Shown: in pieces, positions 1 through 64,000 of the stretch
How positions within the stretch are numbered: the first letter of the stretch is position 1
Layout: the number at the start of each line of letters is the position of its first letter
Assembly: GCA_016860985.1 (NCBI GenBank)
Contig: BOKM01000001.1
Location: 789,857 to 853,856 of the forward strand
Reading direction: 5' to 3'
Length of the DNA: 64,000 nucleotides
Origin: Patescibacteria group bacterium
GTDB taxonomy: Bacteria > Patescibacteriota > Dojkabacteria > GCA-002793355
Program-made: the position numbers and the translations under genes
The notes under the pieces: generated by a model
Told to the model about the DNA's origin: nothing
The model's database searches: none
The model's input: only the letters and a program-made list of their open reading frames with translations

Positions 1-88
1 TATCCGCAAGACCAAAAGAAAAGCAGGTATCTAAAAGGGTGTATTCGGCGCTTCCTTGATTTCATTATCCTCAGTAATTGTATAAAAT

Positions 89-898
89 ATGACTATGTTG
101 TTTTGGATTCTACGAATTCTATTATTGTTTATATTGTTAGTCATCCTTGTTTGGGTCGCAGGTTACATTTATTCAAATGATTTTTCTGTTCAGACTAAGT
201 CTTTGAAAGATTTTAATAACCGCAAGATATTAGTCATCTTTCCACATGCTGATGATGAAGCACTTTCTGCTGGCGGGGTTTTATCAAAATTAGCAGGTAA
301 TGGTGCCAATTTACGTTGGATCATTTTAACAAAAGGTGAAAAGGGAACTCCAAATGGAGAAATAAATGAGAGTTTAAAGCAAATTAGAATTGATGAGTCA
401 CGTCATACAGCAGAAATACTACATGTTGATTCAGTAATCCAAGGTGATTTTCCTGATGGGGGTCTGAACTCAGCTGACAAAAAATTAAACCAATATATTG
501 AACAGCAGATTGATGATTTTAAGCCTGATCTTGTTTTAACATACGATTTATCAGGGTTATATGGTCATCCAGATCACATAGCTGCTTCCGAGATAACTAC
601 TCGCATTATCTCCAATAGACCCAAAACACAATTGTGGTATGTATCTTTTCCAAAAAGAATATTAGCAACTATCACTTTGCCGACACATATGGCAGAAGAT
701 GTTAACTTTATGAATCGGCGAATGAATCCAACTCACAAGATATGGGTTGGATTAAGAGGTATTTGGAATAAAATTCGAATTTCTTATGTTTATGAAAGCC
801 AAGGAGGCTCATCCTCAAAAAATATGCCAGTAAAATTTATTCCTTTTTGGTTTTATATTTCGCTAACCCCATTCGAGTACTTTTATGAGGTTAAATAA
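89..898 (+). CDS. PIG-L/LmbE family N-acetylglucosaminyl deacetylase-like protein with N-terminal TM helix
   Basis: Motifs HADDEALSAGG and GHPDH (metal-binding His/Asp of the PIG-L fold); hydrophobic N-terminus. Confidence 0.7.
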   Translation: MTMLFWILRILLLFILLVILVWVAGYIYSNDFSVQTKSLKDFNNRKILVIFPHADDEALSAGGVLSKLAGNGANLRWIILTKGEKGTPNGEINESLKQIRIDESRHTAEILHVDSVIQGDFPDGGLNSADKKLNQYIEQQIDDFKPDLVLTYDLSGLYGHPDHIAASEITTRIISNRPKTQLWYVSFPKRILATITLPTHMAEDVNFMNRRMNPTHKIWVGLRGIWNKIRISYVYESQGGSSSKNMPVKFIPFWFYISLTPFEYFYEVK

Positions 899-1172
899 TT
901 ATTTCTTCAAAGTAATGCTCGTTATTTCTTCTTTTGTTTTAGGAGTTATTTCAGCCTTCTTATACGAATCGTTAGCAGGGATAATTGGTAAAAACATATT
1001 TAACAAAGAGGCATTAGTGATCTATGGATATAAGCTACATCACAGTCTGTATGGAGTCTTATTTTTAGCTTTAGCCTATGTCAACAGAAATGTATTTTTA
1101 GCTGGCTTTGGACTTGGAATTATTACGCAGCATACACTTACAGATGGTTTCAGATTTATTCAAAAAATGTGA
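885..1172 (+). CDS. small integral membrane protein (2-3 TM), hypothetical
   Basis: 95 aa, hydrophobic helices; overlaps stop of upstream gene by 14 nt (operon-like). Confidence 0.4.
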   Translation: MRLNNYFFKVMLVISSFVLGVISAFLYESLAGIIGKNIFNKEALVIYGYKLHHSLYGVLFLALAYVNRNVFLAGFGLGIITQHTLTDGFRFIQKM

Positions 1173-1317
1173 ATTTTCATTTCCTACCGGTAGGTAATGG
1201 ATATTTTTGATTTAGCTCGATAGTACGGTATTTTATATTTTTCTTTTACCCTCTTATTCCTTATATATAAGGGAGAGGAATGATACAATCATTCCAAACT
1301 GCCCCAGCTTAACTACT

Positions 1318-2091
1318 ATGGACAGCCAATTACTACCAACAGCACAACTAGACATTCTCCAATATCTCTATAGATTCCGTTTCTTAAATAGCTCACAACT
1401 TCAACGACTACTAACTCACAGCAACATCCGTCTAACAAATTACCATCTTAAAAATCTCATCACACACAACTACATCGGTAAACACTACTCACGATCTTTA
1501 GGACTAGCCAACCTACCAGCCGTTTATTATCTATCATCTCAAAGTATCAAAGTTTTATCAGACAGTCCGAATTTTGATAAACGAGCACTGAAACGTATTT
1601 ACCGAGAGAAAATAAGATCCCAGCAGTTTATAGCTCACTGCTCATTTGTTGCCGAGTACTTCCTCTATTTACGAGGTGAATCAGAAAAATCAAAACATGC
1701 ACTCCATTTTTTCACTAAAACCGATCTTCTTGCTCACCCGTACCTAATACACCCATTGCCAGACGCCTACTTTGCCAGAGTCGGTAATAAAAAGGAAACC
1801 AAACGATACTTTGTGGAAGTGGTCGAGGACAGCTCTCCGCGTTTTGCTCTACGCAAACGAATAGAACAATATTGTGACTACATTGATGATGGCAAATTCA
1901 CAGAAGCCACTGGCCATGATTTTCCAACCCTTCTATTTATCTGCCCAGGTTACGCCAGTTTGATCTACCTTAAAAAACATATTGCCCGCATATATGAAGA
2001 AACCTCACTTGATCAAATAGAAATTTATATCGCCACCAAAGAACAAGCTTTTGCTGGTAGTTGGGAAAAGATAGAGGCAGAAGAAGACTAG
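1318..2091 (+). CDS. replication-relaxation (Replic_Relax) family protein
   Basis: N-terminal LDILQYLYRFRFLNSSQLQRLL wHTH typical of the plasmid/ICE replication-relaxation family; preceded by 14-bp perfect palindrome CCTTATATATAAGG and -10-like TGATACAAT. Confidence 0.55.
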   Translation: MDSQLLPTAQLDILQYLYRFRFLNSSQLQRLLTHSNIRLTNYHLKNLITHNYIGKHYSRSLGLANLPAVYYLSSQSIKVLSDSPNFDKRALKRIYREKIRSQQFIAHCSFVAEYFLYLRGESEKSKHALHFFTKTDLLAHPYLIHPLPDAYFARVGNKKETKRYFVEVVEDSSPRFALRKRIEQYCDYIDDGKFTEATGHDFPTLLFICPGYASLIYLKKHIARIYEETSLDQIEIYIATKEQAFAGSWEKIEAEED

Positions 2092-2589
2092 CTACGGCAT
2101 GAAGAAATAGTTATATTCATCAAATGGAAAATGCCCAGCGGGTTTGTTCAAGAGGAGATCAGCCAACTCCCACGCTGTCATATTTTCCGATATTCTATAT
2201 TCTGCATTCGTATCGATTGTGCCGTCTTTGCCGACTTTGATAGCCTTGTCGCTTGGCGTGGTGTCCTTAGTGTGTTCTAGAGCGTACCTAAAAGCTTTTT
2301 CATCTCTCACAAAGCCGTAATAGAAAAGATTTCCTATAAGAGCGTCGAGTGTAACTTCTGTACTAATTCTTAAATCTGCTGTTCCGTCTACACCTGGCTT
2401 CGATCTAATTTGCTCTGCTTCGGCAACTGGCATATGCAGGCGTTCGATAAAATAGTCTTCTACCTTTTTGGCTGATTCCCAATCTTTGCCTGGAGCCTTA
2501 AAATTTTCTTCATTGTGTTTCGTGAAGAAATAATACACAAAACCACCAACCAATATGAGAATTACTAAAGCAATAAATTTCCTGCCCAT
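2092..2589 (-). CDS. membrane-anchored hypothetical protein
   Basis: N-terminal TM helix, no recognisable catalytic motif. Confidence 0.35.
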   Translation of the reverse strand: MGRKFIALVILILVGGFVYYFFTKHNEENFKAPGKDWESAKKVEDYFIERLHMPVAEAEQIRSKPGVDGTADLRISTEVTLDALIGNLFYYGFVRDEKAFRYALEHTKDTTPSDKAIKVGKDGTIDTNAEYRISENMTAWELADLLLNKPAGHFPFDEYNYFFMP

Positions 2590-2621
2590 AAACTCATTAT
2601 AGAACAGTAGGGCAAACGTTT

Positions 2622-2981
2622 TTAGAGTTTTTTAACAACTTCACCAATATCAACTAAATTGGCTTTACCTAAATCAACATCTGTTCCTCTGACGCTATTT
2701 CCACTCATCCCAACTGTTTTAACACGTGGAGCGTGTTCTCTGATTGCTCTTAAGACTGATTGGCCATCGTGTCCATCAGAATCATATTCGTTGAGGTTTC
2801 CGTCGATTACCGCCACATCCACACTCAATTCACCAAGGCGTTTAACTAATCGTAATGCGTCCGGGAGATTTGTTGCGCATGCAACAATGGTGTGTCCAGC
2901 TTCCTCAAGAAATTCCTTGAGAAAACTCTGATAATCCTTATTATCTTCTGCTATAAATACTCTTGCTTTTTCTGGTGACAT
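2622..2981 (-). CDS. stand-alone response-regulator receiver (CheY-like REC) domain protein
   Basis: VFIAEDN acidic pair and VAVIDGNL phospho-Asp region. ORF track starts at 3002, but a strong SD (AAAGGAG) precedes the internal ATG at 2981 (MSPEKARVF...), so 2981 is the likelier start. Confidence 0.55.
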   Translation of the reverse strand: MSPEKARVFIAEDNKDYQSFLKEFLEEAGHTIVACATNLPDALRLVKRLGELSVDVAVIDGNLNEYDSDGHDGQSVLRAIREHAPRVKTVGMSGNSVRGTDVDLGKANLVDIGEVVKKL

Positions 2982-3087
2982 ACTTCTCCTTTTTCGTTCC
3001 ATTTGGAACCATTAAGGAGGTAAGTTACTCTCTCTCTCTCTCAAAGTCAAGCTTTGATTGCTAGAACAAGCTAATTCAGGAGACAAG

Positions 3088-3119
3088 AGCAGCCTCAATG
3101 GTTAATCCTTGAGGCTGCT
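3088..3119. terminator. 11-bp perfect-stem hairpin (AGCAGCCTCAA-N10-TTGAGGCTGCT) with flanking A/T runs
   Basis: Direct reading; overlaps the stop of 3102..3323(-); a (CT)6 microsatellite lies just beyond at 3031-3043. Confidence 0.4.
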
Positions 3120-3323
3120 AATTGAAAAAAAATACCTGCGGTTATAGTAATAATCGAGTTCTTTTCGTCCTTCCTCCGTTTGTCTGAACTCATAAAATAG
3201 TCGTGCCCCTTTATCGCTTAAGAGTGGGACAAACTCGGGTAAGTCGTTTAGCGGGACTTTGCGAAACTCCTGCAATCGTAAATCTACTGTGTAGCCTTTA
3301 AAAACTGGTAATCTTCTGATCAT
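3102..3323 (-). CDS. hypothetical protein (73 aa)
   Basis: ORF only; its 3' end overlaps an 11-bp-stem hairpin (3088-3119). Confidence 0.3.
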   Translation of the reverse strand: MIRRLPVFKGYTVDLRLQEFRKVPLNDLPEFVPLLSDKGARLFYEFRQTEEGRKELDYYYNRRYFFSISSLKD

Positions 3324-3382
3324 ATATTTTCCTTTCTTGGATACCCATCCGCGGGGTTGGGGCCCCGCGGTGGATACAATAT

Positions 3383-3697
3383 TTATAATTTTGCTTTGGG
3401 TACGACCTCACTAATTCTCTTCTCATCAAAATATAAATCACGCTCAATCCCTACGCCAAAGTTGCCGCGGTAGCTTTCGAGTTCATCTAGAGAGAAAGAA
3501 CCCCATTCATCGTTCCAATCCCCAAAGATGGAAACGAAGCCGAAAAACTCTCTTGATGCTGGATCGTACTCGGTGGCGTACCACGTACCCGCGCCTGTCG
3601 GGTTGAAGAACTTGGCAACCACTATGGGATCGCTGCTGTCCTCCTGTCTGCCTAGCTTGGCGAATCTGACTAAAAGTTCCTTGGTTAATAGTTTCAT
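3383..3697 (-). CDS. DUF2958 domain protein (family common on plasmids/ICEs, often near anti-restriction genes)
   Basis: MKLLTKELL...DPIVVAKFFNPTGAGTWYATEYDP matches the DUF2958 N-terminal signature. Confidence 0.6.
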   Translation of the reverse strand: MKLLTKELLVRFAKLGRQEDSSDPIVVAKFFNPTGAGTWYATEYDPASREFFGFVSIFGDWNDEWGSFSLDELESYRGNFGVGIERDLYFDEKRISEVVPKAKL

Positions 3698-3742
3698 AAT
3701 TTCTCACCTCCTTCTTTTGGCTCTTCCCGAAAATTAATAGTT

Positions 3743-3764
3743 GGGAAGTATGGCCATACTTCCC
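3743..3764. promoter_or_regulatory. 22-bp perfect palindrome GGGAAGTATGG|CCATACTTCCC between divergent genes (operator candidate)
   Basis: Direct reading; lies between the DUF2958 operon start and the 3907 gene. Confidence 0.45.
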
Positions 3765-3906
3765 ATACTTGGGTGATTTTTTAGCGGGGTGAATTTTGCA
3801 AGGGCAAACGAAGTGCAGTTTATTGGAGCGAAGCGGAAACCCTTGCGAAATGAGGGGTAAGACCCCTGAAATTGAATCTATAAGACTTATAGTGTAAAAT
3901 CCCCGC

Positions 3907-5223
3907 ATGGCTAGACCAGAAAGCATTACAGGTTTAATTCCCGGCTTAAACAAGGGTTTTGAGGAGCTTAATGACGCTCAACACGCTTTTGATACTGAGG
4001 CACAACTAGAGCCTGGTAGAATTCTCTGGTTTGATAAGACATATGGTGCAAGCCGAGATGGAAAACGTGCTCGAGCATTACTTCAAGCGGCTACCCTAGA
4101 ACCTGAAACGTTATTCCGCGGTGCCCCCCCCAGTACGTTAATTGAGACAACTTCAACTGGCGCAAGAACAGTAAATATTCCATGGAAAGATTGGGGTGGT
4201 GATGCTTATTTAAATCTCAAGGGTATCGGAGCAATAACTTTTGGACAAACAAAAGAAGCAACAGAGCACTTAAACTGGCAAATCCACAAACGACGCGCAG
4301 TAGGCTGGAATGGCGTTGCAGGTAGAGAAATTGTATCTCAAGCAGATCAAGAAGCCGCTACTTTTCAGCATTTAGTTAAACATAATCCCGAATTAGAATG
4401 GGATATTAATGCACCTATTTGGCGTCCAATAGCTATAGCGGCAGGAAAAGGACATATTGCCGCACTACAAGACCCATATTTCGATACAGGAAAATATGGA
4501 ATAGAGCAATCTGCTGTAAGTGCTCGAAGGCTACCTTATACAAAGCATAGATTGGATGAATATGTGGAGTTTCATAACCCTACTCCCGATTCTTTAGAAG
4601 GACTAAGGAAGCTTGATTCGCTATGGAATCATCAGGACACTTCACATACTTTTATTAGAGCTGCTGAAAGACTTGGTAAAGCGTACAAGATATTTAAGCA
4701 GGCTGACGTGTTTCATATGCAAGCTTTTACACTTGCTAGGTACAAAGAAGGTTCGGCTGCTTGGATGAACTTTAACAACATAGCGATTGACGGGTCTGTT
4801 GGGGATTTAGACTGTGGTCAAAAAGTAGATCCTGAATCTAGCTATGTTTGGTGGCAAATGCGTGAAGCATTTGGTAGTGCTCTTATGTATTTAATGTTCA
4901 CTCACCGAATGAAGCCAAAATTATTAAACGATAAATCTTTCCTAAATAAATTCTTCGCAAGTTGGAGAGAAGGAATAGGAAGTGACTATGTGGAGCAATT
5001 AAAATGGGAATTTGACAACAAAGGAACTTTTGAGGACGTAACCAATGGTATTGAAACATTTGCCCGTTGGTTTAGCTCTCCAGCTGACACGCGCCCCGAT
5101 GGTTCTCGCGATACACTCGGGTGGCAAAATTACTTAGGTCATAAAACAAAAGATATATGGACGGCTTCTGCTAATGAAGTCGTCAAAGCAGTAAGAAAAA
5201 ATCGATCTTCTGTAGGTATTTAG
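3907..5223 (+). CDS. hypothetical protein (438 aa, soluble), noticeably GC-richer than its neighbours
   Basis: Long ORF with no recognised motifs; contains a C8 homopolymer near 4125-4132; followed by a clean rho-independent terminator. Confidence 0.45.
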   Translation: MARPESITGLIPGLNKGFEELNDAQHAFDTEAQLEPGRILWFDKTYGASRDGKRARALLQAATLEPETLFRGAPPSTLIETTSTGARTVNIPWKDWGGDAYLNLKGIGAITFGQTKEATEHLNWQIHKRRAVGWNGVAGREIVSQADQEAATFQHLVKHNPELEWDINAPIWRPIAIAAGKGHIAALQDPYFDTGKYGIEQSAVSARRLPYTKHRLDEYVEFHNPTPDSLEGLRKLDSLWNHQDTSHTFIRAAERLGKAYKIFKQADVFHMQAFTLARYKEGSAAWMNFNNIAIDGSVGDLDCGQKVDPESSYVWWQMREAFGSALMYLMFTHRMKPKLLNDKSFLNKFFASWREGIGSDYVEQLKWEFDNKGTFEDVTNGIETFARWFSSPADTRPDGSRDTLGWQNYLGHKTKDIWTASANEVVKAVRKNRSSVGI

Positions 5224-5304
5224 TATTATCGTGTCGGTCTGACGATCCATCTTCTTGACTTTCCGTCTGGTTAGGATAATAATTCCCTCAAGTTCAACAG
5301 AGCT

Positions 5305-5328
5305 GCCCCTCCGGATAGGGGCTTTTTT
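5305..5328 (+). terminator. rho-independent terminator (GCCCCT-CCGGAT-AGGGGC + T6)
   Basis: 6-bp GC stem, 6-nt loop, TTTTTT run directly after the 3907..5223 stop. Confidence 0.7.
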
Positions 5329-5381
5329 GTAACCAGACCTGCCTAATATTTATAAATTAGTAATTTATATGGAGGTAGGTT

Positions 5382-5717
5382 ATGAATAAAAAGATTATTA
5401 TCTTCTCATCAGTCGCCATTACGGCACTAACTTTTGCTTCACCAGTCTTTGCCGCTTCGGGTGATGTCACCAAAATCGAAACGTTCATTAAGAGTGTCAT
5501 CCAAGTACTCGTAACACTTGCTGGACTAATTTCTGCCGGATTTTTTGTCTGGGGAGGCGTTGGCTACATTACTAGCTCAGGCAACCCAGAAACTCTTGAT
5601 CGCTCCAAAAAAACAATTTTGTATTCAGCTATCGGGCTCGCGGTTGTGCTTGGTGCTTTCGTGCTGACAAATATTGTTTCAGATCTGGCAACTGGAGCAT
5701 TTGGCGCGGCTCAGTAA
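5382..5717 (+). CDS. VirB2/TrbC-like T4SS pilin
   Basis: Signal peptide ending VFA-AS followed by two hydrophobic helices (111 aa), the classic VirB2/TrbC topology; GGAGGT SD; first gene of a compact T4SS operon. Confidence 0.6.
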   Translation: MNKKIIIFSSVAITALTFASPVFAASGDVTKIETFIKSVIQVLVTLAGLISAGFFVWGGVGYITSSGNPETLDRSKKTILYSAIGLAVVLGAFVLTNIVSDLATGAFGAAQ

Positions 5718-5745
5718 GTCGGCCAATATTGGAATATGAACAAAT

Positions 5746-6825
5746 ATGAAATTATTAGTATTGGTAGCAACCATACTCATAGCTCTCTTCACTCCAACGC
5801 TTGCGTATGCTTCAACTAGCGCGCCTACGGAGGTGACAGCGTTTACCAATGACGCACTTTCAATAGTTACACTTATCTCGGCCGCAGCAGCGGTCTTTTT
5901 TTTAATTCGAGGTGGCTATATCTATATTACTTCAAGTGGGAAACCTGATGCACTTGAAGAGGCAAAGAAAACCATTCGCAACTCATTACTTGGGCTTGTT
6001 ATAGTCCTAGCATCGAGCGGATTAATTTCACTTTTGTCTGGTGCGCTCGTAGGGGAAACTGGAAGCACCAATGTCACAACCCTGCCTATTACTCAGATAG
6101 AAAGTGTGGCTCCAAGCGATGGACTCACTCAAGTGCTGATCGATGCAGTCAACGGCTTTATCCAAAACATTGTTGAGAGTTCCACTAAACCAATAGTTGA
6201 TGGCATTATGACTTTTCTTTCAACCACTCCGTCGCTTCTTGAGAATGCTTCAATTGTTAAATTCTGGCTAATCATGCTCGGGATTACCGATACACTGTTT
6301 GTGCTGGTTGTGGCACTTTTAGGCCTTCAGTTTATGAGTGCTTCCACCTTTGGATTTGAAGAGATTGAATTTAAACATTTACTTCCTCGAATTGGGCTAG
6401 CCTTCTTAGGAGCAAATGTTTCGCTATTCTTGGCTGACTATGCCATCAAAGCTAGCAATGCTTTGGTTTCTGGTGTCATTTCCGCTACTGGAGGACTAAA
6501 TCACGCATGGATTAGTAATGCCGTTACTATCTCAAGTATTACTAACGGTACTGCACCATTTATTATCCTAATTTTCCTACTCATATTTTTGATTGTGGCG
6601 ATTGTGCTACTTCTGATGTATATCAGTCGCTTGATTGTGATCTCACTTGGTGCCGTGCTTTCGCCCTTTATTTTTCTCCTATCAGCAATTCCCAAAACTG
6701 CCGATTTTGCCGAAATGGCAGTTAAAGGATATTTCGTTTCAGTTTTTATGATCTTTGTGCATGTGGTCACGATTCAACTGGCTGGTACTTTTTTAACGCT
6801 TCCAGAGCAAACAAATAATTACTGA
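5746..6825 (+). CDS. VirB2-like N-terminal module fused to a VirB6/TrbL-like polytopic membrane domain
   Basis: N-terminal 100 aa repeat the pilin architecture; C-terminal about 250 aa has at least 5 TM helices. The reading frame continues in-frame past the TGA at 6823-6825 for 68 more codons, to 7030. Confidence 0.5.
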   Translation: MKLLVLVATILIALFTPTLAYASTSAPTEVTAFTNDALSIVTLISAAAAVFFLIRGGYIYITSSGKPDALEEAKKTIRNSLLGLVIVLASSGLISLLSGALVGETGSTNVTTLPITQIESVAPSDGLTQVLIDAVNGFIQNIVESSTKPIVDGIMTFLSTTPSLLENASIVKFWLIMLGITDTLFVLVVALLGLQFMSASTFGFEEIEFKHLLPRIGLAFLGANVSLFLADYAIKASNALVSGVISATGGLNHAWISNAVTISSITNGTAPFIILIFLLIFLIVAIVLLLMYISRLIVISLGAVLSPFIFLLSAIPKTADFAEMAVKGYFVSVFMIFVHVVTIQLAGTFLTLPEQTNNY

Positions 6826-7030
6826 TCTCGGTAGCAGTTGCAATTGGGCTTCTTTTAACCCTACTCAAAATCCCTTCATTCATGATGCAGCTCATCTTAT
6901 TCTCCCGTAGTGTTGGAGCAGTTCGCCACGTTGGGAGTCAAATTACCAATGTGCTTAGTACTGATTCAAGCGCCTCAGCATCATCAAAGGCTGCCAGGTC
7001 GGTTACAACGCCCAGAAAGACCGTACATCT

Positions 7031-7504
7031 ATGAGAACTACAATTATTCCAGCACAAATAACGACTGTTGAGGACAAGATCGCCGGATCACTTAACATGA
7101 CCCAAATCTTGATCCTCATGTTTCCGGTTCTTTGGACTGCGCTCATCTACATTTTGTTTGCGCCTGCCATGAAACTTGTACCCTACAAACTAGGACTCAT
7201 TGGTGTTGTGATCATGATCTGCTTGATTCTAGTTATTCGAATAAAAGACAAAATAGTAGCTGAGTGGCTTGGAGTGGTACTCAGGTATCAATTCCGTCCG
7301 AAGTACTGGCTTTATAACAAAAACGATACAACCAATCGCATTATTGATATTCCTGACATCCCAGATATTGCCGTTATTAAAAGAAAAACAACAAAGAAAG
7401 CATCTAGTGATCAAAAGACCGAAATAAATATTTCTGACCTTGTTCGTCTCGAGCAATTAATCGACTCAGGCAAGGTAGCCGTTCGTTATCAAATGAAAAA
7501 TTAA
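7031..7504 (+). CDS. VirB3/PrgI-like small T4SS membrane protein
   Basis: Two N-terminal TM helices then a hydrophilic tail; sits immediately upstream of VirB4, as VirB3 does. Confidence 0.4.
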   Translation: MRTTIIPAQITTVEDKIAGSLNMTQILILMFPVLWTALIYILFAPAMKLVPYKLGLIGVVIMICLILVIRIKDKIVAEWLGVVLRYQFRPKYWLYNKNDTTNRIIDIPDIPDIAVIKRKTTKKASSDQKTEINISDLVRLEQLIDSGKVAVRYQMKN

Positions 7505-7508
7505 AACT

Positions 7509-8126
7509 ATGAGTATTTTTAGCAAATCTAAAAAATCTAGTAGCCGTCAACAAATCCAGATTAAAGAAGTCGTGGATAATATCCTCGTTCTGCCTAATAA
7601 CGAATATCGGCAAATCCTTGAAACTTCATCAGTCAATTTTGAGCTCAAGAGTGAAGAAGAACAGGATGTGATTATCGATAGCTTTCAAAACTTCTTAAAC
7701 TCACTTCCGCGTGAAATCCAAATACTCGTTCGTGTAAGGGAAGTCGATATTGATCGCTACGTCGAAGATATTGGCAAAACTAAAGATAAAGAAACTATTC
7801 CTGCCTACAAAAAGCAGATTGAGGGCTATTGCTCATTCGTTAAAAAACTTGTTTCAGGTAACAAAATCCTTTCGAGGCGTTTCTACATTGTCATTCCTTA
7901 CAAACACACTGAGCGTCATCAGGACATGAAACTCATCAAAGAACACTTGAACCTTGAGAAGGACATTATTATTAAAGGTTTGGAGAGAATGCAGATGAAA
8001 GCCCGAAGCATAACAGGTCTTGAAATTCTCAATTTATTTTATGGCTTCTACAACCCGGAAAGTTTGAAAACTCAGGCAATTACAAAGGAAACTGTCGAAG
8101 CCTTACTAAAAAACAACTATGTTTAA
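7509..8126 (+). CDS. VirB4-family ATPase, N-terminal fragment (split gene)
   Basis: VLPNNEYRQILETSSVNFELKSEEEQDVII resembles the N-terminal region of Gram-positive VirB4/TraE homologues; 205 + 599 aa = full VirB4 length. Confidence 0.5.
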   Translation: MSIFSKSKKSSSRQQIQIKEVVDNILVLPNNEYRQILETSSVNFELKSEEEQDVIIDSFQNFLNSLPREIQILVRVREVDIDRYVEDIGKTKDKETIPAYKKQIEGYCSFVKKLVSGNKILSRRFYIVIPYKHTERHQDMKLIKEHLNLEKDIIIKGLERMQMKARSITGLEILNLFYGFYNPESLKTQAITKETVEALLKNNYV

Positions 8127-9918
8127 TTTAAAGAAAAAAATCACTAGCCTCAAACCAATTAAAGCGTGGCAAAAGAAGCGCAAGCTCAAGGCCATGACAA
8201 ATCAGGCCGTTAAAATTGCTTTTGGCACGCAAGATCAAGTGGATTTAATCTCTTACGCAGGACTCAAAGAAGAGTCTAGCTATTTGCAGATAAACGACCG
8301 ATTCGTCAGAACTATGTTTGTCTCGGGATACCCTTATGTGGCTTCAACTGGTTGGCTTAATAACCTGATTAACTTTAATCATGATATTGATATCAGCTAC
8401 CACATCGAACAAGTTGATCCTTTAACCGCCCTGCCCAAACTGATTAGAAAAATAACTGAACTAGAATCCACAAAGCGCACCATGCTCAAAGAAGGCAAGG
8501 TTATCGGGAGCGAGATTACTGATCCTCTTGAATCTGCTATGGAGCTTAAAGACAAAATCCAGCGGGGCATGGAGAAGCTGTTCCAAATCTCAATCTATAT
8601 GACGATTGGTGCGGAATCACTCATTGAGCTAAATAAAGTCACTAAACTTTTAGAAACTGTCATGCAGACGAGACTCTTCTACATCAAGCCTGCCACTTTT
8701 CAGCAGATCGAAGGCTTGCAGTCCATTCTCCCCAGAGCTGAGAATAAATTAGCTCAAAAACGTAACCTTGATAGCTCAAGCGCTGCCCTTACTTTTCCTT
8801 TCGTCTCATCTGAACTCGTCCAAGAGTCAGGTATTCTCTATGGCATCAACAAATCCAATAACTCACTGGTGATCATCGACCGCTACTCCTTAAATAATGC
8901 TAACTCGATTATTTTTGCACAATCTGGATCGGGTAAAAGTTATACCGCCAAGGTCGAAATCCTCCGCCACCTCATGCAAGGCACCAAAGTCATCATTATC
9001 GACCCTGAGCGCGAATACAAACAGTTGGCGGCCAGTGTTGGTGGAACATATATCAAACTCTCAGCCACTTCCAAAGAGAAAATTAATCCGTTTCAATTTT
9101 CCCAGCACTCGGTAACGCAAGAGAATAATTTATCTGAACACATTCAGGATTTAACCGAGCTCATTTCCCTCATGGTTGGCTCACTCACCTCAGAGGAGCG
9201 GGCATCGGTTGATCGCGCTCTGCTTCTCACCTACAAAGAGGCCAAGTTAACGCCTCGCAAAAATGCCAAAAAACAAAAAGAAGTTGAATATCCACTACTT
9301 AAGGATTTCTACAAAAACCTCAAAGCCATGAAGCATAAGGATTTATGTGACAGACTTGAGAGATTTGTAAAAGGGTCGCTATCAACCGTCTTTGATTCTC
9401 AAACAAATATTCAATTGGATAACCGCCTGATTGTCTTTGACATTAAAGACTTAAACGAATCCATTAGATCAATCATGATGATGGTGGTGGCCAACTTCGT
9501 AAATAATGAGGTTAAACAAAATCCCCAGAAGCGAATGCTCGTTATTGATGAGGGATGGATACTTCTCCAAGAGCCAGAGAGTGCGAGGTTTATCTCTGGA
9601 TTAGTTCGTCGTGCCAGAAAATATTATCTGGGTGTCACGATTACCTCCCAACAAGCCAACGACTTTCTTAACCAAGACTACGGCAAGGCCATTGCTAGTC
9701 AGTCGTCTCTCCGAATCCTGATGCGCCAAGATACGACCACCATCAAAAAAGTGGCTGATGAGTTCCATTTATCTGCATATGAACAACACTATCTGCTAAC
9801 CTGTGATCGGGGTGAGGCTTTAATTATTGCTGATCAAAACCATGTTGCAGTGAAAATTGTGGCCTCAGAGCAAGAGCATCCACTTCTGACTACTGATCCC
9901 CGGGAAGTCTATATCTAG
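8119..9918 (+). CDS. virB4: VirB4/TraE-family T4SS ATPase (C-terminal about 600 aa)
   Basis: GYPYVASTGWLNNL motif, Walker A AQSGSGKSY, Walker B VIDEGW, conserved C-terminal region. Confidence 0.8.
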   Translation: MFNLKKKITSLKPIKAWQKKRKLKAMTNQAVKIAFGTQDQVDLISYAGLKEESSYLQINDRFVRTMFVSGYPYVASTGWLNNLINFNHDIDISYHIEQVDPLTALPKLIRKITELESTKRTMLKEGKVIGSEITDPLESAMELKDKIQRGMEKLFQISIYMTIGAESLIELNKVTKLLETVMQTRLFYIKPATFQQIEGLQSILPRAENKLAQKRNLDSSSAALTFPFVSSELVQESGILYGINKSNNSLVIIDRYSLNNANSIIFAQSGSGKSYTAKVEILRHLMQGTKVIIIDPEREYKQLAASVGGTYIKLSATSKEKINPFQFSQHSVTQENNLSEHIQDLTELISLMVGSLTSEERASVDRALLLTYKEAKLTPRKNAKKQKEVEYPLLKDFYKNLKAMKHKDLCDRLERFVKGSLSTVFDSQTNIQLDNRLIVFDIKDLNESIRSIMMMVVANFVNNEVKQNPQKRMLVIDEGWILLQEPESARFISGLVRRARKYYLGVTITSQQANDFLNQDYGKAIASQSSLRILMRQDTTTIKKVADEFHLSAYEQHYLLTCDRGEALIIADQNHVAVKIVASEQEHPLLTTDPREVYI

Positions 9919-9920
9919 CT

Positions 9921-10535
9921 ATGAATCCAAAGCTAGTACTTACACTCTGGTCGTTTCGCAAAGAACTTAAATTCGTCCTCCTCGCATTCTTCACTATCCT
10001 CATGCTCCCTGTCATTGCGGTCATTCTACTGACTCAGGTGGGTATAAATATAATCTCTGACAAACTCGTAGATCAAAATGCCACAACTCAGGCCATTCAG
10101 ATCAAAGATCCAACCACTGGTGAGGTAGTAACGGAAATAAACCCCACCGTTGTCTGGCCAACTAAAGGGATAATTACTCTGGAATTTGCACAATCGAGTA
10201 TGTATCAGGTCTTTCACACTGGCATTGATCTCGCCAGCAAGCTTGATGAACCAGTGAATCCTGCTATGGACGGCACTGTTATTTACGCGGGAGAGATATT
10301 CTGGGGTTATGGCAAGCACGTCATTATTGACCACGGCAATAATGTGATGACCATCTATGCCCACCTAAACAAGATTTATGTCTTTAAAGGCCAAAAGGTG
10401 ACCACCAGCGACGTAATCGGTGGCCAAGGTCAAACTGGCTGGGCAACGGGAGTGCATCTTCACTTTCAGGTGAATGTATATGGCATACCAGTGAATCCAA
10501 GGGTGTTTTTAGATAATAAAACCGCTGCTAAGTAG
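9921..10535 (+). CDS. M23 (LytM-type) metallopeptidase with N-terminal TM; T4SS-associated cell-wall hydrolase candidate
   Basis: HTGIDLA ... IDHG ... TIYAHL ... GVHLHFQ M23 signature; start 3 nt after the VirB4 stop. Confidence 0.75.
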   Translation: MNPKLVLTLWSFRKELKFVLLAFFTILMLPVIAVILLTQVGINIISDKLVDQNATTQAIQIKDPTTGEVVTEINPTVVWPTKGIITLEFAQSSMYQVFHTGIDLASKLDEPVNPAMDGTVIYAGEIFWGYGKHVIIDHGNNVMTIYAHLNKIYVFKGQKVTTSDVIGGQGQTGWATGVHLHFQVNVYGIPVNPRVFLDNKTAAK

Positions 10536-10594
10536 AAGCATTTTATTTCGTAACGTACTATAATGATTAAGTACGAATTAGTATCAAAAGTACC

Positions 10595-10777
10595 ATGGTC
10601 ATGGAAGAACTATTAACATTAAAAGAGGCTGCAAATGTCCTCAAAGTACACCCAAACACCTTGAGGGATTGGGATAAAAAAGGGATACTTAAAGCTGTTC
10701 GGATTGGTATCAAAAAAAGCTTAAGATACCGAAAAGAAGATATAGAAAAATTTATTAGTCACAAAAACGGTAAATAA
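10595..10777 (+). CDS. small HTH DNA-binding protein (excisionase/MerR-like HTH_17)
   Basis: LTLKEAANVLKVHPNTLRDWDKKGILKAVRIG is a typical HTH_17 pattern; first gene of the RM operon. Confidence 0.55.
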   Translation: MVMEELLTLKEAANVLKVHPNTLRDWDKKGILKAVRIGIKKSLRYRKEDIEKFISHKNGK

Positions 10778-10779
10778 CT

Positions 10780-12363
10780 ATGACAAATAACAATCAAAAC
10801 ACTACTAAAGAGCAAGAGCGAGCCGAGCTTCACCGAGCCATTTGGCAAATCGCCAATGACTTACGCGGTAGTGTGGATGGTTGGGATTTCAAATCTTACG
10901 TGTTAGGAATGCTTTTTTATCGTTTCATTAGTGAAAACTTGACTAGCTATATCAATGCCGATGAACGACGATCTGGTAAAAAAGATTTTGATTATGCCAA
11001 ACTAACAGATAAAGAGGCAGAATTTGGAAGAACGGACACGGTAAAAGAAAAAGGCTTCTATATCTTGCCGAGCGAACTGTTTATTAACGTTTGCAAAAAT
11101 GCCAGAAATGACAAAAATCTTAACGAAACTCTATCAAAAGTTTTTACCAACATTGAAAACTCTGCAAAGGGATCAGTAAGTGAAGATGATCTTAAAGGTT
11201 TATTTGCCGATTTGGACGTTAATTCTAGCAAGCTTGGAAACACCGTAGAGCATCGCAATCAAAAACTAGTGAAGATTGTTGAGGCTATTGGTAATCTTCG
11301 CCTTGGTAATTACTCTGACAATACAATCGATGCTTTCGGTGATGCCTATGAGTTCTTAATGACCATGTACGCCTCTAACGCAGGTAAATCTGGAGGAGAA
11401 TTCTATACTCCTCAGGAAGTTAGTGAATTACTCGCGGAGATTACTACTGTTGGCAAGAAAGAAGTTAACAAGGTGTACGACCCTGCCTGTGGATCTGGCT
11501 CGCTCCTTCTAAAATTTGCGAAAGTTTTGGGAAGAGAAAATGTTCGTCAAGGTTTCTTTGGTCAAGAAATTAATCTCACTACCTACAATCTTTGTCGTAT
11601 CAACATGTTTCTACACGACATTAACTACAACAATTTTGACGTAGCTCTTGGCGACACACTTATTGATCCTAAACATTGGGATGATGAGCCATTCGATGCG
11701 ATTGTTTCCAATCCTCCCTATTCGATTAGATGGGAAGGTGATGCTAATCCACTTCTGATCAATGATCCTAGATTCTCACCTGCTGGAGTTTTGGCACCAA
11801 AGAGTAAGGCTGACTTGGCCTTTACAATGCATATGCTTTCGTGGCTTTCTACTAGTGGCACGGCTGCAATAGTCGAATTTCCCGGCGTTCTTTATCGAGG
11901 CGGTGCAGAACAGAAAATTAGAAAGTATTTAATTGACAACAACTATGTGGATACAGTGATTCAACTTCCACCAGATTTATTTTTTGGTACGACTATTGCC
12001 ACCTGTATTATCGTGCTAAAGAAAAGCAAAAAAGATAACAAAATTCTATTCATTGATGCATCGGCCGAGTTTGTTCGTAATGGTAATAAAAATAAATTAA
12101 GTGAAACAAATAGACTCAAAATCTTAGAAGCTTTTACATCTCGATCTGATGCAGAGTATTTCGCCAAGCTAGTTGATAGTAAAGATATCGCAATTAATGA
12201 TTACAACATTGCTGTATCAAGTTATGTAACTGCAGAGGACACTCGTGAAGAAATAAACATCACCGAGCTAAATGCAAAGATTAGCCAAATAGTGTCTAGA
12301 CAATCTGAGTTAAGAAAAGCGATCGATGAAATTGTTGAGGATATTGAAGGTGAAAACACATGA
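10780..12363 (+). CDS. hsdM: Type I restriction-modification N6-adenine DNA methyltransferase subunit HsdM
   Basis: GEFYTPQEV motif, SGS AdoMet motif, NPPY catalytic motif (SNPPYSIRW). Confidence 0.9.
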   Translation: MTNNNQNTTKEQERAELHRAIWQIANDLRGSVDGWDFKSYVLGMLFYRFISENLTSYINADERRSGKKDFDYAKLTDKEAEFGRTDTVKEKGFYILPSELFINVCKNARNDKNLNETLSKVFTNIENSAKGSVSEDDLKGLFADLDVNSSKLGNTVEHRNQKLVKIVEAIGNLRLGNYSDNTIDAFGDAYEFLMTMYASNAGKSGGEFYTPQEVSELLAEITTVGKKEVNKVYDPACGSGSLLLKFAKVLGRENVRQGFFGQEINLTTYNLCRINMFLHDINYNNFDVALGDTLIDPKHWDDEPFDAIVSNPPYSIRWEGDANPLLINDPRFSPAGVLAPKSKADLAFTMHMLSWLSTSGTAAIVEFPGVLYRGGAEQKIRKYLIDNNYVDTVIQLPPDLFFGTTIATCIIVLKKSKKDNKILFIDASAEFVRNGNKNKLSETNRLKILEAFTSRSDAEYFAKLVDSKDIAINDYNIAVSSYVTAEDTREEINITELNAKISQIVSRQSELRKAIDEIVEDIEGENT

Positions 12364-14561
12364 CGGACTTAAAGTTAGACATAAAATTAGAAAATTGTTA
12401 TGGGATTAAGAAGCTTGATCATAAGTTTGATTTTTCAAAATGTCATACCTTTGTAATTTATGCTCCAAACGGTGTGATGAAAACATCCTTTGCAAACACT
12501 TTTAAAGACCTTGCCAGTGCCAAAGTACCCTGTGATCGCATCGACGATTCTCTAACACCGATTTGTGAGGTTTTAGATTGTAGTCAAAATACACAGCCTC
12601 AACCTGAATCAATTTGTGTTATTGAACCATATAACGAGAAAGCATTTGACTCTGAGGGGAAGGTGCTTACACTTCTGGCTAACGAAGAAGTTAGAAAAGA
12701 ATATCTTGGTATCTATTCAGAGTTAGATAAGGAAAAACAGTCATTAATTAAAACTCTTAAAAAAGTTTCAAAAAGTAATAACTGTGAGGCGGAATTAGTT
12801 TCGACTTTCTCAACAAGCAAGGAAAACATTTTTGAAGTTTTACTTAAAATAGTAGATGATTCGCGAAAGTCTACAGAAAAATATGATTTCAAATATAACG
12901 TAGTTTTCGACCCGGCAGGAAAAGTTAAGGATTTTCTAAATGAAAATAAAGAACTTTTTACCCAATACTGTGATAAGTACAATGATTTAATCAGTCATTC
13001 TGACTTTTTCGCCAAAAGTGGCGAAACTGTTTTTGGTACATCGGAGGCAAAAAGTCTTAGTGACTCAGTAAAAGGCAACGAGTTCTTTTCTGCTGGACAC
13101 GGATTAAATATAAAAAAATACGGTAGCATTGGTGACAATAAACGATTCAACGAGATAGTAGACGAAGAAATACAGAAGATATTTAACGATAAAGACCTAA
13201 AAGGTATTTTTGACAAAGTTGAGAAAAAGCTTAATGCAAATCAAACCCTTTCCGACTTCAAAAAATTGATAGAGAAAAATCCGGCACTTGTAGTGAAGCT
13301 TGCAGATTACGAACAGTTTAGGAAAGATGCATGGTTCAGCTTTCTCGGTCAAATTATTAATGAGTTGGATAAATTAGTTGCTTTATACATTAGTAAAAAA
13401 ACAGAGATTGAAGATCTTATTAAAAAGGCGAATGAACAACAGTCGAAGTGGGAGGATGCCATTCAAGAATTCAGCGATCGATTCTTCAATATGCCATTTT
13501 CCCTGAGCATAGAAAATAAATCAGACGCAATTCTGAACACACAAACACCAACAATCTCCTTTAAATTTAAAGGGAAGCCCGTCGACAGAAAGAAGATGAT
13601 TGACGTTTTGAGTCAAGGTGAAAAAAGGGCGTTTTATATATTAAATGTGATTTTTGAAGTTAAGTCACGCCAACTTAGTGGTACAAAAACGCTATTTATT
13701 ATCGATGATATAGCAGATTCATTCGACTACAAGAATAAATACGCTATCGTAGAGTATTTGCATGATATTTCCAGAGATCCAAACTTTTACTCTATAGTGA
13801 TGACCCATAACTTTGATCTGTTTCGGACACTTCAATCCCGAGTGTTACAAAATAATAAATGGACTAATTCGCTCATAGCTGAAAAGGTGGCTGATGAGAT
13901 TCGTTTAGTTGATGCTGGAAGTAAAAATATTACTGATCCTTTCTCTTTGTGGAAAAGGGACGTTCACAGTAACGAAAAATACCTTATTGCTTCGATTCCT
14001 TTTGTTCGCAATTTAATCGAATATAAAGATAGTCAAAATATCAGCTATCGTCTATTAACTCACGCACTTCACCAAAAAATGGCAGACCCCGTAAATAGTA
14101 TTAAAGCAACAGACGATATTTCTATAAGTGACTTGGAGCCTATTTTTTTAAGTGTTTTGTCAATCTCGCCTTTTACATATACAGACACATCTAAAAAAAT
14201 TATTGATATTATCGACAAATTGACTACAGATATTGTCAGTGCAGCAGACTCGGATTCAATAGTACTTGAGGATAAAATAATTCTGGCAATTGGATCTAGA
14301 TTGAAAGCTGAAAAATATATGTGGTCTAAGGTAACAGATCAGTCTGAAATTTCTGGAAATCAAACAGGATTATTATTTCGAAGATTTAAAGATGAATTTG
14401 CTAGTGACCAAAGCTACAAAGACAAAATTCGAATACTTGAAAATGTCAACATTATGACTCCAGAAAACATACACCTGAACTCTTTTATGTACGAGCCGAT
14501 CTTAGATATGTCGATAGACGAGTTAAAGCATTTATATGGTGAGGTCAGTAAATTAAATTAA
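12360..14561 (+). CDS. ABC/SMC-type ATPase with degenerate Walker A and long coiled-coil insert (PrrC/RloC- or OLD/PARIS-like topology), embedded in the Type I RM operon
   Basis: N-terminus LDIKLENCYGIKKLDHKFDFSKCHTFVIYAPNGVMKTS parallels the SbcC/Rad50/OLD N-terminus (GPNGSGKST replaced by APNGVMKTS); about 300 aa coiled-coil; ABC signature-like LSQGEKRAF; Walker B LFIIDDI; H-loop-like THN; about 250-aa C-terminal domain of unknown function; start overlaps the hsdM stop (ATGA). Confidence 0.5.
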   Translation: MTDLKLDIKLENCYGIKKLDHKFDFSKCHTFVIYAPNGVMKTSFANTFKDLASAKVPCDRIDDSLTPICEVLDCSQNTQPQPESICVIEPYNEKAFDSEGKVLTLLANEEVRKEYLGIYSELDKEKQSLIKTLKKVSKSNNCEAELVSTFSTSKENIFEVLLKIVDDSRKSTEKYDFKYNVVFDPAGKVKDFLNENKELFTQYCDKYNDLISHSDFFAKSGETVFGTSEAKSLSDSVKGNEFFSAGHGLNIKKYGSIGDNKRFNEIVDEEIQKIFNDKDLKGIFDKVEKKLNANQTLSDFKKLIEKNPALVVKLADYEQFRKDAWFSFLGQIINELDKLVALYISKKTEIEDLIKKANEQQSKWEDAIQEFSDRFFNMPFSLSIENKSDAILNTQTPTISFKFKGKPVDRKKMIDVLSQGEKRAFYILNVIFEVKSRQLSGTKTLFIIDDIADSFDYKNKYAIVEYLHDISRDPNFYSIVMTHNFDLFRTLQSRVLQNNKWTNSLIAEKVADEIRLVDAGSKNITDPFSLWKRDVHSNEKYLIASIPFVRNLIEYKDSQNISYRLLTHALHQKMADPVNSIKATDDISISDLEPIFLSVLSISPFTYTDTSKKIIDIIDKLTTDIVSAADSDSIVLEDKIILAIGSRLKAEKYMWSKVTDQSEISGNQTGLLFRRFKDEFASDQSYKDKIRILENVNIMTPENIHLNSFMYEPILDMSIDELKHLYGEVSKLN

Positions 14562-14567
14562 GCAAAT

Positions 14568-15764
14568 ATGACTAAGCATCAAAGCAGAATAGACCAATTA
14601 ATCACAGAGCTCTGTCGAAATGGCGTGGAATTTAAAGAGTTAGGTGAATTAGGTTATTTTTATGGAGGTCTAACAGGAAAAAGCAAAGAAGATTTTAGTA
14701 ACGGTACGTCAAAATATGTTTCCTATATGAATGTGTATTCAAACATATCTGTAAATATCGAGATTGAGGACTTTGTAAAACTAAATTCCGATGAAAAACA
14801 GAATGCAATTGAATATGGTGATATTTTATTCACTGGTTCATCTGAAACCCCTGATGAATGTGGAATGTCTTCCGTACTGACGACAAAATTATCAGAACCG
14901 TTATATCTAAACAGTTTTTGTTTTGGTTTTCGACTTAACGATGTATCTTTATTTAATCCTGAATTTCTCAAACATCTTTTTAGAGGCAATTATGTCAGAA
15001 AACAGATTGCTAATACCGCAAGTGGCGTTACACGATTTAATGTATCAAAAAAACGTTTTGCAAAAATAAAAATTCCTGTTCCACCACTTGAAATCCAAGA
15101 TGAAATTGTAAATATTCTTAATAAGTTTACAGAGCTAGAATCAGAGCTAGAATCAGAGCTAGAAGCGAGAGTAGAACAGTATGAGTACTATAGAGAAAAT
15201 CTGCTGGATTATAATGCCAATGTTGAACATAAAACTCTTGGTGATTCTTTTTCTATGTTAGCGGGCCATTTCATTTCGGCGAACAATATATCAAATAATC
15301 AAGATGATATTAATCAATATCCCTGCTTCGGTGGCAACGGATTTCGTGGTTATGTGAGCAAAAAAAGTCATGAAGGGAGATATGTGTTGATTGGTAGGCA
15401 GGGTGCTCTTTGTGGGAATACAAAACGTGTTGATGGCAAATTTTATGCGACTGAGCACGCAATTGTGGTTACTCCTAAAAACGACATAGATATTAATTGG
15501 GCATTTCATATGCTGACATATATGAATCTCAACAAATATGCATCAAAATCAGCTCAGCCAGGTCTCGCTGTTGGAAATCTTGAAAAAGTAATGATTAAAG
15601 TACCAAAATTGAGTGAGCAAAGAAGAATTGCGTCAATACTGGATAAATTTGATTCTCTAGTTAATGACATTACAATCGGCCTACCAGCCGAACTTAATGC
15701 CAGACATCAACAATACGAGTATTATCGAAATAAATTGCTAACATTTAAAGAATATGTCGGATAA
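14568..15764 (+). CDS. hsdS: Type I RM specificity subunit HsdS (two target-recognition domains)
   Basis: Two TRDs separated by central conserved helix (LESELESELEARVEQYEYYRENLL) and C-terminal repeat of the same helix (ARHQQYEYYRNKLL). Confidence 0.85.
   Translation: MTKHQSRIDQLITELCRNGVEFKELGELGYFYGGLTGKSKEDFSNGTSKYVSYMNVYSNISVNIEIEDFVKLNSDEKQNAIEYGDILFTGSSETPDECGMSSVLTTKLSEPLYLNSFCFGFRLNDVSLFNPEFLKHLFRGNYVRKQIANTASGVTRFNVSKKRFAKIKIPVPPLEIQDEIVNILNKFTELESELESELEARVEQYEYYRENLLDYNANVEHKTLGDSFSMLAGHFISANNISNNQDDINQYPCFGGNGFRGYVSKKSHEGRYVLIGRQGALCGNTKRVDGKFYATEHAIVVTPKNDIDINWAFHMLTYMNLNKYASKSAQPGLAVGNLEKVMIKVPKLSEQRRIASILDKFDSLVNDITIGLPAELNARHQQYEYYRNKLLTFKEYVG
15132..15167 (+). repeat. 12-bp tandem repeat (GAGCTAGAATCA x2 plus one imperfect copy) inside the hsdS central conserved region
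   Basis: Direct reading; encodes (ELES)2-ELEA. Confidence 0.8.
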
Positions 15765-18700
15765 CAAACATACATACTACAACATGGTCGCGCAAGGCTC
15801 AGAGAGCACTGTGGTGGCTGAATATACTCGAGATGCAAATATGGTACGCGACGTTGGCTACCAAAGTGAGAATGATCTTGAGCAAACATTCATTAAACAA
15901 CTTCAATCTCAGGCATACGAATACGTTTCTATAAAATCCGAAGCAGATTTAATAGCAAATCTTAGACGACAACTAGAGAAGCTTAATAACTATTCCTTCA
16001 GTGATGGTGAGTGGGAAAAGTTTTTCGTTAGCACACTAGCTAACCCTAATCAAAGCATTGTCGAAAAAACCATCACTATTCAAGAAGATTACATTAAGAA
16101 CCTCACTCGCGATGATGGATCAATCAAGAACATTTATCTCATCAAAAAAGACAATATTCACGATAATTTTTTGCAGGTTATTAATCAGTATGCGACTGAG
16201 GATGGGCAACGCTCTAACCGTTACGATGTCACTGTCTTAGTCAATGGCCTCCCATTGGTTCATATTGAACTAAAACGCCGTGGAGTCGCCATTCAGGAAG
16301 CTTTCAACCAGATAAATAGGTATAACCGTGAGAGTTTTTGGGCTTCATCTGGACTCTTCGAATATGTGCAGATTTTTATCATCTCAAACGGTACTCATAC
16401 CAAGTACTACAGCAACACTACCCGCGCCCAGCATGTAAAAGATTCTAGTGAGGGTTCAGCCAAAGTAGGTAAGCGAACCAGTAACAGCTTTGAATTTACG
16501 AGTTGGTGGGCAGATGCTACTAATCGCCCAATTACCGATCTAATGGACTTTGCCAAAACCTTTTTTGCCAAACACACCATTCTCAATATCCTGACTCGCT
16601 ACTGTGTATTTACCACCGATAAGTTGCTTTTGGTGATGCGCCCATACCAAATTGTGGCTACTGAAAGGATTCTAAATAGGATCGAGGTCAGTACCAATTA
16701 TAAAAAAATGGGAACTGTCGAGGCTGGCGGATATATCTGGCATACCACTGGATCAGGAAAAACACTTACCAGCTTTAAAACCGCCCAGTTAGTCAGCAAG
16801 CTTATTGATATTGAAAAAGTAATCTTTGTGGTAGATCGTAAAGATCTGGACTATCAGACCATGCGTGAGTACGACAAATTTGAGAAAGGGGCGGCTAACA
16901 GCAATACCAGCACCGCGATTCTTACGAAACAACTAAGTGATCCAAATGCTCGAATCATAGTCACTACAATCCAGAAACTTGATCGATTTATTAGTCGCAA
17001 TGGTCAGCATGCTATTTTTGATGGTCATGTAGTGCTCATTTTTGACGAATGTCATCGTTCTCAATTTGGCGATATGCATGCCGCCATAACCAAAGCATTC
17101 AATAATTATCACCTGTTTGGATTTACCGGCACGCCAATCTTTGCCATCAACTCTTCATCAGGAGGTCGTCCCGACTTTAAAACCACAGAGCAAGCGTTTG
17201 GTGAAAAGCTTCACACCTACACCATAGTCGATGCTATTGCAGATAAGAATGTTTTACCGTTTAAAGTTGACTACATTTCTACGGTTCGTGAAGCCGAGGA
17301 TATTGAAGATAAAAAAGTGAATGATATCGACCGCGAAGCTATCCTCTCAGCGCCTGAGCGAATATCAAATATTGTCAAATACATTCGTGAACATTTCGAT
17401 CAAAAAACGAAGAGAAATAGTTACTACAAAATAAAAGATCGTCGCCTGGCAGGATTTAACTCAATATTTGCAGTTGCTTCCATTGATGTCGCTAAGAAAT
17501 ATTATTCGGAGTTTAAGAAGCAATTAGAAGGTCTCCCAAGCGACAAACAACTCAAAGTAGCCACTATTTATAGTTTTGGTGTGAACGATGAAGATCTTGA
17601 TGGAATGATCGATGAGAACTCAGAAGATACTGCAGGCCTTGATGTGAGCTCACGCGATTTTTTGGAGAGCGCAATTTCCGACTACAACAGGATGTTTGGG
17701 ACTTCCTACGATACCTCATCCGACAAGTTCCAAAACTACTACAAAGATGTGAGTGAGCGAGTTAAAAACCGAGAAATAGATATCTTGATTGTGGTAAACA
17801 TGTTTTTAACAGGATTTGATGCAACTACGCTCAATACACTTTGGGTCGATAAGAATTTGAGGCTACATGGTCTTCTTCAAGCTTTCTCCCGCACCAATCG
17901 AATACTTAACAGCGTAAAAACGTTCGGTAATATTGTGTGCTTCCGCAACCTAGAAAAGGCTACCAATGAGTCGATCGCCTTGTTTGGTGATAAAGAAGCC
18001 AGTGGTATCGTGTTATTGAAAGCTTATGACGACTACTATCACGGATATAAGGATGGAGATAAGGAAGTCCGTGGCTATGAAAGCTTAGTTAAGGAATTAC
18101 TAGAGAGATTCCCTGTTGGTGAGCGAATACTCGGAGAACAGAACCAAAAAGATTTCGTAAAGTTATATGGAGCAATTTTGCGAGTCCGTAATATATTGTC
18201 TACCTTTGACGAATTTGCTGGTAACGAAATACTAAGCGATCGCGACGTACAGGATTATCACAGTGCCTATATCGATATTTACAATGAATTCCGTAAGTCT
18301 AAAAAAGAAGAAAAGGAAAATGTTAATGAAGATGTAATTTTTGAAATGGAGCTTATCAAGCAAGTCGATATAAATATCGACTATATTCTTGGATTGATTA
18401 AGAAATATCATGAGGATCACACTAAGAACAAAGAATTATTGCTCGATATTAACAAGGCAATTGATTCAAGCGTTGAGCTTCGTAACAAGAAAGATTTAAT
18501 CAACCAGTTTATTGCCTCATTGGATATTCATTCGGTCGTTGATGATGATTGGCAAAAATTTATTGAAGGCAAGAAGGTTGAAGAACTCGAGTCCATAATT
18601 GAATCAGAAGGATTGGATCACGATGCAACATACACCTTTATCAAAAACGCATTCCGTAATGGAAACGTAACAACAACTGGTACTGCAATTACAAATATTT

Positions 18701-18813
18701 TACCTCCTGTATCCCGCTTTTCCCCGACTGGTGAGCGAACAAAAAAGCGTGAGAGTGTGATTGATAAATTGACTAGATTTTTTGAAAGATTTTTCAACAT
18801 ATCTAGTTCTTAA
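15754..18813 (+). CDS. hsdR: Type I RM restriction subunit HsdR (SF2 helicase/endonuclease)
   Basis: Walker A TGSGKT, DECH box (IFDECHRSQFG), helicase C-terminal motifs, 1019 aa; start overlaps the hsdS end. Confidence 0.9.
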   Translation: MSDNKHTYYNMVAQGSESTVVAEYTRDANMVRDVGYQSENDLEQTFIKQLQSQAYEYVSIKSEADLIANLRRQLEKLNNYSFSDGEWEKFFVSTLANPNQSIVEKTITIQEDYIKNLTRDDGSIKNIYLIKKDNIHDNFLQVINQYATEDGQRSNRYDVTVLVNGLPLVHIELKRRGVAIQEAFNQINRYNRESFWASSGLFEYVQIFIISNGTHTKYYSNTTRAQHVKDSSEGSAKVGKRTSNSFEFTSWWADATNRPITDLMDFAKTFFAKHTILNILTRYCVFTTDKLLLVMRPYQIVATERILNRIEVSTNYKKMGTVEAGGYIWHTTGSGKTLTSFKTAQLVSKLIDIEKVIFVVDRKDLDYQTMREYDKFEKGAANSNTSTAILTKQLSDPNARIIVTTIQKLDRFISRNGQHAIFDGHVVLIFDECHRSQFGDMHAAITKAFNNYHLFGFTGTPIFAINSSSGGRPDFKTTEQAFGEKLHTYTIVDAIADKNVLPFKVDYISTVREAEDIEDKKVNDIDREAILSAPERISNIVKYIREHFDQKTKRNSYYKIKDRRLAGFNSIFAVASIDVAKKYYSEFKKQLEGLPSDKQLKVATIYSFGVNDEDLDGMIDENSEDTAGLDVSSRDFLESAISDYNRMFGTSYDTSSDKFQNYYKDVSERVKNREIDILIVVNMFLTGFDATTLNTLWVDKNLRLHGLLQAFSRTNRILNSVKTFGNIVCFRNLEKATNESIALFGDKEASGIVLLKAYDDYYHGYKDGDKEVRGYESLVKELLERFPVGERILGEQNQKDFVKLYGAILRVRNILSTFDEFAGNEILSDRDVQDYHSAYIDIYNEFRKSKKEEKENVNEDVIFEMELIKQVDINIDYILGLIKKYHEDHTKNKELLLDINKAIDSSVELRNKKDLINQFIASLDIHSVVDDDWQKFIEGKKVEELESIIESEGLDHDATYTFIKNAFRNGNVTTTGTAITNILPPVSRFSPTGERTKKRESVIDKLTRFFERFFNISSS

Positions 18814-18822
18814 GGAGAATAT

Positions 18823-20082
18823 ATGAAAAAAATTAAAGTTAGCATTCAAGATGAAAATACACTCATCCTCCTTGAGGATGCCCAAAAAGGCGATCTCATC
18901 GATCTCAAATCTATTCATGAGGCTGATATTGATAAATCTTCAATTGAGTCACTCATCAAATCTATCAAAACCTCGGAATTTAATGCCCAGCTCGAAGCTG
19001 CGAAGCAAAATATTGCTAAACAGAAGGAGCTAGAGGCTGAGATTAAAACAAAGGATATCGTCACCAAAAAGAATGAAGAATTGGCAAAAAAAGATCAGGA
19101 AATTACTACTCTCAACACCAAAATCGAAGGAATAGCTAAACAAGTTGAATCCGATGCGAAAGTAAAGTTACTTGAGGAAAAACAAGCAATTGAGGAAACC
19201 TATCGACAAAAACTTACTGACAAAGATACAGAAATCCAAGAAATCAAACATCAGAAAGAGTTAAGCGAGCAAATATTGCAGGATAAACTCAAGGCAAGCG
19301 AGACATCACTTGTGTCTTTAAAAGAAATGCGATCCCGCATGAGCACCAAAATGATTGGAGAATCTCTTGAGGTTCATTGTGAAAATGAATTTAATAAACT
19401 CCGCCCGCTAGCTTTCCCAAGGGCTCAATTTGGTAAAGATAATGCTGTTTCATCATCTGGTTCAAAAGGTGATTATATTTATCGTGAGTACGACGACGAT
19501 GGCAACGAGATATTGACCATCATGTTTGAGATGAAGAATGAAGATGACTCGACGGCAACCAAGCACAAAAATAAAGACTTTTTTAAGGAACTAGATAAGG
19601 ATCGCCGTGAAAAGAATTGCGAGTATGCGGTTTTGGTGAGTTTACTGGAGAAAGACAACGAGTATTACGATGATATCGTCACCGTCTCTGACTATCCTTT
19701 GATGTACGCAATTCGCCCTCAACACTTTATTACGATTATCGGCTTTTTGCGCCAAGGGAATCTAAAATCACAGGAGTTGCAGAGAAAAATTCAAATTCTC
19801 AAGAATCAAAACATTGATGTAACCAACTTTGAGGCCAACATGAACGCTTTTAAAGATGCGTTCTCAAGAAATTATAACCTTGCGTCAGACCAATTTAGTA
19901 AAGCCATCGAAGAAATTGATAAAACAATTGATCACCTGAATAAGGTAAAAGAAAACTTACTTAAATCTGATAATAATTTGAGATTAGCCAATAACAAAGC
20001 GTCAGAACTTACAGTTAAAAGATTGACAGCGAATAGCCCTAGTGTGGCAAAGGCTTTTGAGGAAAGTGATAAACAACAATAA
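18823..20082 (+). CDS. coiled-coil protein with C-terminal PD-(D/E)xK nuclease-like domain (DUF2130-like)
   Basis: About 170 aa of coiled-coil, then GDYIYREYDDDGNEILTIMFEMKNE, which fits a D...ExK restriction-endonuclease fold. Confidence 0.4.
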   Translation: MKKIKVSIQDENTLILLEDAQKGDLIDLKSIHEADIDKSSIESLIKSIKTSEFNAQLEAAKQNIAKQKELEAEIKTKDIVTKKNEELAKKDQEITTLNTKIEGIAKQVESDAKVKLLEEKQAIEETYRQKLTDKDTEIQEIKHQKELSEQILQDKLKASETSLVSLKEMRSRMSTKMIGESLEVHCENEFNKLRPLAFPRAQFGKDNAVSSSGSKGDYIYREYDDDGNEILTIMFEMKNEDDSTATKHKNKDFFKELDKDRREKNCEYAVLVSLLEKDNEYYDDIVTVSDYPLMYAIRPQHFITIIGFLRQGNLKSQELQRKIQILKNQNIDVTNFEANMNAFKDAFSRNYNLASDQFSKAIEEIDKTIDHLNKVKENLLKSDNNLRLANNKASELTVKRLTANSPSVAKAFEESDKQQ

Positions 20083-20084
20083 AT

Positions 20085-20858
20085 ATGATTCAAAATTCAT
20101 TTAAATCCATTGCAATCAAGATAATCACCGAAGCTGGCAAACCCCTCCATTATCGAGAGATTACTAGGATAGCAACTGAACAGGGATTGCTCAAAACAGA
20201 TGGTAAAACTCCATGGGCAACCATGAACGCTCAGCTTTCAATGGATATTGTTAACAATGGCGAAAATTCTCAATTTTATAGAGCTCAGCCAGGATATTTT
20301 GGCTTACGAGAGCTTGGAGTCACTACTACATCAACGATTAAAAAATCATTAACCTATGTTGTAGCCAAGCATAAAGTAACTGATTCTCTCAATACCAAGC
20401 AAAAAGGTGATATTGCGGAAGCTAGAGTTGCAGAATTGCTCACACTCTACGGTGATGAGGGCTTAAGCTGTTACCGCCCAATTAGTGATGATGAGGGTAT
20501 CGATATTATCGCTAAGCGTCGTGAAAAACTTGAAGTCGCATATATCCAAGTCAAATCCAGTTACGGATATAAAGATCGAGGTTTTGTTTCCTCGGTTAGA
20601 GAAAAGCAAATTGTCAACAAAGAACGTATGATTTTAGTTTTTGTTTATTTTGACCTCTCAGAAGGCGATTTATTTGACCAAGTATTTTGTATCCCCGCCC
20701 CAGACTTCTTGCAACTGACTGCAAATGAAGATAAAAAGCCCGGGGAGCGTGTCTTCACTGTTGGGCTACGTAACCCTGATAAATCTAAATATGCTGAGTT
20801 TATGATCGAGAAGCGAGAGCTTGCGAATCGAATTATTGAAATTATGGATAAACTGTAA
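20085..20858 (+). CDS. HARE-HTH domain fused to Mrr-like PD-(D/E)xK restriction-endonuclease catalytic domain
   Basis: N-terminus SIAIKIITEAGKPLHYREITRIATEQGLLKTDGKTPWATMNAQLSMDI matches HARE-HTH; C-terminus DDEGIDIIAKR ... AYIQVKS matches the Mrr_cat GDGGIDG ... QCK motifs. Confidence 0.6.
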   Translation: MIQNSFKSIAIKIITEAGKPLHYREITRIATEQGLLKTDGKTPWATMNAQLSMDIVNNGENSQFYRAQPGYFGLRELGVTTTSTIKKSLTYVVAKHKVTDSLNTKQKGDIAEARVAELLTLYGDEGLSCYRPISDDEGIDIIAKRREKLEVAYIQVKSSYGYKDRGFVSSVREKQIVNKERMILVFVYFDLSEGDLFDQVFCIPAPDFLQLTANEDKKPGERVFTVGLRNPDKSKYAEFMIEKRELANRIIEIMDKL

Positions 20859-20860
20859 AT

Positions 20861-21694
20861 ATGAAATTATTAATAATTGGCGCTACTTCATATATCGGAT
20901 CACGCCTAGTTTTCGATCTACAAGACGAAAATGGTGTTGTGGGCACATACCATTCAAACAATACAATTTCACCAAATTTTATCCATGTAGATATTAGGGA
21001 CAGGCAATCTATTGATAAATTGGTCGCTGACGTTAATCCAGAGGTGGTTGTGCATCTAGCAAACTACTCAAGCTCCAGGCAAATAAAAGGCAATGAGGTA
21101 GATTTTCCAAAACTAAATCTTGAAGCAACCATCAATATTGTTGAAGTGCTAAATAAATATGAGAAACCCTTAATATTCTTTTCTTCTATGGCTGCTACTA
21201 CAAAGCAGGATCTTTATGGAGAACTCAAAGCAAAATCTGAGGAAATCGTCAAAACGGTAAAAAAGGGATTTGCGATTGTCCGCCCATCTGCGGTGATCGG
21301 GCTTAGTCCGGTACAATCACATAACAAAATCACAGACAAAATCCTCTCCGTTATAAACGGCCAAACCCAGGAATTTGATAATTCATGGATATTACAGCCA
21401 ACCTACATCGGACACCTATCCCAGGTGATTGAACAGATCGTTTTAAAGGGAATCTGGAATGAAGAATTTAATATATTTACGGACTACCCAGTGACACAAT
21501 ATCAGATCGCAACTGATATTCTTCAGAAATTTGATCTGAAAGCCAACCCCATTGATACTGGAAGAGTTGTTCCTTTGGCTAAGATTGATGACCAAAAGAT
21601 GAAGCTATTTAAACTTTCGCCGGCGTCGTATAAAGAAATTATCGATCGGATAGTATCTGAACTTAAAAATCCATTACTATTCCAGATTAACTAA
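20861..21694 (+). CDS. NAD(P)-dependent SDR-family epimerase/reductase (RmlD-like)
   Basis: Rossmann IIGATSYIGSRL and catalytic YGELK (YxxxK). Confidence 0.6.
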   Translation: MKLLIIGATSYIGSRLVFDLQDENGVVGTYHSNNTISPNFIHVDIRDRQSIDKLVADVNPEVVVHLANYSSSRQIKGNEVDFPKLNLEATINIVEVLNKYEKPLIFFSSMAATTKQDLYGELKAKSEEIVKTVKKGFAIVRPSAVIGLSPVQSHNKITDKILSVINGQTQEFDNSWILQPTYIGHLSQVIEQIVLKGIWNEEFNIFTDYPVTQYQIATDILQKFDLKANPIDTGRVVPLAKIDDQKMKLFKLSPASYKEIIDRIVSELKNPLLFQIN

Positions 21695-21714
21695 GAAAAT
21701 TCTATAATCAAACT

Positions 21715-21918
21715 ATGGCACCGAATAAAATTGGCAAAAAACTAAAAGACGCACGAAAGAAGCTTGGCCTCAAGCAGTCTGATGTGGCTGAAAAAGCAGA
21801 TATCAGTGTCAATTATTATGCTCGCATTGAGCGTAATGAAGAAAATCCTACCTTAGAAACCTTGGAACGTGTATTGAAGGCACTGAAACTTAAATCCTCG
21901 GATGTACTCTCGTTTTAA
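21715..21918 (+). CDS. XRE-family (Cro/CI-type) HTH transcriptional regulator
   Basis: LKQSDVAEKADISVNYYARIERNEENPTLETLERVLKAL. Confidence 0.75.
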   Translation: MAPNKIGKKLKDARKKLGLKQSDVAEKADISVNYYARIERNEENPTLETLERVLKALKLKSSDVLSF

Positions 21919-22157
21919 TCCTTCTTAAGCTTGATCGGATCAATTTTCCCGGATTGTTCATCTTCTACAATTTTGTGAGCGGCCATGTGAGCCAAGGCAG
22001 CTTTTTCCTCAAGATGTTTGATTGCATCTTCTCTAGTGCATGGCAAGTTCTGAGTTTTCAGGAATCGAATGGTTGTCTCGATATCTGCCTCACTAATTTG
22101 ATAACCTGAATTCTGTGTCATATGGTCGAAGTATAGCATTTTATATGTATCTCCCAA
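21915..22157 (-). CDS. hypothetical 80-aa protein, last gene of the minus-strand PLD module
   Basis: Start overlaps the PLD-gene stop by 17 nt. Confidence 0.3.
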   Translation of the reverse strand: MGDTYKMLYFDHMTQNSGYQISEADIETTIRFLKTQNLPCTREDAIKHLEEKAALAHMAAHKIVEDEQSGKIDPIKLKKD

Positions 22158-22587
22158 AATTCAAAAAATTAAACATATCTACGGCGAAGCCGCCGCCATC
22201 CAGGCGGCGCATAATTTCCCTGCTTTTTACTTGTGACAGGATATTCAAACTGCCTTCCCAAAGTATCTTTCGGTCAATTATTGCCAGTTTTCGGTGATGG
22301 TTGCCGACACAAAGAAAAACTTGAATTCCCAGGGCTTCTAGAGCCTCTATTTCGCTCTCGGATTGGACTTCGTAGCCGTCACTGTGATCATTTGGATCGC
22401 GAGTGATGATATAGACTTTAATTCCCTTGGAGTAGGCTCGCCTTAGACTTGGCCAGAGCATTTTCATTCGGCTTGAGGTGATAAATGGACTTTCGATGAT
22501 TATTTCTTCTGTAGCTTGGTCTAGATCCCTCAAGAAGGCTTTATAAAACGACTTTTCATCATGGAGTGCGGAGCTATAGTTATTCAT
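22141..22587 (-). CDS. single-HKD phospholipase-D-family nuclease (Nuc-like)
   Basis: HKD motif GNHHRKLAIIDRKILWEGSLNI (HxK(x)4D ... GSxN); 148 aa like dimeric Nuc endonucleases. Confidence 0.7.
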   Translation of the reverse strand: MNNYSSALHDEKSFYKAFLRDLDQATEEIIIESPFITSSRMKMLWPSLRRAYSKGIKVYIITRDPNDHSDGYEVQSESEIEALEALGIQVFLCVGNHHRKLAIIDRKILWEGSLNILSQVKSREIMRRLDGGGFAVDMFNFLNFGRYI

Positions 22588-23359
22588 GGCTCACCTCCAT
22601 ATTATCAATAAATACGATCTGACCATCTACCTCTTTGATCCCGAGTTCATCCAGTTTATAATACGTCCTTATAACACTGTCGAATAAGGGTTCCACCTGT
22701 GAGACAGTGAGCTCGTATTTTGCGTACCCCGAATTCTTGCCTTGTTTAATGTCATGGTAAAGCTGACCCAAACAAGTCGAAAGTTTTCCACTGTTTGAGG
22801 CTGGTCCAATAACTAGTACCAATGGCGCATTTGTTTCAATAAACTCATCTTTTTCGTACCCTAGTGGACCCACAGCAGCTTTAGGGTCTGGGTATCCGTC
22901 GATTATGTATCTATATGCAACTTGAACTTGCGAATCGCGTAACTTTGTTGCAAACGAACTAAGTTCGGAGGTAACATCACGAACCATATTAATAGCGACC
23001 GAAAATTTTACTGGAAAGGTTTCCTGGTACTCTTTCATTATTCGCCAAATAGCATCGAGATATGCCTCGTTATGATTATTAAGCATTCTATTGTTTTGAA
23101 TATCTTCGGCATTCACGCAGAACAGCAACTCGTATGGGGTGTTGATATTTTTTACAATTTCGGGCTTCACACTTGGATTGAACCCAGGCAAAACTCGTTG
23201 TGCGTGGGGGTCGTAAAGAAATTTGCCACCAATTTCGAGATACAGAGTGCCTCCTTTAAACTTCTCTAAACGTTTAGTTAAAGCCTCTTGCTGTAGCATT
23301 AGGTATTTCTGGTTGTCAAAACCAAGTTCTTTGTGTTCGATTATTTCCGTTGAGTTCAT
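22580..23359 (-). CDS. hypothetical 259-aa protein, first gene of the PLD module
   Basis: ORF with stop overlapping the PLD start; Rx4H (RMLNNH) HEPN-like motif present but not diagnostic. Confidence 0.35.
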   Translation of the reverse strand: MNSTEIIEHKELGFDNQKYLMLQQEALTKRLEKFKGGTLYLEIGGKFLYDPHAQRVLPGFNPSVKPEIVKNINTPYELLFCVNAEDIQNNRMLNNHNEAYLDAIWRIMKEYQETFPVKFSVAINMVRDVTSELSSFATKLRDSQVQVAYRYIIDGYPDPKAAVGPLGYEKDEFIETNAPLVLVIGPASNSGKLSTCLGQLYHDIKQGKNSGYAKYELTVSQVEPLFDSVIRTYYKLDELGIKEVDGQIVFIDNMEVSHE

Positions 23360-23373
23360 CTCACAATCATACT

Positions 23374-24435
23374 CTACGCCTCGAGTATTTGTGAATAATT
23401 CCCAAAAAGCATTACTACTCTATCTATTCCGAGGGCATTGCCGCTGCAGGCAGGTAGTCCGTGTTTTAGTGCGTCAACAAACTCCCAATCATAGGGATAA
23501 TTAGTCTTGTTCTTTGCTTCTTCGATTTTCGCAATTTCTCTTTCGAATGCTGCTTTTTGCAGATTTGGATCTGTGTTCTCTGTATAAGTATCGCAAATTT
23601 CAAGCCCTGCAATCATTACCTCAAAACGCTCTGCCCATACATTTCCTTTCACTTTTTCCCCGTTTTTTGGCTTTGCCAAAGGAGAAAGCTCGTGTGGGTA
23701 ATCGTAAAGAATAACTGGTTTAGTTGGGTCAAGTTCTGGTTCTATATAGGTAAGAAGGATTTGGTTAAACAATTCTTCCCATGTCGTGTTAGCCGTTACC
23801 GTAATGCCGAGTTCTGGCCTATTTGCCAGTATTTCTCCGAATTGTTTCACAGAAAAAGCACCAGTAGACTCATCCCACGTTTGCTCCAAATCAATGGATG
23901 TAAATTGCTTGAACGCTTCGTTGATGCTCAGACGAAGCCAGGGAGTTGAGAGAGTTACGGTATGTTCTCCAAATGGGATTGTTCCTTTTGGAGCAAACTC
24001 AGCTGCCAAGGCGGTAAATAACTCTTCTGTTGTTTGCATCACATTCTCGTAGTTGCTACCCTGTTCGTACCACTCAAGCATTGAAAACTCACTTAAGTGT
24101 TTGCCTGAGAGCGGCTCACCATTTCGAAAGCTTCTGGTAATGGCAAAATTGCTTCCAAAACCTGCTGCAAGTAACTTCTTTTGAAATGCCTCAGGTGAAG
24201 TCATCAGGTACTTCTTTTGCTCAATTTTACCTTCTAGCCCGATACGTTTTTCGGTGGTCTCAAATATATCGAGATAAGATTCAGGGATTAACGCGTTGTT
24301 CAGAATGGGAGGTTCAACTTCGAGTAAACCCTTTTCAGCAAAAAAACGTCGGATTACGGATATGATATTCAGTTTTAACAAATACTGCGCTTTAAACTCT
24401 GGCGAGTTTATGATTGAGGAAAAAAACGTTTGCAT
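23374..24435 (-). CDS. epmA: EF-P-(R)-beta-lysine ligase EpmA (GenX/PoxA, truncated class II LysRS paralogue)
   Basis: Class II aaRS motif 2 FRNGEP and motif 3 GNALGIDRVVML; about 350 aa; adjacent to efp. Confidence 0.75.
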   Translation of the reverse strand: MQTFFSSIINSPEFKAQYLLKLNIISVIRRFFAEKGLLEVEPPILNNALIPESYLDIFETTEKRIGLEGKIEQKKYLMTSPEAFQKKLLAAGFGSNFAITRSFRNGEPLSGKHLSEFSMLEWYEQGSNYENVMQTTEELFTALAAEFAPKGTIPFGEHTVTLSTPWLRLSINEAFKQFTSIDLEQTWDESTGAFSVKQFGEILANRPELGITVTANTTWEELFNQILLTYIEPELDPTKPVILYDYPHELSPLAKPKNGEKVKGNVWAERFEVMIAGLEICDTYTENTDPNLQKAAFEREIAKIEEAKNKTNYPYDWEFVDALKHGLPACSGNALGIDRVVMLFGNYSQILEA

Positions 24436-24451
24436 TATTGATGTTGCAAAC

Positions 24452-25015
24452 TTATTCTGTTGCTCTACCTTGATAAGTTCCGTAATACGGATCTACCTTA
24501 ATTTTTTCACCAATGTCGACAAATAATGGAACTTGAACCGTTGCTCCGGTTTCGAGTACTGCTTCTTTGGTTGCGTTTGTAGCGGTATTGCCACGAACAG
24601 CTGGAGAAGTTTCGGTTACTTCGAGAGTTACCTGTGCGGGGAACTTAATTGAGATTGGTTGTTCGTTATAGATAATAAGAATGTAGTCGCTACCAGCCTT
24701 CATGTATTGCAAGTAGGTGTCAATCAAGCTGTTTGCCAAAGTAAATTGCTCGTAGGTGTCAGGGTCCATGAAGGTAGAGTTGTTTGTGTCGCTAAAAAGG
24801 AATTGCATTGTTTTAAAATTGACGTCTAGTTCTTCCACTCTTTCGCCTGATTTGAAGGTAAAGGGAATTACTCGGTTTGTGTTAAGGTTCTTCATCTTTA
24901 CGCGGGTAAAAGCGGAACCTTTTCCTGGTGAGTAAAACTCTGCATCGGTAATATAGTATGGCTCATTATTAAACATGATAAACATGTTCTTTTTAATGTT
25001 GTCTGTTTGTGCCAT
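24452..25015 (-). CDS. efp: translation elongation factor P
   Basis: N-terminal KOW-like domain with the modified-lysine loop SPGKGSAF; 187 aa. Confidence 0.9.
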   Translation of the reverse strand: MAQTDNIKKNMFIMFNNEPYYITDAEFYSPGKGSAFTRVKMKNLNTNRVIPFTFKSGERVEELDVNFKTMQFLFSDTNNSTFMDPDTYEQFTLANSLIDTYLQYMKAGSDYILIIYNEQPISIKFPAQVTLEVTETSPAVRGNTATNATKEAVLETGATVQVPLFVDIGEKIKVDPYYGTYQGRATE

Positions 25016-25074
25016 GAAAGTATGTGTTAATTTGGTTTTCTTTGCGAATTATAGCACAGAATTGGGCTGATTGG

Positions 25075-27186
25075 TTACCTTCGTTTTGATGATTTTGCAG
25101 CAGTTTGTTGTGGGAGTTTTTGGGGAAGCTGAATAAAGAAGGTTGTTCCCTCTCCTACTTTACTTGTAAACCATACTTTCCCACCATGTGCGTCTACTAC
25201 CTTTTTGGCGATAAATAATCCGATTCCGGTACCATCTGGTCGGACAAGCTTTGCATTATCAAGTCGAGAAAAACGCTTAAAAATATGATCAGCTTTTTCA
25301 GGTGGAATGCCAATTCCAGTATCGGCAACAGAGATAAGTACCCTTTGGTCATCGCTTGAGAGTGAAACGGTTACACTACCTTTGGGGGTATAGGCAATGG
25401 CGTTATCGATGAGGTTGAGTACGGCCTCAAATACTTTGGTTTGGTCAATGGAGAGGAGTACTTTTCGTTTTGGAAGGTTTGTTTCTAATAGTAATCCTTT
25501 ATCTGATGCCTTTTTGTGAAGTTCTATCGCAGCATTCTTTACAAGTTGTAACACGTCTGTGTCTGTTCTGTTAATTACCAAACGTGCTTGCTCGATTCGA
25601 GAGGCATTAAGAATATCTTCTACGATGTTATTGAGTTGGTCAGTATTTCTAAGTACACGTTCAAGGGAACTTAACAACTCGGAAGGAACTTGACCAAGAT
25701 CTCCACTCATAATCATTGAAAGGTAGCCACGAATAACAGATATAGGCGTTCTAAGTTGATGACTAGCCATAGAAATGAAATCGCTTTTTGCTTTATCGAG
25801 CTCGCGAAGTTTTGCGTTTGCGTTAACTAGCTTTTTGGTTTGTTGCGTTACTTTTTTCTGCAAAATAGAATTGAAGTTGTTGGTTTGTTCAAGCAGTGTT
25901 CGTTCAGCAAGAGTAACTTTTAATTTTTCGACAATGAATGAAACTGCGTCAATTTCTTGCTTGGTATAAGCTATTTGTCCGCTCTTTTCGTACATAATAA
26001 GCGGAATGTCGTCTGAAATTCTGACTAATATTCCATATCCTGCCTGATTCATATAGGTATGTTGTTTGGTTGTTGGTTGCAATTCTTGAAGTAGATAGAG
26101 CTTGCCTACCAAAAATGAATTTTTCTGCAAAACTTCGCTGAGTTCTGAGTCATTTACCATAAAAGCACGAAGTTTTGGAACCTCGTTAGTAATAATTTCG
26201 ACTGCACGTTTGAGAAATTCTTGTAAGGGCAAATCTTGAGTTCGCAATAAGTCTATTTGCCGCGAAATTTCCTCTACCTTAATTTTCTCTGCTGCCAAAA
26301 TGCTTCCTACAAACGTTCCAATTGTCTTTTGAATTCCTTTGATATTAACGGCAACAATAAGTGCAAAGACTAAATCGATAAAGATGTTGAGTGGGTCGTA
26401 GAACGAAAGGTTAAGAATTCTGATTTCAAACGAACGTATCAAAAAGATGACTAAGTAAAAGAAGGCAGAAAGCACAACAACTTCCATTATCTTTGATACA
26501 AAAGTGCCAATGTCAAAGAGTCGGTGGTATAAAATCGCCTGTGTAGTAAAGTAAAAGAGAAACAGCGTGCTTACCGGCCCAAAAGTCGCGAATATATCAA
26601 GCCCGAGCATCGGGAGCACCATATTGGTCAGTAGCGCACCTGCGGCAGATAAACCAAAGCCAGTAAGTAGATACTTTAATCGAAGTTGATCGAGCCCTTG
26701 CGACTTTCTGAAACGTTTATACATTGAGCCAAGTAGGTAGAAAATTCCACCAGCAAGGTAGATAAAGTAAATGGTGTATTGGTACCCATATGAGTAAACG
26801 TACTGTCCTCCACTTGTTCGTGTGACGCCAGTAATAAAAGCGTTTCCAAGTAATGCAACATTTAGGAAAATGAACCCTGCAAGCGCAAAGAACATGAAAA
26901 TTGATTGTTTGTAATTCTTTGATGTGCTGGGAAAGTTTGAGATAAAGCCATACAGTGAGAGAGGGAGAAATGTGGGCCCTATAAAGGCAAATCGCGCGAG
27001 CATAACTCTATGCGCATCTGTAGGCGAAAATTCAAGAAAAGAGAGTGGAACAATCCACAGTACCGTAATGAGCGAAATAAGAAAATAGAAAAAGGAAGCG
27101 GGCTCTTTACGAGCACGTAGCAATGTAGTTAACCCCAAAAAAAGGTTTAAAATTCCTACAACACTAATAACTGCAACAGCAATCAT
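25075..27186 (-). CDS. sensor histidine kinase with polytopic (about 7 TM) N-terminal sensor domain
   Basis: H-box ASHQLRTPISVIRGY; HATPase_c N, G1 (DTGIGIPPE) and G2 (GTGIGL) boxes. Confidence 0.85.
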   Translation of the reverse strand: MIAVAVISVVGILNLFLGLTTLLRARKEPASFFYFLISLITVLWIVPLSFLEFSPTDAHRVMLARFAFIGPTFLPLSLYGFISNFPSTSKNYKQSIFMFFALAGFIFLNVALLGNAFITGVTRTSGGQYVYSYGYQYTIYFIYLAGGIFYLLGSMYKRFRKSQGLDQLRLKYLLTGFGLSAAGALLTNMVLPMLGLDIFATFGPVSTLFLFYFTTQAILYHRLFDIGTFVSKIMEVVVLSAFFYLVIFLIRSFEIRILNLSFYDPLNIFIDLVFALIVAVNIKGIQKTIGTFVGSILAAEKIKVEEISRQIDLLRTQDLPLQEFLKRAVEIITNEVPKLRAFMVNDSELSEVLQKNSFLVGKLYLLQELQPTTKQHTYMNQAGYGILVRISDDIPLIMYEKSGQIAYTKQEIDAVSFIVEKLKVTLAERTLLEQTNNFNSILQKKVTQQTKKLVNANAKLRELDKAKSDFISMASHQLRTPISVIRGYLSMIMSGDLGQVPSELLSSLERVLRNTDQLNNIVEDILNASRIEQARLVINRTDTDVLQLVKNAAIELHKKASDKGLLLETNLPKRKVLLSIDQTKVFEAVLNLIDNAIAYTPKGSVTVSLSSDDQRVLISVADTGIGIPPEKADHIFKRFSRLDNAKLVRPDGTGIGLFIAKKVVDAHGGKVWFTSKVGEGTTFFIQLPQKLPQQTAAKSSKRR

Positions 27187-28721
27187 GAGGTCTTTTGCTT
27201 CGATTTATTGAAGTAAACGTGCTTAATCTTCCGTCTGTTTTCTGCAAATAATTCGTCGCCATTTTCGTGGAGCATCAATTTTGGAGAAAGTGATGCGGGA
27301 TTATTCTCATAACTCTCGCGATAATCTCTATTTACCGAAGAAAGGTGTGCGGCAAGATGTTTCTCTGTTGCTTCGAGTGTTTGAGCAGAAATCGTATTCG
27401 ATTTTTTCTGTGAGGTTAATTCTATATGTACGGTGAAACGCATTGCCTGGTTTTGGTCGTAGGTTGTGTCAAGATAGTAGGAATGGACAAATGAGGCGAG
27501 TGGAGAGCTAAACAGTCCGTGCTGCACATCTGCGGGGTAAATATTTGCTCCGTCGAGTGAAACCGTTCCGTCGCTTCGACCATAAACGATAACAAGTGGT
27601 AGTTTCATGGCCCTGGCAAGGTACTTCTTTCTCTCCTGATCGGTCAAAAGTGCTGCTGCTTGTTGGAAAGTGAGTAACTGCCCTGAGTCTTGCAAATTGT
27701 ATCGAATCTTTGGTGAAACGGTGTGTTGACTAATAAGTGTGTAAATCAATTCTCCTTTTTCGTTTCTCTCTATGTAGTAGATAAGTGGGTTATATTGGCC
27801 AATAAACAAAGGAACTCGATCATCTCCGAGAACTTGCTGCCTGAGCGCTGGGTCGTTTGTTAATTTTTTTCTTAATGTGATTGTAAGGTCGGTCTCGAAA
27901 GCAACGCCAATATCGATGTCTGATGCACCATATGCGGAATATACTTCTCCTTGCGAGCCTTTAATTTTCTCTCGCATAAAGTCGCGCCATCCTTCGGAAA
28001 AGCCTTCGCCACCAGTCACCAAGTTAACGCGATAATCAGACCAGTTAAGTCCCTGCTCTTCTCCGTAGTCGATAATCTCTTTTGTAAAAGGTGGATATCC
28101 GCAGATTATATATTCATTATCTCTTCCGAGCGTTTTTATGGTGTCGATGACATTCTCTTTACTGGTTCCAATCGCTTTCACAAGTGTGCTGTGCTGCGCG
28201 ATAAAAGCGAACTTAATGCCGGTTGCCCAGGGGCCATTGGACCAGCAGTTTAGAACTACGACATTCCTTTTGTGAAACGCGTTAAAGGTGTATTCAAGTG
28301 CAAACGTGATGAGTCGATTGAGCTTTACCTCTTCTTTAAACGATCGAATCCACATTGTTGCTTTGCCCGTACTTCCGGCTGATTCATCGATATTTCCAGA
28401 AAATGGAAGTTGTCCGTCGAGCAATCGTGAAAGTAAAGGGAAAGTCTGGATATAGTTTGATTTGGTTGTGAGCGGCAGTTTTTGGAAATCTTTTACGCTT
28501 TTTACAGTGGTGAGTTCAGCTCCATTTATTTTTAAAAATTTTGCATACGCAGGTACTTTTGGACCAATAGCTCGAACATATACGGCAGCTTTAAGTCTGC
28601 CGAGCATCGTAAATACTGCTGGAGGTGTATGCGTGACGGCGAACTTTAACACATACGGATTTATCATCAGAAGGGTCTCGAAGGTTTCGAGTAGCGTAAG
28701 GAGCAGCGTATACATAAGCAT
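27183..28721 (-). CDS. PaaK/CapK/F390-synthetase-like adenylate-forming enzyme (ANL superfamily)
   Basis: LPLTTKSNY and ESAGSTGKATMW (SSGTTGKPT-type AMP-binding P-loop) match phenylacetate-CoA ligase family; start/stop overlap with the flanking RR and HK genes. Confidence 0.7.
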   Translation of the reverse strand: MLMYTLLLTLLETFETLLMINPYVLKFAVTHTPPAVFTMLGRLKAAVYVRAIGPKVPAYAKFLKINGAELTTVKSVKDFQKLPLTTKSNYIQTFPLLSRLLDGQLPFSGNIDESAGSTGKATMWIRSFKEEVKLNRLITFALEYTFNAFHKRNVVVLNCWSNGPWATGIKFAFIAQHSTLVKAIGTSKENVIDTIKTLGRDNEYIICGYPPFTKEIIDYGEEQGLNWSDYRVNLVTGGEGFSEGWRDFMREKIKGSQGEVYSAYGASDIDIGVAFETDLTITLRKKLTNDPALRQQVLGDDRVPLFIGQYNPLIYYIERNEKGELIYTLISQHTVSPKIRYNLQDSGQLLTFQQAAALLTDQERKKYLARAMKLPLVIVYGRSDGTVSLDGANIYPADVQHGLFSSPLASFVHSYYLDTTYDQNQAMRFTVHIELTSQKKSNTISAQTLEATEKHLAAHLSSVNRDYRESYENNPASLSPKLMLHENGDELFAENRRKIKHVYFNKSKQKTS

Positions 28722-29276
28722 TTAGCCGAAAAGCAATTTCTTTTTTATATCGTCAAACTCTTGTTGAGTAATCACGCCTTCGTCTAAAAGCTTTTTGTAG
28801 CGCTCAAGCTTTTCTGCAATTATTTCGTCTTTATCTTTATCGGGAACTGAAGGCTTTACAGCTGCCTCGCTACCCTCTCGTGGTGTTTGGGTGAGCCCGA
28901 GCAATTCTTTGATCTTTGCAACTACCATTGTAGGAGTTGTGTTTGCTTTGACCATATATTCGGTCGCTCCAAGCGCCTTTGCTTCGCGGATATTTTCATA
29001 TTGACCAAGGTTGGAGAGTACAATAATAATTGCATCGATTTTTGAGTTGTTTTTGAGGGCTTTTAACACTTCAAAGCCATTCATATTTGGCATGAGGATG
29101 TCGAGAAGTATTAGCTGTGGGTGAACTTCGACTGCCTTTAAAATGCCTTGTTCGCCGTCACTAGCCGTTTCTACCCGAAAACCCTCTAGTGAGAGTTTTA
29201 GCCGATACATTTCGACTAAGTCTTGGTTATCTTCAATAATAAGGACGGTTGGTATTGTCTGTTTGGCGGTAGCCAT
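28722..29276 (-). CDS. response regulator: REC domain plus C-terminal SHOCT-like domain, no DNA-binding output
   Basis: VLIIEDN, LILLDILMP phospho-Asp site; C-terminus LERYKKLLDEGVITQQEFDDIKKKLL is SHOCT-like. Confidence 0.7.
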   Translation of the reverse strand: MATAKQTIPTVLIIEDNQDLVEMYRLKLSLEGFRVETASDGEQGILKAVEVHPQLILLDILMPNMNGFEVLKALKNNSKIDAIIIVLSNLGQYENIREAKALGATEYMVKANTTPTMVVAKIKELLGLTQTPREGSEAAVKPSVPDKDKDEIIAEKLERYKKLLDEGVITQQEFDDIKKKLLFG

Positions 29277-29524
29277 ACTCCATAATAGTGTATTAACTAG
29301 ATTAAACGATTATGAAGGATTTTTAGTGAGAAGTAAAGGAGGAATAGTTATAGAAAACGAAAGAAGGGAGAGGTGAGATTTTTTAGTATGGAAAATTTGA
29401 AAAAAAGGAGACAACTGTGAAGCAGAGAGAGATTTTATAAAGAATGGGGCATTTGATTCGTCTTGCGACAATTCAAAAATTTCTTCATAAACTCTTTCTG
29501 CCTCACAGCCGGTTGCGACTGCGC

Positions 29525-29755
29525 TTATTCGTTGGCTTTGGGGGCCCGCGAAAATTGCTTGCGCAAGTCGGAAAGGTTGGTGGTGATGGTAGTACCCAGG
29601 CTCTTGACGAAATCCTGTTCCAACACCCAATTGATGATGGTTGCGACGACCGCGGCGATGAGAACAAGGACGAGTCCCTGCCAAATCTTCCGCAGAAGTG
29701 AAGCCTTCCACCAATTTTTCAAACCCTTCAAAACGTTGTTTTCTTTCATGGCCAT
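29525..29755 (-). CDS. small (76 aa) single-TM membrane protein
   Basis: AAGGAG SD upstream of ATGGCCATG; one TM helix; lies in a locally GC-rich patch where all six frames are open. Confidence 0.4.
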   Translation of the reverse strand: MAMKENNVLKGLKNWWKASLLRKIWQGLVLVLIAAVVATIINWVLEQDFVKSLGTTITTNLSDLRKQFSRAPKANE

Positions 29756-30040
29756 GTCTCCTTTTTACAAAATGGTTTACTTGCAACGAACTAGGTGATC
29801 CCCAAATGTTAGGAACCTTCTAATTCGTTGCAAGTTGTCTTCAAGGAGTTTGTCCATGAATAAGTCAACGAGCTTTCTTCTCGAGCCCTAAGGCATCGAA
29901 AATAATATTGGTATTATAGGGTATTTAAAAAATCTTGTCAAGGGCTATAGGTCAAGGGAGAATTTCGGGGCAGGGAAATGATATACAAAAGTGCCAAGGT
30001 GGCGGGTATTTCTGTATATACTTCTCCTGCCCCGAAACGC

Positions 30041-30211
30041 TCATTGTGGAATTCTTCCGTTTAAGGAAAGTGACCAAATAACGAAGATTACAATAGCAAG
30101 GATTACCAGGCAGACGGTTATAAACACCATCCAGTGGAATGGGTGTACCTTGCTTGCTTCTCCGTCAAATATCATTTCCAAAACGCGGAAGAAAATTTCC
30201 ATGGGATCCAT
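30041..30211 (-). CDS. unannotated small membrane protein (56 aa), below the ORF-track cutoff
   Basis: Perfect SD (GAAAGGAGGTCCGAT-ATG); MDPMEIFFRVLEMIFDGEASKVHPFHWMVFITVCLVILAIVIFVIWSLSLNGRIPQ with one TM; followed by a GC-rich inverted repeat. Confidence 0.5.
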   Translation of the reverse strand: MDPMEIFFRVLEMIFDGEASKVHPFHWMVFITVCLVILAIVIFVIWSLSLNGRIPQ

Positions 30212-30371
30212 ATCGGACCTCCTTTCTTCTATTGGAATAGCAAAAGCCCCTTAAATAAGGAAATTTTTACTACTCCAACAGAAGAAGCTAATTCAATGAG
30301 CGCTTCTGAAAAAGCAAATAGTTGCATCCCTCAGAATACGTATTATAGGATACTATGGCGCTTCTTGGCAA

Positions 30372-31523
30372 CTACTCTACTGCCTGAATAAAAGCTGCTG
30401 CTGCGATCTCGACACTCCATTTTGCCGCGATATCCAGCGTTTTTTCTCGTAATTTTGCTTCCTCGCCCTTCTTTTTCAGTAACTCCTCTACTTCGGCAAA
30501 GGCTTTTGCGAGGGTGATTCCTTGGTTATTCTTAAGTAGAAACCGTTTGTCAATTTTGTTGACGAGTTCCTTTGCTCCAACATTCGGAGAAACAAGCGAA
30601 ACAGTACCTCTGCAGGCTGCTTCGGTAACCACAACACACCATGGATCTTTTTCAGAAGGCACCACATGAACGGTCATCTCGGTAAAGTATGCCGTCTTTT
30701 CGTCCTCTGTCGTTGCGTAGTGTACTACTTTGACTCGGGCATCTTGCTTGGCAAGAGCTTCAAGCGCTGGTCTCAAGGGGCCAGTTCCTACAAATAGAAA
30801 TCGTGCAGCAGGGTTTTTGTAATAATGAATTGCGTGCATAAATTCAATAAGCCCTTTTCTTTTTGACATGTACCCCAAGAAGCCGAATGTGAGGGGGGCG
30901 TTCTTTTTTCGCTTTTCTCCGGCTGATGCTGCGAACTCAGCTATTTCGTCTTGTGTGTAGGTTGCCTGCAAAGTACGAACAATTTTTTGACCTGCTAGTG
31001 GAATTCCAAGCGAAGCAAGATATTCATTTGTCATTGCGGAGAACGAGATAACGGTATCAACATTTGCTGCAAGAAGAAACGTAAAGGTCTTTTTGTAGAG
31101 ATCTTTTATCGAGCTGTCGCTGCCTTTTGGTAAGATATGTTCTTCCCATAGTAGGCGGTTTTTTCGTGGCACAATCGGGTTTAGGTGCCGAGCAATCCGG
31201 AGCATTGTAAAGTTGGTAGGAAGATTGTCGAGGTAAACTACTTTAGTATTTGGAGTAACAATCTCTTTGAGTTTTCGTAAGTTCTTCACCCACACAACTT
31301 GCTTGAGCGGTCCGACTTTTAATAGTCTTGTATTCTCCATTTGCAGTGAGGTGTAATTTTTGGTTGGTGCAAACGCTGCTTCGGTCCATTCTCTCCCTTC
31401 TTCTTGTGGTTTCTGCAAATATACGACGGTAAGTGTTATTTTTTTTGCAATTTCGGTAAAGAGTTTGTGACGGTAAGGGCTAAAATAGTTCTGAAAAATG
31501 ACCATTGTAGGTGTATTCTTCAT
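30372..31523 (-). CDS. GT4 (GT-B fold) glycosyltransferase
   Basis: C-terminal GT4 signature region EAACRGTVSLVSPNVGAKELV. Confidence 0.7.
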   Translation of the reverse strand: MKNTPTMVIFQNYFSPYRHKLFTEIAKKITLTVVYLQKPQEEGREWTEAAFAPTKNYTSLQMENTRLLKVGPLKQVVWVKNLRKLKEIVTPNTKVVYLDNLPTNFTMLRIARHLNPIVPRKNRLLWEEHILPKGSDSSIKDLYKKTFTFLLAANVDTVISFSAMTNEYLASLGIPLAGQKIVRTLQATYTQDEIAEFAASAGEKRKKNAPLTFGFLGYMSKRKGLIEFMHAIHYYKNPAARFLFVGTGPLRPALEALAKQDARVKVVHYATTEDEKTAYFTEMTVHVVPSEKDPWCVVVTEAACRGTVSLVSPNVGAKELVNKIDKRFLLKNNQGITLAKAFAEVEELLKKKGEEAKLREKTLDIAAKWSVEIAAAAFIQAVE

Positions 31524-32749
31524 TTCTCCATGTTTTTTGGCTTATGTGATTGTGTGTAGTCCATAATCGCGTCTATTGTTTCCTGGGCGGTTTTACCCCA
31601 GGTGAACGTACGCGCATGTGCGGCTGCTTTTTCGAGGTGTTCTTTCGGTATTCTTTTTTTGGCAGCTTGGTAAAGGAGAGGTTCTGCAGTTTCTGGCTTA
31701 TGAGGGTCGGCAAGGAGTGCATATGCTCCGACCATTTCTTGTACTGCTCCGATATTTGCGCTAATTACGGGTACTCCAAGAGACATGATTTCAATTTCTG
31801 GTAGTCCGCAGCCTTCAATGTATGAGAGTCTAAAAAGACCGAGCGAATGGACCGCATACCAAGGGAGATCTTCGTCTGGGATAATGGGCATAAGTACAAT
31901 GTTTTCGAGAATTCCCTCTTGCTTTGCGAGAGTAATGATACGTTTTTCGTCTTTTATTCCACCTGAAAATACAAGTTTTGTGTGGTTAGTATCTTCGTGC
32001 TTTCTGATAAAAGTTGCAAAAGCTTTGATAATACCCGGAATATTTTTGTTGTAATCATACCCTGCAAAATACAGGAAGTAGGGTTCTCTCATGGGTGCGG
32101 GGCGAAGAAGATGAGGCTTGGGACTGACATGCTCAAAAACGTTCCCTAATAGAATTGTTGCAATATCTTCTTTTCTTCCGACATATTGGCCGACCGCGTT
32201 TGTTGTGTCTGAAGAGTTGGTAACAATCAAATCGCTTTTCTTTAGTTCCTTCATGTATTGCTGGTATTCAATCCTTAAAAGTGGGTCGATTATAGGATTT
32301 TTGCCAAAGCGTTGGGTTTTAAGAGGTGCAAAATCGTGAACCATAGTTACTGTATAACTGGCATTTTTGCTGGTTAGTATTTGATGGCGTGGGAGAAAAT
32401 ATACCGTTGGTTCTTTTATTTGTGCGAAAAAGGCATCAGCTTTTGGAACTGCGGAGAATTTATAATAAAAGTATTTGAGTAAATTTCGTTTTTCAACCTT
32501 TGGGGTGATTGCAACATAATTTGTTTGTGGGTACTTATTCTGAAAGATTTCTCTAAAATCTGGGGTCGCCCCACCTAACACCGTTATTGCAGAAAAAGCC
32601 TGGTGAAGTTGCTCATCATTTTCTTCCCATCTTCGAAGAATTGCGTCATAAACTTCCATTGTGTAACGCCCAACTCCTCGACCTCGGTGCGAATCTTGTA
32701 ACGGAAAGCCGTTTAACACAAGATGTTTTGGCGCTCGTAAATCCAGCAT
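31520..32749 (-). CDS. GT4 (GT-B fold) glycosyltransferase
   Basis: E-x7-E region IEGCGLPEIEIMSLGVPVI. Confidence 0.7.
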   Translation of the reverse strand: MLDLRAPKHLVLNGFPLQDSHRGRGVGRYTMEVYDAILRRWEENDEQLHQAFSAITVLGGATPDFREIFQNKYPQTNYVAITPKVEKRNLLKYFYYKFSAVPKADAFFAQIKEPTVYFLPRHQILTSKNASYTVTMVHDFAPLKTQRFGKNPIIDPLLRIEYQQYMKELKKSDLIVTNSSDTTNAVGQYVGRKEDIATILLGNVFEHVSPKPHLLRPAPMREPYFLYFAGYDYNKNIPGIIKAFATFIRKHEDTNHTKLVFSGGIKDEKRIITLAKQEGILENIVLMPIIPDEDLPWYAVHSLGLFRLSYIEGCGLPEIEIMSLGVPVISANIGAVQEMVGAYALLADPHKPETAEPLLYQAAKKRIPKEHLEKAAAHARTFTWGKTAQETIDAIMDYTQSHKPKNMEK

Positions 32750-32752
32750 GGT

Positions 32753-34099
32753 CTATTGTAGCAGGTCAGTATCGATTTCTGCAGCAATTTTTTCACCCTC
32801 GCGTATCGCGTAGTTTGTTCCTCTGTCTTCGGGGAATATCTGCGCAAAGTTTGCGGTGTACGTGTTTGGAAAATCAGTTTTGTACGGTGGAATCTTTGAT
32901 TCATAATTGGTGTCAACAACGTGTTGTGCATGGGAAAACGTAAACAGTTGCTGTTCATGAATTTTTGTGCGATCGAATGCTGGAAATATTTTTTCTAAGT
33001 AATTAAACCACTCTGTTTGTATCTCTTCTTTCGAGGTGCTTTTGTTTAAGTAGCGATGAGATTGTGGCACATACACGCCAATGTAATACACGTGCTGGTT
33101 GTTATACCATTCAGAAGGTACAAGGTTTGTATGCTGTAAAAAGACTAAAAATGGCGAGTCTTGGTCGATAATGTTATGCCAATAATAGCGGGAAAGTGAT
33201 TGTTCAGACGAGAAAGCGAGAACAACTGCCCCAAGGTACTCAATGTTTGGCATATTTGCTTCGGAGGGCTTTGCTAAAAGTGATTGAAATGCCTGATAAG
33301 GGATAGTCGAAAGAAGTGCATCAAATTGTTCTTTACCCTTTTGACTTGTAACCCAAATCTCTTTTCCTTCGTACTCGATTGTGCTTATTGTGCTTGATTT
33401 TCGGACGACATCCTCAGTAGGTTTACCAACTAGTGTTGCTATTTTTTCTGCTAAAGTGATGGCGATTGAAAGAAACCCACCCTTTGGGTATGCAAGTAAT
33501 TCTTTTTCAAAAATACTTTTTCTTGAGTTTGCTCGAATATGAATCCTTGCCCAAAGCCACGCCATAGAAACTTTTGAAGAGTACTCAGCGAATTTTCCTT
33601 GTAATAGTGGTCCCCATATCTTTGACATAACTTGCTTGCCAGACCACATAGTCATCCATTCTTTGGCCGTTTTATTTGCAAGCGTACGCCAATTTTTGAA
33701 CTTTTGTAGAAAAAATAACACTGCACCTGCTCGAACTCTGTCGAGAAACGGCAACGGTTTGTAAAACAGAAGATCTTTTGCTCCATTAAACGGGAATAGG
33801 TCAAATGAATTTCGATTGTTTTTTACAGCCATACCCACTTTACTTTCAAACCATTCAAGAGGGGCTTCTAGTTCTTTGGCAATTGATAGTATCGACGTAT
33901 CTGTTTTAAAGAGGTGGTGGTATGCTTTTTCAAGCGGCGCTCCTTCTATGGTAAAGCCACCCGCAAGTCCGCCAATATCGGAAGATTTTTCAAATATTAC
34001 GACTTCGTGTCCTTTTTGCGCTAGGCGGTACCCCGCTGCAAGGCCAGTAAACCCAGCCCCTATAATTGCAACTCTCTTTTTAGTTACTGGGGTTGTCAT
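32753..34099 (-). CDS. FAD/NAD(P)-binding oxidoreductase (amine-oxidase / phytoene-desaturase superfamily; possibly sugar-modifying)
   Basis: N-terminal dinucleotide-binding VAIIGAGFTGLAAGYRLAQKGHEVVIFE. Confidence 0.65.
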   Translation of the reverse strand: MTTPVTKKRVAIIGAGFTGLAAGYRLAQKGHEVVIFEKSSDIGGLAGGFTIEGAPLEKAYHHLFKTDTSILSIAKELEAPLEWFESKVGMAVKNNRNSFDLFPFNGAKDLLFYKPLPFLDRVRAGAVLFFLQKFKNWRTLANKTAKEWMTMWSGKQVMSKIWGPLLQGKFAEYSSKVSMAWLWARIHIRANSRKSIFEKELLAYPKGGFLSIAITLAEKIATLVGKPTEDVVRKSSTISTIEYEGKEIWVTSQKGKEQFDALLSTIPYQAFQSLLAKPSEANMPNIEYLGAVVLAFSSEQSLSRYYWHNIIDQDSPFLVFLQHTNLVPSEWYNNQHVYYIGVYVPQSHRYLNKSTSKEEIQTEWFNYLEKIFPAFDRTKIHEQQLFTFSHAQHVVDTNYESKIPPYKTDFPNTYTANFAQIFPEDRGTNYAIREGEKIAAEIDTDLLQ

Positions 34100-34102
34100 T
34101 GT

Positions 34103-35023
34103 TTATGTCGAATGGGTAAGCAGTTTTTTTACGATATAGAGAGGCCTTCCCTGAACTTGTTGGTAGGTTCTGCCAATGTATTGCCCAACGGTTGCAAGCG
34201 ACACGAGAAGTACGCCAGTAAGGATGGTTGCATAGCTTAACGCAGTTACAAGCGTAGTTGAGGTAATAAGACCGATAATCACACCAATCATCCCTGCAAA
34301 GGCAAGCAAAGTACCAGAAGTCCCAATAAGCATTATTGGGGCAAGCGAAAATCCGGTAAAGGCGTCTTCTGCCAGCTTGAGCATTTTCTTTATTGAGTAT
34401 CCGGACTTTCCACTCTTACGCTCTTCTCTATCAAATAAAACGGCAGTTTGCGTAAAACCAACATAACTTACGAGGCCACGAATAAAACGGTGACGTTCTG
34501 GAAATTGCCGGAGTACATCTGCGACTTGTCGGGATATTAGCCTAAAATCTCCGGTGTCTTCCGGGATTTTAATATCAGCAAACTTTCTAAGAATTCGGTA
34601 AAACCAATATGCAGTAAACTTTTTCATGAACGAATCTTTTCGTGTTCGGCGTTTGGCGTATACCACATCATTTCCCTTTTCCCACTCTTTAATAAGCTCC
34701 AAACAAACACTCGGTGGATCTTGTAGGTCTGCATCTATGAAAATAATTGCATCGCCAGTCGCGTGATCTAACCCTGCAGTAATCGCCATCTGGTGGCCAA
34801 AATTTCGTGAAAAAGATAGCACGCGCACATCTTTATCTGTAGCAAAAAGCTCTTCTAGGAGTTTTTGAGAGTTGTCTTTACTACCATCGTTTACAAATAC
34901 AAATTCACATAAATAGTTCTGTTCAACTTCTTTTCTGAGTTTGGTGATTTCGTCATAAAGTGCGGGGATATTTGTTTCTTCGTTATAGATTGGGATTACC
35001 CACGAAATTCGTTTTTTCGTCAT
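34103..35023 (-). CDS. GT2 polyprenyl-phosphate sugar synthase (GtrB/DPM1/ArnC-like) with C-terminal TM helices
   Basis: SWVIPIYNEE, VNDGSKDNS, DADLQDPP GT2 motifs plus 2 C-terminal TM helices. Confidence 0.8.
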   Translation of the reverse strand: MTKKRISWVIPIYNEETNIPALYDEITKLRKEVEQNYLCEFVFVNDGSKDNSQKLLEELFATDKDVRVLSFSRNFGHQMAITAGLDHATGDAIIFIDADLQDPPSVCLELIKEWEKGNDVVYAKRRTRKDSFMKKFTAYWFYRILRKFADIKIPEDTGDFRLISRQVADVLRQFPERHRFIRGLVSYVGFTQTAVLFDREERKSGKSGYSIKKMLKLAEDAFTGFSLAPIMLIGTSGTLLAFAGMIGVIIGLITSTTLVTALSYATILTGVLLVSLATVGQYIGRTYQQVQGRPLYIVKKLLTHST

Positions 35024-35079
35024 ATTCGAATTATACCGAGGTCAGTGCACTATAACAAGGCAGAAAATGCTACAATAAA

Positions 35080-35862
35080 TTGATGCAGCGAAAAAAACTT
35101 TCTGACAAAGCTTCTCAAAAAACAACAAATGCTTCTGAAGCTTTAATAAAGCTGCTTTGCGTATTGGACGATATTTTCGACGGGCGCGTAGGTGGAAGAA
35201 AAATCCGCCATACTTTTTGGAAAGATTTAGTAAACGCGATTCTCACAAATGATGTTGCAACTGTAGCTGACTTGAATATGTTCATAAAAGAGGATGCAGA
35301 ACTGCCAAAAATTCGTCGAACATTTAAAGACTACGAATTAGAGAATGGGACACTTACCGCTCTTCTTGGGAGTTCACCCTCTGTGGCTTCTTTATTGCAT
35401 ACAGCTCTCTCTCTTTCTGCCTTTGCACAGCACGAAGATTTGCAGACTGATGTCATTACGCTTGGAGCATTTATGGTAAAAAAGAAGGAAGTGCAAGATT
35501 TGGTTACCTGTGTACGGCTTCTTCAGCAAAAAAAGAGGGTTCTTCCGCAATATTTTACTGCTTTTTCAACATTGCGAGATATGTGCCAAACCTATTCACT
35601 TGCAGGGTCACTTCGTTCCCTTCCAAACGTTACTCTTTCAATGACAGAAGGTGATTCAGATTTCAAAGAGATTGTTACTTCTCTTTCTCGATACTCGGTT
35701 TATAACGACGTTTTTGCGCTTGAAAAAGATACACATACAAGTCTGCAAGAGGTTATTGAAGATATTCTGGACATTTTTAAAGATTACTCCAAAGGAAAAC
35801 TCCGTGTTAATGCGTTAAAGAAACTCCCTTCAGTAGTAGAACTAGTGGTTGCCTCGCTATAG
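35080..35862 (+). CDS. hypothetical protein
   Basis: ORF only. Confidence 0.35.
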   Translation: MMQRKKLSDKASQKTTNASEALIKLLCVLDDIFDGRVGGRKIRHTFWKDLVNAILTNDVATVADLNMFIKEDAELPKIRRTFKDYELENGTLTALLGSSPSVASLLHTALSLSAFAQHEDLQTDVITLGAFMVKKKEVQDLVTCVRLLQQKKRVLPQYFTAFSTLRDMCQTYSLAGSLRSLPNVTLSMTEGDSDFKEIVTSLSRYSVYNDVFALEKDTHTSLQEVIEDILDIFKDYSKGKLRVNALKKLPSVVELVVASL

Positions 35863-35863
35863 C

Positions 35864-36970
35864 TTACGGAAGTGCTGGGTCTGTGGGGTTAAACACTTTA
35901 CTGACTGCGGGAGTACCAGTTGTGTCCGCAACTCCAACGATCATTGTCGCTTTTGGTTCCGAAGGAGGAAGTGGTGGTAATACTGTCGGTGTCTGTTTTG
36001 CTGTATCTTGAAGCTGTGGTGGGGCAACTGTTGTTACGGCTGGCTGAGGCGGAACTGCTGTCGGAGTAGCTATTGGAGCCTGCGCTTGTGGTAAAGGTGG
36101 GAGTGTTGTTGCGTTTGTTGGTTGACTTGGTGTTACTGGTTCTACCGCAACTTGTTGCTGCATTTGTTCCGTATTCGAACTGGTGGCTGGCATATCTACT
36201 GGAGGTTGCGCTGATACTGGTGCGGATGCAACTGAGGGCACAGTTACGACTTCTGGGAGTGGTGCGGGCATTGTCGATTCAGGAGTTGGGGGCGCCGGTG
36301 CTGTGGTAATCGGTGTTACCTCTGCAACAACAGGGGCAATCACTTCTGAAACTGCACTTGTTGTGGTATTTGGTTGTACCGGGGCGGGTGTTGCCGCTGC
36401 TTGCACAGTTGTATCTGGTGCAGTTGGTGTTTGTGCCGTAGGAGCAGCAACTTGCGCAACTATTTTTGCCGGATCAGGTTTTAAAGTTTGATAGGGATAA
36501 TCGTTATTGAGTGTTTGCTTCATAACTTCTGTATGAATTGTGTCTGGAGTAACATAATCATGAAGGGTCCTTTTTCTGTCAGAAGTATCCGCTAACAGAT
36601 CTTGTGGAGAGCCGGTTTGACTGGTAGTTGGTGCAGGAGTTTGGGTGTTTGCTACAGGAGTTGGAGCTGGTGGAGTTGTAGTCGAAGGAGCTGGAGTGGT
36701 CGGAATAGTCGGTTGAGGAGCTGTTGCTGCGACGTTTGGATCTATCGGCGTTTCAACTTTTTTCTCTGTTTCTTTTGCTGTTTTTGGTGCTGGTCCACCT
36801 AGTACCCACATAATTGCCCATCTCAGTAAAACAAGAAAGACAAGAAGAAGTGAGAGTCCGATAATCCAGATGACTTGTTTTTCGGTAATATCTCTTCCAC
36901 CCAATGATACGACGGCTTTGTCACTTTGTGTCATATCAACGAGCTTAAACCAAAAATCTGTGGGGTTCAT
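35864..36970 (-). CDS. membrane-anchored Pro/Thr/Ala-rich low-complexity protein
   Basis: N-terminal TM, then P/T/A-rich repeats such as PAPTPVANTQTPAPTT; antisense ORFs here are compositional artefacts. Confidence 0.5.
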   Translation of the reverse strand: MNPTDFWFKLVDMTQSDKAVVSLGGRDITEKQVIWIIGLSLLLVFLVLLRWAIMWVLGGPAPKTAKETEKKVETPIDPNVAATAPQPTIPTTPAPSTTTPPAPTPVANTQTPAPTTSQTGSPQDLLADTSDRKRTLHDYVTPDTIHTEVMKQTLNNDYPYQTLKPDPAKIVAQVAAPTAQTPTAPDTTVQAAATPAPVQPNTTTSAVSEVIAPVVAEVTPITTAPAPPTPESTMPAPLPEVVTVPSVASAPVSAQPPVDMPATSSNTEQMQQQVAVEPVTPSQPTNATTLPPLPQAQAPIATPTAVPPQPAVTTVAPPQLQDTAKQTPTVLPPLPPSEPKATMIVGVADTTGTPAVSKVFNPTDPALP

Positions 36971-37066
36971 ATAGGCAGCACTGCAATATTAGCTATCTAG
37001 TATAGCAGATACCCTATCTCTGCGCAGGTGTCACACTTTGTCCTTAAGTGCGTTATATAATGAGGG

Positions 37067-37615
37067 ATGAACAATTCTGACTTGATTGCCCTCTGCATTC
37101 GCATGCAAAACGGCGATCAGTCGGCCTTTGAAACACTCTACACTACTTGTTATGTGCCTTTGTTTCGGTTCGTTTACGGAATAACTGGCGGGAATCGTGA
37201 CGAGGCAGAAGATATAACGCAACAAGCTTTTTTGCGCGTAGGAAAGGCCATTAGCACGTTTAAAACCCATGAAGGGAATTTTGTTGGGTGGCTCTACTCT
37301 ATTGCACGTCATCTTGTATATGACCAAGCAAGAAGGAATAAACGCCTTATTGTCTTTAATGAGTCACACGAAGAAGTGCCTGCAGAAACAGATGCTCCTG
37401 AAGCAGTTGTGTTACAGAAGGAACAGGCTACACTACTAAACTCTGCGCTTAGCGCACTCTCGCTTCATGAACAGGAGTTGCTTTTGCTTAGATATTGGAA
37501 CGATTTTGATGCAAAGCAAATCTCGCTTATCGTAGGAAAAACTCATGTCGCCGTTAGAAAAGAATTAAGCAGGGCTTTACAAAAATTAAGAAGAAAAATA
37601 AATGAACAAAGTTAA
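37067..37615 (+). CDS. ECF-type RNA polymerase sigma-70 family factor
   Basis: Region 2 (FLRVGKAISTF ... WLYSIARHLVYD) and region 4 HTH (LLLLRYWNDFDAKQISLIVGKTHVAVRKEL). Confidence 0.8.
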   Translation: MNNSDLIALCIRMQNGDQSAFETLYTTCYVPLFRFVYGITGGNRDEAEDITQQAFLRVGKAISTFKTHEGNFVGWLYSIARHLVYDQARRNKRLIVFNESHEEVPAETDAPEAVVLQKEQATLLNSALSALSLHEQELLLLRYWNDFDAKQISLIVGKTHVAVRKELSRALQKLRRKINEQS

Positions 37616-38102
37616 ATCATCAAAAATAAGGGAGCTCTTTCGGGCCTCGATGCCGAATGACCTGCCAAATGAGGACCGCGCATTTGAAGTACTTCAGAAC
37701 TTCTCTCGAACAATTGTCACACAACGTGGTAAAGTTCGTATATTAGATAAACTCAAACAGATATTAGGTATGGACACAAAAGGAATCACAATGGCGCTAA
37801 AACTTGCAGCCTTTATTACTGTAATAACACTTGTAGCTGTAATCGCTCGTGGTGCGGGGGTACTGGATACTAAAAAACCAGACGAACAAGCACAAGTTAC
37901 CCCAACACCAACTGTTACGCCTTCGATAACTGTTCTTCCAACTCAAATTGCAACAAAAGAAGATATTGATGCATTCTCCTCTGAACTGGAAGAAACGGTA
38001 AAGGAACTAGAATCTCTTGATGCAGAACTTGCAGAACTCGAAAAATCCTTCTCTTCAACCGAGATTGATACATTAAGTAAAGAATTAGATTCATTAAATT
38101 AA
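37602..38102 (+). CDS. putative anti-sigma factor-like single-TM protein with coiled-coil C-terminus
   Basis: Overlaps the sigma gene by 14 nt; TM helix LAAFITVITLVAVIA; position typical of an anti-sigma factor. Confidence 0.4.
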   Translation: MNKVKSSKIRELFRASMPNDLPNEDRAFEVLQNFSRTIVTQRGKVRILDKLKQILGMDTKGITMALKLAAFITVITLVAVIARGAGVLDTKKPDEQAQVTPTPTVTPSITVLPTQIATKEDIDAFSSELEETVKELESLDAELAELEKSFSSTEIDTLSKELDSLN

Positions 38103-38119
38103 TTAACCAAATTATTATT

Positions 38120-38881
38120 ATGAAAAAACAAATACTTATTGTCGCGAGTGCAGTGGTATTCTCCCTCACCCCGATATCAATCGTTCATGCCCAGGATTCG
38201 ACACCAACTCCGACCACAACAGTATCAGTAACACCTACACCAACAAGAGCCAGAGCACAAAATCAGTTCCAAGAAAGGATCGATGCGGCAAAAGCGGCTT
38301 CACTTGAGAAGGCAAAGACAATCGCTCTCAATATTTTTGATAAGCATTTTTTGAACAAATTGAACGAATTGAGAGCCAAGGTTTCCGCAAACACAATGAT
38401 TGGTGATGAGGCAAAACAAGCGATGCTCGCCAAAATTGATCAAGAACTTACATGGTTTACTGAAAAGAAAAATGCAGTTTCTGCTGCCACTACAATTCCT
38501 GCAATTCGAACAATCGTAAAAGATGCACGTGTTCGCTTCTTACAATTAGGAAAAGAACTGAGAAGGCTCCATATTGCAAAAGGATTTGTAACTTCACTTG
38601 AAAAAGTTATTACCAATATTGAAAAGAATATCCTCCCGAAAGTCGAAGAAAAACTAAATGAGCTTTCGGCAAAAGGTGTGGATATCACTGCCGAAAACGC
38701 TTTACTTGCAAAAGCAAAAACAGAACTAGCAGCTGCAAAAACAGAACTGGCAGAGATCAGAAATAGTACAACCTACGAGATCGCCAAAAAGAATTATGAC
38801 GAAGCGAAAGAGCATTTAAAGAATGTGCGAGTAGTTTTGCGCCAAATTCTTGAAAACCTAAAAGCAAAGATCTCGGTTTAA
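38120..38881 (+). CDS. secreted coiled-coil protein
   Basis: Signal peptide ending VHA-QD; heptad-rich. Confidence 0.4.
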   Translation: MKKQILIVASAVVFSLTPISIVHAQDSTPTPTTTVSVTPTPTRARAQNQFQERIDAAKAASLEKAKTIALNIFDKHFLNKLNELRAKVSANTMIGDEAKQAMLAKIDQELTWFTEKKNAVSAATTIPAIRTIVKDARVRFLQLGKELRRLHIAKGFVTSLEKVITNIEKNILPKVEEKLNELSAKGVDITAENALLAKAKTELAAAKTELAEIRNSTTYEIAKKNYDEAKEHLKNVRVVLRQILENLKAKISV

Positions 38882-39041
38882 TAATCGTTCCTTCTCGTAA
38901 AGCCGCATTTTTTTGTCGCGTGAAAACCCAACCGCTAGATAGCGGGTTGTAAGTTTCCTTGGCGGAATGCGTAGCTATATAGTGCCCAGTAGAACGTAAG
39001 CTTTGCTTGTGGCGTAGTCTCAAACGCGTAAAACGGGGAAT

Positions 39042-40529
39042 TTATGACTTGACGCGTCCCATTTGCGGGAAGAACACGGTTTGTCGCATCGGTTTGTCGA
39101 CCATGAAAGAGAAAAGTCTTTCTCCCATACCAAAGCCTGTTGTTGGTGGCATGCCGTATTCCAACATTTCGACAAAATCGTAGTCAATCATCTGTGCTTC
39201 GCTATCGCCGGCGTCGCGCATTGCTTGTTGTTTAAGGAATCGGTCTAGTTGGTCTGGTGGGTCGATAAGCTCGGTGTAGCCGTTTCCTAATTCACTACCG
39301 GCAATAATTACATGGAATCGTTCGGTAACCGTTGGGTTCGCGTCGCTCACTCGTGCGAGTGGTGAGACAATGGTTGGTTCGTTAATCAAAAAGACTGGAC
39401 CTGCCATGCCTACGCGGATCTGCTTCCATAATAAATCAGAGAGTCGCTCGCGGTTCGCATTCTCTTCAAATCGCGCTTTCCGCTCGCTCAAACAATTCTT
39501 CATCTCCTGTTCTGTTGCCTTTAATACGTTGATCCCAAGGTTCTTTTCTATTGTTTCAACGTAATCTATGAACTCCCATTCTTTGTCAAAATCTACTTCG
39601 TGCCCTCGCATAGAGAAAGTCGATTTGTTAAAGACAGTTTTTGCAATATATCGGTACATATTCTTGACGAGTTCCATATTGTCCCAGTAATTTGCGTATG
39701 CCCAATAGAACTCCATGTTCCAAAACTCTTGCAAATGCTCGTCGTCAATTCCTTCATTTCTAAAGTTTGGTCCAATTTCGAATACTTTTTCGTAGCCACC
39801 ACCAATGAGTCTTTTAAGATGCAGTTCTGGCGAGATTCGTAGATAGAAGTCTTCGTCTAGTGCGTTGTGGTGAGTGGTAAAGGGGTTTGCATCAGCTCCA
39901 CCCGTGGTTTCTTCCATAATTGGCGTTATTACTTCGGTAAATCCTTCTCCAATCATGAAATCTCTAATCGCTTTCCAGAAAAGTGATTTTTTCATAAACA
40001 TATCGCGAAGATCACTATCGGTCACTAAATCAAGGTAACGCTTACGAAGTTTTGTTTCTGTATCTTGTAGCCCGTGGAATTTTTCAGGCATTGGACGAAC
40101 TGACTTTGAAAGAATTGTGTACGAAGTTACCATAACGGAGATCTCCCCTGTTTTGGTTTTACCAACGGTGCCTACTGCTTGGACGTAATCTCCGATATCA
40201 AGAAGATTCATTTGGTCGTATGTAAGCGGCTTATTGGAAAATTTTGGACTACTCTGCTCTACCGTTACGTCTGATTCTTTAAAAAATAACTGAATACGTT
40301 CTGATTCGTCTTGGATGGTGGCAAACGCTATTTTACCGATGTTTCTAAGAAGAAAGATTTTTCCGACAACGGTAACCTGCTGCCCTTCTACCTTTTCGTA
40401 ACTAGACTTGATTTCAGCTGCCTTGTGGGTCCTGAAAGTATCGGCTTTTGCGGAAACATAAGGACTAACCCCAAGTTCCCGAAGTGTTTGGATTTTTTGA
40501 ATCCTTGTTTGGCGTATATCGTCTAGCAT
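39042..40529 (-). CDS. lysS: lysyl-tRNA synthetase (class II)
   Basis: OB-fold N-terminus, motif 2 GPNFRNEGIDDEHLQEFWNMEFYWAY, motif 3 region; 495 aa. Confidence 0.9.
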   Translation of the reverse strand: MLDDIRQTRIQKIQTLRELGVSPYVSAKADTFRTHKAAEIKSSYEKVEGQQVTVVGKIFLLRNIGKIAFATIQDESERIQLFFKESDVTVEQSSPKFSNKPLTYDQMNLLDIGDYVQAVGTVGKTKTGEISVMVTSYTILSKSVRPMPEKFHGLQDTETKLRKRYLDLVTDSDLRDMFMKKSLFWKAIRDFMIGEGFTEVITPIMEETTGGADANPFTTHHNALDEDFYLRISPELHLKRLIGGGYEKVFEIGPNFRNEGIDDEHLQEFWNMEFYWAYANYWDNMELVKNMYRYIAKTVFNKSTFSMRGHEVDFDKEWEFIDYVETIEKNLGINVLKATEQEMKNCLSERKARFEENANRERLSDLLWKQIRVGMAGPVFLINEPTIVSPLARVSDANPTVTERFHVIIAGSELGNGYTELIDPPDQLDRFLKQQAMRDAGDSEAQMIDYDFVEMLEYGMPPTTGFGMGERLFSFMVDKPMRQTVFFPQMGRVKS

Positions 40530-41448
40530 GAGGGATTATAGCCCAAATTGGGTGCTAAGACTAGACATTCCGATTTTTAAGGAGTATAATTACTATAAGA
40601 TGGCACCAAAATCAAATAAAAACAAAACCACCCCACCCGCCCACATCGGAAGAATGGAGCTTGCCCAGATTGAAAAATTGTCTCCGAAAGCTGCGGTAAG
40701 TGAGGTCATGAGACATGAAATTGTTCGATCTACTTCAGAGTTGGTTTTTGCGGCACTTGCTGATGTAGCAATCGATGGTTCACAAAAATTAACGACCAAA
40801 TTTGTCCCAGAACCAGTAAAAACACCACTTCGTGTTGGATTAGAACTAGCCGAAGCAAAATTTGAGCACGAAAAAGCAGATGAACAAGGTGCAGAACATG
40901 ATGAAAATATGAAGCTTGTAATTGGCAAAATGCTCGGAATGTACAAGCAAACCTTGGAGGATCATAAAGAGGATAAAGACTTTGATGTGAAAAAACTAAA
41001 GCGAAGTATGAGAAAACTTCAATACCTTGATGCTTGGTATCATAACGATGTCAAAAGACTCGACTTTATGAAAGATACGTGGAAGCCCGTTACCGCTGCA
41101 GTCAATTGGTTAATTACAATGGCTGATAAACAAGTTATTCAAAAAATCAAAAAAGCGGCACTTGAGGTAGGCGATTGGCTTCCGTTAGCTTGTCCAGAAT
41201 CAATAATGGAAGTATATCGAATTTCGCAGGCAAAAATTGTTATGGACCTCTTTAATGAGCATCCTGATGTTACAAAAGAAGAAGAGATTCATTTCCCTGT
41301 AAGCTTGTTTAAAGATATGTATGAGTTGCAACGCTTGAGGATTAAAGCCATGGCAAAGAGTTTTTCTCTTACAGGTATGGCAGAAGCTTATGCAAAACAG
41401 GCACCAAAAACAACGAAAAAGTGGTCAGCCGCGCCAGCAGCTGCATAG
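40528..41448 (+). CDS. hypothetical protein (true start probably the internal MAPKSNK)
   Basis: ORF; TATAAT box 8 nt upstream of the internal ATG suggests a leaderless transcript. Confidence 0.35.
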   Translation: MRDYSPNWVLRLDIPIFKEYNYYKMAPKSNKNKTTPPAHIGRMELAQIEKLSPKAAVSEVMRHEIVRSTSELVFAALADVAIDGSQKLTTKFVPEPVKTPLRVGLELAEAKFEHEKADEQGAEHDENMKLVIGKMLGMYKQTLEDHKEDKDFDVKKLKRSMRKLQYLDAWYHNDVKRLDFMKDTWKPVTAAVNWLITMADKQVIQKIKKAALEVGDWLPLACPESIMEVYRISQAKIVMDLFNEHPDVTKEEEIHFPVSLFKDMYELQRLRIKAMAKSFSLTGMAEAYAKQAPKTTKKWSAAPAAA

Positions 41449-41739
41449 AGATAGTATATTGACAGTCCCATAGTATTTTGTTATAATTCTATACTGCTCT
41501 TTAACATAGGTATCTCTCCCAAACTTCAGAAGAAAATGTGTGGCGTCCTTGAAGATTCTTTCAAGAACTCTTCCATTCTCTTTTGCATGAGCAAAGAGAA
41601 TAGCTCGTTAAAGATATAGTGTGGCCTTTTTTCCTTTCTTTGTTCAGTTTTCGCAATTGATCTGCTTTCATGTCGTAAGGCGGATGGAGTGCGAAAATTG
41701 TGGCAAAATTGACCTTAAGGTCAGAAAGGAGAAACACCA

Positions 41740-41924
41740 TGGATTCTATCCTGAGCGCAATTTGGCAACTACTGGTTCGGCTCTGGAAAGGCTTTTGGAA
41801 GATCATTCGGCGCATACTCGGTGTGTTATTTACCTTGTTTGTGCTTGCTCTCCTCAAGTTCCTTTTCGAAGTCGGGATAATCCTGTGGCTAGTTAAATTG
41901 CTTCTGCTGAACGATGGTGGATAG
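41740..41924 (+). CDS. small (61 aa) membrane protein
   Basis: GAAAGGAGAAACACC-ATG SD; two hydrophobic helices; three overlapping ORFs in the ORF track collapse onto this one. Confidence 0.4.
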
Positions 41925-42310
41925 CCACACATGCTGGGCGGCGATAGACTGAGAAGATTTTTTGAACCTCCGTTCACTCTTCTCTTTCTCTCCCCGCCCA
42001 GCAATTCCACCTTTCATCTAGAAAATGAAAGTTTCTATTCATTAGAGATTTTCATGTTTTAGATGCGTAAGCTCTAGAACAGATCGTTAAAAACTGTTTG
42101 ATCGTTTGCGGATGAATGGCTGCCTTCGGGTAAGCGCTCTCTAAGAACATAAATCAAACAACCGGTGAAGAAAGAGATATTTGGGAAGGTGCTTTTCTCC
42201 ACGTATTGAGTTGCAAAGTAATTTGCGATTGACCACGTGGAGTAAAGTCACAACGCGAAAGCGTTCCCGGCCCGTTAGGGTAATAGTGACCATTTGAAAC
42301 TCGTCAACCA

Positions 42311-42991
42311 ATGGAGGTTACGATGAAGAAATACAAGTACGTGTTCGTAGTCGGATTGGTGTTCTCCTTGCTGGTGTCAGCATGCTCCCTCGGGGCATCG
42401 CAGACTCCTGCTGAAGCGACACCCACTGCAATGGAGGCCCCCGCAACGGCGCCTGTCAGTGAGACCGCAAGTGTTGCGAATGGTTCACCGATTGAGGGGG
42501 CTCCGTCCGAAAGCTATCTGCAAAACCTGCAGGCGGCTGACACGGTAGAGTTGCTTTCCCCCAATCAGATTTTCCGGCGGGCAGATGATGAGAATGGGGT
42601 GTTCCACTGGGTCCTGGCTTCAGGCGGTCTCTACGACTTGCCCGTTTGCCATCAGGTCCCCCCCATCGAGGATTACTGTGCCAAGAAGACCTGGCGGTAC
42701 TTCCTCATCGACAATGGCTATCTTGCTGGACCAGGCGCGGGGACTGCACATTTGAATACCTTCACGGATATTCAAGCGTTGCTGACCGCACAGGGCTACG
42801 AGCCAGACGATATTGTGAAGGTCTTACACTCCCCCTTCCTCCACGCAACGGGATTCAATCCCCTGCATCCTGGAGAAGGACGGGTCAAAGTGTCAGACTT
42901 AAGCAAGTTGTCGGGCTCCGGCTTTGTCTTCACGTTCGCCATGGATGAAACAATCCCTCTCTGGGACCCATCTATTAACTACGGCGAGTGA
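42311..42991 (+). CDS. lipoprotein of unknown function, in a GC-rich patch
   Basis: Lipobox LLVSAC-S; local GC about 55 percent against an AT-rich background. Confidence 0.5.
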   Translation: MEVTMKKYKYVFVVGLVFSLLVSACSLGASQTPAEATPTAMEAPATAPVSETASVANGSPIEGAPSESYLQNLQAADTVELLSPNQIFRRADDENGVFHWVLASGGLYDLPVCHQVPPIEDYCAKKTWRYFLIDNGYLAGPGAGTAHLNTFTDIQALLTAQGYEPDDIVKVLHSPFLHATGFNPLHPGEGRVKVSDLSKLSGSGFVFTFAMDETIPLWDPSINYGE

Positions 42992-43101
42992 AGGCTGTTT
43001 CCATCAAGGTTCCTCTGCGTCGAGTTTTTTCTCTACTCTTAACCGGATCTCCGGACATTGCAAAACAGTGTCCGGAGTGAACCTTTTTTCTTTTCAAAAA
43101 T

Positions 43102-45684
43102 TTGCCGTACAATCCTATTATGAAAGCAGTACTTCGTTTACTTCCGCTATTTGTCTTTCTTTTTGCCGTTCTATTCGCATTTATTGGAATTCAGAATCTT
43201 CCGCTTGGTATGCACTATGACCAAATGAGGTACATTGTTGCTCCTGAGCAACAAATACTTGGTCTGTTTTCGCGTTTTTCACTCAGAGAAACGGTAGCGA
43301 ATCTTTTGTTACTTGGATATCAATCGGCAATAGTTGCAGAATATGCAAGATTTGTTAATAATCCACAGCTTTTATTGCTTATACCTCGTATTGTTACGGC
43401 TATCTTTTTCGTGCTTTCCTCAATGGTATGGTATTCAATAACCCGGGAACTCGATTTGTCCGCAAAAGCGAGAGCATTTTTTACCGTTGTATTACTAACC
43501 GGCGGACTGTTCCTCGTATACTCAAAATTCCTTCCCATGCTTGGTGCTTATTTATTTTTTATTTCGATGTTCTGGTACTTCCTTATCAGATACGAAAATA
43601 CCAATTTTAGTACATCGCATCTCATCTTGGCTGGAGTATTCGCTGTATTTTCTCTCTATACTCATGCGATGGCAGTCTTTGTCGTTGGATTTTCACTGAT
43701 AGCATGGTTTTCAAAATACATATTTGTAAAGTCAAAAAGAATCATTTTACTCAACAACTTGCCCAAAAAAGAGTGGCTCATTTTTGCTATAGCGCTTTTT
43801 TCATTGCTGCTTTTTCCTCTCTTTTCTACACTTGTAACTCCAGACCCAAATATTAGTGGTAAAGATGAGTTTACGATTTTTTACTTGCTAAAGCACGGAG
43901 AGTTTAAATATGCTGCAGAGACAGCAGGAATAAGACTCGTCACATATGTGAATCCTCAATTTCTCGTAGCTGGTGGTCCAATGGCTGGAGCCAGCACCTC
44001 AACTGATCTCTATACAACCGCTAATATCAAGAATCCAGAAGCAAATGCGTTTCTGTTAACAAATATCTCTCCCTTCGGGTATGTGACACTCGCACTATTT
44101 CTCGCTTTTCCTTTTTATATACTATCGAATAAATCAGTTGCGGCTTCTTTTTGGAGATTCCTTGTGCTTGTATACCTACTTTCTGCGATTATTCCAAACT
44201 TTGATAACCCATCACTTGCTCGATTACTTCCACTCTACCTCCTCATTCCACTCGGGCTTGCCATAATTTGGGATGAAGTTGAGAGAGAAAAAAAGCTAAA
44301 ACGGAATATTCTTACAGCATTACTTTTGATATTGTTGATTGCCTCTTCTGCGGGAAATTTATTTGCAGTTTATGGTTTTCCCTATAAAAAAAGTGATTCG
44401 AAAAAATTCGATACTCTTATAGTACAAGCCCTTCCCTTCATGCTCGGAAACGAACTCGCGAGTAAGGAAGTTGTTTTAGATAACAAGGCGTGGAATAGTC
44501 AGAATACATTACAGTATCTCTTCTCTCCTTATATAGTTGAAAATACAATCAAGGCAAATGGGATAGAGACAATCTCTTCAGAAATCCTATCAAAACGGAC
44601 TGTATTTACCAACGCTTTTCCTAACAACGAAATAACAAGGGAAAGAAAAGTATTATCTTTTAGCAATGAATTCTCTTCAGATTCTTTGTATGTTGTTTAT
44701 GATTCAGCGATAAATGCATGTCGGGCATACCCAACATCCCAAACTGTTTACATCGAGAAAACGGTAACGCCACAATTTAAAGGTAACGAAGAGTTTTTGC
44801 AGGTTGGATATGAATACCGAGAATCGATAGACAAGAACTGGCTGAGAGTTAACGACAGGAAGACCGCAGAATATGCATTTATATCCCCAACAAAAGATGA
44901 CTTACTGAAGTTGCCTATGCTTACTGAAAAAGTATTAAATGATAGTGATTTTGTTGTGAGCAATAATGGAAAAAGGAAAAATGACCATAATTATGAATTT
45001 ACAATTAAACAACAGCCTGAATCGTTAGTCGTTTATTTCAGACAAATTCCAAAAGGAACCTTCAGAACAACATTTACTGTCAGAACAAATGATACTGCGA
45101 CTTTTGATGCTGTACTTCTTGACGGTGCTGATTCCCGATTGCCATATATAGATCAAAAAATCGGAAATGCTTACAGTTATGTGTTTTCTGTAACTGATAC
45201 CTCAGATGTTCGTTTGATATTGGGTGGATATTTTACGAGCTATTTACTAGATAGTGAGAAGCATTTCGGAACACTCTCCGTGGAGAATACGAAACTTTTT
45301 ACAATTTCAAATGAAGTTCTTGTTAATGTCCCTCGAGCTAACCTGCCTGGTGAAGCAAAGTCACCACTCACTGTATCCTTAGCAAAGAAGTCAAATAGTT
45401 ATGAAATATCTGCCCCTGATTCATCTCTTGGTGATGATATGATTGTATCCTGTCCAATCCTCTATTCCCCTTGGATTAACGTGAAAACCTCAAGTGGAGA
45501 GATTGAAAATCCAATTCGGGTAAATGGTAATGGTGTTGGTGTGCACGTTTCAAGCGGAGAAACTGCGTCACTTGAGTTTTCGTTTCCCCTTGGGTTTATG
45601 TTGTTGGGAGGGTTGTATGTCACTATGCTTATGACACATACATTCCTTATCGCGATTCGCCCACTACCTCAGAATAGAGACTAA
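43102..45684 (+). CDS. large polytopic membrane protein with about 450-aa extracytoplasmic C-terminal domain (GT-C fold / ArnT-PMT-like candidate)
   Basis: About 12 N-terminal TM helices and extended loops; located in a glycosyltransferase cluster. Confidence 0.4.
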   Translation: MPYNPIMKAVLRLLPLFVFLFAVLFAFIGIQNLPLGMHYDQMRYIVAPEQQILGLFSRFSLRETVANLLLLGYQSAIVAEYARFVNNPQLLLLIPRIVTAIFFVLSSMVWYSITRELDLSAKARAFFTVVLLTGGLFLVYSKFLPMLGAYLFFISMFWYFLIRYENTNFSTSHLILAGVFAVFSLYTHAMAVFVVGFSLIAWFSKYIFVKSKRIILLNNLPKKEWLIFAIALFSLLLFPLFSTLVTPDPNISGKDEFTIFYLLKHGEFKYAAETAGIRLVTYVNPQFLVAGGPMAGASTSTDLYTTANIKNPEANAFLLTNISPFGYVTLALFLAFPFYILSNKSVAASFWRFLVLVYLLSAIIPNFDNPSLARLLPLYLLIPLGLAIIWDEVEREKKLKRNILTALLLILLIASSAGNLFAVYGFPYKKSDSKKFDTLIVQALPFMLGNELASKEVVLDNKAWNSQNTLQYLFSPYIVENTIKANGIETISSEILSKRTVFTNAFPNNEITRERKVLSFSNEFSSDSLYVVYDSAINACRAYPTSQTVYIEKTVTPQFKGNEEFLQVGYEYRESIDKNWLRVNDRKTAEYAFISPTKDDLLKLPMLTEKVLNDSDFVVSNNGKRKNDHNYEFTIKQQPESLVVYFRQIPKGTFRTTFTVRTNDTATFDAVLLDGADSRLPYIDQKIGNAYSYVFSVTDTSDVRLILGGYFTSYLLDSEKHFGTLSVENTKLFTISNEVLVNVPRANLPGEAKSPLTVSLAKKSNSYEISAPDSSLGDDMIVSCPILYSPWINVKTSSGEIENPIRVNGNGVGVHVSSGETASLEFSFPLGFMLLGGLYVTMLMTHTFLIAIRPLPQNRD

Positions 45685-46981
45685 GATATTGTTGTGCGAT
45701 AGTATCTACGCTGTACTGATTGATATTTGGGTATAGTTCTTTTTTTCTCAGAAAGGCAGCTTGAATTGCCGTATGAATGCTATCAACTTCAGTATTAGTA
45801 ACATAAATAGCAGATTTACCACCGAGGTACCTAAATATGGGTATATCCGCAAGAATGAGGGGGAGTCGTGCTTGCATCGCTTCAATTATGGTTATACCAA
45901 AAGATTCAGCTTTAGAAAGTGAAATAAATGCATCTGCGGCTGCAAATGCTAAACCTTTTTCTTTTCCAACGAGTTGTCCGACAAAATAGACTTTTGTTTT
46001 ATCATTTAAATATGACTTAACTGTGTTTTTTGCTTCGTTAAGATAAGGACCGTCACCTGCAATAACGAGCACATATTCTCTACCGTAGTTCTTGTCAGAA
46101 AGTATGGCGTCTAGTAAATAATGTATCCCTTTCTCCTTACTTACGCGACCAATGGATAATAGAATTTTCTTGTTCTCCGAAATTCCGTTCAGCTTTTTCC
46201 AGCTTGTAATCTCGTCTTCTCCTTGTGGGAATATGAGTGTTTCTACAGCTGGGGGGATTATCGAAACGTTCTTTCCGAAAAGACTCTTAAAAATCTCTGT
46301 TTCGAGTACAATTTTGTTCGCCTGATTTATACTTATTTTCCCAAGTGTTAGGTCATAAAATGTCGTTATCCACCGTGGGAAGTTTGGCGTACCATTATAC
46401 TGGGGAGAGAATATAATCGGTGCTTTAATCGCGGAAGAAAGCTTTCTAAGTGCGGGAATCCAACTAGTCGAATACCCATAGGTAAAGGTGTGAATGAGGT
46501 CGTATTTTTTTGTTAAATCCTTCATAAAAATGAGTGGATAAACAATTGTTAGTGCATCTTTTCCAAACAATCTAATAGCTTGAAGGCGAATGACACGCAC
46601 GTTGTTTATCCTCTCCTCTCCTTGGTCGTAGGTATCAGAACTATTTGTATCTTTAAAAAATGAACAATATACCGTTACTGAATGTCCACAATTAACAAGA
46701 AATTCAGCGAATTGTTTTAGAAAAGATTCATTCCCTCCAATTGCAGGGTAATATCTGTTTGTTATTAACGCAATATTCACTCTTGTAGAAATATCAGCTG
46801 AATGGTACATTCTATCATGAAATTCGATTATGGTGTGGTTACGCCCTTTCCAAACAATGAAAAGCGTAAGCAAGGAGGAGCAGCGCGGTTTATTAAGCAG
46901 ATTGTTCAACATTTTGAAGGAATACGAGGAAAAATTTATTCGGAGCAACTCCCAGATGAAAGAATTGAGGTCCTCGATCAC
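45647..46981 (-). CDS. GT4 glycosyltransferase (likely true start near 46810, MYHSADISTRVNIALIT)
   Basis: GT4 N-terminal ALITNRYYPAIGGNE and C-terminal EAMQARLPLILADIP; the longest ORF overextends into the divergent gene. Confidence 0.7.
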   Translation of the reverse strand: MIEDLNSFIWELLRINFSSYSFKMLNNLLNKPRCSSLLTLFIVWKGRNHTIIEFHDRMYHSADISTRVNIALITNRYYPAIGGNESFLKQFAEFLVNCGHSVTVYCSFFKDTNSSDTYDQGEERINNVRVIRLQAIRLFGKDALTIVYPLIFMKDLTKKYDLIHTFTYGYSTSWIPALRKLSSAIKAPIIFSPQYNGTPNFPRWITTFYDLTLGKISINQANKIVLETEIFKSLFGKNVSIIPPAVETLIFPQGEDEITSWKKLNGISENKKILLSIGRVSKEKGIHYLLDAILSDKNYGREYVLVIAGDGPYLNEAKNTVKSYLNDKTKVYFVGQLVGKEKGLAFAAADAFISLSKAESFGITIIEAMQARLPLILADIPIFRYLGGKSAIYVTNTEVDSIHTAIQAAFLRKKELYPNINQYSVDTIAQQYLSLYSEVVGESR

Positions 46982-48004
46982 TACGAAGTTGTTCCGAGTT
47001 GGAAAAAATCGGGATTTGCACCCTTTAAAGAGGTAATAGAAGATATTGATCGAGAAAAAATTTCAAAACTATTAGTAAATTTTGAGTTCGGAGCATACGG
47101 CGGTATTGTTGGGATTATTTGGCTCCTGTTCTTCTACCTTGGCTTGCGAATAAAGAGAGTGAGAATTGTAACGATTTTCCATCCTGCGGTGCTTACTTAT
47201 GCTGAAATGGTCGGAATAGCGGACCACTTAGGGAAAAACAAGCATTCTCTGTCACTCTTTATTTATGCGATTGGCATGAGATTCTATGCACTATTACTAA
47301 GTTTACTTTCAAGCAAAATCGTCACATTTGAAGAGGAATTCGGCCAGAGGTTAGAACGTCTTGGGGTTCCAAAGAAAAAAATTTCGGTTATTCCGCACCA
47401 AATTTATGGAAAGGCATCACAAAGCACTTTTCCGAAGGGAAAGCTATCATTATTGTTCTTTGGCTTCTTGGTACCTTACAAAGGTTTAGACCTTTTGCTC
47501 GATGCGTATGGATGTGTAGATAAGCAAAAAATTTCTCTCACCGTTGTTGGAGGGAAGAGTCCAAATGCAATGAATGATTCTTACTACGATTACATTACCA
47601 AAAGGATGGCACATGAGGAGGTCGATTACGTTGATTATGTACCAGATGATGAGATTCCAAAATATTTTAGAAATGCTCATCTCCTAATTCTACCGTATAA
47701 AAATCTTATGGCTTCGAGCGGTCCTCTCGCTTGGGCAATCGGTGAAGGGCGTCCCTTTTTGATGTCATCAAACCTTAAGGCATATCTTCAGAATGTGGAT
47801 TTTATAGAAGCGATGAAATTTAATAAGGTCAGCTCAAACGATATTTTGTTCGAATTTGATTCAAATAGTCTGGCGAAAAAACTTGATTTTTACGCTGATA
47901 ATAGGGAAAAGCTTGAGGCGCTTCAGGATGTGTCGTTTAAGTTGCAGGTGTTTCGTTCATCAGAGTTAACTGCGCGCAGGTATAAGCAGTTATTGTTTTC
48001 TTAG
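46802..48004 (+). CDS. GT4-like glycosyltransferase
   Basis: LLFFGFLVPYKGLDLLLDAY ... LTVVGG C-terminal GT-B signature. Confidence 0.6.
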   Translation: MVHSIMKFDYGVVTPFPNNEKRKQGGAARFIKQIVQHFEGIRGKIYSEQLPDERIEVLDHYEVVPSWKKSGFAPFKEVIEDIDREKISKLLVNFEFGAYGGIVGIIWLLFFYLGLRIKRVRIVTIFHPAVLTYAEMVGIADHLGKNKHSLSLFIYAIGMRFYALLLSLLSSKIVTFEEEFGQRLERLGVPKKKISVIPHQIYGKASQSTFPKGKLSLLFFGFLVPYKGLDLLLDAYGCVDKQKISLTVVGGKSPNAMNDSYYDYITKRMAHEEVDYVDYVPDDEIPKYFRNAHLLILPYKNLMASSGPLAWAIGEGRPFLMSSNLKAYLQNVDFIEAMKFNKVSSNDILFEFDSNSLAKKLDFYADNREKLEALQDVSFKLQVFRSSELTARRYKQLLFS

Positions 48005-49564
48005 ATAGACGGTAAAGTAGTCCTTTTCTGCATACAGCTCGTACGTAGTTGTAATACAATTCGGTATAGGAAAGTCTTGATATTTTTCGATGACAAGGTA
48101 GTCGATTTCTGCTTTGCAAGGATCTTTACTTAGGTCTTTGTATCTCTTTGTGTCTTTGCCTGCAGATGCGCCGTCTAATATATGGGCTCTCGTCATGTAG
48201 ACGACGAGAGATGAGCCATAGTATCCCCATGGATAGCGACGAAAATAAGTGGTTTGTGGTTCAGGTATCACAAGCACGGTGGATTGAGCGCTTAGGTCTG
48301 AGTAAAAAAGCTCGTAGGATTTTGGAATATTGTGTGCACTGAATCCACTTGCCAATTTCCCTGTATACCAGGGAAAGGCCGTAAATGCTAATACTGTCGT
48401 CAGGGCAACGGCAAGAAGAGGTTTATTGAAAATGCGCGTCACAGTCAGGCTTCCAAGTATTAGCGTGGGAACCCATAGGAGAAGCCATAATTTTGTTGAT
48501 GCTGACCTAAAAAGTACTCCGACAACTGGAATATTGAGTAGTAATGATATACCAAACGTACTGAGAAGCATTGACGCAACAATTAACAAAATCCCCCACT
48601 TCTTCTCAAATTTTAGGTTCGTTGCTATATATGTCAATAAGAGAAATACCTGGACAATAATGAGATAGATATTGTTTCTAAATGTATGAGCCCAAGGTAG
48701 AAGATAGTTTGTTTTTTCATCAAAGAGCGCAAGCCAGCCCGTTGCAAATCGTAATGCGTTTGTGATTGAAGCATTTTGCAATTCACTTCGCTGTAAATCC
48801 GTAGTAAGTTGTGACATTATGGGGGATTGGTTTAATTCTACAAGATGGTGGTAGAGCTCAGTAGTTACAGTGACCCGATTTGATGTCAGTAATATTCCAG
48901 CTTGCAGCAATAATAGAAATATAACATTCAGGTATAGGCTCTTTTTGATTATATTTTTTGCCTGCATTGGTGTCTGCAGAATTGCGAGGAAAGTGCAGAG
49001 TATTACTCCTACTCCATAAACTACTATGTTAACAGCTGACGAAAACAGCATGGGTACGAGAATCACTGAGAATAATGCGATTTCGGTGGCACTTCGTTTC
49101 TCTGTGGGTGGCCGCAGAAATTCTTGGATTATAAAAGGTGCTGCAGTAAACATACTCATAAACATGAGCTCATGTGTAGAAAAAACCCACAAAGGTATAA
49201 GGCTGCCGAAAAAAATGAACACAAATGCAAAAACACTGACCTTTCCTGGGTACATCTTATTCACTAAACAATACCAACCTAGTAGGGAAATGAATAAGTA
49301 ACCATAAACGTACAGCGTGGATATCAATGAAGCAGAAAATCCCACAACTCGTAACAAGTAAAACCACCAAGCAAAAAGCAACGGTCCAAACCCAAAGAAA
49401 TTTTGGCTATGTTTGATTTGTTCTAGAATTGGAGAGATTCCCCAAAAAGGAGATAAGTTGTCGATTCCGACATAGACATTGCCTAGTTTGTGATTGATTC
49501 CACCAAAAAAAAGAGTGATTACAATAAATATAACCCAAGGATGCTTTTTCAGGTATGCAAACAT
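47990..49564 (-). CDS. polytopic membrane protein (GT-C fold glycosyltransferase/polymerase candidate)
   Basis: At least 10 TM helices; immediately follows a DPM1-like GT2 in the same orientation (GtrB-GtrC-like arrangement). Confidence 0.4.
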   Translation of the reverse strand: MFAYLKKHPWVIFIVITLFFGGINHKLGNVYVGIDNLSPFWGISPILEQIKHSQNFFGFGPLLFAWWFYLLRVVGFSASLISTLYVYGYLFISLLGWYCLVNKMYPGKVSVFAFVFIFFGSLIPLWVFSTHELMFMSMFTAAPFIIQEFLRPPTEKRSATEIALFSVILVPMLFSSAVNIVVYGVGVILCTFLAILQTPMQAKNIIKKSLYLNVIFLLLLQAGILLTSNRVTVTTELYHHLVELNQSPIMSQLTTDLQRSELQNASITNALRFATGWLALFDEKTNYLLPWAHTFRNNIYLIIVQVFLLLTYIATNLKFEKKWGILLIVASMLLSTFGISLLLNIPVVGVLFRSASTKLWLLLWVPTLILGSLTVTRIFNKPLLAVALTTVLAFTAFPWYTGKLASGFSAHNIPKSYELFYSDLSAQSTVLVIPEPQTTYFRRYPWGYYGSSLVVYMTRAHILDGASAGKDTKRYKDLSKDPCKAEIDYLVIEKYQDFPIPNCITTTYELYAEKDYFTVYLRKQ

Positions 49565-49572
49565 ACCCTATC

Positions 49573-50331
49573 TTATTGCTTTGGTGTACTAAGTGCAACC
49601 AACGGTCTCTTTACATACTGCCCAATTGCCAATGTCCATACTTCACGAACAATTTCGTAACCACTCTTAAAGAACGATAAATGGCTTCCCGCTTGTTGTG
49701 ACCACTCGATTGGCGACTCGAGAATACGCATGTTGTTGTTTCTAAGTGCAAGAATCATATTGGTATCACATGCCCACCCAAAGGTAATAACTTCAGGAAG
49801 CATGGCAAGCACTGCCTCTTTTGTAAACAGTTTTAGCCCACCTTGTGTGTCTTTAAAAGGTACGCCAAAGAGAGTTCTAATAGTTGTGTTGAAGAGACGG
49901 CTAAAAATCTTTCGTTTCCATGGAAGTTCACCAACAAGTACACTGTTTTTTGCATAACGGTTCGCAATAACTGCGTCAGCTTTATTTACAACAATTTTTC
50001 GGTACATTTTCATGACCTCTTGCGCGTTGTAAGAGCCGTCTGCATCGGTAAATCCAATAATTTTCCCCTTTGCTTTTCGTAGACCGAAAACAACAGCACG
50101 TCCTTTTGATTCGGTTGTGCCAATATCGAATACACGAATTTCGTCGGTCTTAAGAATGCTCCTTATCGTTTGTAAGGTGTCAACTGTTCGATCAGTCGTG
50201 TTATTTACCACAACAATAATTTCGAACTTTTTTGAACCGAACCGACGATGAAGTGCGGCGTAGTATTCAAGAAGAGGAAGAATAATCCTCTTCTCCTCGT
50301 TTTTGGCGGGGATAACCAAAGAGAACTTCAT
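49573..50331 (-). CDS. GT2 dolichyl/undecaprenyl-phosphate sugar synthase-like glycosyltransferase (DPM1-like, soluble)
   Basis: MKFSLVIPAKNEEKRI, VVNNTTDRT, DADGS GT2 motifs. Confidence 0.75.
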   Translation of the reverse strand: MKFSLVIPAKNEEKRIILPLLEYYAALHRRFGSKKFEIIVVVNNTTDRTVDTLQTIRSILKTDEIRVFDIGTTESKGRAVVFGLRKAKGKIIGFTDADGSYNAQEVMKMYRKIVVNKADAVIANRYAKNSVLVGELPWKRKIFSRLFNTTIRTLFGVPFKDTQGGLKLFTKEAVLAMLPEVITFGWACDTNMILALRNNNMRILESPIEWSQQAGSHLSFFKSGYEIVREVWTLAIGQYVKRPLVALSTPKQ

Positions 50332-50344
50332 GATTGAAGTACGA

Positions 50345-50587
50345 TTAGTTTACTAAGCCTTTTGTGAATTTTGCTTGAATTGCTTTTGAAGCGCTGGTAA
50401 GAAGAATACCGGCACCGTACATCCCTGCACCAAGCACTAAAGAGGTATCAAGATTGATACCCGTGTCGGTTGGGTTGTGGTATGGACTTGGGGTTCCTTG
50501 TCCATCAGCAAGTACAAGTTGGAAGCCGATTACCATTGCCATTACAGCAAAAGCAACGACTAACTTTTTAGTTGCAGTGTTTTTCAT
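50345..50587 (-). CDS. small two-TM membrane protein
   Basis: 80 aa, hydrophobic. Confidence 0.35.
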   Translation of the reverse strand: MKNTATKKLVVAFAVMAMVIGFQLVLADGQGTPSPYHNPTDTGINLDTSLVLGAGMYGAGILLTSASKAIQAKFTKGLVN

Positions 50588-50634
50588 GCGAATATTATAC
50601 TATAGGTCAGAAGTATTTGCAATACTCTATCTCT

Positions 50635-50663
50635 TTGCGGAAAACGTGGAGATATACTATAAT
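50635..50663 (+). promoter_or_regulatory. sigma70-like promoter (TTGCGG-17-TATAAT) placed so that the transcript of 50669 would be leaderless or nearly so
   Basis: Direct reading; the -10 box ends 5 nt before the ATG. Confidence 0.4.
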
Positions 50664-50668
50664 CTGGC

Positions 50669-51565
50669 ATGAAAATATTCAAACTTTTCTTACTTTCTGC
50701 GCTTGCGCTATTTGTCGGTTTCCTATTGGAATCTCCAGTTTCCGCACAAACAAACGTAAGTTGTAATCCAAACAATTATATTCAAAAAAGCTACGTCGAA
50801 GTGAAGTCAAAACCAAATACAGAGCTTCGTTTATATCATAAAAGTGGTTTCCCAACGAAAATAGTTATCAAAAAGGGCTCCACAGTCGTCTCTACAGTTA
50901 AAATTCCAATGAACTCGGACGAGAAAAAACTTTGGGATGCGCGTCCACCTACCGCAACTGCGGAAACTTACCGTTACGAATTTTACAGATGCAATGTGAA
51001 TTTTTCGACTTGCGGTACTTTTCCTCGATGGATGCCTTCTAATGTAGGAGCTCATGCTGGGACCTGTGGTACAGGATGTGTTGTGGACAGTTTTCCATAC
51101 AACGTTATATCAATCACGGGGCTTGACGACGGAAGTCGCGGAGAAACAGGTGTTGACTTGAGTGAAAGTGGGAATACTTTATTTAGTTATTCGTCCAGAA
51201 AAAAGAATACTGTAGACACGGCTGTGTCTTGTTGGAATGATAATCTAGGCACCGATACAGATTTTAACGACGGCGCTACATACTGGGCATATAAGGCAGT
51301 TACCCCGACTTCTACCCCAACGCCTACTCCAACGGCTACGCCAACACCAACCGCTACTCCGACCCCAACGCCAACAGCAACCCCAACGGCGACCCCGACA
51401 CCGACGGTAACACCAACCCGAACTCCGACAGTTACACATACTCCAGAAGACACAGGCTTTGCGGATGACGTGCTTCTCTACATTGGTGGTGCACTCTACG
51501 TCATTGGTGTGGTAGCTTTTATGGGAGCACGTGTACTCTCAACCAAAAAATACGGGCGAAGGTAA
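50669..51565 (+). CDS. secreted surface protein: signal peptide, Cys-containing globular domain, (Thr-Pro)n linker, C-terminal hydrophobic anchor with basic tail
   Basis: SP ending VSA-QT; TPTPTPTATPTP linker; C-terminus HTPEDTG + 20 hydrophobic residues + KKYGRR resembles a cell-wall sorting signal; a sortase gene is next. Confidence 0.5.
   Translation: MKIFKLFLLSALALFVGFLLESPVSAQTNVSCNPNNYIQKSYVEVKSKPNTELRLYHKSGFPTKIVIKKGSTVVSTVKIPMNSDEKKLWDARPPTATAETYRYEFYRCNVNFSTCGTFPRWMPSNVGAHAGTCGTGCVVDSFPYNVISITGLDDGSRGETGVDLSESGNTLFSYSSRKKNTVDTAVSCWNDNLGTDTDFNDGATYWAYKAVTPTSTPTPTPTATPTPTATPTPTPTATPTATPTPTVTPTRTPTVTHTPEDTGFADDVLLYIGGALYVIGVVAFMGARVLSTKKYGRR
51301..51440 (+). repeat. (ACN-CCN)n Thr-Pro coding microsatellite-like repeat
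   Basis: Direct reading; about 23 Thr/Ala-Pro dipeptide units. Confidence 0.8.
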
Positions 51566-51622
51566 ACTCGTATACATTGCTGAAACAATGTAACACTTGG
51601 TTTGAATTTAGTATAATCAGGT

Positions 51623-52330
51623 ATGCCGTTTGAAATTGTCCAGCAACAACGTACTCTAAAGGACCTTTCCTTTATTCTCTCGTACGTCGGCTTTTTGCTA
51701 ATAACGGCAGGGACGATTCTACTTTTGATTCCTGCCCTCCCGTGGGTTTATTACCGAATAAATGTTGAAGCCACCTCCGACGAAGTTGAAACGCTTACTG
51801 GTTTTATCGGTATTGGTACGATCGTTGGTCCCACACCAACTTTAAAACCTGGACAGACAGTTGTTCCAACTCCAACAGTTACAAAACCACCAAAACCTAC
51901 GTTTAAACTACCTGATTTTGACCCTACCCTCCCGTCAGATAATACGCTTAGAATACCCAAAATTGGGGTAAATGCAGTGTTGCAAGAAGGAACAGATTCT
52001 AAAAAGGCACTGTATCGTGGCGTTTGGCGTGTACCTGAATTTGGCACTCCACTAAAAAATGACAATTCAATTATTCTGGCTGCCCACAGATACGGTTATA
52101 TCGAGTGGTCTTCTACGTTTCGTAAAACCAACTCGTTTGCAAATCTTCCAAATCTAAAAGAAGGTGATACGTTCCAGATCATTTGGAACCAAAGGGCCTT
52201 CGTTTACAAAATCTATAAAATGGAGGAAAGTACTCAACTCTCAGATTACAATGCTGATGTAATCCTCTATACCTGTAAACACCTCAAATCACCGATAAGA
52301 ATTGTTGCCTACGCACAGCGAATTTCATAA
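51623..52330 (+). CDS. sortase-family transpeptidase
   Basis: N-terminal TM; catalytic His in LAAHR, Cys in ILYTC, Arg in SPIRIV. Confidence 0.75.
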   Translation: MPFEIVQQQRTLKDLSFILSYVGFLLITAGTILLLIPALPWVYYRINVEATSDEVETLTGFIGIGTIVGPTPTLKPGQTVVPTPTVTKPPKPTFKLPDFDPTLPSDNTLRIPKIGVNAVLQEGTDSKKALYRGVWRVPEFGTPLKNDNSIILAAHRYGYIEWSSTFRKTNSFANLPNLKEGDTFQIIWNQRAFVYKIYKMEESTQLSDYNADVILYTCKHLKSPIRIVAYAQRIS

Positions 52331-52365
52331 TTGCATTTTTCTAGCTAACTCTTGTATACTGAACC

Positions 52366-53553
52366 ATGAGGCTACGTAAGCGTACGATTATTATTATCTT
52401 TGTTCTTATACTTCTTACTTGTGGCGTTGGTGGTGGAATGTGGCTAAGTGGCGAGATGAATGCTGCGTGGAATAATCCAAAAACGTGGGGAGCAGAGAGT
52501 AAAGTTATACTTCCAACTGAAGCAGTCAATCTTAAAGTTGTTAACCAATTAACCGATATCACGGGTACCAATAAAAAGCAATTCGAATTCGAAACTGAGT
52601 ATTGTTACCTCTATGCGATCGAACCTGCCATGGATGATCAAAGCGCTACACTAAAGTGTAGTTTGCTGCCAATGTACTATATTGATCGAGCAAAAGAAGT
52701 ACCTAACGATTGGCAAGAAAAGTCAGATATACAGTTGATTGTACATAGAAATGACAAAGAGCCGGTTGCTTTTCTTGGTAGACAGGACTTGTCGTTTGAT
52801 TCCGTGCGAAGCCTTGGAACAGATAAATACCCAGTTAAGATGAAAATTGTGGGTGAATATACTTACCCAGAAGAAACACTAAGTGCCAAACTGCAACACT
52901 ACCTTACAACCAGAACTGGCGCGAAGCAATCGGTTTCTGCTGAAGTCACCGAATTTTCGGTTGAAAGGCTTGATAATCCATACCCTCCAAAAGTTAAAGA
53001 ATATGCAAAAAATTGGCTCACAGAGGTTAAGAAGTCACTCACCGATAAATATGTGCAGCAATCACTCATTAAAAAAGAATCGACAGAATTTTTACGCACA
53101 GCACATGGATTGTTTAACCAATTTAGAGTGAGATGTACGAAACTCGAGACCTGTGTAGAAGAATACGAAACAAACCCTGCGAGCAATTTCGCATTTATGT
53201 TATATGGTGCCGAAAGATGGAATCGTGACTTGTTTTTGAGTAGTGTAAAAGCGATGAAAGCAGATCTGTTTCCCTTCACAGGAGCTGTGGAACGGCCAAA
53301 CCCTGCTGATTATGAATCTGAAGATTCTTCCCCTTGGAAAGTATTTTCTGCATACGAGTTCCCTGTTTGCCCTGTAAACGATTTGATTACCGGTAAAAAG
53401 AGCGAAAGTTTCAAAATACTTGAGACCTACCTTTCCAAAGAAAAAGCTTTTGAGAATTCACCGCTTAGTTTAAGCGAACTTACGACACTACTCTCAACTG
53501 AGCAGTACAGTTATAAGTTCTTAACACAAGAACGAACTGCGAATGGTGCGTGA
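52366..53553 (+). CDS. secreted/membrane-anchored hypothetical protein
   Basis: N-terminal TM/signal, no known motifs. Confidence 0.4.
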   Translation: MRLRKRTIIIIFVLILLTCGVGGGMWLSGEMNAAWNNPKTWGAESKVILPTEAVNLKVVNQLTDITGTNKKQFEFETEYCYLYAIEPAMDDQSATLKCSLLPMYYIDRAKEVPNDWQEKSDIQLIVHRNDKEPVAFLGRQDLSFDSVRSLGTDKYPVKMKIVGEYTYPEETLSAKLQHYLTTRTGAKQSVSAEVTEFSVERLDNPYPPKVKEYAKNWLTEVKKSLTDKYVQQSLIKKESTEFLRTAHGLFNQFRVRCTKLETCVEEYETNPASNFAFMLYGAERWNRDLFLSSVKAMKADLFPFTGAVERPNPADYESEDSSPWKVFSAYEFPVCPVNDLITGKKSESFKILETYLSKEKAFENSPLSLSELTTLLSTEQYSYKFLTQERTANGA

Positions 53554-53598
53554 GAAGTTGAAAAGATATTCGCAATTAACGAGGCCTGTGAGCGATCA

Positions 53599-53898
53599 AT
53601 GGAAGGTGAAACACAAGCTCATCTTGAGTTACGGAAAAAGGTGATTGGTGCCTTTTACGCAATGCTTTCGCAGTACATTGGTAAAGAAGTAACGGGAACA
53701 ACAGAGAATCTAGAAGAGCTTATTTACGAGGGGAATGCATATTCGCCTTATACTAACCGCTTCCTTTCAGATTATGATGTATCTCGTTTTCGGGAAACGG
53801 GAATCCAAACAAACGAAGAAGCTGCCAAAGTATATACGGAATGGAAGTCAGTTCTGGCCAGTTACATAATTCTCTACTTGTATGATGCACGTGAATAA
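53599..53898 (+). CDS. hypothetical protein (99 aa)
   Basis: ORF only. Confidence 0.3.
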   Translation: MEGETQAHLELRKKVIGAFYAMLSQYIGKEVTGTTENLEELIYEGNAYSPYTNRFLSDYDVSRFRETGIQTNEEAAKVYTEWKSVLASYIILYLYDARE

Positions 53899-56800
53899 GA
53901 AATTTTTTGCTTTATTGTTTGTTATTGGTGTTTTTCTTTCTTCGATTCTCTTTAGTGTAGTGTCCCCTGTGTCTGCTCTTGAGTGTAAGAAATACGGTTC
54001 TGTATGTGGTTTTACGGGGTGGTCTTCTAATCCAAAACCTTGTAGCCAAGGCGATAGCGGAGCAAAATATCTCTGTTGTTTTTGGACAAACTACCCTGGA
54101 ACAAACTGTGCCTCAGTTGGACCAAGCAAATGCGCATGTGGTAACTCTTACTACGTGTGTGGAGGTGGAGGTGGCGGCGGTGGCGGGAATCCTACACCAA
54201 CACCATGTTCTTGTTCTCCACGTGGTTGTAATCCGGGTAGGCCAACTACAAAGTTTATGACTACTTCGGTTGGCAATGGAACAGGTAAATCATGTAACGA
54301 CCCCTGTAACCCAAGCACGTACAATTGTGATCCGGTAAGTGTAAATACTAAACCCTCATGTTCAATCGCGCCAGCATCAATTTCTATGACAAGAGAGGAT
54401 AATCCTCGCCAAATCAACTTCACCGCAGTCGATGCTGATTATGGTGATACAGTGCAAATTACAAAGGTTAAGGTCGTTGATACTGCGGGTAACCTAAAGT
54501 CGTGTGTTAATGTAAACACACTCGGAGGTGGCGGTATAGAAAATTTGACGGTCAAAGCCGGCTCGAATAACGCCGGAGCAACTTCTCAAACCACGGGACT
54601 ACTTGTTGATGCTCGATCTGCTCATGGAGTATACGATAACGTTGGAGGGCAATCGATTTGTAGTGGTTTTATTGATATTGAAATTCGCGATGTAGACTCT
54701 GATGGTGGTGGACCTGATGTCTCTGATTTTGCCTCTTGCCGAGTTGCAATTTCGGTTACTAATCAAGCACCTACACTTTCTGATGTCAAAATAATTGACC
54801 AAGATGTAATGACCACCGTTCGGGATTCAGGGAATAATGGTAACTTACTCGATGGGCGTGGCCAGGTAAATATGGGGTCTCCTCTTACGACGCAATCTAA
54901 AGCAAGGGCTTCTGTATGTGCAGAACCACTCGCTATTCTCGATCCAATAAAATGCCCAGGTGGTGGAGAAAGATACGAAGCAGGTATGAGCTCCCGTCGC
55001 AATCCTATTCAGGTGGAGTTTACGGTAAAAGACGCAAATGGTTTAGACGATATTTTACAAGCAGGGCTCTGGATTCAACGTACCGCGCAAGACGCAAATG
55101 ATATTGCCTTACCACTTGCGAATGTGGGGAGTAAGATTCGTAACAGTATTCAGGTGATGTATTCCGAAAAGCGAGATGAGCAAGTAGTAGCTGGAGTTAA
55201 TCGATGGAATCTTGTCTCTCGTGCTTGTCTTACTCCTCCATGTGGTCCAACGAGCTTGCAGTCGAGTTCGAACCAAATCTTTTCTGCGCTTGCACACATT
55301 CCAGCGTTAGGTGCCTATGTCGGGCAAAATGGAGTTATTAAGCACGGAGATACGCAATGGGCAAGTCAAAAAAGTTGGCATAGCGAGGGCTTTCCTGACT
55401 GTTTGTTTAAACCTTCAGGTTGTGCAAATACCAATGTTCCTGATAATGCAAAGACACAAGCAACGGCAGCGGTAAATACACTGGCTAATTATGAATGGGC
55501 AGTTGCTGCAGACCAAAATCATCTGATTTGTTTTGCAAATAATTCTCTCGTCCCTTCAGTTATCACTTCTTCTATTCCGACCACATGTCCTGTTACATGT
55601 GCTGCCTGTGCAAAAAAGGAGGGAGTTGAGTTGGTTGCGGGTGACCCAACGGCGATGCGCTTTAAGTTTGGAATCTACTTTAACGATTTAGATGGCGGAC
55701 AAGGCATGCCCGAAGGCTCGTACTCAATATTTGTTAGCGCACTAGATAAGGTTGCAGCGCCTCTCTACAGTGTTACTGGCAAAGGAGCGGATGGTTGGCT
55801 AAAGTTCAACCGGAATGGTGCCCCTTGCACTGGAGCAAATTGTGCTGCGGGAACTGGCTTTACTCTTCTATATGACTCTACTCCACCGTCAATTGATTCG
55901 AATATTGGGTGGACTTCTACTTCTGGTACTGTAGAAGCAAATGTGAAATTCACCGATGGTAGCGGTTCAGGTATTGGTGGAGTAACCAATATGTTTATGG
56001 TCCGACAAGAGATGTTAGACGGTGAGCCTTTGGGAGATCGCCAATGGGCAACGAATAGCAATGGGCAGCCCTTTAACGGTATGAACGAACGGCAAAACCT
56101 CGCTTCCTCTGCTGTTACGTATAAATTAGTGGGAACTGGATTACAAGGCGGTGAAGACATTGTAACAGGGCTTTGTGCCTACGATCGTGCGGGGAATATG
56201 ACGTGTGGAAGAAACGGAACACCGTATGTCTTTCTTGCTCCATGGCTTAAGACCTCATACGGAGATATCTTTAGTGCCAAAGGCGGAGCCACACCATTTG
56301 CACAAACTCTACCCAATAATGACGCTACTGTAAAAGACAACACACGCAATCTGTATGCACCCTTTACAGAACAAATGTTTACAGTTGGAACAGGATTACT
56401 CATGACTGGCGGTGTATCAGGGCAAGGGATTGGAATCTCGGGTGGATACGTGATCAATCCAACTACCAATGCCCAGATTGGGTTTAAGAATTATTATCGT
56501 ACAGGTGCTTCTTCTTATAATGTTTTTGGGCATACACCATTCTTAGTGGGAAATGAATTTGAAAGACTACGTGCAATTGGTATTTCTAACTGTTCTTACC
56601 TTAATACGATTAACAATACGAACTGCCAAACAAATGGTTCTATCGATTCGATCGGAGCAGCTCCGTACAACATGATTTATGTCGAAAGTGCAACCGTCAC
56701 CAACTTAATCTGTAAAAATGCGAACGTAATCTTTGTAACTGGCGCATTGACAGTTAACGGTAGTATAACGAAGGATACGACAACCCAAAGTGGGTGTATG

Positions 56801-57199
56801 TTTGTTTTTGGACCTTCGGCCTCGCTTACCATTAATGATACTCCAAGCGATATTCGAACCCCAGCAGGTGATGGAAAGGGACAACCAAACCCAGACAAAT
56901 TTGAAGCTGCAGTTGTAGCTATGAATGGTGCAACGGTTCAAACAACCAAAGGTGCTCGAGGCGCAACTACAAAGAGTACCGATAGACTCGAATTCCGAGG
57001 GTGGGTATACAGCGCAAATACAACGCCAATCTTTAAACGAGATTTGGCACCGGTTGATAACAAACGATATCCTGCAGAATGGATAATCTATGATGCATCA
57101 CTTCTTGATGTGTTGCGTCCGATTGTAGGTATTGAAAAAACGGTTGATTTGTTGTGCGGTACTACAACACACCCACTTTGTGGTAATACGACAAACTAA
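53882..57199 (+). CDS. very large (1105 aa) secreted Cys/Gly/Asn-rich protein (adhesin/surface-protein candidate)
   Basis: Signal peptide VSA-LE; Cys-rich N-terminus; in-frame G9 run; no catalytic motifs. Confidence 0.5.
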   Translation: MMHVNKKFFALLFVIGVFLSSILFSVVSPVSALECKKYGSVCGFTGWSSNPKPCSQGDSGAKYLCCFWTNYPGTNCASVGPSKCACGNSYYVCGGGGGGGGGNPTPTPCSCSPRGCNPGRPTTKFMTTSVGNGTGKSCNDPCNPSTYNCDPVSVNTKPSCSIAPASISMTREDNPRQINFTAVDADYGDTVQITKVKVVDTAGNLKSCVNVNTLGGGGIENLTVKAGSNNAGATSQTTGLLVDARSAHGVYDNVGGQSICSGFIDIEIRDVDSDGGGPDVSDFASCRVAISVTNQAPTLSDVKIIDQDVMTTVRDSGNNGNLLDGRGQVNMGSPLTTQSKARASVCAEPLAILDPIKCPGGGERYEAGMSSRRNPIQVEFTVKDANGLDDILQAGLWIQRTAQDANDIALPLANVGSKIRNSIQVMYSEKRDEQVVAGVNRWNLVSRACLTPPCGPTSLQSSSNQIFSALAHIPALGAYVGQNGVIKHGDTQWASQKSWHSEGFPDCLFKPSGCANTNVPDNAKTQATAAVNTLANYEWAVAADQNHLICFANNSLVPSVITSSIPTTCPVTCAACAKKEGVELVAGDPTAMRFKFGIYFNDLDGGQGMPEGSYSIFVSALDKVAAPLYSVTGKGADGWLKFNRNGAPCTGANCAAGTGFTLLYDSTPPSIDSNIGWTSTSGTVEANVKFTDGSGSGIGGVTNMFMVRQEMLDGEPLGDRQWATNSNGQPFNGMNERQNLASSAVTYKLVGTGLQGGEDIVTGLCAYDRAGNMTCGRNGTPYVFLAPWLKTSYGDIFSAKGGATPFAQTLPNNDATVKDNTRNLYAPFTEQMFTVGTGLLMTGGVSGQGIGISGGYVINPTTNAQIGFKNYYRTGASSYNVFGHTPFLVGNEFERLRAIGISNCSYLNTINNTNCQTNGSIDSIGAAPYNMIYVESATVTNLICKNANVIFVTGALTVNGSITKDTTTQSGCMFVFGPSASLTINDTPSDIRTPAGDGKGQPNPDKFEAAVVAMNGATVQTTKGARGATTKSTDRLEFRGWVYSANTTPIFKRDLAPVDNKRYPAEWIIYDASLLDVLRPIVGIEKTVDLLCGTTTHPLCGNTTN

Positions 57200-57231
57200 C
57201 GACTTTCATTTTTACAGGGTACAATACGAGT

Positions 57232-60200
57232 ATGGTAGATTTATCAACACTCAATAACGCTCAAAGAGAAGCGGTCGAAACACTTGATGGTCCCTTACTG
57301 ATTGTTGCGGGGCCTGGTACTGGAAAAACAACAGTGTTGACGTACCGAATTGCACATATCCTCTCTTCTACCGATACAAAACCAGAATCTATTCTCGCAA
57401 TGACTTTTACAGAAGCCGGCGTGTTTGCAATGAGGCGTAAATTGTACGAGCTCATTGGCGCAACTGCCTACAACGTAGAAATTACAACTATTCACGGGTT
57501 TTGCAATGCAGTGATTCAAGAGTTCGGCGAATACTTTACCCACCTTCAAGGGTTTACAGCAGTTACAGACATTGAGCAGATTAAGTTCATGCAAGAAATA
57601 TTGGAAGATGTTGCTTTTGCACAACTAGCACCGGTTCAAGCAAAAGATACTAATATTCCTGCCTTGAGAGGAATCGTTTCTACTATGAAGCGCGAGTATA
57701 TTACAAACGAGAAGTTCCAAGAAGCAATCGCGTATGAAGTGCAACAACTTGAATCGATGGAAAAGTATGTAACACGTGGGGCGAACAAAGGTAAAAAAAT
57801 CCGAGAAGAATATCATCAGCAAGAAAAAAAGATTGCAAAATTCAAAGAAGTACTCCTCTTTTTTGAGGCGTACCAACAAATGCTCCATAAAAAGAAGCGT
57901 TACGATTACGAAGATATGATTCTTTTTGTACTTGAAGAGTTGAAAAAAAACGACGAACTAAGAGCCACTTTACAGGAGAAATATCAATACTTAATGATGG
58001 ATGAGTATCAAGACACTAATGATGCGCAAAACACCCTCCTCTTTACGCTTGCGGAGTACTGGGGGGCGGAAGCCAACATCTTTGCTGTTGGTGACGATGA
58101 TCAAGCAATATTTCGATTTCAAGGAGCATCTGTCAAGAATATTGTTGATTATTTAGGAAAGTATCCGCATGCAAAGGTCATTACGCTTATTGATAACTAT
58201 CGCTCTCAGCAAAAGGTCCTTGATGCCTCTCGCGATTTTATTCGTACAAACACAAAATCATTAGAAAAGACGCTCGGTACAATCGATAAATCACTTAAGT
58301 CGCATGCCCTTCACCCAACACGTAAAGTTCGTTTAGCCAAGTTTCATCGTGGCGAAGCGGAAAATCTATTTGTGGCAGATAAAATTAGGCAACTCGCAGG
58401 TAAAGACAAAAAATACGAGAATATTGCAGTGCTTGTAAGAAACAATGCTGATATGGATCCTCTTGTCGATATGTTGCAACGAAAGCGAATACCGTACGTT
58501 CGGCGTGCAGGCGATAACGCTCTCGAGAGTATGTATGTAAAGCAGTTACTCGATATGGTTAAATTGGTGACTGTTATTGGAACAAACGAAGTTAATGACC
58601 TTCTTCTTGTTAAGATTCTGCATTTTCCCTACTTGGAGATTCCTAAACTCGATTTGTTGAAAATCGGACGTGCATACCCTGAAAAGCGCATCTCTACTCT
58701 TTGGGAATATATTGCAGGTGGTGATAAAAATATTGATTTCTCTGAACTTGGCATAACATCAACGGGGAAAGAAAAGATTCTTGCCTTTTTTGACAAGGTG
58801 GTAACGTGGTATACCCTCTCCTATCGTGAACCGCTTGCAAAAATGTTGGAGCTGTTCATGCATGAGTCAGGATTGTTAAACTTTGTTCTTGCAGAAAAGC
58901 ATAAGATTAAGCACCTTAACTCACTCAATTCCTTTTTTGCCGAAGTAAAAGCGCTCAATATTAGTGAGCCCGATATGACACTAACCGAGTTCCTGCAGTC
59001 TATTGAGCTTATGTATCAGTTCAATATTGCTATAAATGAAAAAGATCTTGGTGTGCAAGAAAAAGGGGTTCAATTGATGACTGCGCATTCGTCAAAAGGG
59101 CTTGAATTTGATTATGTATTTATTCCTCAGCTTATTCACGGAAAGTGGGACAATAAAACAGTCCGACGCGGGTTAGGGTTACCAAGTATGCTAGAAGGTG
59201 GAGAGGATAAACTAGATGCGTTAGAAGAAGATAGAAGGCTACTTTATGTTGCACTTACCCGTGCAAGAAAGAAAGTGTACGTGAGCTATGCTGATGTCTA
59301 TGCTTCACGTTTTGGTAAAGATTCTGAAGCTCATAAATCACAATTTATTGATGAGATTCCAAAGCATCATATATACAGATTGAAGGTAAAAAAATATACA
59401 CAACTGGTGCAAGAACATGTGGCGGAATTACTTGCGGCACGGCCTTACAACACAGTTTACATCAATTCGGTCGACGAAAGAGATGTGATTAAAAGCATTG
59501 TCAATCGTTTTGATTTGCACCCAACGGGGCTTAATAACTACCTCGCCTGCCCTATGCAATTCCTACTCGGCAATTTACTTCGAATTCCATCTGCAATTAC
59601 TCCGGCACTTGCTTATGGAAATGCCTATCATGAGGCGTTAGAAAAGCTATATAGGAATATAAAGGTAGAAGGGAAACCTTTAGAGTATGCGTCGTTCTAC
59701 TCCTTGTTTGAAGAAAAATTGATGAGATATCCGCTCCGTACATCGCAAAAGCTCAAGCTGCTTGAAAAAGGAAAGAAAAATCTTCAGCTCTACTACACGC
59801 ACTATGAAAATGATTTTCCAGTACCAGTTAAAACCGAGCATAAACTACTTGGAGTAATTTCGGGTGCACGATTAAAGGGGCGTGTCGACAGAATTGACTA
59901 CCTTGACAAGGAGCGAAAGCAATTAAAAGTGATTGATTATAAGACCGGGAAGCCAATAGGTGTGAATGCTTTTAAAGGGCTACGTCCCTCTGGTGTGTTT
60001 AACAAATATGACTATGAGAAAGCAAAGGCGCAACGATATTACAATCAACTCCTTTTTTATAAAGTTGTGGCAGATTTAGACTGGTGGGTTACGAGTAATA
60101 ATGCCGAAGTTGTAGAAGGTTCACTCTTTTTTGTAGACCCAGACCACGAGCAATTTCTAGAGCGTTCTGTGGTATATCAGCCAGAAGAAGTTGAAGAGAT

Positions 60201-60312
60201 GAAAGATTTGATTATTACAACCTGGAACAAAATTCAGAATTTGGAGTTTCCTCGAGTTCATGGACCGCAAGATAAATGTGAGTACTGTGCAATCGGTGAG
60301 CAAAATGAGTAG
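57232..60312 (+). CDS. UvrD/PcrA-family SF1 helicase fused to C-terminal RecB-family PD-(D/E)xK nuclease with Cys cluster (AddA/Cas4-like)
   Basis: Walker A AGPGTGKTT, motif II MDEYQDTN, motif IV DNYRSQ; C-terminal VIDYKTGKP nuclease motif and CEYC cysteines. Confidence 0.75.
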   Translation: MVDLSTLNNAQREAVETLDGPLLIVAGPGTGKTTVLTYRIAHILSSTDTKPESILAMTFTEAGVFAMRRKLYELIGATAYNVEITTIHGFCNAVIQEFGEYFTHLQGFTAVTDIEQIKFMQEILEDVAFAQLAPVQAKDTNIPALRGIVSTMKREYITNEKFQEAIAYEVQQLESMEKYVTRGANKGKKIREEYHQQEKKIAKFKEVLLFFEAYQQMLHKKKRYDYEDMILFVLEELKKNDELRATLQEKYQYLMMDEYQDTNDAQNTLLFTLAEYWGAEANIFAVGDDDQAIFRFQGASVKNIVDYLGKYPHAKVITLIDNYRSQQKVLDASRDFIRTNTKSLEKTLGTIDKSLKSHALHPTRKVRLAKFHRGEAENLFVADKIRQLAGKDKKYENIAVLVRNNADMDPLVDMLQRKRIPYVRRAGDNALESMYVKQLLDMVKLVTVIGTNEVNDLLLVKILHFPYLEIPKLDLLKIGRAYPEKRISTLWEYIAGGDKNIDFSELGITSTGKEKILAFFDKVVTWYTLSYREPLAKMLELFMHESGLLNFVLAEKHKIKHLNSLNSFFAEVKALNISEPDMTLTEFLQSIELMYQFNIAINEKDLGVQEKGVQLMTAHSSKGLEFDYVFIPQLIHGKWDNKTVRRGLGLPSMLEGGEDKLDALEEDRRLLYVALTRARKKVYVSYADVYASRFGKDSEAHKSQFIDEIPKHHIYRLKVKKYTQLVQEHVAELLAARPYNTVYINSVDERDVIKSIVNRFDLHPTGLNNYLACPMQFLLGNLLRIPSAITPALAYGNAYHEALEKLYRNIKVEGKPLEYASFYSLFEEKLMRYPLRTSQKLKLLEKGKKNLQLYYTHYENDFPVPVKTEHKLLGVISGARLKGRVDRIDYLDKERKQLKVIDYKTGKPIGVNAFKGLRPSGVFNKYDYEKAKAQRYYNQLLFYKVVADLDWWVTSNNAEVVEGSLFFVDPDHEQFLERSVVYQPEEVEEMKDLIITTWNKIQNLEFPRVHGPQDKCEYCAIGEQNE

Positions 60313-60317
60313 CATTT

Positions 60318-61451
60318 ATGCTACTATGTGTCATGATGAACGAAGCGGAACAAACAGCACAGCCAATGCAAAATGGCCAACAAGTTGTATATCAGGTAGT
60401 CGAGCGTAAAAAATCTCCTTGGAGAGCATTTTGGCTCCTTCTTACTGCTTTCTTTCTTGTGTGTGGATTGTGTGGAATTGTACCAATTGTGCTTCTCAGC
60501 ATGACTGATTCTACTGGAACAGCATCTGTAAACACAGGGGAATATCAATTCGTTCGAGGAAAAGAAGAGAGTAAAAATGAACTCCTTGCAATTTATATCG
60601 ATCAACCAATTCTTACCTCTTCCCAAGAATATTCTGATGATGTGCTCTCTTCTCTGCTTGTTGGGCAGTATGTCTTTGGGTACGAAATCAAAGATGAACT
60701 AATGAAAGCAGCCACAGAAGAGTCGGTAAAAGGTGTGGTGTTCTTTATTAACTCTCCGGGAGGAACTATTGTTGGTGCACGAGCTATTGCAGACGGAGTA
60801 TCTTACTATCGCGAAATGACAGGAAAACCAGTGTATGCTTATGTCGAAGATATGGCAGCATCTGGGGCGTACTGGGCAGCTGCCTCAGCAGATAAAATCT
60901 ACGCCGAAAAAGGGAGCTTAACAGGCAGTATTGGAGTCATTTTTGGCCCATTTGAGTATTACGATAAATTAGTAACTCTTGGTGGGGTTGGGACCGCAAA
61001 TGGTATATCAATCAATTATATTACTGGTGGAAAGTATAAAGACCTTGGTAATCCGACTCGCAAAATTACTACCGAAGAGCTTGCAATTTTGCAAAAAGGA
61101 ATTGACTCCGAATATAAAGGGTTTACTGAATATGTATCGCAACGAAGGAGTATCCCTGTCGATACAATAACTAATGATATTAAAGCACTCGTGTATGGTG
61201 CCGAAGAAGCACGTTCGTATGGACTAGTTGATGAAATTGGTAATCGAGAAGATGTGCTCAAAGCGCTTTCTACTGCAGCCGGTGTGGGAGACGATTACAA
61301 ACTTGTAAAAATCGGTACGCAAACATCGTTATTTGGATCTTTGTTTGCAAAAATAACGGCACCAAACTATTCAGTATCCGATGCTCCTGCTCGTCAGTGT
61401 GCTTTGTGTGGAAGACCATTGTATTTTTACGGAAACCCACTAGATTACTAA
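60318..61451 (+). CDS. sppA: signal peptide peptidase SppA (S49 family, 36K type)
   Basis: N-terminal TM; S49 motifs MAASGAYWAAASADKIYAEKGSLTGSIGV. Confidence 0.75.
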   Translation: MLLCVMMNEAEQTAQPMQNGQQVVYQVVERKKSPWRAFWLLLTAFFLVCGLCGIVPIVLLSMTDSTGTASVNTGEYQFVRGKEESKNELLAIYIDQPILTSSQEYSDDVLSSLLVGQYVFGYEIKDELMKAATEESVKGVVFFINSPGGTIVGARAIADGVSYYREMTGKPVYAYVEDMAASGAYWAAASADKIYAEKGSLTGSIGVIFGPFEYYDKLVTLGGVGTANGISINYITGGKYKDLGNPTRKITTEELAILQKGIDSEYKGFTEYVSQRRSIPVDTITNDIKALVYGAEEARSYGLVDEIGNREDVLKALSTAAGVGDDYKLVKIGTQTSLFGSLFAKITAPNYSVSDAPARQCALCGRPLYFYGNPLDY

Positions 61452-61456
61452 AAAGT

Positions 61457-62101
61457 ATGAACGGAATGGCGCCATTGCAGGATATTTCTGAAGAAGAACT
61501 CTCTTTGCGGCACGCAGCGTTAAAACAAATCAAAGATGATTTACTCACTAATTCTGCTGCCCCTTTGTGGGAATACCGAAAAACGAACAATTTTCACCCA
61601 GTTATTGGTGAAGGTTCGCATGCAGCCAAGATAATGTTTGTTGGCGAAGCTCCCGGTGAAAACGAAGCAAAACAAGGGAGACCGTTTTGCGGGGCAGCGG
61701 GTAAATTCCTTGATGTGTTGTTGGAGCATTTAAGACTTGATAGAAAGCAGGTGTATATTACGAACATTGTTAAAGATAGACCGCCAAATAACAGAGATCC
61801 GCTTCCTCAGGAAATAGATTTTTATAGTGGGTATCTTGATAAACAGATTGAAATCATCAAGCCTACTTGCGTGGTTACGTTAGGTAGATTCTCAATGGGA
61901 TATTTACTTCCCAAGTGTGGTTTGGAGTCAGAGCTTACGGCCATAAGTAAACTACACGGTAAGTGTTTTAATGGGGTATTTGGTGACCAATCTCTTTCTA
62001 TTGTCACGCTGTATCACCCCGCGGTTGCACTCTATAACGGATCAATGCGACAAGTACTCCTGAAAGATGCTGAAGTATTGCTTACTCTCTTATCGAGTTG
62101 A
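61457..62101 (+). CDS. family 4 uracil-DNA glycosylase (longest ORF starts at 61397 and overlaps sppA; the internal ATG at 61457 is the likelier start)
   Basis: GEAPGENEAKQGRPFCGAAGKFL family-4 UDG motif. Confidence 0.75.
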   Translation: MNGMAPLQDISEEELSLRHAALKQIKDDLLTNSAAPLWEYRKTNNFHPVIGEGSHAAKIMFVGEAPGENEAKQGRPFCGAAGKFLDVLLEHLRLDRKQVYITNIVKDRPPNNRDPLPQEIDFYSGYLDKQIEIIKPTCVVTLGRFSMGYLLPKCGLESELTAISKLHGKCFNGVFGDQSLSIVTLYHPAVALYNGSMRQVLLKDAEVLLTLLSS

Positions 62102-62134
62102 GCACTATCATAGATACTGTGCTACCATACCCTT

Positions 62135-63205
62135 ATGACAACTGCACTTATCATCATTATTTTTGTACTATTAGCGGTACTTGCCTACTTACTTTCCCGA
62201 GTCACCACTCTATCGACGAAAAACAACGAAATCCAAAAGGTTTTGGAAGAAAACATTCGTACTCTCGATGATCGTATAGAAAGGCGTTTGAACGACGTTA
62301 AAGAACATGTTTCTTTGCGGGTAAATGAAAATCTTCGATTTAGCCAATCTTCTACGAAAGAAGTGAATGATCGTTTATCAACTGCAAGCAAAGTTATCGG
62401 AGATTTGCGTGAACGCATTACTGCCTTTGAAGAAGGTTCAAAAAAGATTACCGATTTGGGAAAAAGTATTGGGGATTTAACCAATGTATTTAAAGCTCAA
62501 AAAATGAGAGGTGGTTGGGGTGAAGAATCGCTGGAATCACTCCTTATCGAGTTCATGCCAAAAGATGTGCTCGAATTCCAGTATAAATATCGAACAGGCG
62601 ACGTAATTGTTGATGCAATTGTCAAATTTAATGACTCCTTCTTACCCATAGACTCAAAGTTCCCACTTGAAAATTTTATACGTTTAAACGAAGCAAAAAC
62701 CGACGAAGAAAAAACAGCGATTAAAAAAGCACTCAAGAAAGATATCGAAAAGCACGTAAACGATATTGCTTCTAAGTATATATCCAAAGAAGATAAGTCT
62801 CTTGATGTGGCATTTATGTATATTCCTGCAGAAAACATTTATTACGAAACGGTCATTCGTGATGATGAAGATCTCAACATTAAGCGATACTGTTTCGACA
62901 AACATGTGGTCCCAGTTTCTCCAAGTACGTTGTATGCTTATATCCAAATTGTGCTTCTGGGTATGAAGGGCATGCAAGTCAGTAAAAAGGCAAAAGAGAT
63001 ATTAGACTCGATTAAAACAATGGAAGCTGAATACGGGCGGGTTTTGGAATCGTACGCGGTAATTGGAAACCATCTTACTCATGCCCAACAAAAATATGCA
63101 GAAACCGATAAGTATCTTTCAAAGTTTGGAAACAGATTGCAGGGTACAATTGCTATTACCGATGTCGATTCAGATAATACTACTGGTCTTCCCAGTGCGA
63201 GCTAA
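62135..63205 (+). CDS. rmuC: DNA recombination protein RmuC-like
   Basis: N-terminal TM, long coiled-coil, C-terminal LDVAFMYIPAENIYYETV matching the RmuC core. Confidence 0.55.
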   Translation: MTTALIIIIFVLLAVLAYLLSRVTTLSTKNNEIQKVLEENIRTLDDRIERRLNDVKEHVSLRVNENLRFSQSSTKEVNDRLSTASKVIGDLRERITAFEEGSKKITDLGKSIGDLTNVFKAQKMRGGWGEESLESLLIEFMPKDVLEFQYKYRTGDVIVDAIVKFNDSFLPIDSKFPLENFIRLNEAKTDEEKTAIKKALKKDIEKHVNDIASKYISKEDKSLDVAFMYIPAENIYYETVIRDDEDLNIKRYCFDKHVVPVSPSTLYAYIQIVLLGMKGMQVSKKAKEILDSIKTMEAEYGRVLESYAVIGNHLTHAQQKYAETDKYLSKFGNRLQGTIAITDVDSDNTTGLPSAS

Positions 63206-63590
63206 GCACATTTAAATAAAGATCAAACAAATCTGTGTTGCTCATTTCTGGATGTCGATCTTCTGCTCCATGTCTAAGGATTACTAATCCACTTCCATTT
63301 AGAGTTATAAGCGCTTCGGTGTAGATGTCAAGTGCACTTTCTGCCCCAAATGCTCGGTGATGATGCGAACGAAAATTCATTAAGTCTGCATTGCTATCAA
63401 ACGCAAGAAACCCAATAGCAGAAGTCGTTAGGCGGTATGTTTGCCAACCTTCAAAATCGAGGGCGGGATTTACTCCTTCAATCTGAGGCTGAGAGTCTGC
63501 CATGGCCATAACGGTAACCGGATCCTCGTCACTAAAGATTTTTATCTTCATTCCCTCAAAGGTTCGTTCTATAAATCCTTTTGCTTCCAT
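63180..63590 (-). CDS. hypothetical protein (136 aa)
   Basis: ORF only; a C-terminal RHG tripeptide is not in a position consistent with histidine phosphatases. Confidence 0.3.
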   Translation of the reverse strand: MEAKGFIERTFEGMKIKIFSDEDPVTVMAMADSQPQIEGVNPALDFEGWQTYRLTTSAIGFLAFDSNADLMNFRSHHHRAFGAESALDIYTEALITLNGSGLVILRHGAEDRHPEMSNTDLFDLYLNVLSSHWEDQ

Positions 63591-63628
63591 TCTCGTTTTT
63601 TTTATTTAGGTACGGTATTATACCCTTA

Positions 63629-64000
63629 ATGAAGACTGCCCTCGAACTATTTTTGCTTACGCGCATCCCCGAGGGTTTTCATGTTGTAAAAAAAGTACTT
63701 GATATTACGCAAGAACAGCGTGATCCTGACAGCATAGCAGACGATTTTATCCGATTTTTGTTTATAGATTTTCATGTCATACAGGAAAGAGGCAAGTACT
63801 TACTTCACTCGACAAGTTGGAGATTTGAGGACCCTAGAAGCATAATTCTTACGTACTTGGCATATTCTGACCGTTTTTCTTTTGCTCACTTATCGCCCTA
63901 TCGACTTCTAGATACCGAATTGCACATCGAGCATTCGACAAATCCAGAAAAACCTAGGCCCTCGAATATTAGTGAGAAGGCAGTTGTTTCGCACGGAATA
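63629..64000 (+). CDS. hypothetical protein, 5' partial at window edge (at least 124 aa, runs off the end)
   Basis: Open frame from ATG 63629 to the window end; absent from the ORF track presumably because it has no in-window stop. Confidence 0.3.
   Translation, partial: MKTALELFLLTRIPEGFHVVKKVLDITQEQRDPDSIADDFIRFLFIDFHVIQERGKYLLHSTSWRFEDPRSIILTYLAYSDRFSFAHLSPYRLLDTELHIEHSTNPEKPRPSNISEKAVVSHGI

What the first reader, a model, noticed from the sequence alone, without database searches (positions are those of the whole stretch)
15132..15167. 12-bp tandem repeat in the hsdS central conserved region, a possible specificity-switching repeat
GAGCTAGAATCA is present as two perfect copies plus a third imperfect one. 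It encodes (ELES)2-ELEA exactly in the spacer helix that sets the distance between the two TRDs. In the EcoR124I/EcoR124II pair, a change from 2 to 3 copies of a 12-bp (TAEL) repeat in the same place changes the recognition-site spacer by 1 bp. Slipped-strand gain or loss here would therefore alter the specificity of this RM system.
Basis: partly seen in the sequence, partly recalled or inferred. Interest (0 to 1): 0.55.

Follow-up and report, generated by a model that had tools for sequence, protein, structure and literature searches.

The report
Type IC hsdS spacer-setting 12-bp repeat
The 12-bp repeat is real and is the well-known four-amino-acid "ruler" repeat of a Type IC restriction enzyme's specificity subunit; relatives show that gaining or losing a unit is common, so this is an ordinary new example of a known specificity-changing device.

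Summary
GAGCTAGAATCA occurs twice perfectly (15132-15155), followed by a 10/12 copy (15156-15167). It is in frame in hsdS and encodes ELES-ELES-ELEA. The locus is an intact Type IC system (the HsdR carries the EcoR124_C domain). The repeat aligns without gaps to the TAEL repeats of EcoR124 HsdS and sits in the middle of a 40-residue central helix in a confident AlphaFold model. The linker length (16 aa) equals the two-TAEL EcoR124I state.

In 51 related loci and 120 homologous proteins the linker comes almost only in steps of 4 aa (12, 16 or 20), while the partner C-terminal linker is almost always 20 aa. Units are identical within a locus but use different synonymous codons between loci, which indicates repeat turnover. 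Near-identical natural alleles differ by exactly one unit. One metagenomic hsdS carries the same rare Ser-type units plus one extra unit.

No copy-number variant of this particular allele was found, and rapid phase variation is neither shown nor expected for about 3 units. The feature is a textbook hallmark of Type IC HsdS (TAEL, LEAT and similar repeats). It is therefore a new member of a known kind, here in a Patescibacteria genome.

The parts
10780..12363 (+). hsdM, the Type I m6A methyltransferase subunit (527 aa)
   Evidence: Pfam N6_Mtase 1.1e-113 and HsdM_N. TIGR00497 hsdM is matched full length at 6.4e-229. Motifs DPACGSG and NPPY are present.
12360..14561 (+). 733-aa SMC/RecF-like ATPase inserted between hsdM and hsdS. 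It matches the PADLOC defence candidate PDC-S46 and is an accessory gene, not part of the repeat mechanism.
   Evidence: PADLOC PDC-S46 at E=1.5e-235, full length. Weak SMC_N and RecF hits. The same gene at >=90% identity sits in the same position in loci L082-L093.
14568..15764 (+). hsdS, the specificity subunit (398 aa): TRD1, central helix, TRD2, C-terminal helix
   Evidence: Pfam Methylase_S with two stretches, 3.1e-39. EcoR124 HsdS 7bst_A at 1.3e-27. AlphaFold model pLDDT 92.2. Foldseek top hits are all HsdS structures, including 7bst_A.
15087..15206 (+). central conserved helix (residues 174-213) that spaces the two TRDs
   Evidence: DSSP on the AlphaFold model gives a single helix H174-213. 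The underlying DNA block of about 110 bp is conserved across loci whose TRDs differ.
15130..15167 (+). 12-bp tandem array with units at 15132-15143, 15144-15155 and 15156-15167, encoding ELES-ELES-ELEA. The perfect period-12 tract is 15130-15164.
   Evidence: The homologous arrays in 55 loci are listed.
15609..15737 (+). C-terminal conserved helices (residues 348-390), inferred to pair with the central helix. The 20-aa linker, ILDKF to QY, does not vary in length in almost all relatives.
   Evidence: Helices H348-366 and H371-390. The C-terminal linker is 20 aa in 36 of 37 related loci and in 130 of 138 protein hits. The pairing itself comes from the literature on HsdS crystal structures, not from a measurement on this model.
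15754..18813 (+). hsdR, the Type IC restriction/translocase subunit (1019 aa). Its start overlaps the end of hsdS by 11 nt.
   Evidence: Pfam HSDR_N, SWI2_SNF2/ResIII, T1R_D3-like and EcoR124_C (7.9e-68). TIGR00348. GSGKT and DECH motifs.

Best explanation
The array is the tetra-amino-acid tandem repeat of the central conserved region of a Type IC HsdS. It forms part of the long helix that, according to published HsdS structures, pairs with the C-terminal helix in an antiparallel coiled coil and sets the distance and twist between the two target-recognition domains.

The present state has a 16-aa linker, the same as two-TAEL EcoR124I. It therefore predicts a bipartite target with the shorter, N6-type separation of the two methylated adenines. 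This step is inferred.

Because the units are identical at the DNA level, rare unequal crossing-over or replication slippage can add or remove one 12-bp unit (4 aa). By analogy with EcoR124I/II and NgoAV, that would change the spacer by 1 bp and create a new restriction and methylation specificity. This step is also inferred.

The comparative data show that such unit gain and loss has happened repeatedly in this family, and in the lineage of this array. That makes it an evolutionary specificity dial, not a fast on/off switch.
For: Shown:
- The repeat is real and in frame.
- The system is an intact Type IC M/S/R set.
- The repeat aligns gap-free with the EcoR124 TAEL repeats and the linker length is identical.
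- The repeat lies inside helix 174-213 of a model with pLDDT 92.
- In 52 hsdS genes next to HsdM proteins >=80% identical to the window's, the central linker is 12 aa (1), 16 aa (27, including the window), 17 aa (1) or 20 aa (23). The C-terminal linker is 20 aa in 36 of 37.
- In the 120 best protein hits the central linker is 12 (4), 16 (86) or 20 (24) aa.
- Units differ by a mean of 0.69 nt within an array and 2.45 nt between loci. None of 2000 permutations reached the observed value, so the arrays evolve in concert.
- The closest loci (PDC-S46 >=90% identical) carry GAGCTAGAAGCA three times. The window has the same G>T (Ala>Ser) change in both of its first two units, which implies that a mutated unit was duplicated or converted.
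- L094 and its sibling P0162 carry the same two Ser-type units plus two Ala-type units, with a 20-aa linker and different TRDs. The DNA alignment shows a clean 12-bp indel.
- Two near-identical natural allele pairs differ by one unit. P0077 and P0210 are 98% identical and their only gap is KELE. P0016 and P0189 are 96% identical and differ by a 4-aa (ELTA) unit plus a 13-aa gap.

From the literature:
- Two versus three TAEL units give N6 versus N7, by unequal crossing-over (PMC3874165).
- Tandem tetra-aa repeats are described as characteristic of Type IC HsdS (PMC10030836).
Against: - No variant of this specific allele exists in the 15-billion-protein collection. Its 90% cluster has one member and the next best hit is 64% identical, so switching at this locus itself is unobserved.
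- The recognition sequence and its spacer were not measured.
- Spacer length also depends on the TRDs, so N6 is a prediction only.
- About 3 units of 12 bp is a short substrate, so the rate of change is probably low.
- The homogeneity of the units could owe as much to recombination between alleles, with the conserved central block acting as a crossover site for TRD shuffling, as to slippage within one gene.
Confidence: 0.85

Rival explanations
1. It is a fast, reversible phase-variable (contingency) locus. Slipped-strand mispairing would change the unit number at high frequency within a clonal population, giving mixed methylation specificities, as in a phasevarion.
For: The tract is a perfect 35-bp tandem repeat. 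Several short-read contigs of related loci end inside the array (L085, L089-L092), which would fit co-existing array lengths in those samples. Atack et al. 2020 raise the idea for repeats near the TAEL tract.
Against: There are only 2.9 units, whereas classical contingency tracts are much longer. Independent assemblies carrying this hsdS give the identical protein. Three samples with the L082 allele all show the same unit number. The contig breaks are equally explained by different hsdS genes in one community sharing the same conserved array. No read-level data are available.
Confidence: 0.1
2. It is a static structural periodicity. The helix simply needs an (E-L-E-A/S)n pattern for the coiled coil, and the DNA repeat is a by-product with no ongoing change in number or specificity.
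For: The xLxx periodicity is conserved at the protein level across the whole family. Most members sit in one class, with 16 aa in 86 of 114.
Against: Protein-level selection does not explain identical synonymous codons within arrays that differ between loci. It also does not explain linker lengths falling almost only in steps of 4 aa, the pairs that are 96-98% identical yet differ by one unit, or the shared Ala>Ser change in two units.
Confidence: 0.04
3. The copy number in the window is an assembly artefact, through collapse or expansion of a tandem repeat.
For: Tandem repeats close to the k-mer length are error-prone, and related contigs break in the array.
Against: A 35-bp perfect tract with period 12 contains no repeated 31-mer, so it assembles unambiguously. 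This is my own reasoning. The identical 398-aa protein is found on an NCBI contig of 1,051,512 bp and on a Logan contig of 204,776 bp.
Confidence: 0.01

Closest known systems
EcoR124I / EcoR124II (Type IC, E. coli plasmid R124): 12-bp TAEL repeat in the hsdS central conserved region
   Same: The family is the same: HsdR has the EcoR124_C domain, and EcoR124 HsdS is the best PDB sequence hit. The repeat occupies the same position and has the same 12-bp/4-aa period and the same 16-aa linker length as the two-repeat state. The proposed mechanism, unit gain or loss by unequal crossing-over that changes the spacer by 1 bp, is the same (PMC3874165).
   Different: The unit is ELES/ELEA (GAGCTAGAA[T/G]C[A/G]), not TAEL. 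Gene order is M, PDC-S46, S, R, with an accessory gene inserted. The host is an uncultured Patescibacteria bacterium. The TRDs are unrelated in sequence to those of EcoR124 (one search aligns only the conserved regions). No switched variant of this allele is known.
NgoAV of Neisseria gonorrhoeae (Type IC; LEAT/EATL repeats)
   Same: It has a tetra-amino-acid repeat in the central region. Natural strains differ in repeat number, and this, in combination with a downstream frameshift that truncates hsdS, relates to N6 versus N7 spacers (PMC6789123). This is the population-level pattern predicted here, and it is seen here between related alleles.
   Different: The NgoAV specificity change involves a downstream frameshift as well as repeat number. 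No such frameshift tract is seen in this hsdS, which is full length with two TRDs.
Tetra-amino-acid repeats of Type IC HsdS in general (TAEL, LEAT, SEAL, TSEL; Adamczyk-Poplawska et al. 2003, as cited in PMC10030836)
   Same: The window's ELES/ELEA array fits the general description: tandem 4-aa repeats in the central conserved region, with two and three repeats corresponding to 6- and 7-bp spacers.
   Different: The LEAE/ELEA-type unit, and especially the Ser variant (ELES), is not among the four named motifs. Within the data here, ELES was seen only in the window, in L094/P0162 and once in L025.
Simple-sequence-repeat phase-variable hsdS/hsdM genes (Atack et al. 2020, PMC7383803)
   Same: A repeat inside a Type I specificity gene whose length change alters the methylation outcome.
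   Different: Those are longer tracts of short repeat units that mostly shift the reading frame, switching expression on or off or truncating the protein. Here the unit is 12 bp and in frame, there are about 3 copies, and a change would alter spacing, not expression (notes that tracts divisible by three were not analysed in that survey).

Membership tests
Type IC restriction-modification (EcoR124 family) | HsdR of the EcoR124 type (C-terminal EcoR124_C domain together with HSDR_N, SF2 motor and domain 3) | tested here: met
   PF12008 EcoR124_C at 7.9e-68, covering 1-260 of 260 profile positions, plus PF04313, PF18766 and PF22679. PADLOC REase_I PDLC03048 scores 1186 bits.
Type IC restriction-modification (EcoR124 family) | HsdS conserved regions (central and C-terminal) homologous to those of EcoR124 HsdS | tested here: met
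   phmmer against the PDB gives 7bst_A at E=1.3e-27. The aligned stretches are exactly the central (residues 166-241) and C-terminal (300-394) conserved regions.
Type IC restriction-modification (EcoR124 family) | [quoted passage not shown] | tested here: met
   ELES-ELES-ELEA at residues 189-200, encoded by the 12-bp tandem array. It aligns column for column with TAEL-TAEL.
Type IC restriction-modification (EcoR124 family) | HsdS fold: two TRDs joined by two long helices | tested here: met
   AlphaFold model with pLDDT 92.2 has helix 174-213 and helices 348-390. Foldseek hits to HsdS structures are at E 1e-15 to 1e-21, including 7bst_A. The antiparallel coiled-coil packing of the two helices was not measured on this model; it is taken from published HsdS structures.
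Type IC restriction-modification (EcoR124 family) | Subunit complementation or antibody cross-reaction with EcoR124/EcoDXXI subunits (the classical criterion for a Type I family; this rests on my own knowledge, not on a source read here) | not testable with these tools
   This requires genetics or biochemistry.
Type IC restriction-modification (EcoR124 family) | Repeat number sets the spacer of a bipartite recognition sequence | not testable with these tools
   No methylome is available. This is inferred from PMC3874165, PMC6789123 and PMC10030836. Comparative support comes from linker lengths of 12, 16 and 20 aa.
Phase-variable (contingency) repeat locus | A repeat tract long enough for high-frequency slippage | tested here: not met
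   There are only 2.9 perfect units (35 bp). Relatives have 2-4 units and never more.
Phase-variable (contingency) repeat locus | Tract-length heterogeneity within a strain or population for the same allele | tested here: inconclusive
   The 90% cluster of this HsdS has a single member. The same protein is found in the independent assemblies. No reads are available. Near-identical alleles differing by one unit do exist elsewhere in the family.

The most novel reading that the evidence does not exclude
The array may be an actively turning-over specificity dial in a Patescibacteria (CPR) population. Deep or long-read data would then show co-existing 12-, 16- and 20-aa linker variants of this same hsdS, with N5, N6 and N7 methylation motifs. 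More broadly, this very widely transferred Type IC lineage (HsdM 80-95% identical from CPR bacteria to Bacteroidota and archaea) may keep the 16- and 20-aa states at roughly equal frequency as a maintained polymorphism.
Probability: 0.15. Interest if true: 0.45.

Novelty: new member of a known kind. Interest (0 to 1): 0.25.

Why it matters
For annotation, the repeat allows a concrete prediction: a bipartite Type I target with the shorter, EcoR124I-like spacing, and one-step neighbours at plus or minus 1 bp. It also flags a position where assemblies and strain comparisons of this locus should be read with care. For biology, it adds a CPR/Patescibacteria example and a clean comparative data set for a mechanism known mainly from E. 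coli plasmids and Neisseria. That data set shows linker lengths in steps of 4 aa, concerted evolution of units, and allele pairs differing by one unit. It does not reveal a new mechanism.

Tried and rejected
1. A protein search with only the 68-aa central region, meant to fish out other alleles with ELES units, returned 7 candidates and one weak hit. It did not even recover the query's own protein, so it was uninformative.
2. A search of the plasmid collection with the hsdS DNA gave only 60-80% partial TRD matches in Enterobacteriaceae and Moraxella plasmids. No close relative was found.
3. The exact-pattern scan of metagenome contigs for two Ser-type units gave 9 loci. Only L094 is an hsdS. 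The others are unrelated acidic ELESELE-coding or non-coding repeats.
4. I looked for extra hsdS genes or half-genes in the window that could indicate a shufflon or inversion system. None were found: the HsdS motifs occur only in 14568-15764.
5. I considered reading in-sample heterogeneity from contigs that end inside the array (L085, L089-L092). I rejected this as evidence because co-occurring different hsdS genes that share the conserved array would break a k=31 graph in the same way.
6. I considered whether the window's third unit, GAGCTAGAAGCG, is a crossover chimera of L094's third and fourth units (GAGCTAGAAGCA and GAGCTGGAGGCG). It fits, but a single synonymous A>G change explains it equally well, so it is not claimed.
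7. My first regex for classifying linkers mislabelled TAEL arrays as C-terminal. This was corrected.

Full report
**1. Observation.**
Reading window 14400-16200 shows GAGCTAGAATCA at 15132-15143 and again at 15144-15155, followed by GAGCTAGAAGCG (10/12) at 15156-15167. Because the preceding CA also fits the period, the perfect period-12 tract is 35 bp long (15130-15164). Tandem Repeats Finder reports 15130-15176, period 12, 3.9 copies, 91% matches.

A two-unit pattern allowing up to 2 mismatches occurs only here, with 0 matches in 100 dinucleotide-preserving shuffles. This is also the only perfect tandem run of period 4-30 in the whole 64-kb window. The array is in frame in the ORF 14568-15764 and encodes ELES-ELES-ELEA, residues 189-200.

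**2. What the gene and locus are.**
- The ORF is an HsdS with two Methylase_S stretches.
- Upstream lies a full-length hsdM at 10780-12363 (TIGR00497 at 6.4e-229, with the DPACGSG and NPPY motifs).
- Downstream, overlapping by 11 nt, lies a full-length hsdR at 15754-18813 with HSDR_N, the SF2 motor, domain 3 and the EcoR124_C domain (7.9e-68). It carries GSGKT and DECH motifs.
- A 733-aa ATPase at 12360-14561 is inserted between hsdM and hsdS. It matches the PADLOC defence candidate PDC-S46 over its full length.
- There is only one hsdS in the window and no spare half-genes.
- The host is an uncultured Patescibacteria-group bacterium. Neighbouring proteins cluster at >=90% identity with proteins named 'Patescibacteria group bacterium', and the sequence sits on a 1.05-Mb contig.

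**3. Position of the repeat in the protein.**
The best solved relative by sequence is the EcoR124 HsdS (7bst_A, E=1.3e-27). FTELESELESELEARVEQYEYYR aligns without gaps to FTALTAELTAELNMRKKQYNYYR. The ELES units therefore occupy exactly the TAEL columns, and the linker from the conserved F to QY is 16 aa in both. The PDB chain is labelled EcoR124II, but its sequence shows two TAEL units, which is the EcoR124I state as described by Loenen et al. 2014.

An AlphaFold model built on 60 homologues (mean pLDDT 92.2) puts residues 174-213 in one continuous helix. Residues 348-366 and 371-390 form the C-terminal helices. Foldseek finds the HsdS structures, including 7bst_A.

**4. Comparative evidence that unit number changes.**
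- **Related loci.** A genome-collection scan with HsdM returned 80 loci with HsdM 80-95% identical to the window's. They come from Patescibacteria, Bacteroidota, Gammaproteobacteria, Omnitrophota and even archaeal bins. In the 51 loci where hsdS could be read, the central linker is 12 aa (1 locus), 16 aa (26, plus the window), 17 aa (1) or 20 aa (23). The C-terminal linker is 20 aa in 36 of 37.
- **Protein hits.** The 120 best protein hits give central linkers of 12 (4), 16 (86) and 20 (24) aa. The length therefore changes in steps of one 4-aa unit, and essentially only in the central helix.
- **Concerted evolution.** At the DNA level each locus has its own synonymous spelling of the unit (GAATTAGAGGCA, GAGCTGGAAGCG, GAACTCGAAGCA, GAATTGGAAGCT and others), but the units within a locus are mostly identical. 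The mean difference is 0.69 nt within arrays and 2.45 nt between loci, and 0 of 2000 permutations reached the observed value. This is the signature of recurrent unit duplication, loss or conversion.
- **TRD type and linker class are uncoupled.** Pairs with both TRDs about 65-72% identical have different linkers: L030/L035 (12 vs 16), L016/L061 (16 vs 20) and L052/L071 (20 vs 16).
- **Near-identical pairs.** Inside single 90%-identity protein clusters I found natural EcoR124I/II-like pairs. P0077 and P0210 are 98% identical over 430 aa, and their only gap is one KELE unit. P0016 and P0189 are 96% identical and differ by a 4-aa (ELTA) unit and a 13-aa gap.

**5. History of this particular array.**
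Loci whose PDC-S46 protein is >=90% identical to the window's (L082-L093) have the same gene order. Their central DNA block is almost the same, but with GAGCTAGAAGCA three times.

The window differs by the same G>T change (Ala>Ser) in both of its first two units. Two independent identical hits are unlikely, so a mutated unit was most likely copied, which means the array has turned over.

An exact-pattern scan of metagenome contigs found one further hsdS, L094 11407-12630 on a 163-kb contig, with a >=90% sibling P0162 from another sample. It carries the same two Ser-type units followed by two Ala-type units (ELES-ELES-ELEA-ELEA, 20-aa linker) between different TRDs. The DNA alignment shows a clean 12-bp indel in an otherwise conserved block. 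The Ser-type array thus exists in at least two length states in nature.

**6. What is not shown.**
This HsdS allele is unique in the 15-billion-protein collection. Its cluster has one member and the next hit is 64% identical. The assemblies that carry it agree with each other. There is therefore no direct evidence for heterogeneity at this locus, and no methylome.

Several short-read contigs of related loci stop inside the array. This could reflect co-existing array lengths, but it is equally expected when different hsdS genes in a community share the conserved block. I do not count it as evidence.

With only about 3 units the change rate is probably low. The literature describes the EcoR124 change as unequal crossing-over.

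**7. Mechanism, with steps marked.**
- Shown: the array is a Type IC central-helix repeat, and unit number has varied repeatedly among close relatives and within this array's lineage.
- Inferred from EcoR124I/II and NgoAV (PMC3874165, PMC6789123, PMC10030836): each unit changes the spacer by 1 bp; the present 16-aa state corresponds to the shorter, N6-type spacing; gain or loss of one unit would create a new specificity. This matters for a mobile restriction system facing phages and plasmids.

**8. Comparison with known systems, and novelty.**
Tandem tetra-amino-acid repeats (TAEL, LEAT, SEAL, TSEL) are described as a characteristic of Type IC HsdS that sets spacer length. The Atack et al. 2020 survey discusses the same point. 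All sequence-testable membership features of Type IC are met.

The finding is therefore a correct recognition of a known device in a new host, with a slightly different unit (ELEA/ELES). It is a new member of a known kind. Interest is low to modest. The comparative data set (linker lengths in steps of 4 aa, concerted evolution, one-unit allele pairs, very wide transfer) is tidy supporting material, not a surprise.

Noticed in passing
window 12360-14561 (+): A 733-aa SMC/RecF-like ATPase is inserted between hsdM and hsdS and overlaps the end of hsdM by 4 nt. It matches the PADLOC defence candidate PDC-S46 full length (E=1.5e-235). The same gene at >=90% identity sits in the same place in 11 related contigs. 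Other relatives have no insert or different inserts there: hsdS starts about 0.5 to 3 kb after hsdM in the genome loci, and L094 has 341-aa and 704-aa genes instead.
   Followed up: partly
window 18823-20858 (+): A DUF2130 protein (419 aa) and a HARE-HTH plus PD-(D/E)XK-like protein (257 aa) directly follow hsdR. The same S, R, DUF2130, HARE-HTH order is found in L082, which suggests an extended module linked to the restriction system. Neither protein hits PADLOC.
   Followed up: partly
window 5746-10777 (+): Just upstream of hsdM lie genes for a T4SS-pilin-like protein, a TraC-like protein, a VirB4/TraG-type P-loop ATPase (8119-9918), an M23 peptidase (9921-10535) and a 60-aa HTH_17/MerR-like protein (about 10595-10777). 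The restriction locus therefore sits next to a conjugation-like module in a Patescibacteria genome. The small HTH gene is also present upstream of hsdM in L088 and could be a controller protein.
   Followed up: no
loci L002-L081: HsdM proteins 80-95% identical to the window's occur in bins assigned to Patescibacteria, Bacteroidota, Gammaproteobacteria, Planctomycetota, Omnitrophota, Spirochaetia and several archaea (GW2011_AR18, Methanosarcinales, SCGC AAA252-I15). This indicates unusually wide and recent horizontal spread of this Type IC lineage, or some bin contamination.
   Followed up: no
L085, L089, L090, L091, L092 (contig ends): Five of eleven short-read contigs carrying the related locus terminate inside the 12-bp array. 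A 3-unit array has no repeated 31-mer, so the breaks imply another sequence in the same sample that shares the array: either a different hsdS gene or a length variant. Reads would be needed to decide.
   Followed up: partly
window 12001-16000: G+C is 0.344 across the PDC-S46 and hsdS genes, against about 0.40-0.45 in most of the window. This is consistent with these variable parts being exchanged independently of hsdM and hsdR.
   Followed up: no
window 51301-51423 (+), within ORF 50669-51565: There are degenerate tandem repeats of period 12/18/30/36 rich in ACC/CCA/ACG codons, probably a Thr/Pro-rich linker in a 298-aa protein. Two further repeats were seen: a 21-bp repeat of 1.9 copies at 38714-38753 and a 24-bp repeat of 2.0 copies at 17000-17045 inside hsdR.
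   Followed up: no
proteins P0002, P0005, P0007, P0058, P0102-P0115: Many homologues are about 600-aa HsdS proteins with three TRDs and three conserved QYEYYR helices. These resemble the 'extended' HsdS noted by Atack et al. 2020. In them only the first helix carries the variable tetra-aa repeat.
   Followed up: no

Follow-up and report, generated by a model that had tools for sequence, protein, structure and literature searches.

A DUF2130 gene and a HARE-HTH endonuclease-fusion gene behind hsdR in a Type I R-M operon on a Patescibacteria conjugative element

Gene content of the locus

The stretch of DNA analysed here (64,000 nucleotides, in the following "the window") stems from a Patescibacteria (CPR) bacterium and contains a Type I restriction-modification (R-M) operon, which is cargo of a T4SS conjugative element. 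As listed in Table 1, the operon is tightly packed and runs in the order HTH_17, hsdM, PDC-S46 ATPase, hsdS, hsdR, DUF2130, HARE-nuclease and SDR. An earlier note on this DNA had placed two open reading frames directly past hsdR, and both were confirmed, gene 1 (DUF2130) starting 9 nt after the hsdR stop and gene 2 (the HARE-nuclease) 2 nt after gene 1. The protein kinds of both genes have previously been described by computational analysis; an informative model for either of them was not found in PADLOC, NCBIfam and PHROGs.

Table 1 Features of the R-M cargo in the window.
Feature	Position	Strand	Profile evidence
HTH_17 (MerR/excisionase-like) small DNA-binding protein, operon gene 1	10595..10777	+	PF12728 E 3.9e-13
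hsdM, Type I methyltransferase	10780..12363	+	PADLOC MTase_I E 7.9e-130; HsdM_N + N6_Mtase
733-aa ABC/SMC-like ATPase, PADLOC candidate PDC-S46	12360..14561	+	PDLC05023 E 1.5e-235
hsdS, Type I specificity subunit	14568..15764	+	PADLOC Specificity_I E 5.7e-93
hsdR, Type I restriction subunit, EcoR124-type C-terminus	15754..18813	+	PADLOC REase_I 1185.9 bits
DUF2130 gene (gene 1), 419 aa	18823..20082	+	PF09903 E 7.7e-75
HARE-HTH + PD-(D/E)xK endonuclease fusion gene (gene 2), 257 aa	20085..20858	+	
HARE-HTH winged-helix domain of gene 2, residues 5-77	20097..20315	+	PF05066 E 1.1e-18
I-Ssp6803I/Hjc-like PD-(D/E)xK nuclease domain of gene 2, residues 103-257	20391..20855	+	
Gene 2 catalytic candidate E112	20418-20420		
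Gene 2 catalytic candidate D140	20502-20504		
Gene 2 catalytic candidate Q155	20547-20549		
Gene 2 catalytic candidate K157	20553-20555		
SDR/RmlD-like reductase gene	20861..21694	+	RmlD_sub_bind E 1.6e-18, Epimerase E 2.9e-17
HTH_3 (Xre-type) regulator, backbone gene closing the cargo slot	21715..21918	+	PF01381 E 3.8e-16

The HTH_17 gene also heads the R-M cargo in three further loci (L007, L161, L163) and is located upstream of the HARE-nuclease gene in four others (L008, L010, L035, L071). The ATPase gene, which is embedded between hsdM and hsdS, matched phrog_38705 (E 4.7e-135) and, weakly, SMC_N/RecF; no mention of PDC-S46 was found in the literature search. For the hsdR product the domains HSDR_N, ResIII, SWI2_SNF2, T1R_D3-like and EcoR124_C were identified. 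At the other end of the cargo the SDR gene starts 2 nt past the HARE-nuclease gene and is missing from the equivalent position in the element variants L007, L161 and L163. The HTH_3 gene, which closes the slot, adjoins an M23 peptidase gene in locus L003, where the slot is empty. Alignment of the cargo-slot junctions across the element variants revealed no att-like repeats, and a tRNA scan of the window revealed no tRNA gene as a possible mark of an integration site. In a promoter and terminator scan the signals of the operon were not above those of shuffled sequences, so that nothing speaks for transcription starting or ending internally between hsdR and the two genes.

The DUF2130 protein and its neighbourhoods

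The assignment of gene 1 to DUF2130 held: its match to PF09903 (251.9 bits, residues 149-403) exceeded the gathering cutoff of 26.7 bits and covered profile positions 5-254 of 255. According to a low-confidence AF2 model the protein consists of N-terminal beta hairpins (1-27), a helix/coiled coil (51-197), a predicted PD-(D/E)xK core at about 198-300 with D217, E236 and K238, and C-terminal helices (334-418). The coiled coil that had been read from the sequence is thus present, its length being about 150 residues rather than 170, because one unbroken helix is predicted at 51-197. Furthermore, the motifs GDYIY (with D217) and FEMK, which had been proposed as nuclease core, belong to a conserved PD-(D/E)xK-type signature (E, D, ExK), as at least 95% of 73 homologues (median identity 47%) share E180, E183, D217 and E236-M-K238. 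The N-terminal motif EIKCPxCG, found in 60 of the 73 members examined, is lacking in the Patescibacteria clade. DUF2130/COG4487 forms group 109 of the PD-(D/E)xK superfamily of Steczkiewicz et al. 2012, where its function is given as unknown (PMC3424549), and gene 1 is a full-length member.

Searches against PDB sequences returned apolipoprotein-type coiled-coil noise only for the DUF2130 profile, and designed PPR repeats, matched via low-complexity helices, for the single sequence; a TIGR03981 match was far under its cutoff and spurious. In RmuC, which limits recombination at inverted repeats, a coiled coil is likewise followed by a PD-(D/E)xK nuclease. DUF2130 exhibits the same layout, and both are mostly solitary genes. 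RmuC is also listed in the superfamily (PMC3424549). A relationship between the two was nevertheless rejected, since a profile of 55 sequences aligned with E. coli RmuC at an hhalign probability of 0.2%, and the likeness is therefore regarded as an analogy and not as membership.

The neighbourhoods of DUF2130 genes are variable and mostly non-defence. R-M genes were found upstream in only 2 of 71 homologous loci, and DUF2130 is no general R-M companion. A few element variants differ from the rest of the family by having DUF2130 within an R-M operon: in the window, L002, L007 and L161 hsdR is followed by DUF2130 and then by the HARE-nuclease gene at gaps of 2-10 nt, and L010 retains the DUF2130/HARE-nuclease pair. 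Operons that are just as close (L162, L163/L164, L011, L005) lack DUF2130, the loci L003 and L080 carry it but no HARE-nuclease gene, and 80 metagenome DUF2130 loci yielded no match to the HARE-nuclease. At the window locus DUF2130 is an optional insert. The family was found on conjugative plasmids of the plasmid collection and not in the phage collection.

The HARE-nuclease and its linkage to R-M operons

The N-terminus of gene 2 is a HARE-HTH domain, as had been proposed; its match to PF05066 (67.8 bits), named 'HB1, ASXL, restriction endonuclease HTH' in Pfam, passed the cutoff, and the fold is a winged helix like that of the N-terminal domain of RNA polymerase delta or of ASH2L. The motifs DEGIDII and IQVK, on which the earlier note had based an Mrr-type nuclease, are present (D140, Q155, K157). 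However, the match to Mrr_cat (PF04471; 17.1 bits against a cutoff of 21, E 0.006) stayed below threshold and was restricted to residues 132-160, Mrr_cat_2 reached 15.1 bits against a cutoff of 22, and past the catalytic motif no profile or structural similarity to Mrr was detected, so that Mrr_cat membership was rejected. A higher, borderline score just under the cutoff was obtained for PDDEXK_5 (PF11645; 24.2 bits against 26.1, E 3.7e-5), for which a precomputed match exists in about half of the HARE-nuclease homologues listed. In the fold search I-Ssp6803I came out on top, with matching catalytic residues. The nuclease domain is nearest to I-Ssp6803I/PDDEXK_5, the BisI family and Hjc, and only the D..QxK motif is common to it and Mrr_cat. 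Neither the single sequence nor the full-length profile matched any PDB sequence, and the best match of a C-terminal-domain profile was 2ost (E 0.57). In PHROGs only phrog_5018, of unknown function, was retrieved, and no match was found in 50,697 phage and 72,556 plasmid records.

The residues E112, D140, Q155 and K157 are invariant in 43 full-length homologues and also where the nuclease domain occurs alone or in other fusions, which indicates that reader and nuclease are separate modules, as is the case for Type IV enzymes. At E 1e-3 or better the homologues comprised 1846 cluster representatives. Gene 2 hence combines an intact nuclease domain with a fused DNA-binding, reader-like domain, the arrangement expected of a Type IV enzyme.

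Fusions of HARE-HTH with restriction-endonuclease folds were reportedly described by Aravind and Iyer in 2012. Gene 2 shares this two-domain architecture and the location at the tail of defence operons that are based on DNA modification. Fusions beside Dnd and BREX have been predicted to be modification-discriminating or backup nucleases (PMC10853773, PMC12839542), whereas the partner of gene 2 is a Type I system and those of its homologues include Type III and PLD-SNF2 systems; its nuclease of the I-Ssp6803I/PDDEXK_5 type and its host, a Patescibacteria conjugative element, also differ from those described. In the literature HARE-HTH is proposed, by prediction only, to read base modifications, probably of cytosine, while one paper records adenine as well as cytosine proposals. 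A biochemically characterised fusion was not found in the literature search. I-Ssp6803I (PDB 2OST; PDDEXK_5, PF11645) is a homing endonuclease without HARE-HTH (PMC3424549), in contrast to the R-M-operonic gene 2. In the BisI family (NhoI, Eco15I) the nuclease domain itself reads methyl groups within GCNGC, whereas gene 2 carries a separate, fused reader-like domain; a relationship at the sequence level was not detected, and the QVK variant of the QxK motif is identical in the 5mC-dependent NhoI (PMC11347163). The immigration control region of E. coli (hsdRMS-mrr-mcrBC) likewise has a Type IV gene, mrr, beside hsdR, and its motif GIDG...VQAK has D...QxK in common with GIDI...IQVK of gene 2. 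However, mrr is divergently transcribed and not co-operonic, while gene 2 belongs to the same operon as hsdR.

The earlier note had suggested a coupling to the Type I system; a linkage to R-M was found for gene 2 and not for DUF2130. R-M genes were detected within the three genes upstream of the HARE-nuclease in at least 27 of 55 loci, a conservative procedure which left about half of the loci without detected R-M, compared to 4 of 51 downstream (Fisher p 3.5e-6) and to the 2 of 71 loci of DUF2130 (p 3.5e-10). The linkage persists among homologues below 50% identity (17 of 40), which come from unrelated taxa and lie outside the element of the window. The upstream neighbours are mostly co-directional (47 of 55) with a median gap of 5 nt, and in L162 the HARE-nuclease gene overlaps hsdS by 20 nt. 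Such a tail position in R-M operons agrees with a restriction-type activity associated with R-M. In sampled element variants the gene adjoins the conserved backbone genes HTH_3 and PLDc_2, and a part of its local synteny is therefore positional.

A coupling specific to Type I could not be sustained, since the gene also follows Type III and PLD-SNF2/Eco57I systems; the link is to R-M in general, and a conserved co-occurrence with hsdR, hsdM and hsdS, as expected of a Type I component, was seen neither for the HARE-nuclease nor for DUF2130. Of 52 immediate upstream neighbours 11 contain ResIII, as do 8 further genes at positions 2-3, and SNF2-PLD proteins occur as well. Helicase-free partners are AlwI, GmrSD, AbiEii and Eco57I/MmeI single-chain (IIG-like) enzymes. 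Close relatives (65-95% identity) stand behind Type I operons of differing families and gene orders (L161, L162, L163, L007, L011), the HsdR/HsdM sets being only 24-27% identical beside HARE-nucleases of 80-95% identity. In three Legionella loci (L048, L052, L063) the gene is accompanied by a divergent Xre regulator only, which argues that it can work alone. Among 292 neighbours no C5-methyltransferase motif was found, and all 18 methyltransferase motif matches of upstream neighbours were of the amino-methyltransferase type (NPPF/Y/W or DPPY/F). From the motifs, these neighbours are compatible with a reader of cytosine modification, but no proof of one.

Interpretation and significance

We favour, at roughly even odds (about 0.5), the reading that the HARE-nuclease is an endonuclease linked to R-M, of Type IV-like or backup character and probably self-sufficient, and that DUF2130 is an unrelated passenger nuclease. 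Both genes would then ride independently of each other at the tail of a Type I R-M operon which is itself cargo. The winged helix of gene 2 would bind DNA and tether the I-Ssp6803I/Hjc/BisI-like nuclease domain, whose putative site E112, D140, Q155-x-K157 would use a divalent metal for DNA cleavage. In many bacteria genes of this family habitually take the final, closely spaced position behind presumably adenine-methylating, mostly ATP-dependent R-M systems; the HARE-nuclease would thus be expressed together with them and may act as a second line against DNA that they cannot restrict, the adenine-methylated host being spared. Gene 1 is probably a DNA-processing nuclease from a large, mostly solitary family of chromosomes and conjugative plasmids; in a Patescibacteria lineage it may have been inserted between hsdR and the HARE-nuclease gene without a general tie to R-M. 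DNA cleavage, an anti-phage role and any modification dependence are what we infer, the last from the role proposed for HARE-HTH.

Unlikely in our view is that the HARE-nuclease is no independent Type IV enzyme and instead a dependent accessory, recruited or activated by ATP-driven translocating R-M enzymes and cutting, for example, at stalled or collided translocases or when an anti-restriction protein blocks the R-M enzyme. The identified upstream partners are mostly helicase-containing R subunits (ResIII, SNF2-PLD), a leaning which could signal functional dependence, the spacing is very tight or overlapping, and the nuclease fold resembles the structure-specific resolvases Hjc and RecU. Yet helicase-free partners exist, the Legionella copies have nothing but the Xre regulator, and the diversity of the partner families, as seen in the HsdR/HsdM sets, is too great for a specific protein-protein interface. 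A bolder reading, which we also regard as unlikely, would make the HARE-HTH/PDDEXK_5 nuclease an unrecognised class of tail-gene effector functionally wired to ATP-dependent R-M of any type, which might be licensed, for instance, by blockage of a translocating restriction enzyme or by hypermodification of its target. The conserved frame of HTH_17 and HARE-nuclease genes around an exchangeable R-M module would then constitute a modular defence cassette spreading on CPR conjugative elements.

That neither gene serves defence, the HARE-nuclease being a selfish homing-like or backbone gene and DUF2130 an element maintenance or recombination nuclease, and that a shared cargo hotspot alone accounts for their position beside R-M genes, appears quite improbable: R-M genes are enriched in one direction (upstream, same strand), also around distant homologues outside the element, the gene lies outside any intron or intein, the junctions showed no conserved target in their flanks, and the phage and plasmid records contained no match. 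Highly doubtful is an integrated multi-nuclease system with hsdRMS in which DUF2130 and the HARE/Mrr-like protein provide a Type IV arm for the Type I enzyme. The conserved gene order in the window and three further loci and the pair in L010 speak for it; the close operons lacking DUF2130, the DUF2130 loci without a HARE-nuclease (those of the metagenomes included), the scarcity of R-M genes upstream of DUF2130 and the failed Mrr_cat membership speak against it.

For annotation, the label 'Mrr-like' of gene 2 is corrected to 'I-Ssp6803I/PDDEXK_5-like', and DUF2130 should not be taken as an R-M component. The HARE-HTH domain also occurs in the chromatin proteins ASXL and ASH2L and in the delta subunit of RNA polymerase. 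Should the HARE-nuclease turn out to be a restriction enzyme of the modification-reading or backup kind, a prokaryotic HARE-HTH effector would have been tested for the first time, as far as the literature searched shows, with a bearing on the long-standing prediction that this domain reads modified DNA. The mobile elements and the immunity of Patescibacteria are poorly known, and the locus documents layered defence cargo on their conjugative elements, comprising a Type I R-M system, an embedded ATPase and tail nucleases.

Layout of the operon and its cargo slot

The two open reading frames which the earlier note had reported directly downstream of hsdR were recovered at the same positions and encode proteins of 419 and 257 amino acids, here termed DUF2130 and HARE-nuclease. 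As outlined in the table, they occupy places six and seven in a close-packed co-directional block, DUF2130 starting 9 nt past the hsdR stop and the HARE-nuclease gene 2 nt past DUF2130. In a consensus scan, sites resembling promoters or terminators were not enriched within the block, and the G+C content was 0.32–0.37 over 12–20 kb versus about 0.40–0.43 in the flanks.

Features of the operon and its surroundings (positions in the window)
Feature	Position	Strand	Remark
Element backbone, left	1318–10535
HTH_17	10595–10777	+
hsdM	10780–12363	+
733-aa ATPase	12360–14561	+	ABC/SMC-like
hsdS	14568–15764	+
hsdR	15754–18813	+
DUF2130	18823–20082	+
DUF2130 residues 1–31	18823–18915		hairpin
HARE-nuclease	20085–20858	+
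SDR/RmlD-like reductase	20861–21694	+
Element backbone, right	21715–22587
Xre-type HTH_3 gene	21715–21918	+	after block
DUF1846/PRK13663-like ORF	22580–23359	-	259 aa
EpmA/PoxA-like paralogue, EF-P	23374–25015	-

The operon is preceded by a conjugation module comprising Replic_Relax, two T4SS pilins, a PrgI-like protein, a VirB4-like ATPase and an M23 peptidase. Those homologues that carry a name in their sources point to Patescibacteria (Woesebacteria, Beckwithbacteria, Pacebacteria). The right side of the element backbone carries HTH_3, a small ORF and PLDc_2 (Nuc-like). In a related element (locus L003) HTH_3 and PLDc_2 come immediately after the M23 gene, leaving the M23/HTH_3 junction empty; the block 10595–21694 is therefore the content of a cargo slot. 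This junction is a cargo hotspot. Other variants contain at this site HTH_17, then a Type I system of another family or gene order, and then the HARE-nuclease: hsdM-S-R with 24–27% identity to the window's genes in L007, an AAA_15 ATPase instead of the PADLOC candidate PDC-S46 in L161 (seen at its right-hand end, which is as in the window), and hsdR-M-S followed by an AAA_15 ATPase in L163. The window, L002, L007 and L161 carry DUF2130; L163 lacks it. No att-like repeats were found at the slot junctions and no tRNA gene in the window.

The 733-aa ATPase, whose gene overlaps the hsdM stop by 4 nt, matches PDC-S46 (E 1.5e-235) and phrog_38705, with no Pfam family above cutoff. In its position it resembles the guards of PrrC/RloC type that sit inside Type I loci; a different ATPase (AAA_15/AAA_21, 462–488 aa) occupies the hsdM/hsdS slot in L080 and L161 and lies just after hsdS in L163. 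Within the defence operon, 2 nt separate the HARE-nuclease stop from the SDR/RmlD-like sugar-nucleotide reductase gene, which the other element variants examined do not have at that place. A Lactococcus plasmid likewise has rfbC two genes from its DUF2130 gene (L167), probably by coincidence. The match of the DUF1846/PRK13663-like ORF is confined to the first 207 of 494 profile positions, so that this ORF may be truncated; its neighbours are an EpmA/PoxA-like lysyl-tRNA synthetase paralogue and EF-P, with which ordinary chromosomal genes resume.

Domain content of the two proteins

Residues 5–77 of the HARE-nuclease match HARE-HTH (E 1.1e-18), in agreement with the earlier note. The Mrr-like C-terminus described there holds as a motif observation and fails as a family label: hhalign against E. 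coli Mrr covers a 25-column motif only (1.4% probability), and Mrr_cat (17.1 bits, cutoff 21) ranks behind PDDEXK_5, the best Pfam match of this half (24.2 bits, cutoff 26.1). The family label should therefore be I-Ssp6803I/PDDEXK_5-like. In the good AF2 model (pLDDT 82.3, pTM 0.81) a disordered linker (79–94) connects two domains. E112, D135, D140, Q155 and K157 are invariant across 43 full-length homologues, and vary little or not at all where the nuclease domain stands alone or is fused differently. The Q-x-K form of the final motif has been reported for NhoI and Eco15I (PMC11347163) and aligns with QVKS of I-Ssp6803I in the top, non-significant PDB profile match. Among distant relatives, P0267, P0280 and P0306 carry 6–8 tandem HARE-HTH repeats in 750–1100 aa, and in P0355 and P0376 the same nuclease domain is preceded by another kind of N-terminal domain, about 110 residues long.

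Residues 149–403 of DUF2130 match PF09903 (E 7.7e-75), a family listed within the PD-(D/E)xK superfamily with no function assigned (PMC3424549). Across 73 homologues from metagenomes (median identity 47%), the previously noticed GDYIY (D217) and FEMK (E236-M-K238) are each kept in at least 95%, and likewise E180 and E183. The AF2 model was poor (pLDDT 62.2, pTM 0.30) because only homologues of at least 80% identity were supplied. It shows short N-terminal strands, a single helix 51–197, long C-terminal helices and a core of strands 201–206, 217–223 and 229–235, helix 253–264 and strand 294–297; as modelled, this succession would be the order expected for a PD-(D/E)xK core. No profile similarity to RmuC was detected (hhalign against the E. 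coli protein, 0.2% probability), and PDB profile searches returned coiled-coil noise only. An N-terminal EIKCPxCG motif occurs in 60 of the 73 members and is missing from the Patescibacteria clade, where a cysteine-free KVSIQDENTL..ED hairpin replaces EIKCPxCG..F.VDE.

Genomic neighbourhoods

The HARE-nuclease comparison started from 74 loci retrieved from species-representative genomes, mostly of Patescibacteria, with Legionella (among them the cultured L. fairfieldensis), Omnitrophota, Saganbacteria and others. Restriction-modification (R-M) genes were detected conservatively, with a simple gene caller, iterated HMMs built from the window's HsdR, HsdM and HsdS and an amino-methyltransferase motif. 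An R-M component was found within three genes upstream at no fewer than 27 of 55 loci, versus 4 of 51 downstream (Fisher p 3.5e-6), and the upstream signal was observed in 17/40 homologues below 50% identity. The upstream neighbour is co-directional in 47 of 55 cases, with a median gap of 5 nt. Neighbouring Pfam families include ResIII/SWI2_SNF2/HSDR_N, Methylase_S, N6_Mtase, Eco57I, MmeI_Mtase, N6_N4_Mtase, D12 methyltransferase, GmrSD and AlwI, and other defence genes (SduA_C, AbiEii, SIR2_2, PIN) are also found. Loci checked singly contain Type III systems (N6_N4 Mod plus ResIII Res; L035, L071, L012) or a PLD-SNF2 helicase-nuclease (L008, L039), followed in L008 by an Eco57I-like methyltransferase. 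Methyltransferase motifs were of the NPPF/Y/W or DPPY/F form; the 292 neighbours contained no C5-cytosine methyltransferase motif. In Legionella, a divergent Xre regulator is the sole partner detected in L048, L052 and L063; L053 has hsdM-like genes just upstream as well.

An HTH_17 gene (57–68 aa, MerR/excisionase-like) repeatedly opens operons ending in the HARE-nuclease (window, L007, L008, L010, L035, L071, L161, L163), whichever R-M type lies between (Type I, Type III or PLD-SNF2/Eco57I), which suggests that interchangeable R-M modules sit within a conserved frame.

At 80 metagenome loci of DUF2130, R-M components were found in 2/71 upstream and 2/67 downstream sets, most neighbours being metabolic or unrelated, and none of the 80 had a HARE-nuclease match. 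The few defence links comprise a Type I system (L080), GmrSD/HNH (L003, L086), neighbouring BrxC-domain (BREX) proteins in two cases and, on a Lactococcus plasmid, a nearby C5-methyltransferase/PLD R-M system and TrlF ATPase. DUF2130 occurs on conjugative plasmids; none was found in the phage collection.

Proposed roles

The association of the HARE-nuclease with R-M operons, as their tail gene, is genuine. The great diversity of its partners, the joining of its nuclease domain to varied N-terminal domains and the loci with a regulator as only partner argue for a self-sufficient enzyme and not a subunit; a dependent accessory of translocating R-M enzymes is a live rival. A Type IV-like or backup endonuclease, directed at DNA refractory to the resident R-M system and putatively modification-dependent, would be compatible with the putative reader-plus-nuclease design, with the likeness to an enzyme family dependent on cytosine modification and with neighbouring methyltransferases that are apparently adenine-directed. 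The same role has been predicted for HARE-HTH/REase fusions beside Dnd and BREX systems (PMC10853773, PMC12839542). In the classic arrangement of E. coli K-12 a Type IV gene also lies beside hsdR (mrr adjoins it, with mcrBC nearby), although mrr, unlike the HARE-nuclease of the window, is not co-operonic with hsdR. DUF2130 is best regarded as a predicted coiled-coil nuclease independent of the R-M system, its gene having entered between hsdR and the tail gene in a single lineage of the element.

Both proteins are of kinds already described by computation; public annotations read 'hypothetical protein', 'DUF2130 domain-containing protein' or 'Holliday junction resolvase-like predicted endonuclease', and PADLOC has no model for either. 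This analysis adds a quantified, directional link between the HARE-HTH/PDDEXK_5 subfamily and R-M operons of the Type I, Type III and PLD-SNF2 kinds, and the finding that conjugative elements of CPR bacteria carry this subfamily.

Follow-up and report, generated by a model that had tools for sequence, protein, structure and literature searches.

Gene organization at the element end

We analysed a 64,000-nt stretch of a Patescibacteria contig (hereafter, the window), in which three minus-strand reading frames converge on plus-strand RM genes (Table 1). The initial annotation placed these frames correctly, including the overlaps of 8 nt and 17 nt between the frames as read, and the third gene abuts the gene of an XRE regulator, the two stop codons sharing 4 nt (21915-21918). 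The third gene had been taken to encode 80 aa. Its frame is indeed open from a TTG at 22157, but the ATG at 22139 is most likely the start, which gives a 74-aa protein and a 1-nt gap after the PLD gene in place of the 17-nt overlap. We prefer this start because gene callers choose it and homologues begin M(K)(V/M)LYF. On the other side of the PLD gene, its ATG overlaps the stop codon of a recombinase tail, and the host efp–epmA operon now reads into the attL junction. A promoter and terminator scan of positions 21400-25300 gave counts not above those of shuffled sequence.

Table 1 Features of the element end and its surroundings (window coordinates).
Feature	Position	Strand	Basis
Element backbone, in-window part	1-10522	+	Pfam and recurring gene order
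Variable cargo slot	10523-21700	+	No nucleotide homology to related elements
Conserved terminal cassette (XRE, 74 aa, PLD, recombinase tail, core), 1,014 bp	21701-22714		Only right-end block shared
XRE/HTH_3 regulator, 67 aa	21715-21918	+	HTH_3 3.8e-16; convergent with 74-aa gene
74-aa orphan partner	21915-22139	-	Two helices, conserved TREDAI motif; 86 homologues
Single-HKD PLD nuclease, 148 aa, Nuc/NucT/Zucchini type	22141-22587	-	PLDc_2, invariant motif, fold match
259-aa reading frame	22580-23359	-	
Large serine recombinase (LSR) tail, last 42 codons and stop	22580-22708	-	In-frame junctions, dN/dS, L063
attL crossover core GAGCTC, outer edge of mobile element	22709-22714		blastn edge, shared core
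5' fragment of host DUF1846/UPF0371 gene, codons 1-215	22715-23359	-	PF08903, intact P0001
Host epmA/genX	23374-24435	-	Pfam, NCBIfam; same order in empty-site loci
Host efp	24452-25015	-	Pfam, NCBIfam; same order in empty-site loci

The 259-aa frame joins a host gene fragment to a recombinase tail

The 259-aa protein, initially described as unrecognisable, matches DUF1846 (PF08903, 7e-54). The match covers only profile positions 2-204 of 333, and the NCBIfam score, 178 bits, falls short of the cut-off of 631. Residues 1-217 correspond to the N-terminal part of DUF1846/UPF0371 and are 99 % identical to an intact 357-aa orthologue (P0001), while the last 42 codons encode the displaced C-terminal end of a large serine recombinase (LSR); codons 216-217 of the DUF1846 fragment lie inside the GAGCTC core. 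Full-length DUF1846 proteins have ~350 aa in Patescibacteria and ~490 aa in Firmicutes, and the gene is whole, at 357 aa, in relatives that are 96-98 % identical. A HEPN-like motif had also been suggested for this protein; Pfam and NCBIfam scans returned zero HEPN families, and the homologous part is wholly DUF1846.

In relatives without the PLD gene, efp–epmA is followed by DUF1846 and then by VCA0040-like, FKBP, NUDIX and gyrA genes, and none of the other DUF1846 loci inspected has a PLD gene nearby. The adjacency of DUF1846 and PLD was seen in only three contigs, which probably represent one strain, since their 259-aa and PLD proteins are identical. The proposed pairing of the 259-aa protein with the nuclease is thereby refuted: DUF1846 belongs to a chromosomal gene order from which PLD is absent elsewhere. 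Neighbourhood conservation holds for the PLD gene and its 74-aa partner, kept together in 20 related loci, but not for DUF1846 and PLD, which adjoin in this one probable strain. We also considered a functional link between efp–epmA and DUF1846, which we rejected on finding the synteny missing from more distant DUF1846 loci.

The recombinase tail is under purifying selection, with dN/dS of 0.10-0.15 against three related elements (L012-L014). In another locus (L063, protein P0348), the C-terminal region of a recombinase is contiguous with the tail and aligns without gaps over 69 aa at 58 % identity; this recombinase is a decayed remnant. L014 has a recombinase of another family upstream of the tail, in a different reading frame. 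The tail could conceivably be an independent micro-gene of 43 codons starting at an invariant GTG, but this reading is superfluous, because the frame runs on continuously from the recombinase.

An LSR-mobilised element interrupts the DUF1846 gene

Using blastn against six near-isogenic empty-site loci, we found that homology ends exactly at window position 22709. The empty site is uninterrupted in all six contigs (L001-L006), at 96-98 % identity, and the whole element region is missing from two of them (L001 and L002). From the opposite direction, related elements all stop aligning at 22714. The missing C-terminus of DUF1846 lies outside the window, about 4.5 kb before its first position, where it continues the frame of an LSR. 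This left-junction frame (L061, 4941-7040) encodes Resolvase, Recombinase, Zn-ribbon and DUF1846 domains, and downstream of it lie the same genes as at the empty-site locus. The attB, attL and attR sites have the common core GAGCTC. Together, the homology edge at 22709, the fusion on the left and the shared core define window positions 1-22714 as the in-window part of the element, and the locus as the attL end of a ~27.3-kb LSR-mobilised integrative element inside the chromosomal DUF1846 gene. The element boundary at 22709-22714 thus cuts through the first of the three frames that had been taken as one module.

The two DUF1846 halves flank the element reciprocally. The fusions at both junctions are in frame; the recombinase therefore reads through attP into positions 22580-22708. 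This places attP within the 3'-terminal part of the recombinase gene, so that integration split the gene: the first 561 recombinase codons were joined to the DUF1846 C-terminus and the last 42 to the N-terminal 217 residues of DUF1846. The integrated recombinase keeps all recognised domains, with only its last 42 residues exchanged; the full recombinase has 603 aa and the chimeric form 699 aa. We read its N-terminal IRISSLKQ as the catalytic-serine motif. The palindrome GTGAGCTCAC lies in the reconstructed attP, which surrounds CCATTTGGTGAGCTCACTGTCTCAC. A scan of one set of metagenome contigs for the attP junction pattern, exact or degenerate, gave no match. At the insertion flank of a related locus (L080), a T-arm-like sequence suggested a tRNA gene; ARAGORN found none.

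With the boundary inside the first frame, we can set aside as scarcely credible the initial proposal that the three genes make up one dedicated operon for defence or toxicity, in which the 259-aa protein is a new, HEPN-like companion of the nuclease: the stop and start codons do overlap and an RM system adjoins, but the frame is a truncated DUF1846 with a recombinase tail, DUF1846 adjoins PLD in this strain alone, and no HEPN match was obtained. An assembly or binning chimera, in which the PLD region does not truly abut DUF1846, is just as remote. In its favour, this Patescibacteria genome derives from a metagenome, and the cassette is where many related contigs break; against it, three contigs (of 50-200 kb, 0.2-1 Mb and >1 Mb) encode identical junction proteins, and a chimera would not give reciprocal in-frame DUF1846 halves with a shared core.

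Backbone and cargo of the element

The in-window backbone (1-10522) encodes, by Pfam, PIG-L, Replic_Relax, a receiver domain, DUF2958, TrbC/T4SS pilins, TraC-like, VirB4 and an M23 peptidase, while the coupling protein (T4CP, with TrwB/TraG-type domains) and the recombinase lie to the left of the window. This gene order is repeated in 21 related loci, some of them incomplete (among them L009, L010, L012, L013, L017, L018, L020, L022-L025, L027, L028, L032, L033, L037-L039 and L053). The element has both a T4SS and a coupling protein inside it, as an ICE would. We found no canonical relaxase; the sole candidate is the Replic_Relax (PF13814) protein, whose gene lies near the coupling-protein gene, with one PIG-L gene and one 95-aa frame between them. 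Conjugative transfer is thus suggested by gene content alone. A 2025 survey found that Patescibacteria T4SS clusters mostly have no known relaxase and raised the possibility that they have been co-opted for non-conjugative roles (PMC12102498).

Between 10522 and 21701, we found no nucleotide homology to related elements. Here, this slot holds HTH_17, a type I RM system (HsdM, a PDC-S46-like protein of 733 aa, HsdS and HsdR), DUF2130, a HARE-HTH/PD-(D/E)XK protein and an SDR/epimerase. Other elements carry Gabija, CBASS, ThsB-like (Thoeris-like) or PDC-S39 genes in the slot. The identical type of terminus occurs at at least nine distinct flanks in metagenome and genome contigs, in addition to the window, and is preceded by many differing short N-terminal contexts. 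MAG taxonomic labels are unreliable, and claims of transfer between classes are soft for that reason. A literature search on serine recombinases in Patescibacteria or Saccharibacteria returned nothing directly relevant.

A conserved cassette marks the element end

The 1,014-bp cassette is the sole right-end block common to a set of related elements (L009-L016, L034, L055 and L068-L076), in which it shows 66-93 % nucleotide identity. It is constant across the element family, and the neighbouring cargo varies. An LSR beside XRE and PLD is also found in a distant subfamily (L047, L052 and L053). Four PLD homologues (L019, L031, L056 and L057) have neither XRE nor the partner nearby, so the cassette is not universal for the PLD family, and some PLD cassettes have zero T4SS genes within 10 kb. 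An XRE gene lies beside PLD in 39 loci, in convergent or divergent orientation, and the XRE protein matches HTH_VI, capH and RM control-protein models in PADLOC. Our literature search brought up nothing directly relevant on PLD proteins that are paired with serine recombinases. Separately, the one mention of PLD that came up concerned the lysis cassette of phage WO.

The PLD nuclease and its small partner

The initial reading of the PLD protein as a Nuc-like minimal single-HKD nuclease is borne out. Pfam PLDc_2 (2.6e-13) spans residues 19-116, and the protein carries the catalytic motif HxK(x)4D(x)6GSxN (sequence, HRKLAIIDRKILWEGSLN), in which H98, K100, D105, G112, S113 and N115 are invariant in 27 homologues; the HKD motif is intact in 32/32 inspected loci. 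The AF2 model (pLDDT 74.7) forms a single ~150-aa Nuc-like alpha/beta domain, and its best Foldseek matches are 6EHI, 4GGK and 1BYR (E of 1e-8 to 1e-7, TM of 0.6-0.7), that is, structures of the NucT/Zucchini/Nuc type. The protein has neither a DNA-binding domain nor a visible N-terminal signal or membrane segment, and is presumably cytoplasmic on the latter grounds. We collected ~3,900 homologues, the best 120 of which share 71-97 % identity. Plasmid, phage and IMG/VR collections contained no relatives, which leaves the protein without a link to known plasmids or phages.

PADLOC matches of the nuclease are confined to the PLD domains of MkoC, MkoB and DrmC (3e-6 to 5e-15). Among the neighbouring genes, PADLOC detected only PDC-S46, the control-protein-like XRE and the PLD-domain matches, with DrmA, DrmB and MkoA absent.

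The 74-aa protein has 86 homologues, none with a Pfam domain, and was assigned to no family in Pfam, NCBIfam, PADLOC or PHROGs. Its AF2 model (pLDDT 81.7) contains helices at residues 17-29 and 36-63; a fold search with this model, standing for the protein first called 80 aa long, returned nothing below E = 3. A homologue detectable by tblastn lies downstream of PLD in 20 related loci. Across the 32 loci inspected, a co-directional small frame lies beside PLD in 20; the other 12 have none, and their HKD motif is still intact.

Proposed function of the cassette

We consider it probable that the locus as a whole is an LSR element with a T4SS and a cargo slot, that PLD, the 74-aa gene and XRE form its end cassette, and that PLD is a backbone nuclease. 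The nuclease most likely serves exclusion or defence. The initial suggestion of a nuclease and partner in a defence-related setting survives in part: the small partner is conserved and the neighbourhood is rich in defence genes, but the pair belongs to the element backbone and not to a cargo system built around the 259-aa protein.

In the excised circle, a 50-aa frame, the recombinase, PLD and the 74-aa gene would overlap and run in the same direction as a single unit, convergent with the XRE gene. The PLD protein is predicted to be an active, dimeric phosphodiesterase of the Nuc/NucT kind. The cell would tolerate it, possibly through a preference for single-stranded or foreign DNA, and it may give the element a means of keeping out or breaking down incoming DNA that competes with it. 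Modulation of the nuclease would fall to the 74-aa protein, and XRE would set expression of this end of the element.

Alternatively, PLD might be a toxin and the 74-aa protein, small and helical, the antitoxin that neutralises it, in an addiction system by which cells that lose the element die. The two genes are co-directional and tightly coupled (1 nt apart here, overlapping by 4 nt, ATGA, in L012-L014), which would fit such a pair, as would the presence of an orphan small partner in 20/32 inspected loci; modules that stabilise an element typically sit at its end, next to the integrase. The nuclease-first order, by contrast, is less common in type II toxin–antitoxin systems, and neither PADLOC nor toxin–antitoxin families gave a match. 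We therefore judge this alternative improbable, and an obligate pair unlikely because the 12 of 32 loci that have no partner, some of which have no XRE either, keep an intact HKD motif; the nuclease alone thus seems tolerated.

A second alternative, which we find more doubtful, is that PLD, the 74-aa protein or both serve DNA transactions of the element, the 74-aa protein as a recombination directionality factor for the serine recombinase and PLD, in place of the missing relaxase, as an enzyme that nicks or processes DNA. PLD enzymes act through a covalent phosphohistidine intermediate, the circular form would put these genes in one unit with the recombinase, and small directionality factors encoded beside serine integrase genes are known. 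The recurrence of the recombinase, XRE and PLD synteny in the distant subfamily would also fit, as would the undetected relaxases of most Patescibacteria T4SS clusters (PMC12102498). Yet PLD has no DNA-binding domain and Replic_Relax is the more conventional relaxase candidate; moreover, T4SS genes are missing from the 10 kb around several PLD cassettes, and 12/32 loci lack the partner.

An extension of this alternative is more speculative still and, in our estimate, has little chance of being right: the recombinase, PLD and 74-aa genes would together work as an integration-state switch and supply the DNA-processing module that relaxase-poor T4SS elements of Patescibacteria otherwise lack. With attP within the recombinase gene, integration would alter the recombinase C-terminus and would place the PLD and 74-aa genes under a host promoter, here that of the efp operon; excision and transfer would rely on PLD, the 74-aa protein or both, as directionality factor or nickase.

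Discussion

The nuclease that we assign to the element backbone resembles Nuc (pKM101/Salmonella, 1BYR), NucT (H. pylori, 6EHI) and Zucchini/MitoPLD (4GGJ) in its ~150 aa, its one HKD motif and its fold, but its identity to them is only 19-24 %, and it differs from them in having a dedicated 74-aa partner, an XRE neighbour and a linkage to a serine recombinase. Nuc is likewise encoded on a conjugative element with a T4SS. DrmC of DISARM and MkoB/MkoC of Mokosh also are PLD nuclease domains in a defence context; their partners DrmA, DrmB and DrmMI and the helicase MkoA are absent here, where PLD belongs to the element backbone.

As a whole, the element is comparable to Tn5397 (TndX) and Tn4451 (TnpX), conjugative or mobilisable transposons moved by an LSR, and to SCCmec-type islands. 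Common to all are an LSR at one end, many sites with a short core, gene disruption, and transfer genes together with cargo. What sets the present element apart is its Patescibacteria host, its relaxase-poor T4SS, the attP inside the recombinase coding sequence and the PLD/74-aa/XRE end cassette with a slot for defence cargo. ICEs and prophages carry integrase-proximal XRE repressor modules, such as ImmR of ICEBs1. These modules and RM controllers share with our XRE protein a small HTH_3 protein at the integrase end and the PADLOC similarity to control proteins and CapH; here, however, XRE is convergent with the nuclease operon, with overlapping 3' ends, and we found no anti-repressor protease.

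In the SSV-type 'suicidal' tyrosine integrases of archaeal viruses and plasmids, att lies inside the gene and integration partitions it into non-functional halves, an arrangement said to be exclusive to archaea (PMC8371274). In the element described here, the enzyme is a bacterial serine recombinase and merely its last 42 residues are swapped. A position of attP inside a serine-recombinase gene is thus an arrangement that the review ascribes exclusively to archaeal tyrosine integrases, and our literature search on attP inside a serine integrase gene found nothing directly relevant. If the switch outlined above were true, the archaeal integrases would have a counterpart in bacteria that is built on a serine recombinase, and the nuclease would be the first enzyme of the PLD family to take part in the processing of DNA for conjugation.

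What was first read as the unknown partner of a nuclease is a host gene broken at the junction with a mobile element; such misreadings are a common trap when defence genes are mined from neighbourhood alone. The pair of full and empty sites places a Patescibacteria T4SS cluster on a discrete, recombinase-bounded insertion with multiple sites, whose mobility is directly testable. The end cassette, which flanks a hotspot of defence cargo, is a possible landmark for new defence genes in ultra-small bacteria.

Interruption of a DUF1846 gene by an integrative element

Three minus-strand ORFs, overlapping by 8 nt and 17 nt, are present as the initial annotation described. They do not form the single defence or toxin module proposed there; the locus is the attL end of an integrative element carrying a T4SS and defence genes. 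The 259-aa product, previously considered an unknown, matches DUF1846 (PF08903; Pfam, 7e-54) over residues 13–216, covering only positions 2–204 of the 333-position profile, and scores far under the NCBIfam full-length cut-off. An intact 357-aa orthologue, P0001, shares 99% identity across the first 84% of the query. The six contigs encoding P0001 carry the order efp, epmA, DUF1846, VCA0040-like, FKBP, NUDIX and gyrA. In blastn comparisons, these contigs align to the window at 95–98% identity, with all alignments stopping at position 22709, and none of their sequence beyond this point was found anywhere in the window. At 22715–25015, efp, epmA (EF-P beta-lysine ligase) and DUF1846 form an operon that is tight in this lineage, with gaps of 14–16 nt. 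This synteny was not found at more distant DUF1846 loci (L065–L067), and therefore no functional link is suggested.

Both junctions show an insertion complete with att sites and chimeric ORFs. The far junction was reached by walking left of the window start on the same public contig, L061 (204.8 kb; window coordinates are L061 coordinates less 9912). There, a 699-aa ORF starts with 561 residues of a large serine recombinase (LSR) and continues in frame into the DUF1846 C-terminus that the 259-aa ORF lacks, and the downstream VCA0040-like, FKBP, NUDIX and gyrA genes match the empty-site loci exactly. The element measures ~27.26 kb, of which positions 1–22714 lie inside the window. An assembly chimera was excluded because three contigs, of which the longest exceeds 1 Mb, encode identical junction proteins, and because the DUF1846 halves are reciprocal and in frame. 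Reconstructing attP from the attB, attL and attR junction sequences gives a site that includes the palindrome GTGAGCTCAC.

Features of the element and its junctions (window coordinates unless L061 is given)
Feature	Coordinates	Strand	Description
DUF1846 fragment ORF	22580–23359	−	259 aa
PLD	22141–22587	−	148 aa
Third ORF	21915–22157	−	80 aa from TTG
XRE	21715–21918	+	67 aa, HTH_3
LSR tail	22580–22708		
Terminal cassette	21701–22714		66–93% identity to relatives
Cargo slot	10523–21700		between M23 peptidase and XRE
Element portion left of window start	L061 5358–9971		
LSR–DUF1846 fusion ORF	L061 4941–7040 (outside window)	−	699 aa; Resolvase, Recombinase, Zn-ribbon, DUF1846 domains
attB			GCAAAATAC-GAGCTC-TTTCCCATCTGGAACC
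attL			GCAAAATAC-GAGCTC-ACTGTCTCACAGGTGGAACC
attR			CCATTTGGT-GAGCTC-TTTCCCATC

The recombinase tail and target choice

The 3′ end of the LSR gene contains attP, and integration trades the last 42 residues of the LSR for 138 residues of DUF1846. Since both junction ORFs are in frame, the LSR reads through attP for 42 further codons, and the stop codon of this tail overlaps the PLD start (ATGA). Read-through is supported by purifying selection on the tail (dN/dS 0.10–0.15 against related loci L012–L014), by a decayed LSR remnant contiguous with the tail at locus L063, whose protein P0348 aligns ungapped over the crossover point (58% identity, 69 aa), and by a profile-free search with the tail against 1.8 billion representative proteins. 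This search returned 24 short ORFs of 37–91 aa, most of which end, or nearly end, in the tail after differing N-termini, the pattern expected of many different insertion sites; an additional, marginal match was a 1,409-aa protein (E = 3.1e-4, 37% identity). The junction consensus in the tail ORFs is [G/C/S]-E-[L/P], corresponding to xGTGAGCYC. Comparing 13 metagenome contigs that match the terminus exactly over 26 nt, loci L010 and L011 and the window revealed at least nine different left flanks; the terminus therefore belongs to a mobile element with loose target choice, and the DUF1846 insertion is one among many.

Only the ‘suicidal’ tyrosine integrases of archaea are said to have their att site within the integrase gene (PMC8371274), and the literature searched describes this arrangement for no other enzymes. 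By contrast, the enzyme here is a bacterial serine recombinase, and the version is mild, only those last 42 residues being exchanged.

Individual loci showed further variation. At L009 (112–114 region), the tail ORF is interrupted in frame by TAG, six codons short of its end (DNM*VSHE), which may reflect decay of the displaced tail fragment in an integrated copy. At L014, a 512-aa serine recombinase of a different family (7298–8925) ends 30 nt within the conserved terminus in a frame other than that of the tail, and a second tail-like stretch lies at 3912–4040; nested or hybrid elements could account for this arrangement. At L080 (36–100, minus strand), the host side of an insertion ends in a sequence like a tRNA T-arm and acceptor (GGTTCGAGTCCTCTCGGGG), in which ARAGORN calls neither tRNA nor tmRNA. 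A tRNA scan of the whole window found none. Elsewhere in the window, a 512-aa minus-strand ORF (27183–28721), with no Pfam family on record here or in relatives, is flanked by a histidine kinase and a SHOCT-domain response regulator. GC content peaks at 0.48 (36001–37000) and 0.51 (42001–43000) over a background of ~0.40, and GC skew is strong at 36–37 kb.

The PLD nuclease and its 74-aa partner

The identification of the middle ORF as a single-HKD PLD-family protein is borne out (PLDc_2, 2.6e-13). Its HxKx4Dx6GSxN motif is invariant across homologues and its AlphaFold model (pLDDT 74.7) best matches NucT, Zucchini and Nuc, showing an intact catalytic motif and a Nuc-like fold. It adds a new and divergent protein to the Nuc/NucT/Zucchini subgroup. 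Conservation is unusually high: among ~3,900 homologues (E ≤ 1e-3), the best 120 share 71–97% identity, on contigs labelled as several Patescibacteria classes. No relatives were found in plasmid, phage or IMG/VR collections. PADLOC matched PLD only to the PLD domains of MkoC, MkoB and DrmC, and the partner genes of those systems were not found here.

The third ORF exists, although its annotated TTG start, and with it the overlap, gives way to a more probable ATG at 22139, leaving 1 nt between it and the PLD stop, because gene callers use it and homologues begin M(K)(V/M)LYF. Its stop and that of the convergent XRE gene share 4 nt. The resulting 74-aa protein is an orphan with 86 homologues and no Pfam domain; its model comprises two helices (pLDDT 82), and fold and family searches yielded no match. 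The HKD motif is kept in all 32 inspected loci, while a co-directional small ORF follows PLD in 20 and is absent from 12, some of which also lack XRE. These 12 loci argue against an obligate toxin–antitoxin relationship and suggest that the nuclease alone is tolerated by the cell.

We propose that PLD belongs to the element backbone and works as an active, dimeric phosphodiesterase. NucT and Zucchini are both reported to act on single-stranded nucleic acid. Because these are its closest structural relatives and because it appears non-toxic, PLD may break down DNA that is foreign or incoming and thereby serve the element in exclusion or defence, with the 74-aa protein as a possible modulator and XRE as a putative local regulator. 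Alternative roles would be those of an addiction module, a directionality factor or a relaxase substitute. After integration, the PLD and 74-aa genes immediately follow efp, epmA and the DUF1846 fragment, with gaps of only 14–16 nt, and their transcription from the host operon is probable; in the circular form, the LSR promoter would drive them.

Architecture and cargo of the element

The LSR-bounded insertion contains the entire Patescibacteria-type T4SS cluster (T4CP, Replic_Relax, pilins, VirB4, M23), and relatives of 96–98% identity lack it. Tn5397/Tn4451-type transposons are moved by large serine recombinases; the element resembles them and differs by its Patescibacteria-type T4SS. A 2025 survey treated Patescibacteria T4SSs as largely non-mobile or co-opted, reporting relaxases in few genomes and suggesting co-option for non-conjugative roles (PMC12102498); in a term search, that survey did not mention recombinases, nucleases or defence genes near virB4.

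Across 21 related loci, the genes follow one order: PLD, usually the small ORF, an opposite-strand XRE, variable cargo, M23 peptidase, VirB4, a TraC-like protein and pilin. The terminal cassette is the sole right-end nucleotide block common with relatives, and homology picks up again at 10519–10522, the 3′ end of the M23 gene. These limits therefore define a 1,014-bp cassette and an 11.2-kb cargo slot. We found no description of this conserved PLD, 74-aa protein and XRE cassette in the literature searched.

A distant subfamily on Saccharibacteria-type contigs (L044–L053) retains the synteny of recombinase, XRE, PLD, small protein and defence-like cargo. Its serine recombinase belongs to another family, its XRE is divergent, its PLD is longer (206–243 aa) and its small protein, of 120–135 aa, has a (T/R)(E/D)DAI motif in common. 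One Saccharibacteria MAG, CAYQPT01, contains five PLD cassettes (L047, L048, L049, L051 and L052), with XRE detected at all except L051, a serine recombinase directly upstream of two, and unlike cargo among the three inspected (L047, L048 and L052). A ~510-aa host gene, taken from its N-terminal sequence to be a putative RNase Y, adjoins both L048 and L050, the latter from a different MAG.

While the cassette is conserved, the defence cargo is variable. The slot in the window contains HTH_17, a type I RM system embedding a 733-aa PDC-S46-like protein (E = 1.5e-235), DUF2130, a HARE-HTH/PD-(D/E)XK protein and an SDR. The corresponding slot in related elements holds Gabija (GajA, 3.7e-201; GajB, 2e-106), a CBASS cyclase with a 2TM effector, a ThsB-like TIR protein or PDC-S39. 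On this mobile element of ultra-small bacteria, the cargo slot is a hotspot for defence genes.

Follow-up and report, generated by a model that had tools for sequence, protein, structure and literature searches.

A PaaK-like enzyme and a kinase sensor half as a candidate exchangeable cassette in a two-component operon of Candidatus Dojkabacteria

In the agrBDCA locus of Staphylococcus, a variable block that takes in the genes for the processing enzyme and the signal, along with the AgrC sensor half, is combined with a conserved AgrA and a conserved AgrC kinase domain, and recombination breakpoints fall within the kinase gene. CqsA/CqsS and LuxM/LuxN are synthase-receptor pairs for small-molecule autoinducers, with CqsS and LuxN each sensing a hydrophobic small molecule; we know of no cassette polymorphism of the kind described below for either pair. 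In the coenzyme F390 synthetase/hydrolase and LuxD-LuxE systems, an activated compound is formed and broken down again by a PaaK-related enzyme paired with a hydrolase or an acyl transferase; for F390, a role as a stress reporter has been proposed. To our knowledge, no sensor kinase is wired to either system. CPR bacteria and DPANN archaea are attached to other cells and have very few regulators, and we are aware of almost nothing on how they sense partners or kin. In comQXPA of Bacillus subtilis, the modifying enzyme and the N-terminal membrane domain of ComP are variable and the kinase core and ComA are conserved (PMC4008528), the pherotype locus being also covered by Tortosa 2001, as cited in PMC4008528.

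The locus analyzed here, from an ultra-small member of Candidatus Dojkabacteria (CPR), resembles comQXPA in that a putative signal-making or signal-modifying enzyme gene lies beside the gene for a polytopic membrane histidine kinase, in that the enzyme and the N-terminal membrane domain of the kinase are polymorphic against a conserved kinase core and response regulator, and in that the genes are co-directional with frequent overlaps. With agr it shares a variable block and sensor half set against a conserved regulator and kinase domain, with breakpoints inside the kinase gene, and with CqsA/CqsS and LuxM/LuxN a cytoplasmic synthase gene adjoining a multi-pass kinase without a large periplasmic domain. 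Unlike comQXPA, it has no ComX-like precursor peptide gene, its enzymes are of carboxylate-adenylating types (ANL, ThiF and others) rather than an isoprenyl transferase, its regulator is encoded upstream and ends in SHOCT, with no LuxR-type DNA-binding domain, and whole enzymes of unrelated folds are swapped, rather than alleles of one gene. The ribosomal peptide thiolactone and the LytTR-type DNA-binding regulator of agr are likewise absent, and CqsA and LuxM differ in chemistry, being PLP-dependent and acyl-homoserine-lactone synthases, with hybrid kinases that feed a phosphorelay.

Within the window, i.e., the whole 64-kb stretch of DNA that was analyzed, the previously noted operon consists of 3 tightly packed, co-directional ORFs on the minus strand, and there is no second two-component system. 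Its features are as follows:

28722..29276, minus strand: response regulator, 184 aa
27183..28721, minus strand: PaaK-fold adenylate-forming (ANL) enzyme, 512 aa
25075..27186, minus strand: histidine kinase, whole ORF, 703 aa
25822..27186, minus strand: kinase sensor half (aa 1-455), from the AlphaFold model, hydropathy, PF16927 in orthologues and co-variation with enzyme type
25075..25821, minus strand: kinase core (aa 456-703), HisKA (H476) and HATPase_c, from Pfam, motifs and cross-cassette identity
29309..29337, minus strand: promoter-like site TTTACT-17-CATAAT, from a consensus scan and alignment

The original prediction, that start and stop codons overlap across all 3 genes, holds for the ligase and the kinase, whose stop and start share 4 nt (ATGA), as also in L001, L002 and L102, but not for the regulator and the ligase, where the TAA is directly followed by the ATG (0 nt between, or a 6-nt gap if Met3 of the ligase is the start, as called in its relatives). 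The view that the 3 genes form one unit is borne out by the conservation of the arrangement in Dojkabacteria. A promoter-like site is predicted, by consensus match, approximately 30 nt upstream of the regulator start codon, in a stretch that aligns to L001 and L002 and, less exactly, to L009.

The kinase carries HisKA (466-533) and HATPase_c (581-690) domains by Pfam, with a complete motif set (H-box His476; N, G1 and G2 boxes NLIDNAI, DTGIGI and GTGIGL). Its AlphaFold model displays 7 transmembrane helices (2-218), 2 more membrane helices (226-296), a small alpha/beta (GAF/PAS-like) domain and a long linker helix. The HisKA_7TM model PF16927 gives no direct match to this protein at E≤0.1; orthologues with 54-66% identity carry it, and an iterative search ties the window kinase to PF16927-positive proteins; the bundle is putatively of the HisKA_7TM type. 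In the regulator, Response_reg (aa 11-117, E 5e-20), with all phosphoacceptor residues in place (E15/D16, D59, S88, K110), is followed by a low-complexity linker of approximately 30 aa and by SHOCT (PF09851; aa 155-182; 29.9 bits, above the gathering threshold of 27), a tail of 2 helices and 28 aa. Neither Pfam nor NCBIfam detects a DNA-binding output domain (OmpR, NarL, LytTR or the like), and the linker and tail are too short for one, in agreement with what had been proposed; NCBIfam matches are confined to the REC part, on which the automatic JGI name "DNA-binding response OmpR family regulator" solely rests. REC-SHOCT proteins form approximately 35 clusters in Patescibacteria, and SHOCT is conserved in approximately 30 regulator clusters. 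Judged by their motifs, kinase and regulator have what a two-component pair requires, and the conserved operon suggests phosphotransfer from the former to the latter.

The 512-aa protein encoded between them has no Pfam match even at E 10, AMP-binding (PF00501) and GH3 (PF03321) included. It is matched by the NCBIfam PaaK model TIGR02155 (E 9e-14) and by the PDB entry for PaaK 4r1l (E 8e-10), with its catalytic motifs aligned to those of PaaK. At 50.8 bits, far under the equivalog cut-off of 646.3, orthology to PaaK was rejected. The AlphaFold model (pLDDT 85.5) adopts the two-domain ANL/PaaK fold, and the best Foldseek matches in the PDB are BT_0428 and PaaK1/2 (E 1e-21 to 1e-18), with target-normalized TM-scores of 0.6-0.7. 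The motifs comprise SAGSTGKAT at 114-122 (P-loop, A3), YGASD at 264-268 (A5), RYNLQD at 340-345 (A7 Asp D345), GRSDG at 381-385 (A8 hinge G381-R382-x-D384) and the A10 lysine K500; the P-loop, YGASD, D345, GRxD and K500 are invariant in family alignments of 27 and 18 sequences. Thus, by sequence and model, the middle protein is a predicted enzyme of the PaaK-like branch of the ANL superfamily. It shares with PaaK and BT_0428 (PDB 2y27, 2y4n, 4r1l) the two-domain fold and the P-loop, hinge and C-terminal lysine motifs, but is only approximately 18% identical to them and approximately 80 aa longer, and lacks the paa catabolic context.

The presence of an ANL ligase inside a two-component system had been considered unusual, which understates the case, because the position is a variable slot. 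Comparison of 5 sister Dojkabacteria loci, in one of which (L114) the contig ends ahead of any kinase, revealed that the slot between the regulator and the kinase core holds a PaaK-like ligase, a ThiF protein with a partner, or a 664-aa protein, and that the sensor half of the kinase changes together with the enzyme. Between L110 and L111, the regulator (P0141) is 100% and the kinase core 94% identical, whereas the 7TM region and the middle domain are 19% and 17% identical and the slot enzymes are unrelated (the 664-aa protein in one, ThiF and a 325-aa protein in the other). Their 92% DNA identity ends 5 nt past the regulator stop codon and returns (90%) at approximately kinase residue 490, 18 aa ahead of HisKA. 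Similarly, L113 and L114, which encode an identical regulator (P0133) with unrelated enzymes, are 98.9% identical in DNA across 6.4 kb, ending at the first cassette gene. Across cassette types, kinase cores are 48-56% and sensor halves 17-25% identical, and a 70-nt spacer after the regulator is common to different cassette types. Sensors of the PaaK type are at least 35% identical to one another, including those of L005 and L102, where kinase-core identity to the window protein is just 30-32%, and sensors of the ThiF type, including that of the kinase-less L106, at least 37%; identity between the 2 types is 20-25%. On these identities, the 7TM subtype follows the neighboring enzyme type across contexts, and enzyme and subtype are inherited as a pair, uncoupled from regulator and kinase core. 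The layout of the comQXPA and agr pherotype loci, in which a conserved regulator and a conserved kinase core flank a variable enzyme and sensor half, is thus found here at the level of sequence.

The exchange bears on the target of the regulator. The original prediction offered the ligase as an output enzyme, bound and regulated by the phosphorylated REC-SHOCT protein, as would suit a regulator that has no DNA-binding domain and whose gene abuts that of the ligase. We disfavor this model and regard it as very unlikely, since the same regulator accompanies unrelated enzymes in both pairs of loci, ligase-7TM pairs occur without an adjacent regulator, and an orphan REC-SHOCT regulator exists (L107). 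Furthermore, the regulator is 80-89% identical across loci, comparable to EF-P at the same loci (81-82%), whereas the ligase diverges to 62%. Being as conserved as EF-P and common to unrelated enzymes, the regulator should act on something that is itself conserved.

A gene-neighborhood survey showed that homologous ligases adjoin sensor and two-component genes elsewhere as well. Ligases with 42-50% identity that lack the regulator and lie in contexts of other kinds are still followed by a HisKA_7TM protein (L005, L102-104, the P0014 contig and L089), the L005 pair being located inside a conjugative-element-like region. Other partners have a GAF-HD-GYP output (L101), no kinase domain (L106) or a C-terminus of unknown type (L035, L068). 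In DPANN archaea, a sensor-kinase-like gene is located within 3 kb of the ligase homologue in 29 of the 34 loci; these partners are soluble rather than 7TM proteins. A sensor neighbor is missing from many members of the family; among the Actinomycetes, only 1 of 7 has one, and at strict settings most Chloroflexota ligases have none. The linkage is nevertheless conserved from Dojkabacteria and unaffiliated contigs to Bdellovibrionota-like MAGs and DPANN archaea, with translational coupling of the two genes, which refutes the idea that an unrelated metabolic gene came by chance to lie within a two-component operon and leaves it next to no probability.

A role in envelope decoration has to be weighed in the same context. 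ANL enzymes do decorate envelopes, and immediately upstream of the operon, in conserved synteny, lie GT2, FAD oxidase and two GT4 genes. A DltA/CapK-like adenylation would modify a surface glycopolymer made by this glycosyltransferase cluster, with the kinase monitoring the envelope and the locus varying as capsule and O-antigen loci do, and the predicted anchoring of SHOCT proteins to the inner membrane face (PMC11237479) would fit. We consider this improbable, since the ligase-7TM pairs of L005, L102 and L106 have no glycosyltransferase context, the cassette contains no carrier protein or membrane transferase, and the change of the sensor half with the enzyme would go unexplained.

From the domain identities, operon packing, cross-lineage ligase-sensor linkage, breakpoints and correlation of enzyme type with 7TM subtype, we infer a different arrangement, in which the PaaK-like enzyme would constitute one specificity module together with the kinase's membrane sensor half, this module being exchangeable as a cassette between the conserved regulator and kinase core in Dojkabacteria. 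The enzyme would adenylate a carboxylic acid using ATP and then yield a thioester, amide or ester product, to which the co-inherited 7TM and GAF-like sensor half would respond; the conserved kinase core would phosphorylate the REC-SHOCT regulator, and the latter may act, by SHOCT-mediated oligomerization or membrane association, on a conserved target other than DNA. That enzyme and sensor form a functional pair is likely. Of the 2 roles originally suggested for the ligase, generation or handling of a ligand for the 7-TM kinase is favored by the co-inheritance of enzyme and 7TM region apart from the regulator and core. Because the cassette is laid out as in the comQXP and agr pherotype loci, the compound is taken to be a self-made, private signal, a step that we make tentatively; the complete explanation, a module that makes and reads such a signal, has a chance just short of even.

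Co-inheritance would be just as compatible with a sensor of external substrates. Scavenging from hosts is common to CPR and DPANN organisms, and the 7TM half could detect an external or host-derived carboxylic acid, aromatic or fatty, that the ligase would activate for assimilation or detoxification. Alternatively, the ligase could serve as a trigger enzyme, contacting the kinase directly and thereby informing it of substrate flux; the translational coupling points to matched amounts, which a complex would call for. The diversity of the cassettes would then mirror that of the compounds offered by hosts or environments. In Chloroflexota, the genes for a 7TM-SARP-like regulator (Pfam match on L051) and for the ligase are divergently transcribed, as is usual for a regulator and its target, although this link is unstable, having been lost on re-survey and reaching an hhalign probability of only 46%. 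The DPANN partners display a weak V4R-like motif (E 0.06-0.08), V4R domains being sensors of aromatics (PMC5847659). We hold substrate sensing to be rather unlikely, since allele-like replacement with breakpoints within the kinase gene and flanks of 92-99% identity is typical of diversifying social loci and not of catabolic operons (PMC4008528). The identifiable cassette enzymes are all biosynthetic carboxylate activators (ANL, E1/ThiF, HisRS/HisZ-like with DDAH-like), some in sets of 2 or 3, and the cassettes contain no transporter or downstream catabolic gene. The regulator, moreover, cannot switch genes on by itself; lacking a DNA-binding output, it also leaves no autoinduction loop visible under the private-signal reading. 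For such a signal, no export or precursor gene was identified, and the genes in the window, separated by 0 nt and −4 nt, have no space between them for a precursor peptide gene.

The locus provides a concrete candidate for sensing in these organisms, with an enzyme family of approximately 500 aa, lacking a Pfam model and comprising approximately 900 representative clusters, that is linked to sensors in both CPR and DPANN, and with a cassette architecture known from Firmicutes as the mark of strain-specific pheromone channels. Should the enzyme product be the kinase ligand, it would represent a new class of autoinducer chemistry, and the HisKA_7TM sensor domain and REC-SHOCT regulators would each gain a first function. 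A broader proposition, which we regard as speculative and rather doubtful, is that a hypervariable "signal synthase + receptor" cassette defines private communication types in CPR, with unrelated carboxylate-adenylating enzymes, each with its own 7TM subtype, feeding one highly conserved REC-SHOCT regulator whose action would not involve DNA binding, and with the ligase likewise wired to DPANN sensors; if true, a widespread, unrecognized class of signal-generating enzymes would exist in the 2 main episymbiotic groups of microbes. The enzyme-7TM pairing offers a route to the ligands of an uncharacterized sensor family under the rival readings as well.

The enzyme family comprises 889 representatives (E≤1e-30) and includes ligase-ThiF and LuxD-like-ligase (P0258) fusions. 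An alpha/beta hydrolase is found at 24 of the 34 DPANN ligase loci, and this pairing, like the P0258 fusion, is reminiscent of the F390 and LuxD-LuxE systems; the NCBIfam F390 synthetase model does not match the window enzyme significantly (E 0.11). A distant homologue, P0097, carries PF00501, and another homologue, P0071, is named GH3 by NCBI.

Three minus-strand ORFs exactly fill the interval 25075..29276, for which a two-component operon had been predicted, and a promoter-like site lies just ahead of them:

28722..29276, minus strand: response regulator, ORF of 184 aa
27183..28721, minus strand: middle protein (ligase), ORF of 512 aa
25075..27186, minus strand: histidine kinase, ORF of 703 aa
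29337..29309, minus strand: promoter-like site TTTACT-17-CATAAT, ~30 nt upstream of the regulator

The original prediction had start and stop codons overlapping throughout the trio, which is correct for the ligase and kinase, which share an ATGA (4-nt overlap), but not for the regulator and ligase, which abut with 0 overlap, the first ligase ATG coming immediately after the regulator TAA; with Met3 as the ligase start, as called in relatives, a 6-nt gap follows the regulator. The promoter-like site falls within sequence alignable to related contigs, and no other two-component system is present in the 64-kb window. The nearest genomes are those of Candidatus Dojkabacteria (WS6, CPR/Patescibacteria), including the complete 889-kb CP129470.1, and a 96% identical partial ligase copy is carried on one Dojkabacteria MAG contig. 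The trio was found again in Dojkabacteria with full flanking synteny, down to 63% ligase identity. On the upstream side, the conserved flank comprises genes for GT2, an FAD oxidase and two GT4 proteins; on the downstream side, it comprises EF-P, an EpmA-like gene and DUF1846.

The regulator comprises a Pfam Response_reg domain (residues 11-117, E 5e-20), with E15/D16, D59, S88 and K110 all in place, and a SHOCT domain (residues 155-182, 29.9 bits against a cut-off of 27). Neither Pfam nor NCBIfam revealed a DNA-binding domain, in agreement with the original prediction. The same layout (171-189 aa) recurs in ~30 clusters in Patescibacteria, some of them orphans. According to one proposal (PMC11237479), SHOCT serves to anchor or assemble proteins on the inner side of the membrane. 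The regulator is conserved at the level of EF-P, with identities of 89% and 82%, respectively, between the window and locus L002, and of 80% and 81% between the window and locus L112. Its C-terminal Gly ('...LLFG') was considered as an E1/ThiF-type substrate and rejected, since the termini of the orthologues vary (FG, FS, FA, ED, FE, GSL, ESI).

The middle protein shares its fold with PaaK: its AlphaFold model (pLDDT 85.5) matched PaaK structures (Foldseek E 1e-21, ~18% identity), and PDB PaaK sequences were recovered at E 8e-10. The NCBIfam PaaK equivalog model was matched at E 9e-14, yet the score of 50.8 bits falls short of the 646-bit cut-off, and no Pfam model was matched, even at E 10. 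Because the structural match is accompanied by adenylation motifs invariant throughout the family, while the NCBIfam score is below the cut-off, the protein is predicted to be a PaaK-fold adenylate-forming enzyme rather than a PaaK orthologue. Of the 1.84 billion representatives searched, 889 belong to the family at E ≤ 1e-30, and in some proteins the ligase is fused to ThiF, a LuxD-like acyl transferase or a nitroreductase-like domain; a metagenome scan added merely 14 further loci and a viral contig scan yielded no relatives. The kinase has HisKA and HATPase_c domains with every catalytic box. The model of its sensor half (residues 1-455; pLDDT 72) contains, besides seven transmembrane (7TM) helices, a further pair of helices, a small alpha/beta domain and a long linker helix. 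The window kinase did not match PF16927 directly, whereas orthologues at 54-66% identity carry this domain; the 7TM assignment thus rests on the orthologues and a moderate-confidence model. Fold searches returned only weak GPCR-like seven-helix matches (E ~6e-4, TM-score 0.3-0.5), which reflect topology, and GPCR homology was rejected. In the literature searched, we found no PaaK-like enzymes within two-component operons, no described Dojkabacteria kinases and no description of REC-SHOCT regulators.

The key result came from searches that took the regulator, not the ligase, as their starting point: sister Dojkabacteria loci with the same flanks differ in the genes that separate regulator and kinase.

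Genes following the conserved regulator in five sister loci (metagenome assemblies)
L110: 664-aa protein lacking any known domain, before the kinase
L111: ThiF and a 325-aa partner, before the kinase
L112: ThiF and a 290-aa partner, before the kinase
L113: ThiF and a 357-aa partner, before the kinase
L114: HisRS/HisZ-like, DDAH-like and a third soluble protein; the contig stops before any kinase

The ThiF partners are mutually homologous. Sequence searches of the 664-, 325-, 290- and 357-aa proteins against Pfam and NCBIfam, and of the 664- and 357-aa proteins against PDB, returned nothing. The third L114 gene, at the contig end, was rejected as a 7TM kinase: its product is soluble, and a 27-37% 'identity' was an alignment artefact. 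The regulator (P0141) encoded by L110 is identical to that of L111. The DNA of the two loci is 92% identical until 5 nt beyond the regulator stop, unalignable over the next ~3.4 kb, and 90% identical again from kinase residue ~490, 18 aa ahead of HisKA; at the protein level, identity is 100% in the regulator and 94% in the kinase core, against 19% in the 7TM region and 17% in the middle domain. Similarly, in L113 and L114, both with regulator P0133, 6.4 kb of 98.9% identical DNA leads up to the first cassette gene, beyond which the two sequences are unrelated. The original alternative that the ligase is the output enzyme targeted by the regulator is therefore disfavoured, since identical regulators serve unrelated enzymes in both pairs.

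It is the adjoining enzyme, and not the genome, that the 7TM subtype follows. In a comparison of four Dojkabacteria loci, PaaK-type sensors share 59-73% identity (window and L001: 96%); with those of L005 and L102, whose kinase cores are merely 30-32% identical to that of the window, they share 35-40%. ThiF-type sensors share 46-55% identity with each other and 37-38% with a kinase-less protein (L106). Between the PaaK and ThiF types, sensor identity is only 20-25%, against 48-56% for the kinase cores and 65-81% for the regulators. Judging from these sequence comparisons, the enzyme gene(s) and the kinase sensor half behave as one exchangeable specificity unit.

The function of the whole system is entirely inferred. 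Taken alone, co-inheritance of enzyme and sensor fits equally well with sensing of an external substrate ahead of its processing by the enzyme, with direct enzyme-to-sensor contact, or with the proposal of the original prediction that the ligase makes a ligand for the 7TM kinase. We favour the last of these, in which the cassette enzyme would make a small molecule to be read by the cognate 7TM sensor, because all identifiable cassette enzymes (ANL, E1/ThiF, class II aaRS-like) are ATP-dependent carboxylate activators of biosynthetic type. The regulator would act via its SHOCT tail on a conserved non-DNA target. In agr, which is laid out like the cassette locus, the variable block encodes the signal-making machinery and the ligand-binding part of the receptor. 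The variable block of comQXPA is of the same kind (PMC4008528) and, like the enzyme/sensor unit of the window locus, lies between a conserved regulator and kinase core. The cassette locus, with its putative signal, resembles a pherotype-type quorum-sensing locus but lacks one defining feature, the precursor peptide gene.

The association of ligase and sensor extends beyond the trio, as the original prediction required of homologues elsewhere. Ligases at 42-50% identity, in unrelated contexts without the regulator (L005, L102-104, the P0014 contig and L089), are directly followed by a HisKA_7TM protein. Attachment of the enzyme product to the cell envelope, which the adjacent glycosyltransferase genes might suggest, is less likely, given the ligase-7TM pairs that have no glycosyltransferase genes around them. 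The 7TM partners vary in output: that of L101 carries GAF-GAF-HD-GYP, that of L106 has no kinase domain and is separated from the ligase by a ThiF gene, and those of L035 and L068 have a C-terminus of unknown type. DPANN archaea account for 34 of the 80 best GTDB loci; in 29 of these 34, a soluble sensor-kinase-like gene lies within 3 kb of the ligase, and in 24 an alpha/beta hydrolase directly adjoins it. Several of the DPANN kinases were confirmed by Pfam HATPase_c. Sensor linkage was seen at 1 of 7 Actinomycetes loci, and most Chloroflexota loci showed none at strict settings. A Chloroflexota 7TM-SARP partner (hhalign probability 46%) is a weak lead: a single iterative search and a Pfam match on L051 pointed to it, and stricter settings did not reproduce it.

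In L005 (1..13539), the pair (ligase 50% identical, no regulator) has VirB4/TraG-like ATPase, M23 peptidase, SSB and integrase genes as neighbours. The region looks like a conjugative or integrative element, and the two-gene module may thus be mobile. A four-gene cluster recurs in DPANN (L006, L015, L017, L020, L021, L023, L037, L046 and others), comprising genes for a sensor-kinase-like protein, a ~200-244-aa protein, the ligase and a convergent alpha/beta hydrolase. The kinase-like protein is soluble (~650-690 aa) and occurs with either of two N-termini, of which one bears a weakly V4R-like CxxKGxxxC motif. The ~200-244-aa neighbour has a receiver-like N-terminal sequence, yet no Pfam support, and is not claimed as a receiver.

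A gene string conserved in Dojkabacteria lies downstream of the trio (22580..25015, minus strand; L001, L002, L112) and is made up of EF-P, an EpmA/PoxA-like class II synthetase paralogue and DUF1846. A tie of the system to the EF-P and EpmA-like genes was rejected, as ligase-7TM pairs exist without them. Between the kinase stop and EF-P start, the 59-nt spacer (25016..25074, minus strand) holds TGTGCTATAAT, an extended -10-like element, so EF-P may have its own promoter instead of relying on read-through from the kinase. The EF-P loop Lys is present ('SPGKGSAF'), and the sequence stretches inspected showed no EpmB-like aminomutase. DUF1846, which may be linked to EF-P modification, also occurs near an orphan REC-SHOCT regulator in L107 and L108. 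In the window (22141..23359, minus strand) it has 259 aa, against 353-356 aa in L001/L002; in place of the C-terminal ~100 aa there is a PLD-like (PLDc_2) ORF of 148 aa with an 8-nt overlap, and an insertion or replacement may have truncated the gene.

Upstream of the operon, a perfect sigma-70 consensus promoter, TTGACA-17-TATAAT (29941..29913, minus strand), is followed by a ~150-nt leader (region 29756..29941) without a match in Rfam. The leader precedes a small ORF (29525..29755, minus strand) for a conserved 76-aa single-TM protein. A 158-aa TTG ORF (29310..29786, minus strand), overlapping both in another frame, is probably not a gene. L001 and L002 carry near-identical copies of the leader, even though the neighbouring proteins share merely 36-62% identity with those of L002. 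Lying just ahead of the operon, the leader is a candidate for a new cis-regulatory RNA or ncRNA. Its two hairpins show compensatory changes: the P1 pair is G-C, U-A or A-U depending on the sequence, and the pairing of the long hairpin (~29834..29780) is kept in the diverged L112 copy.
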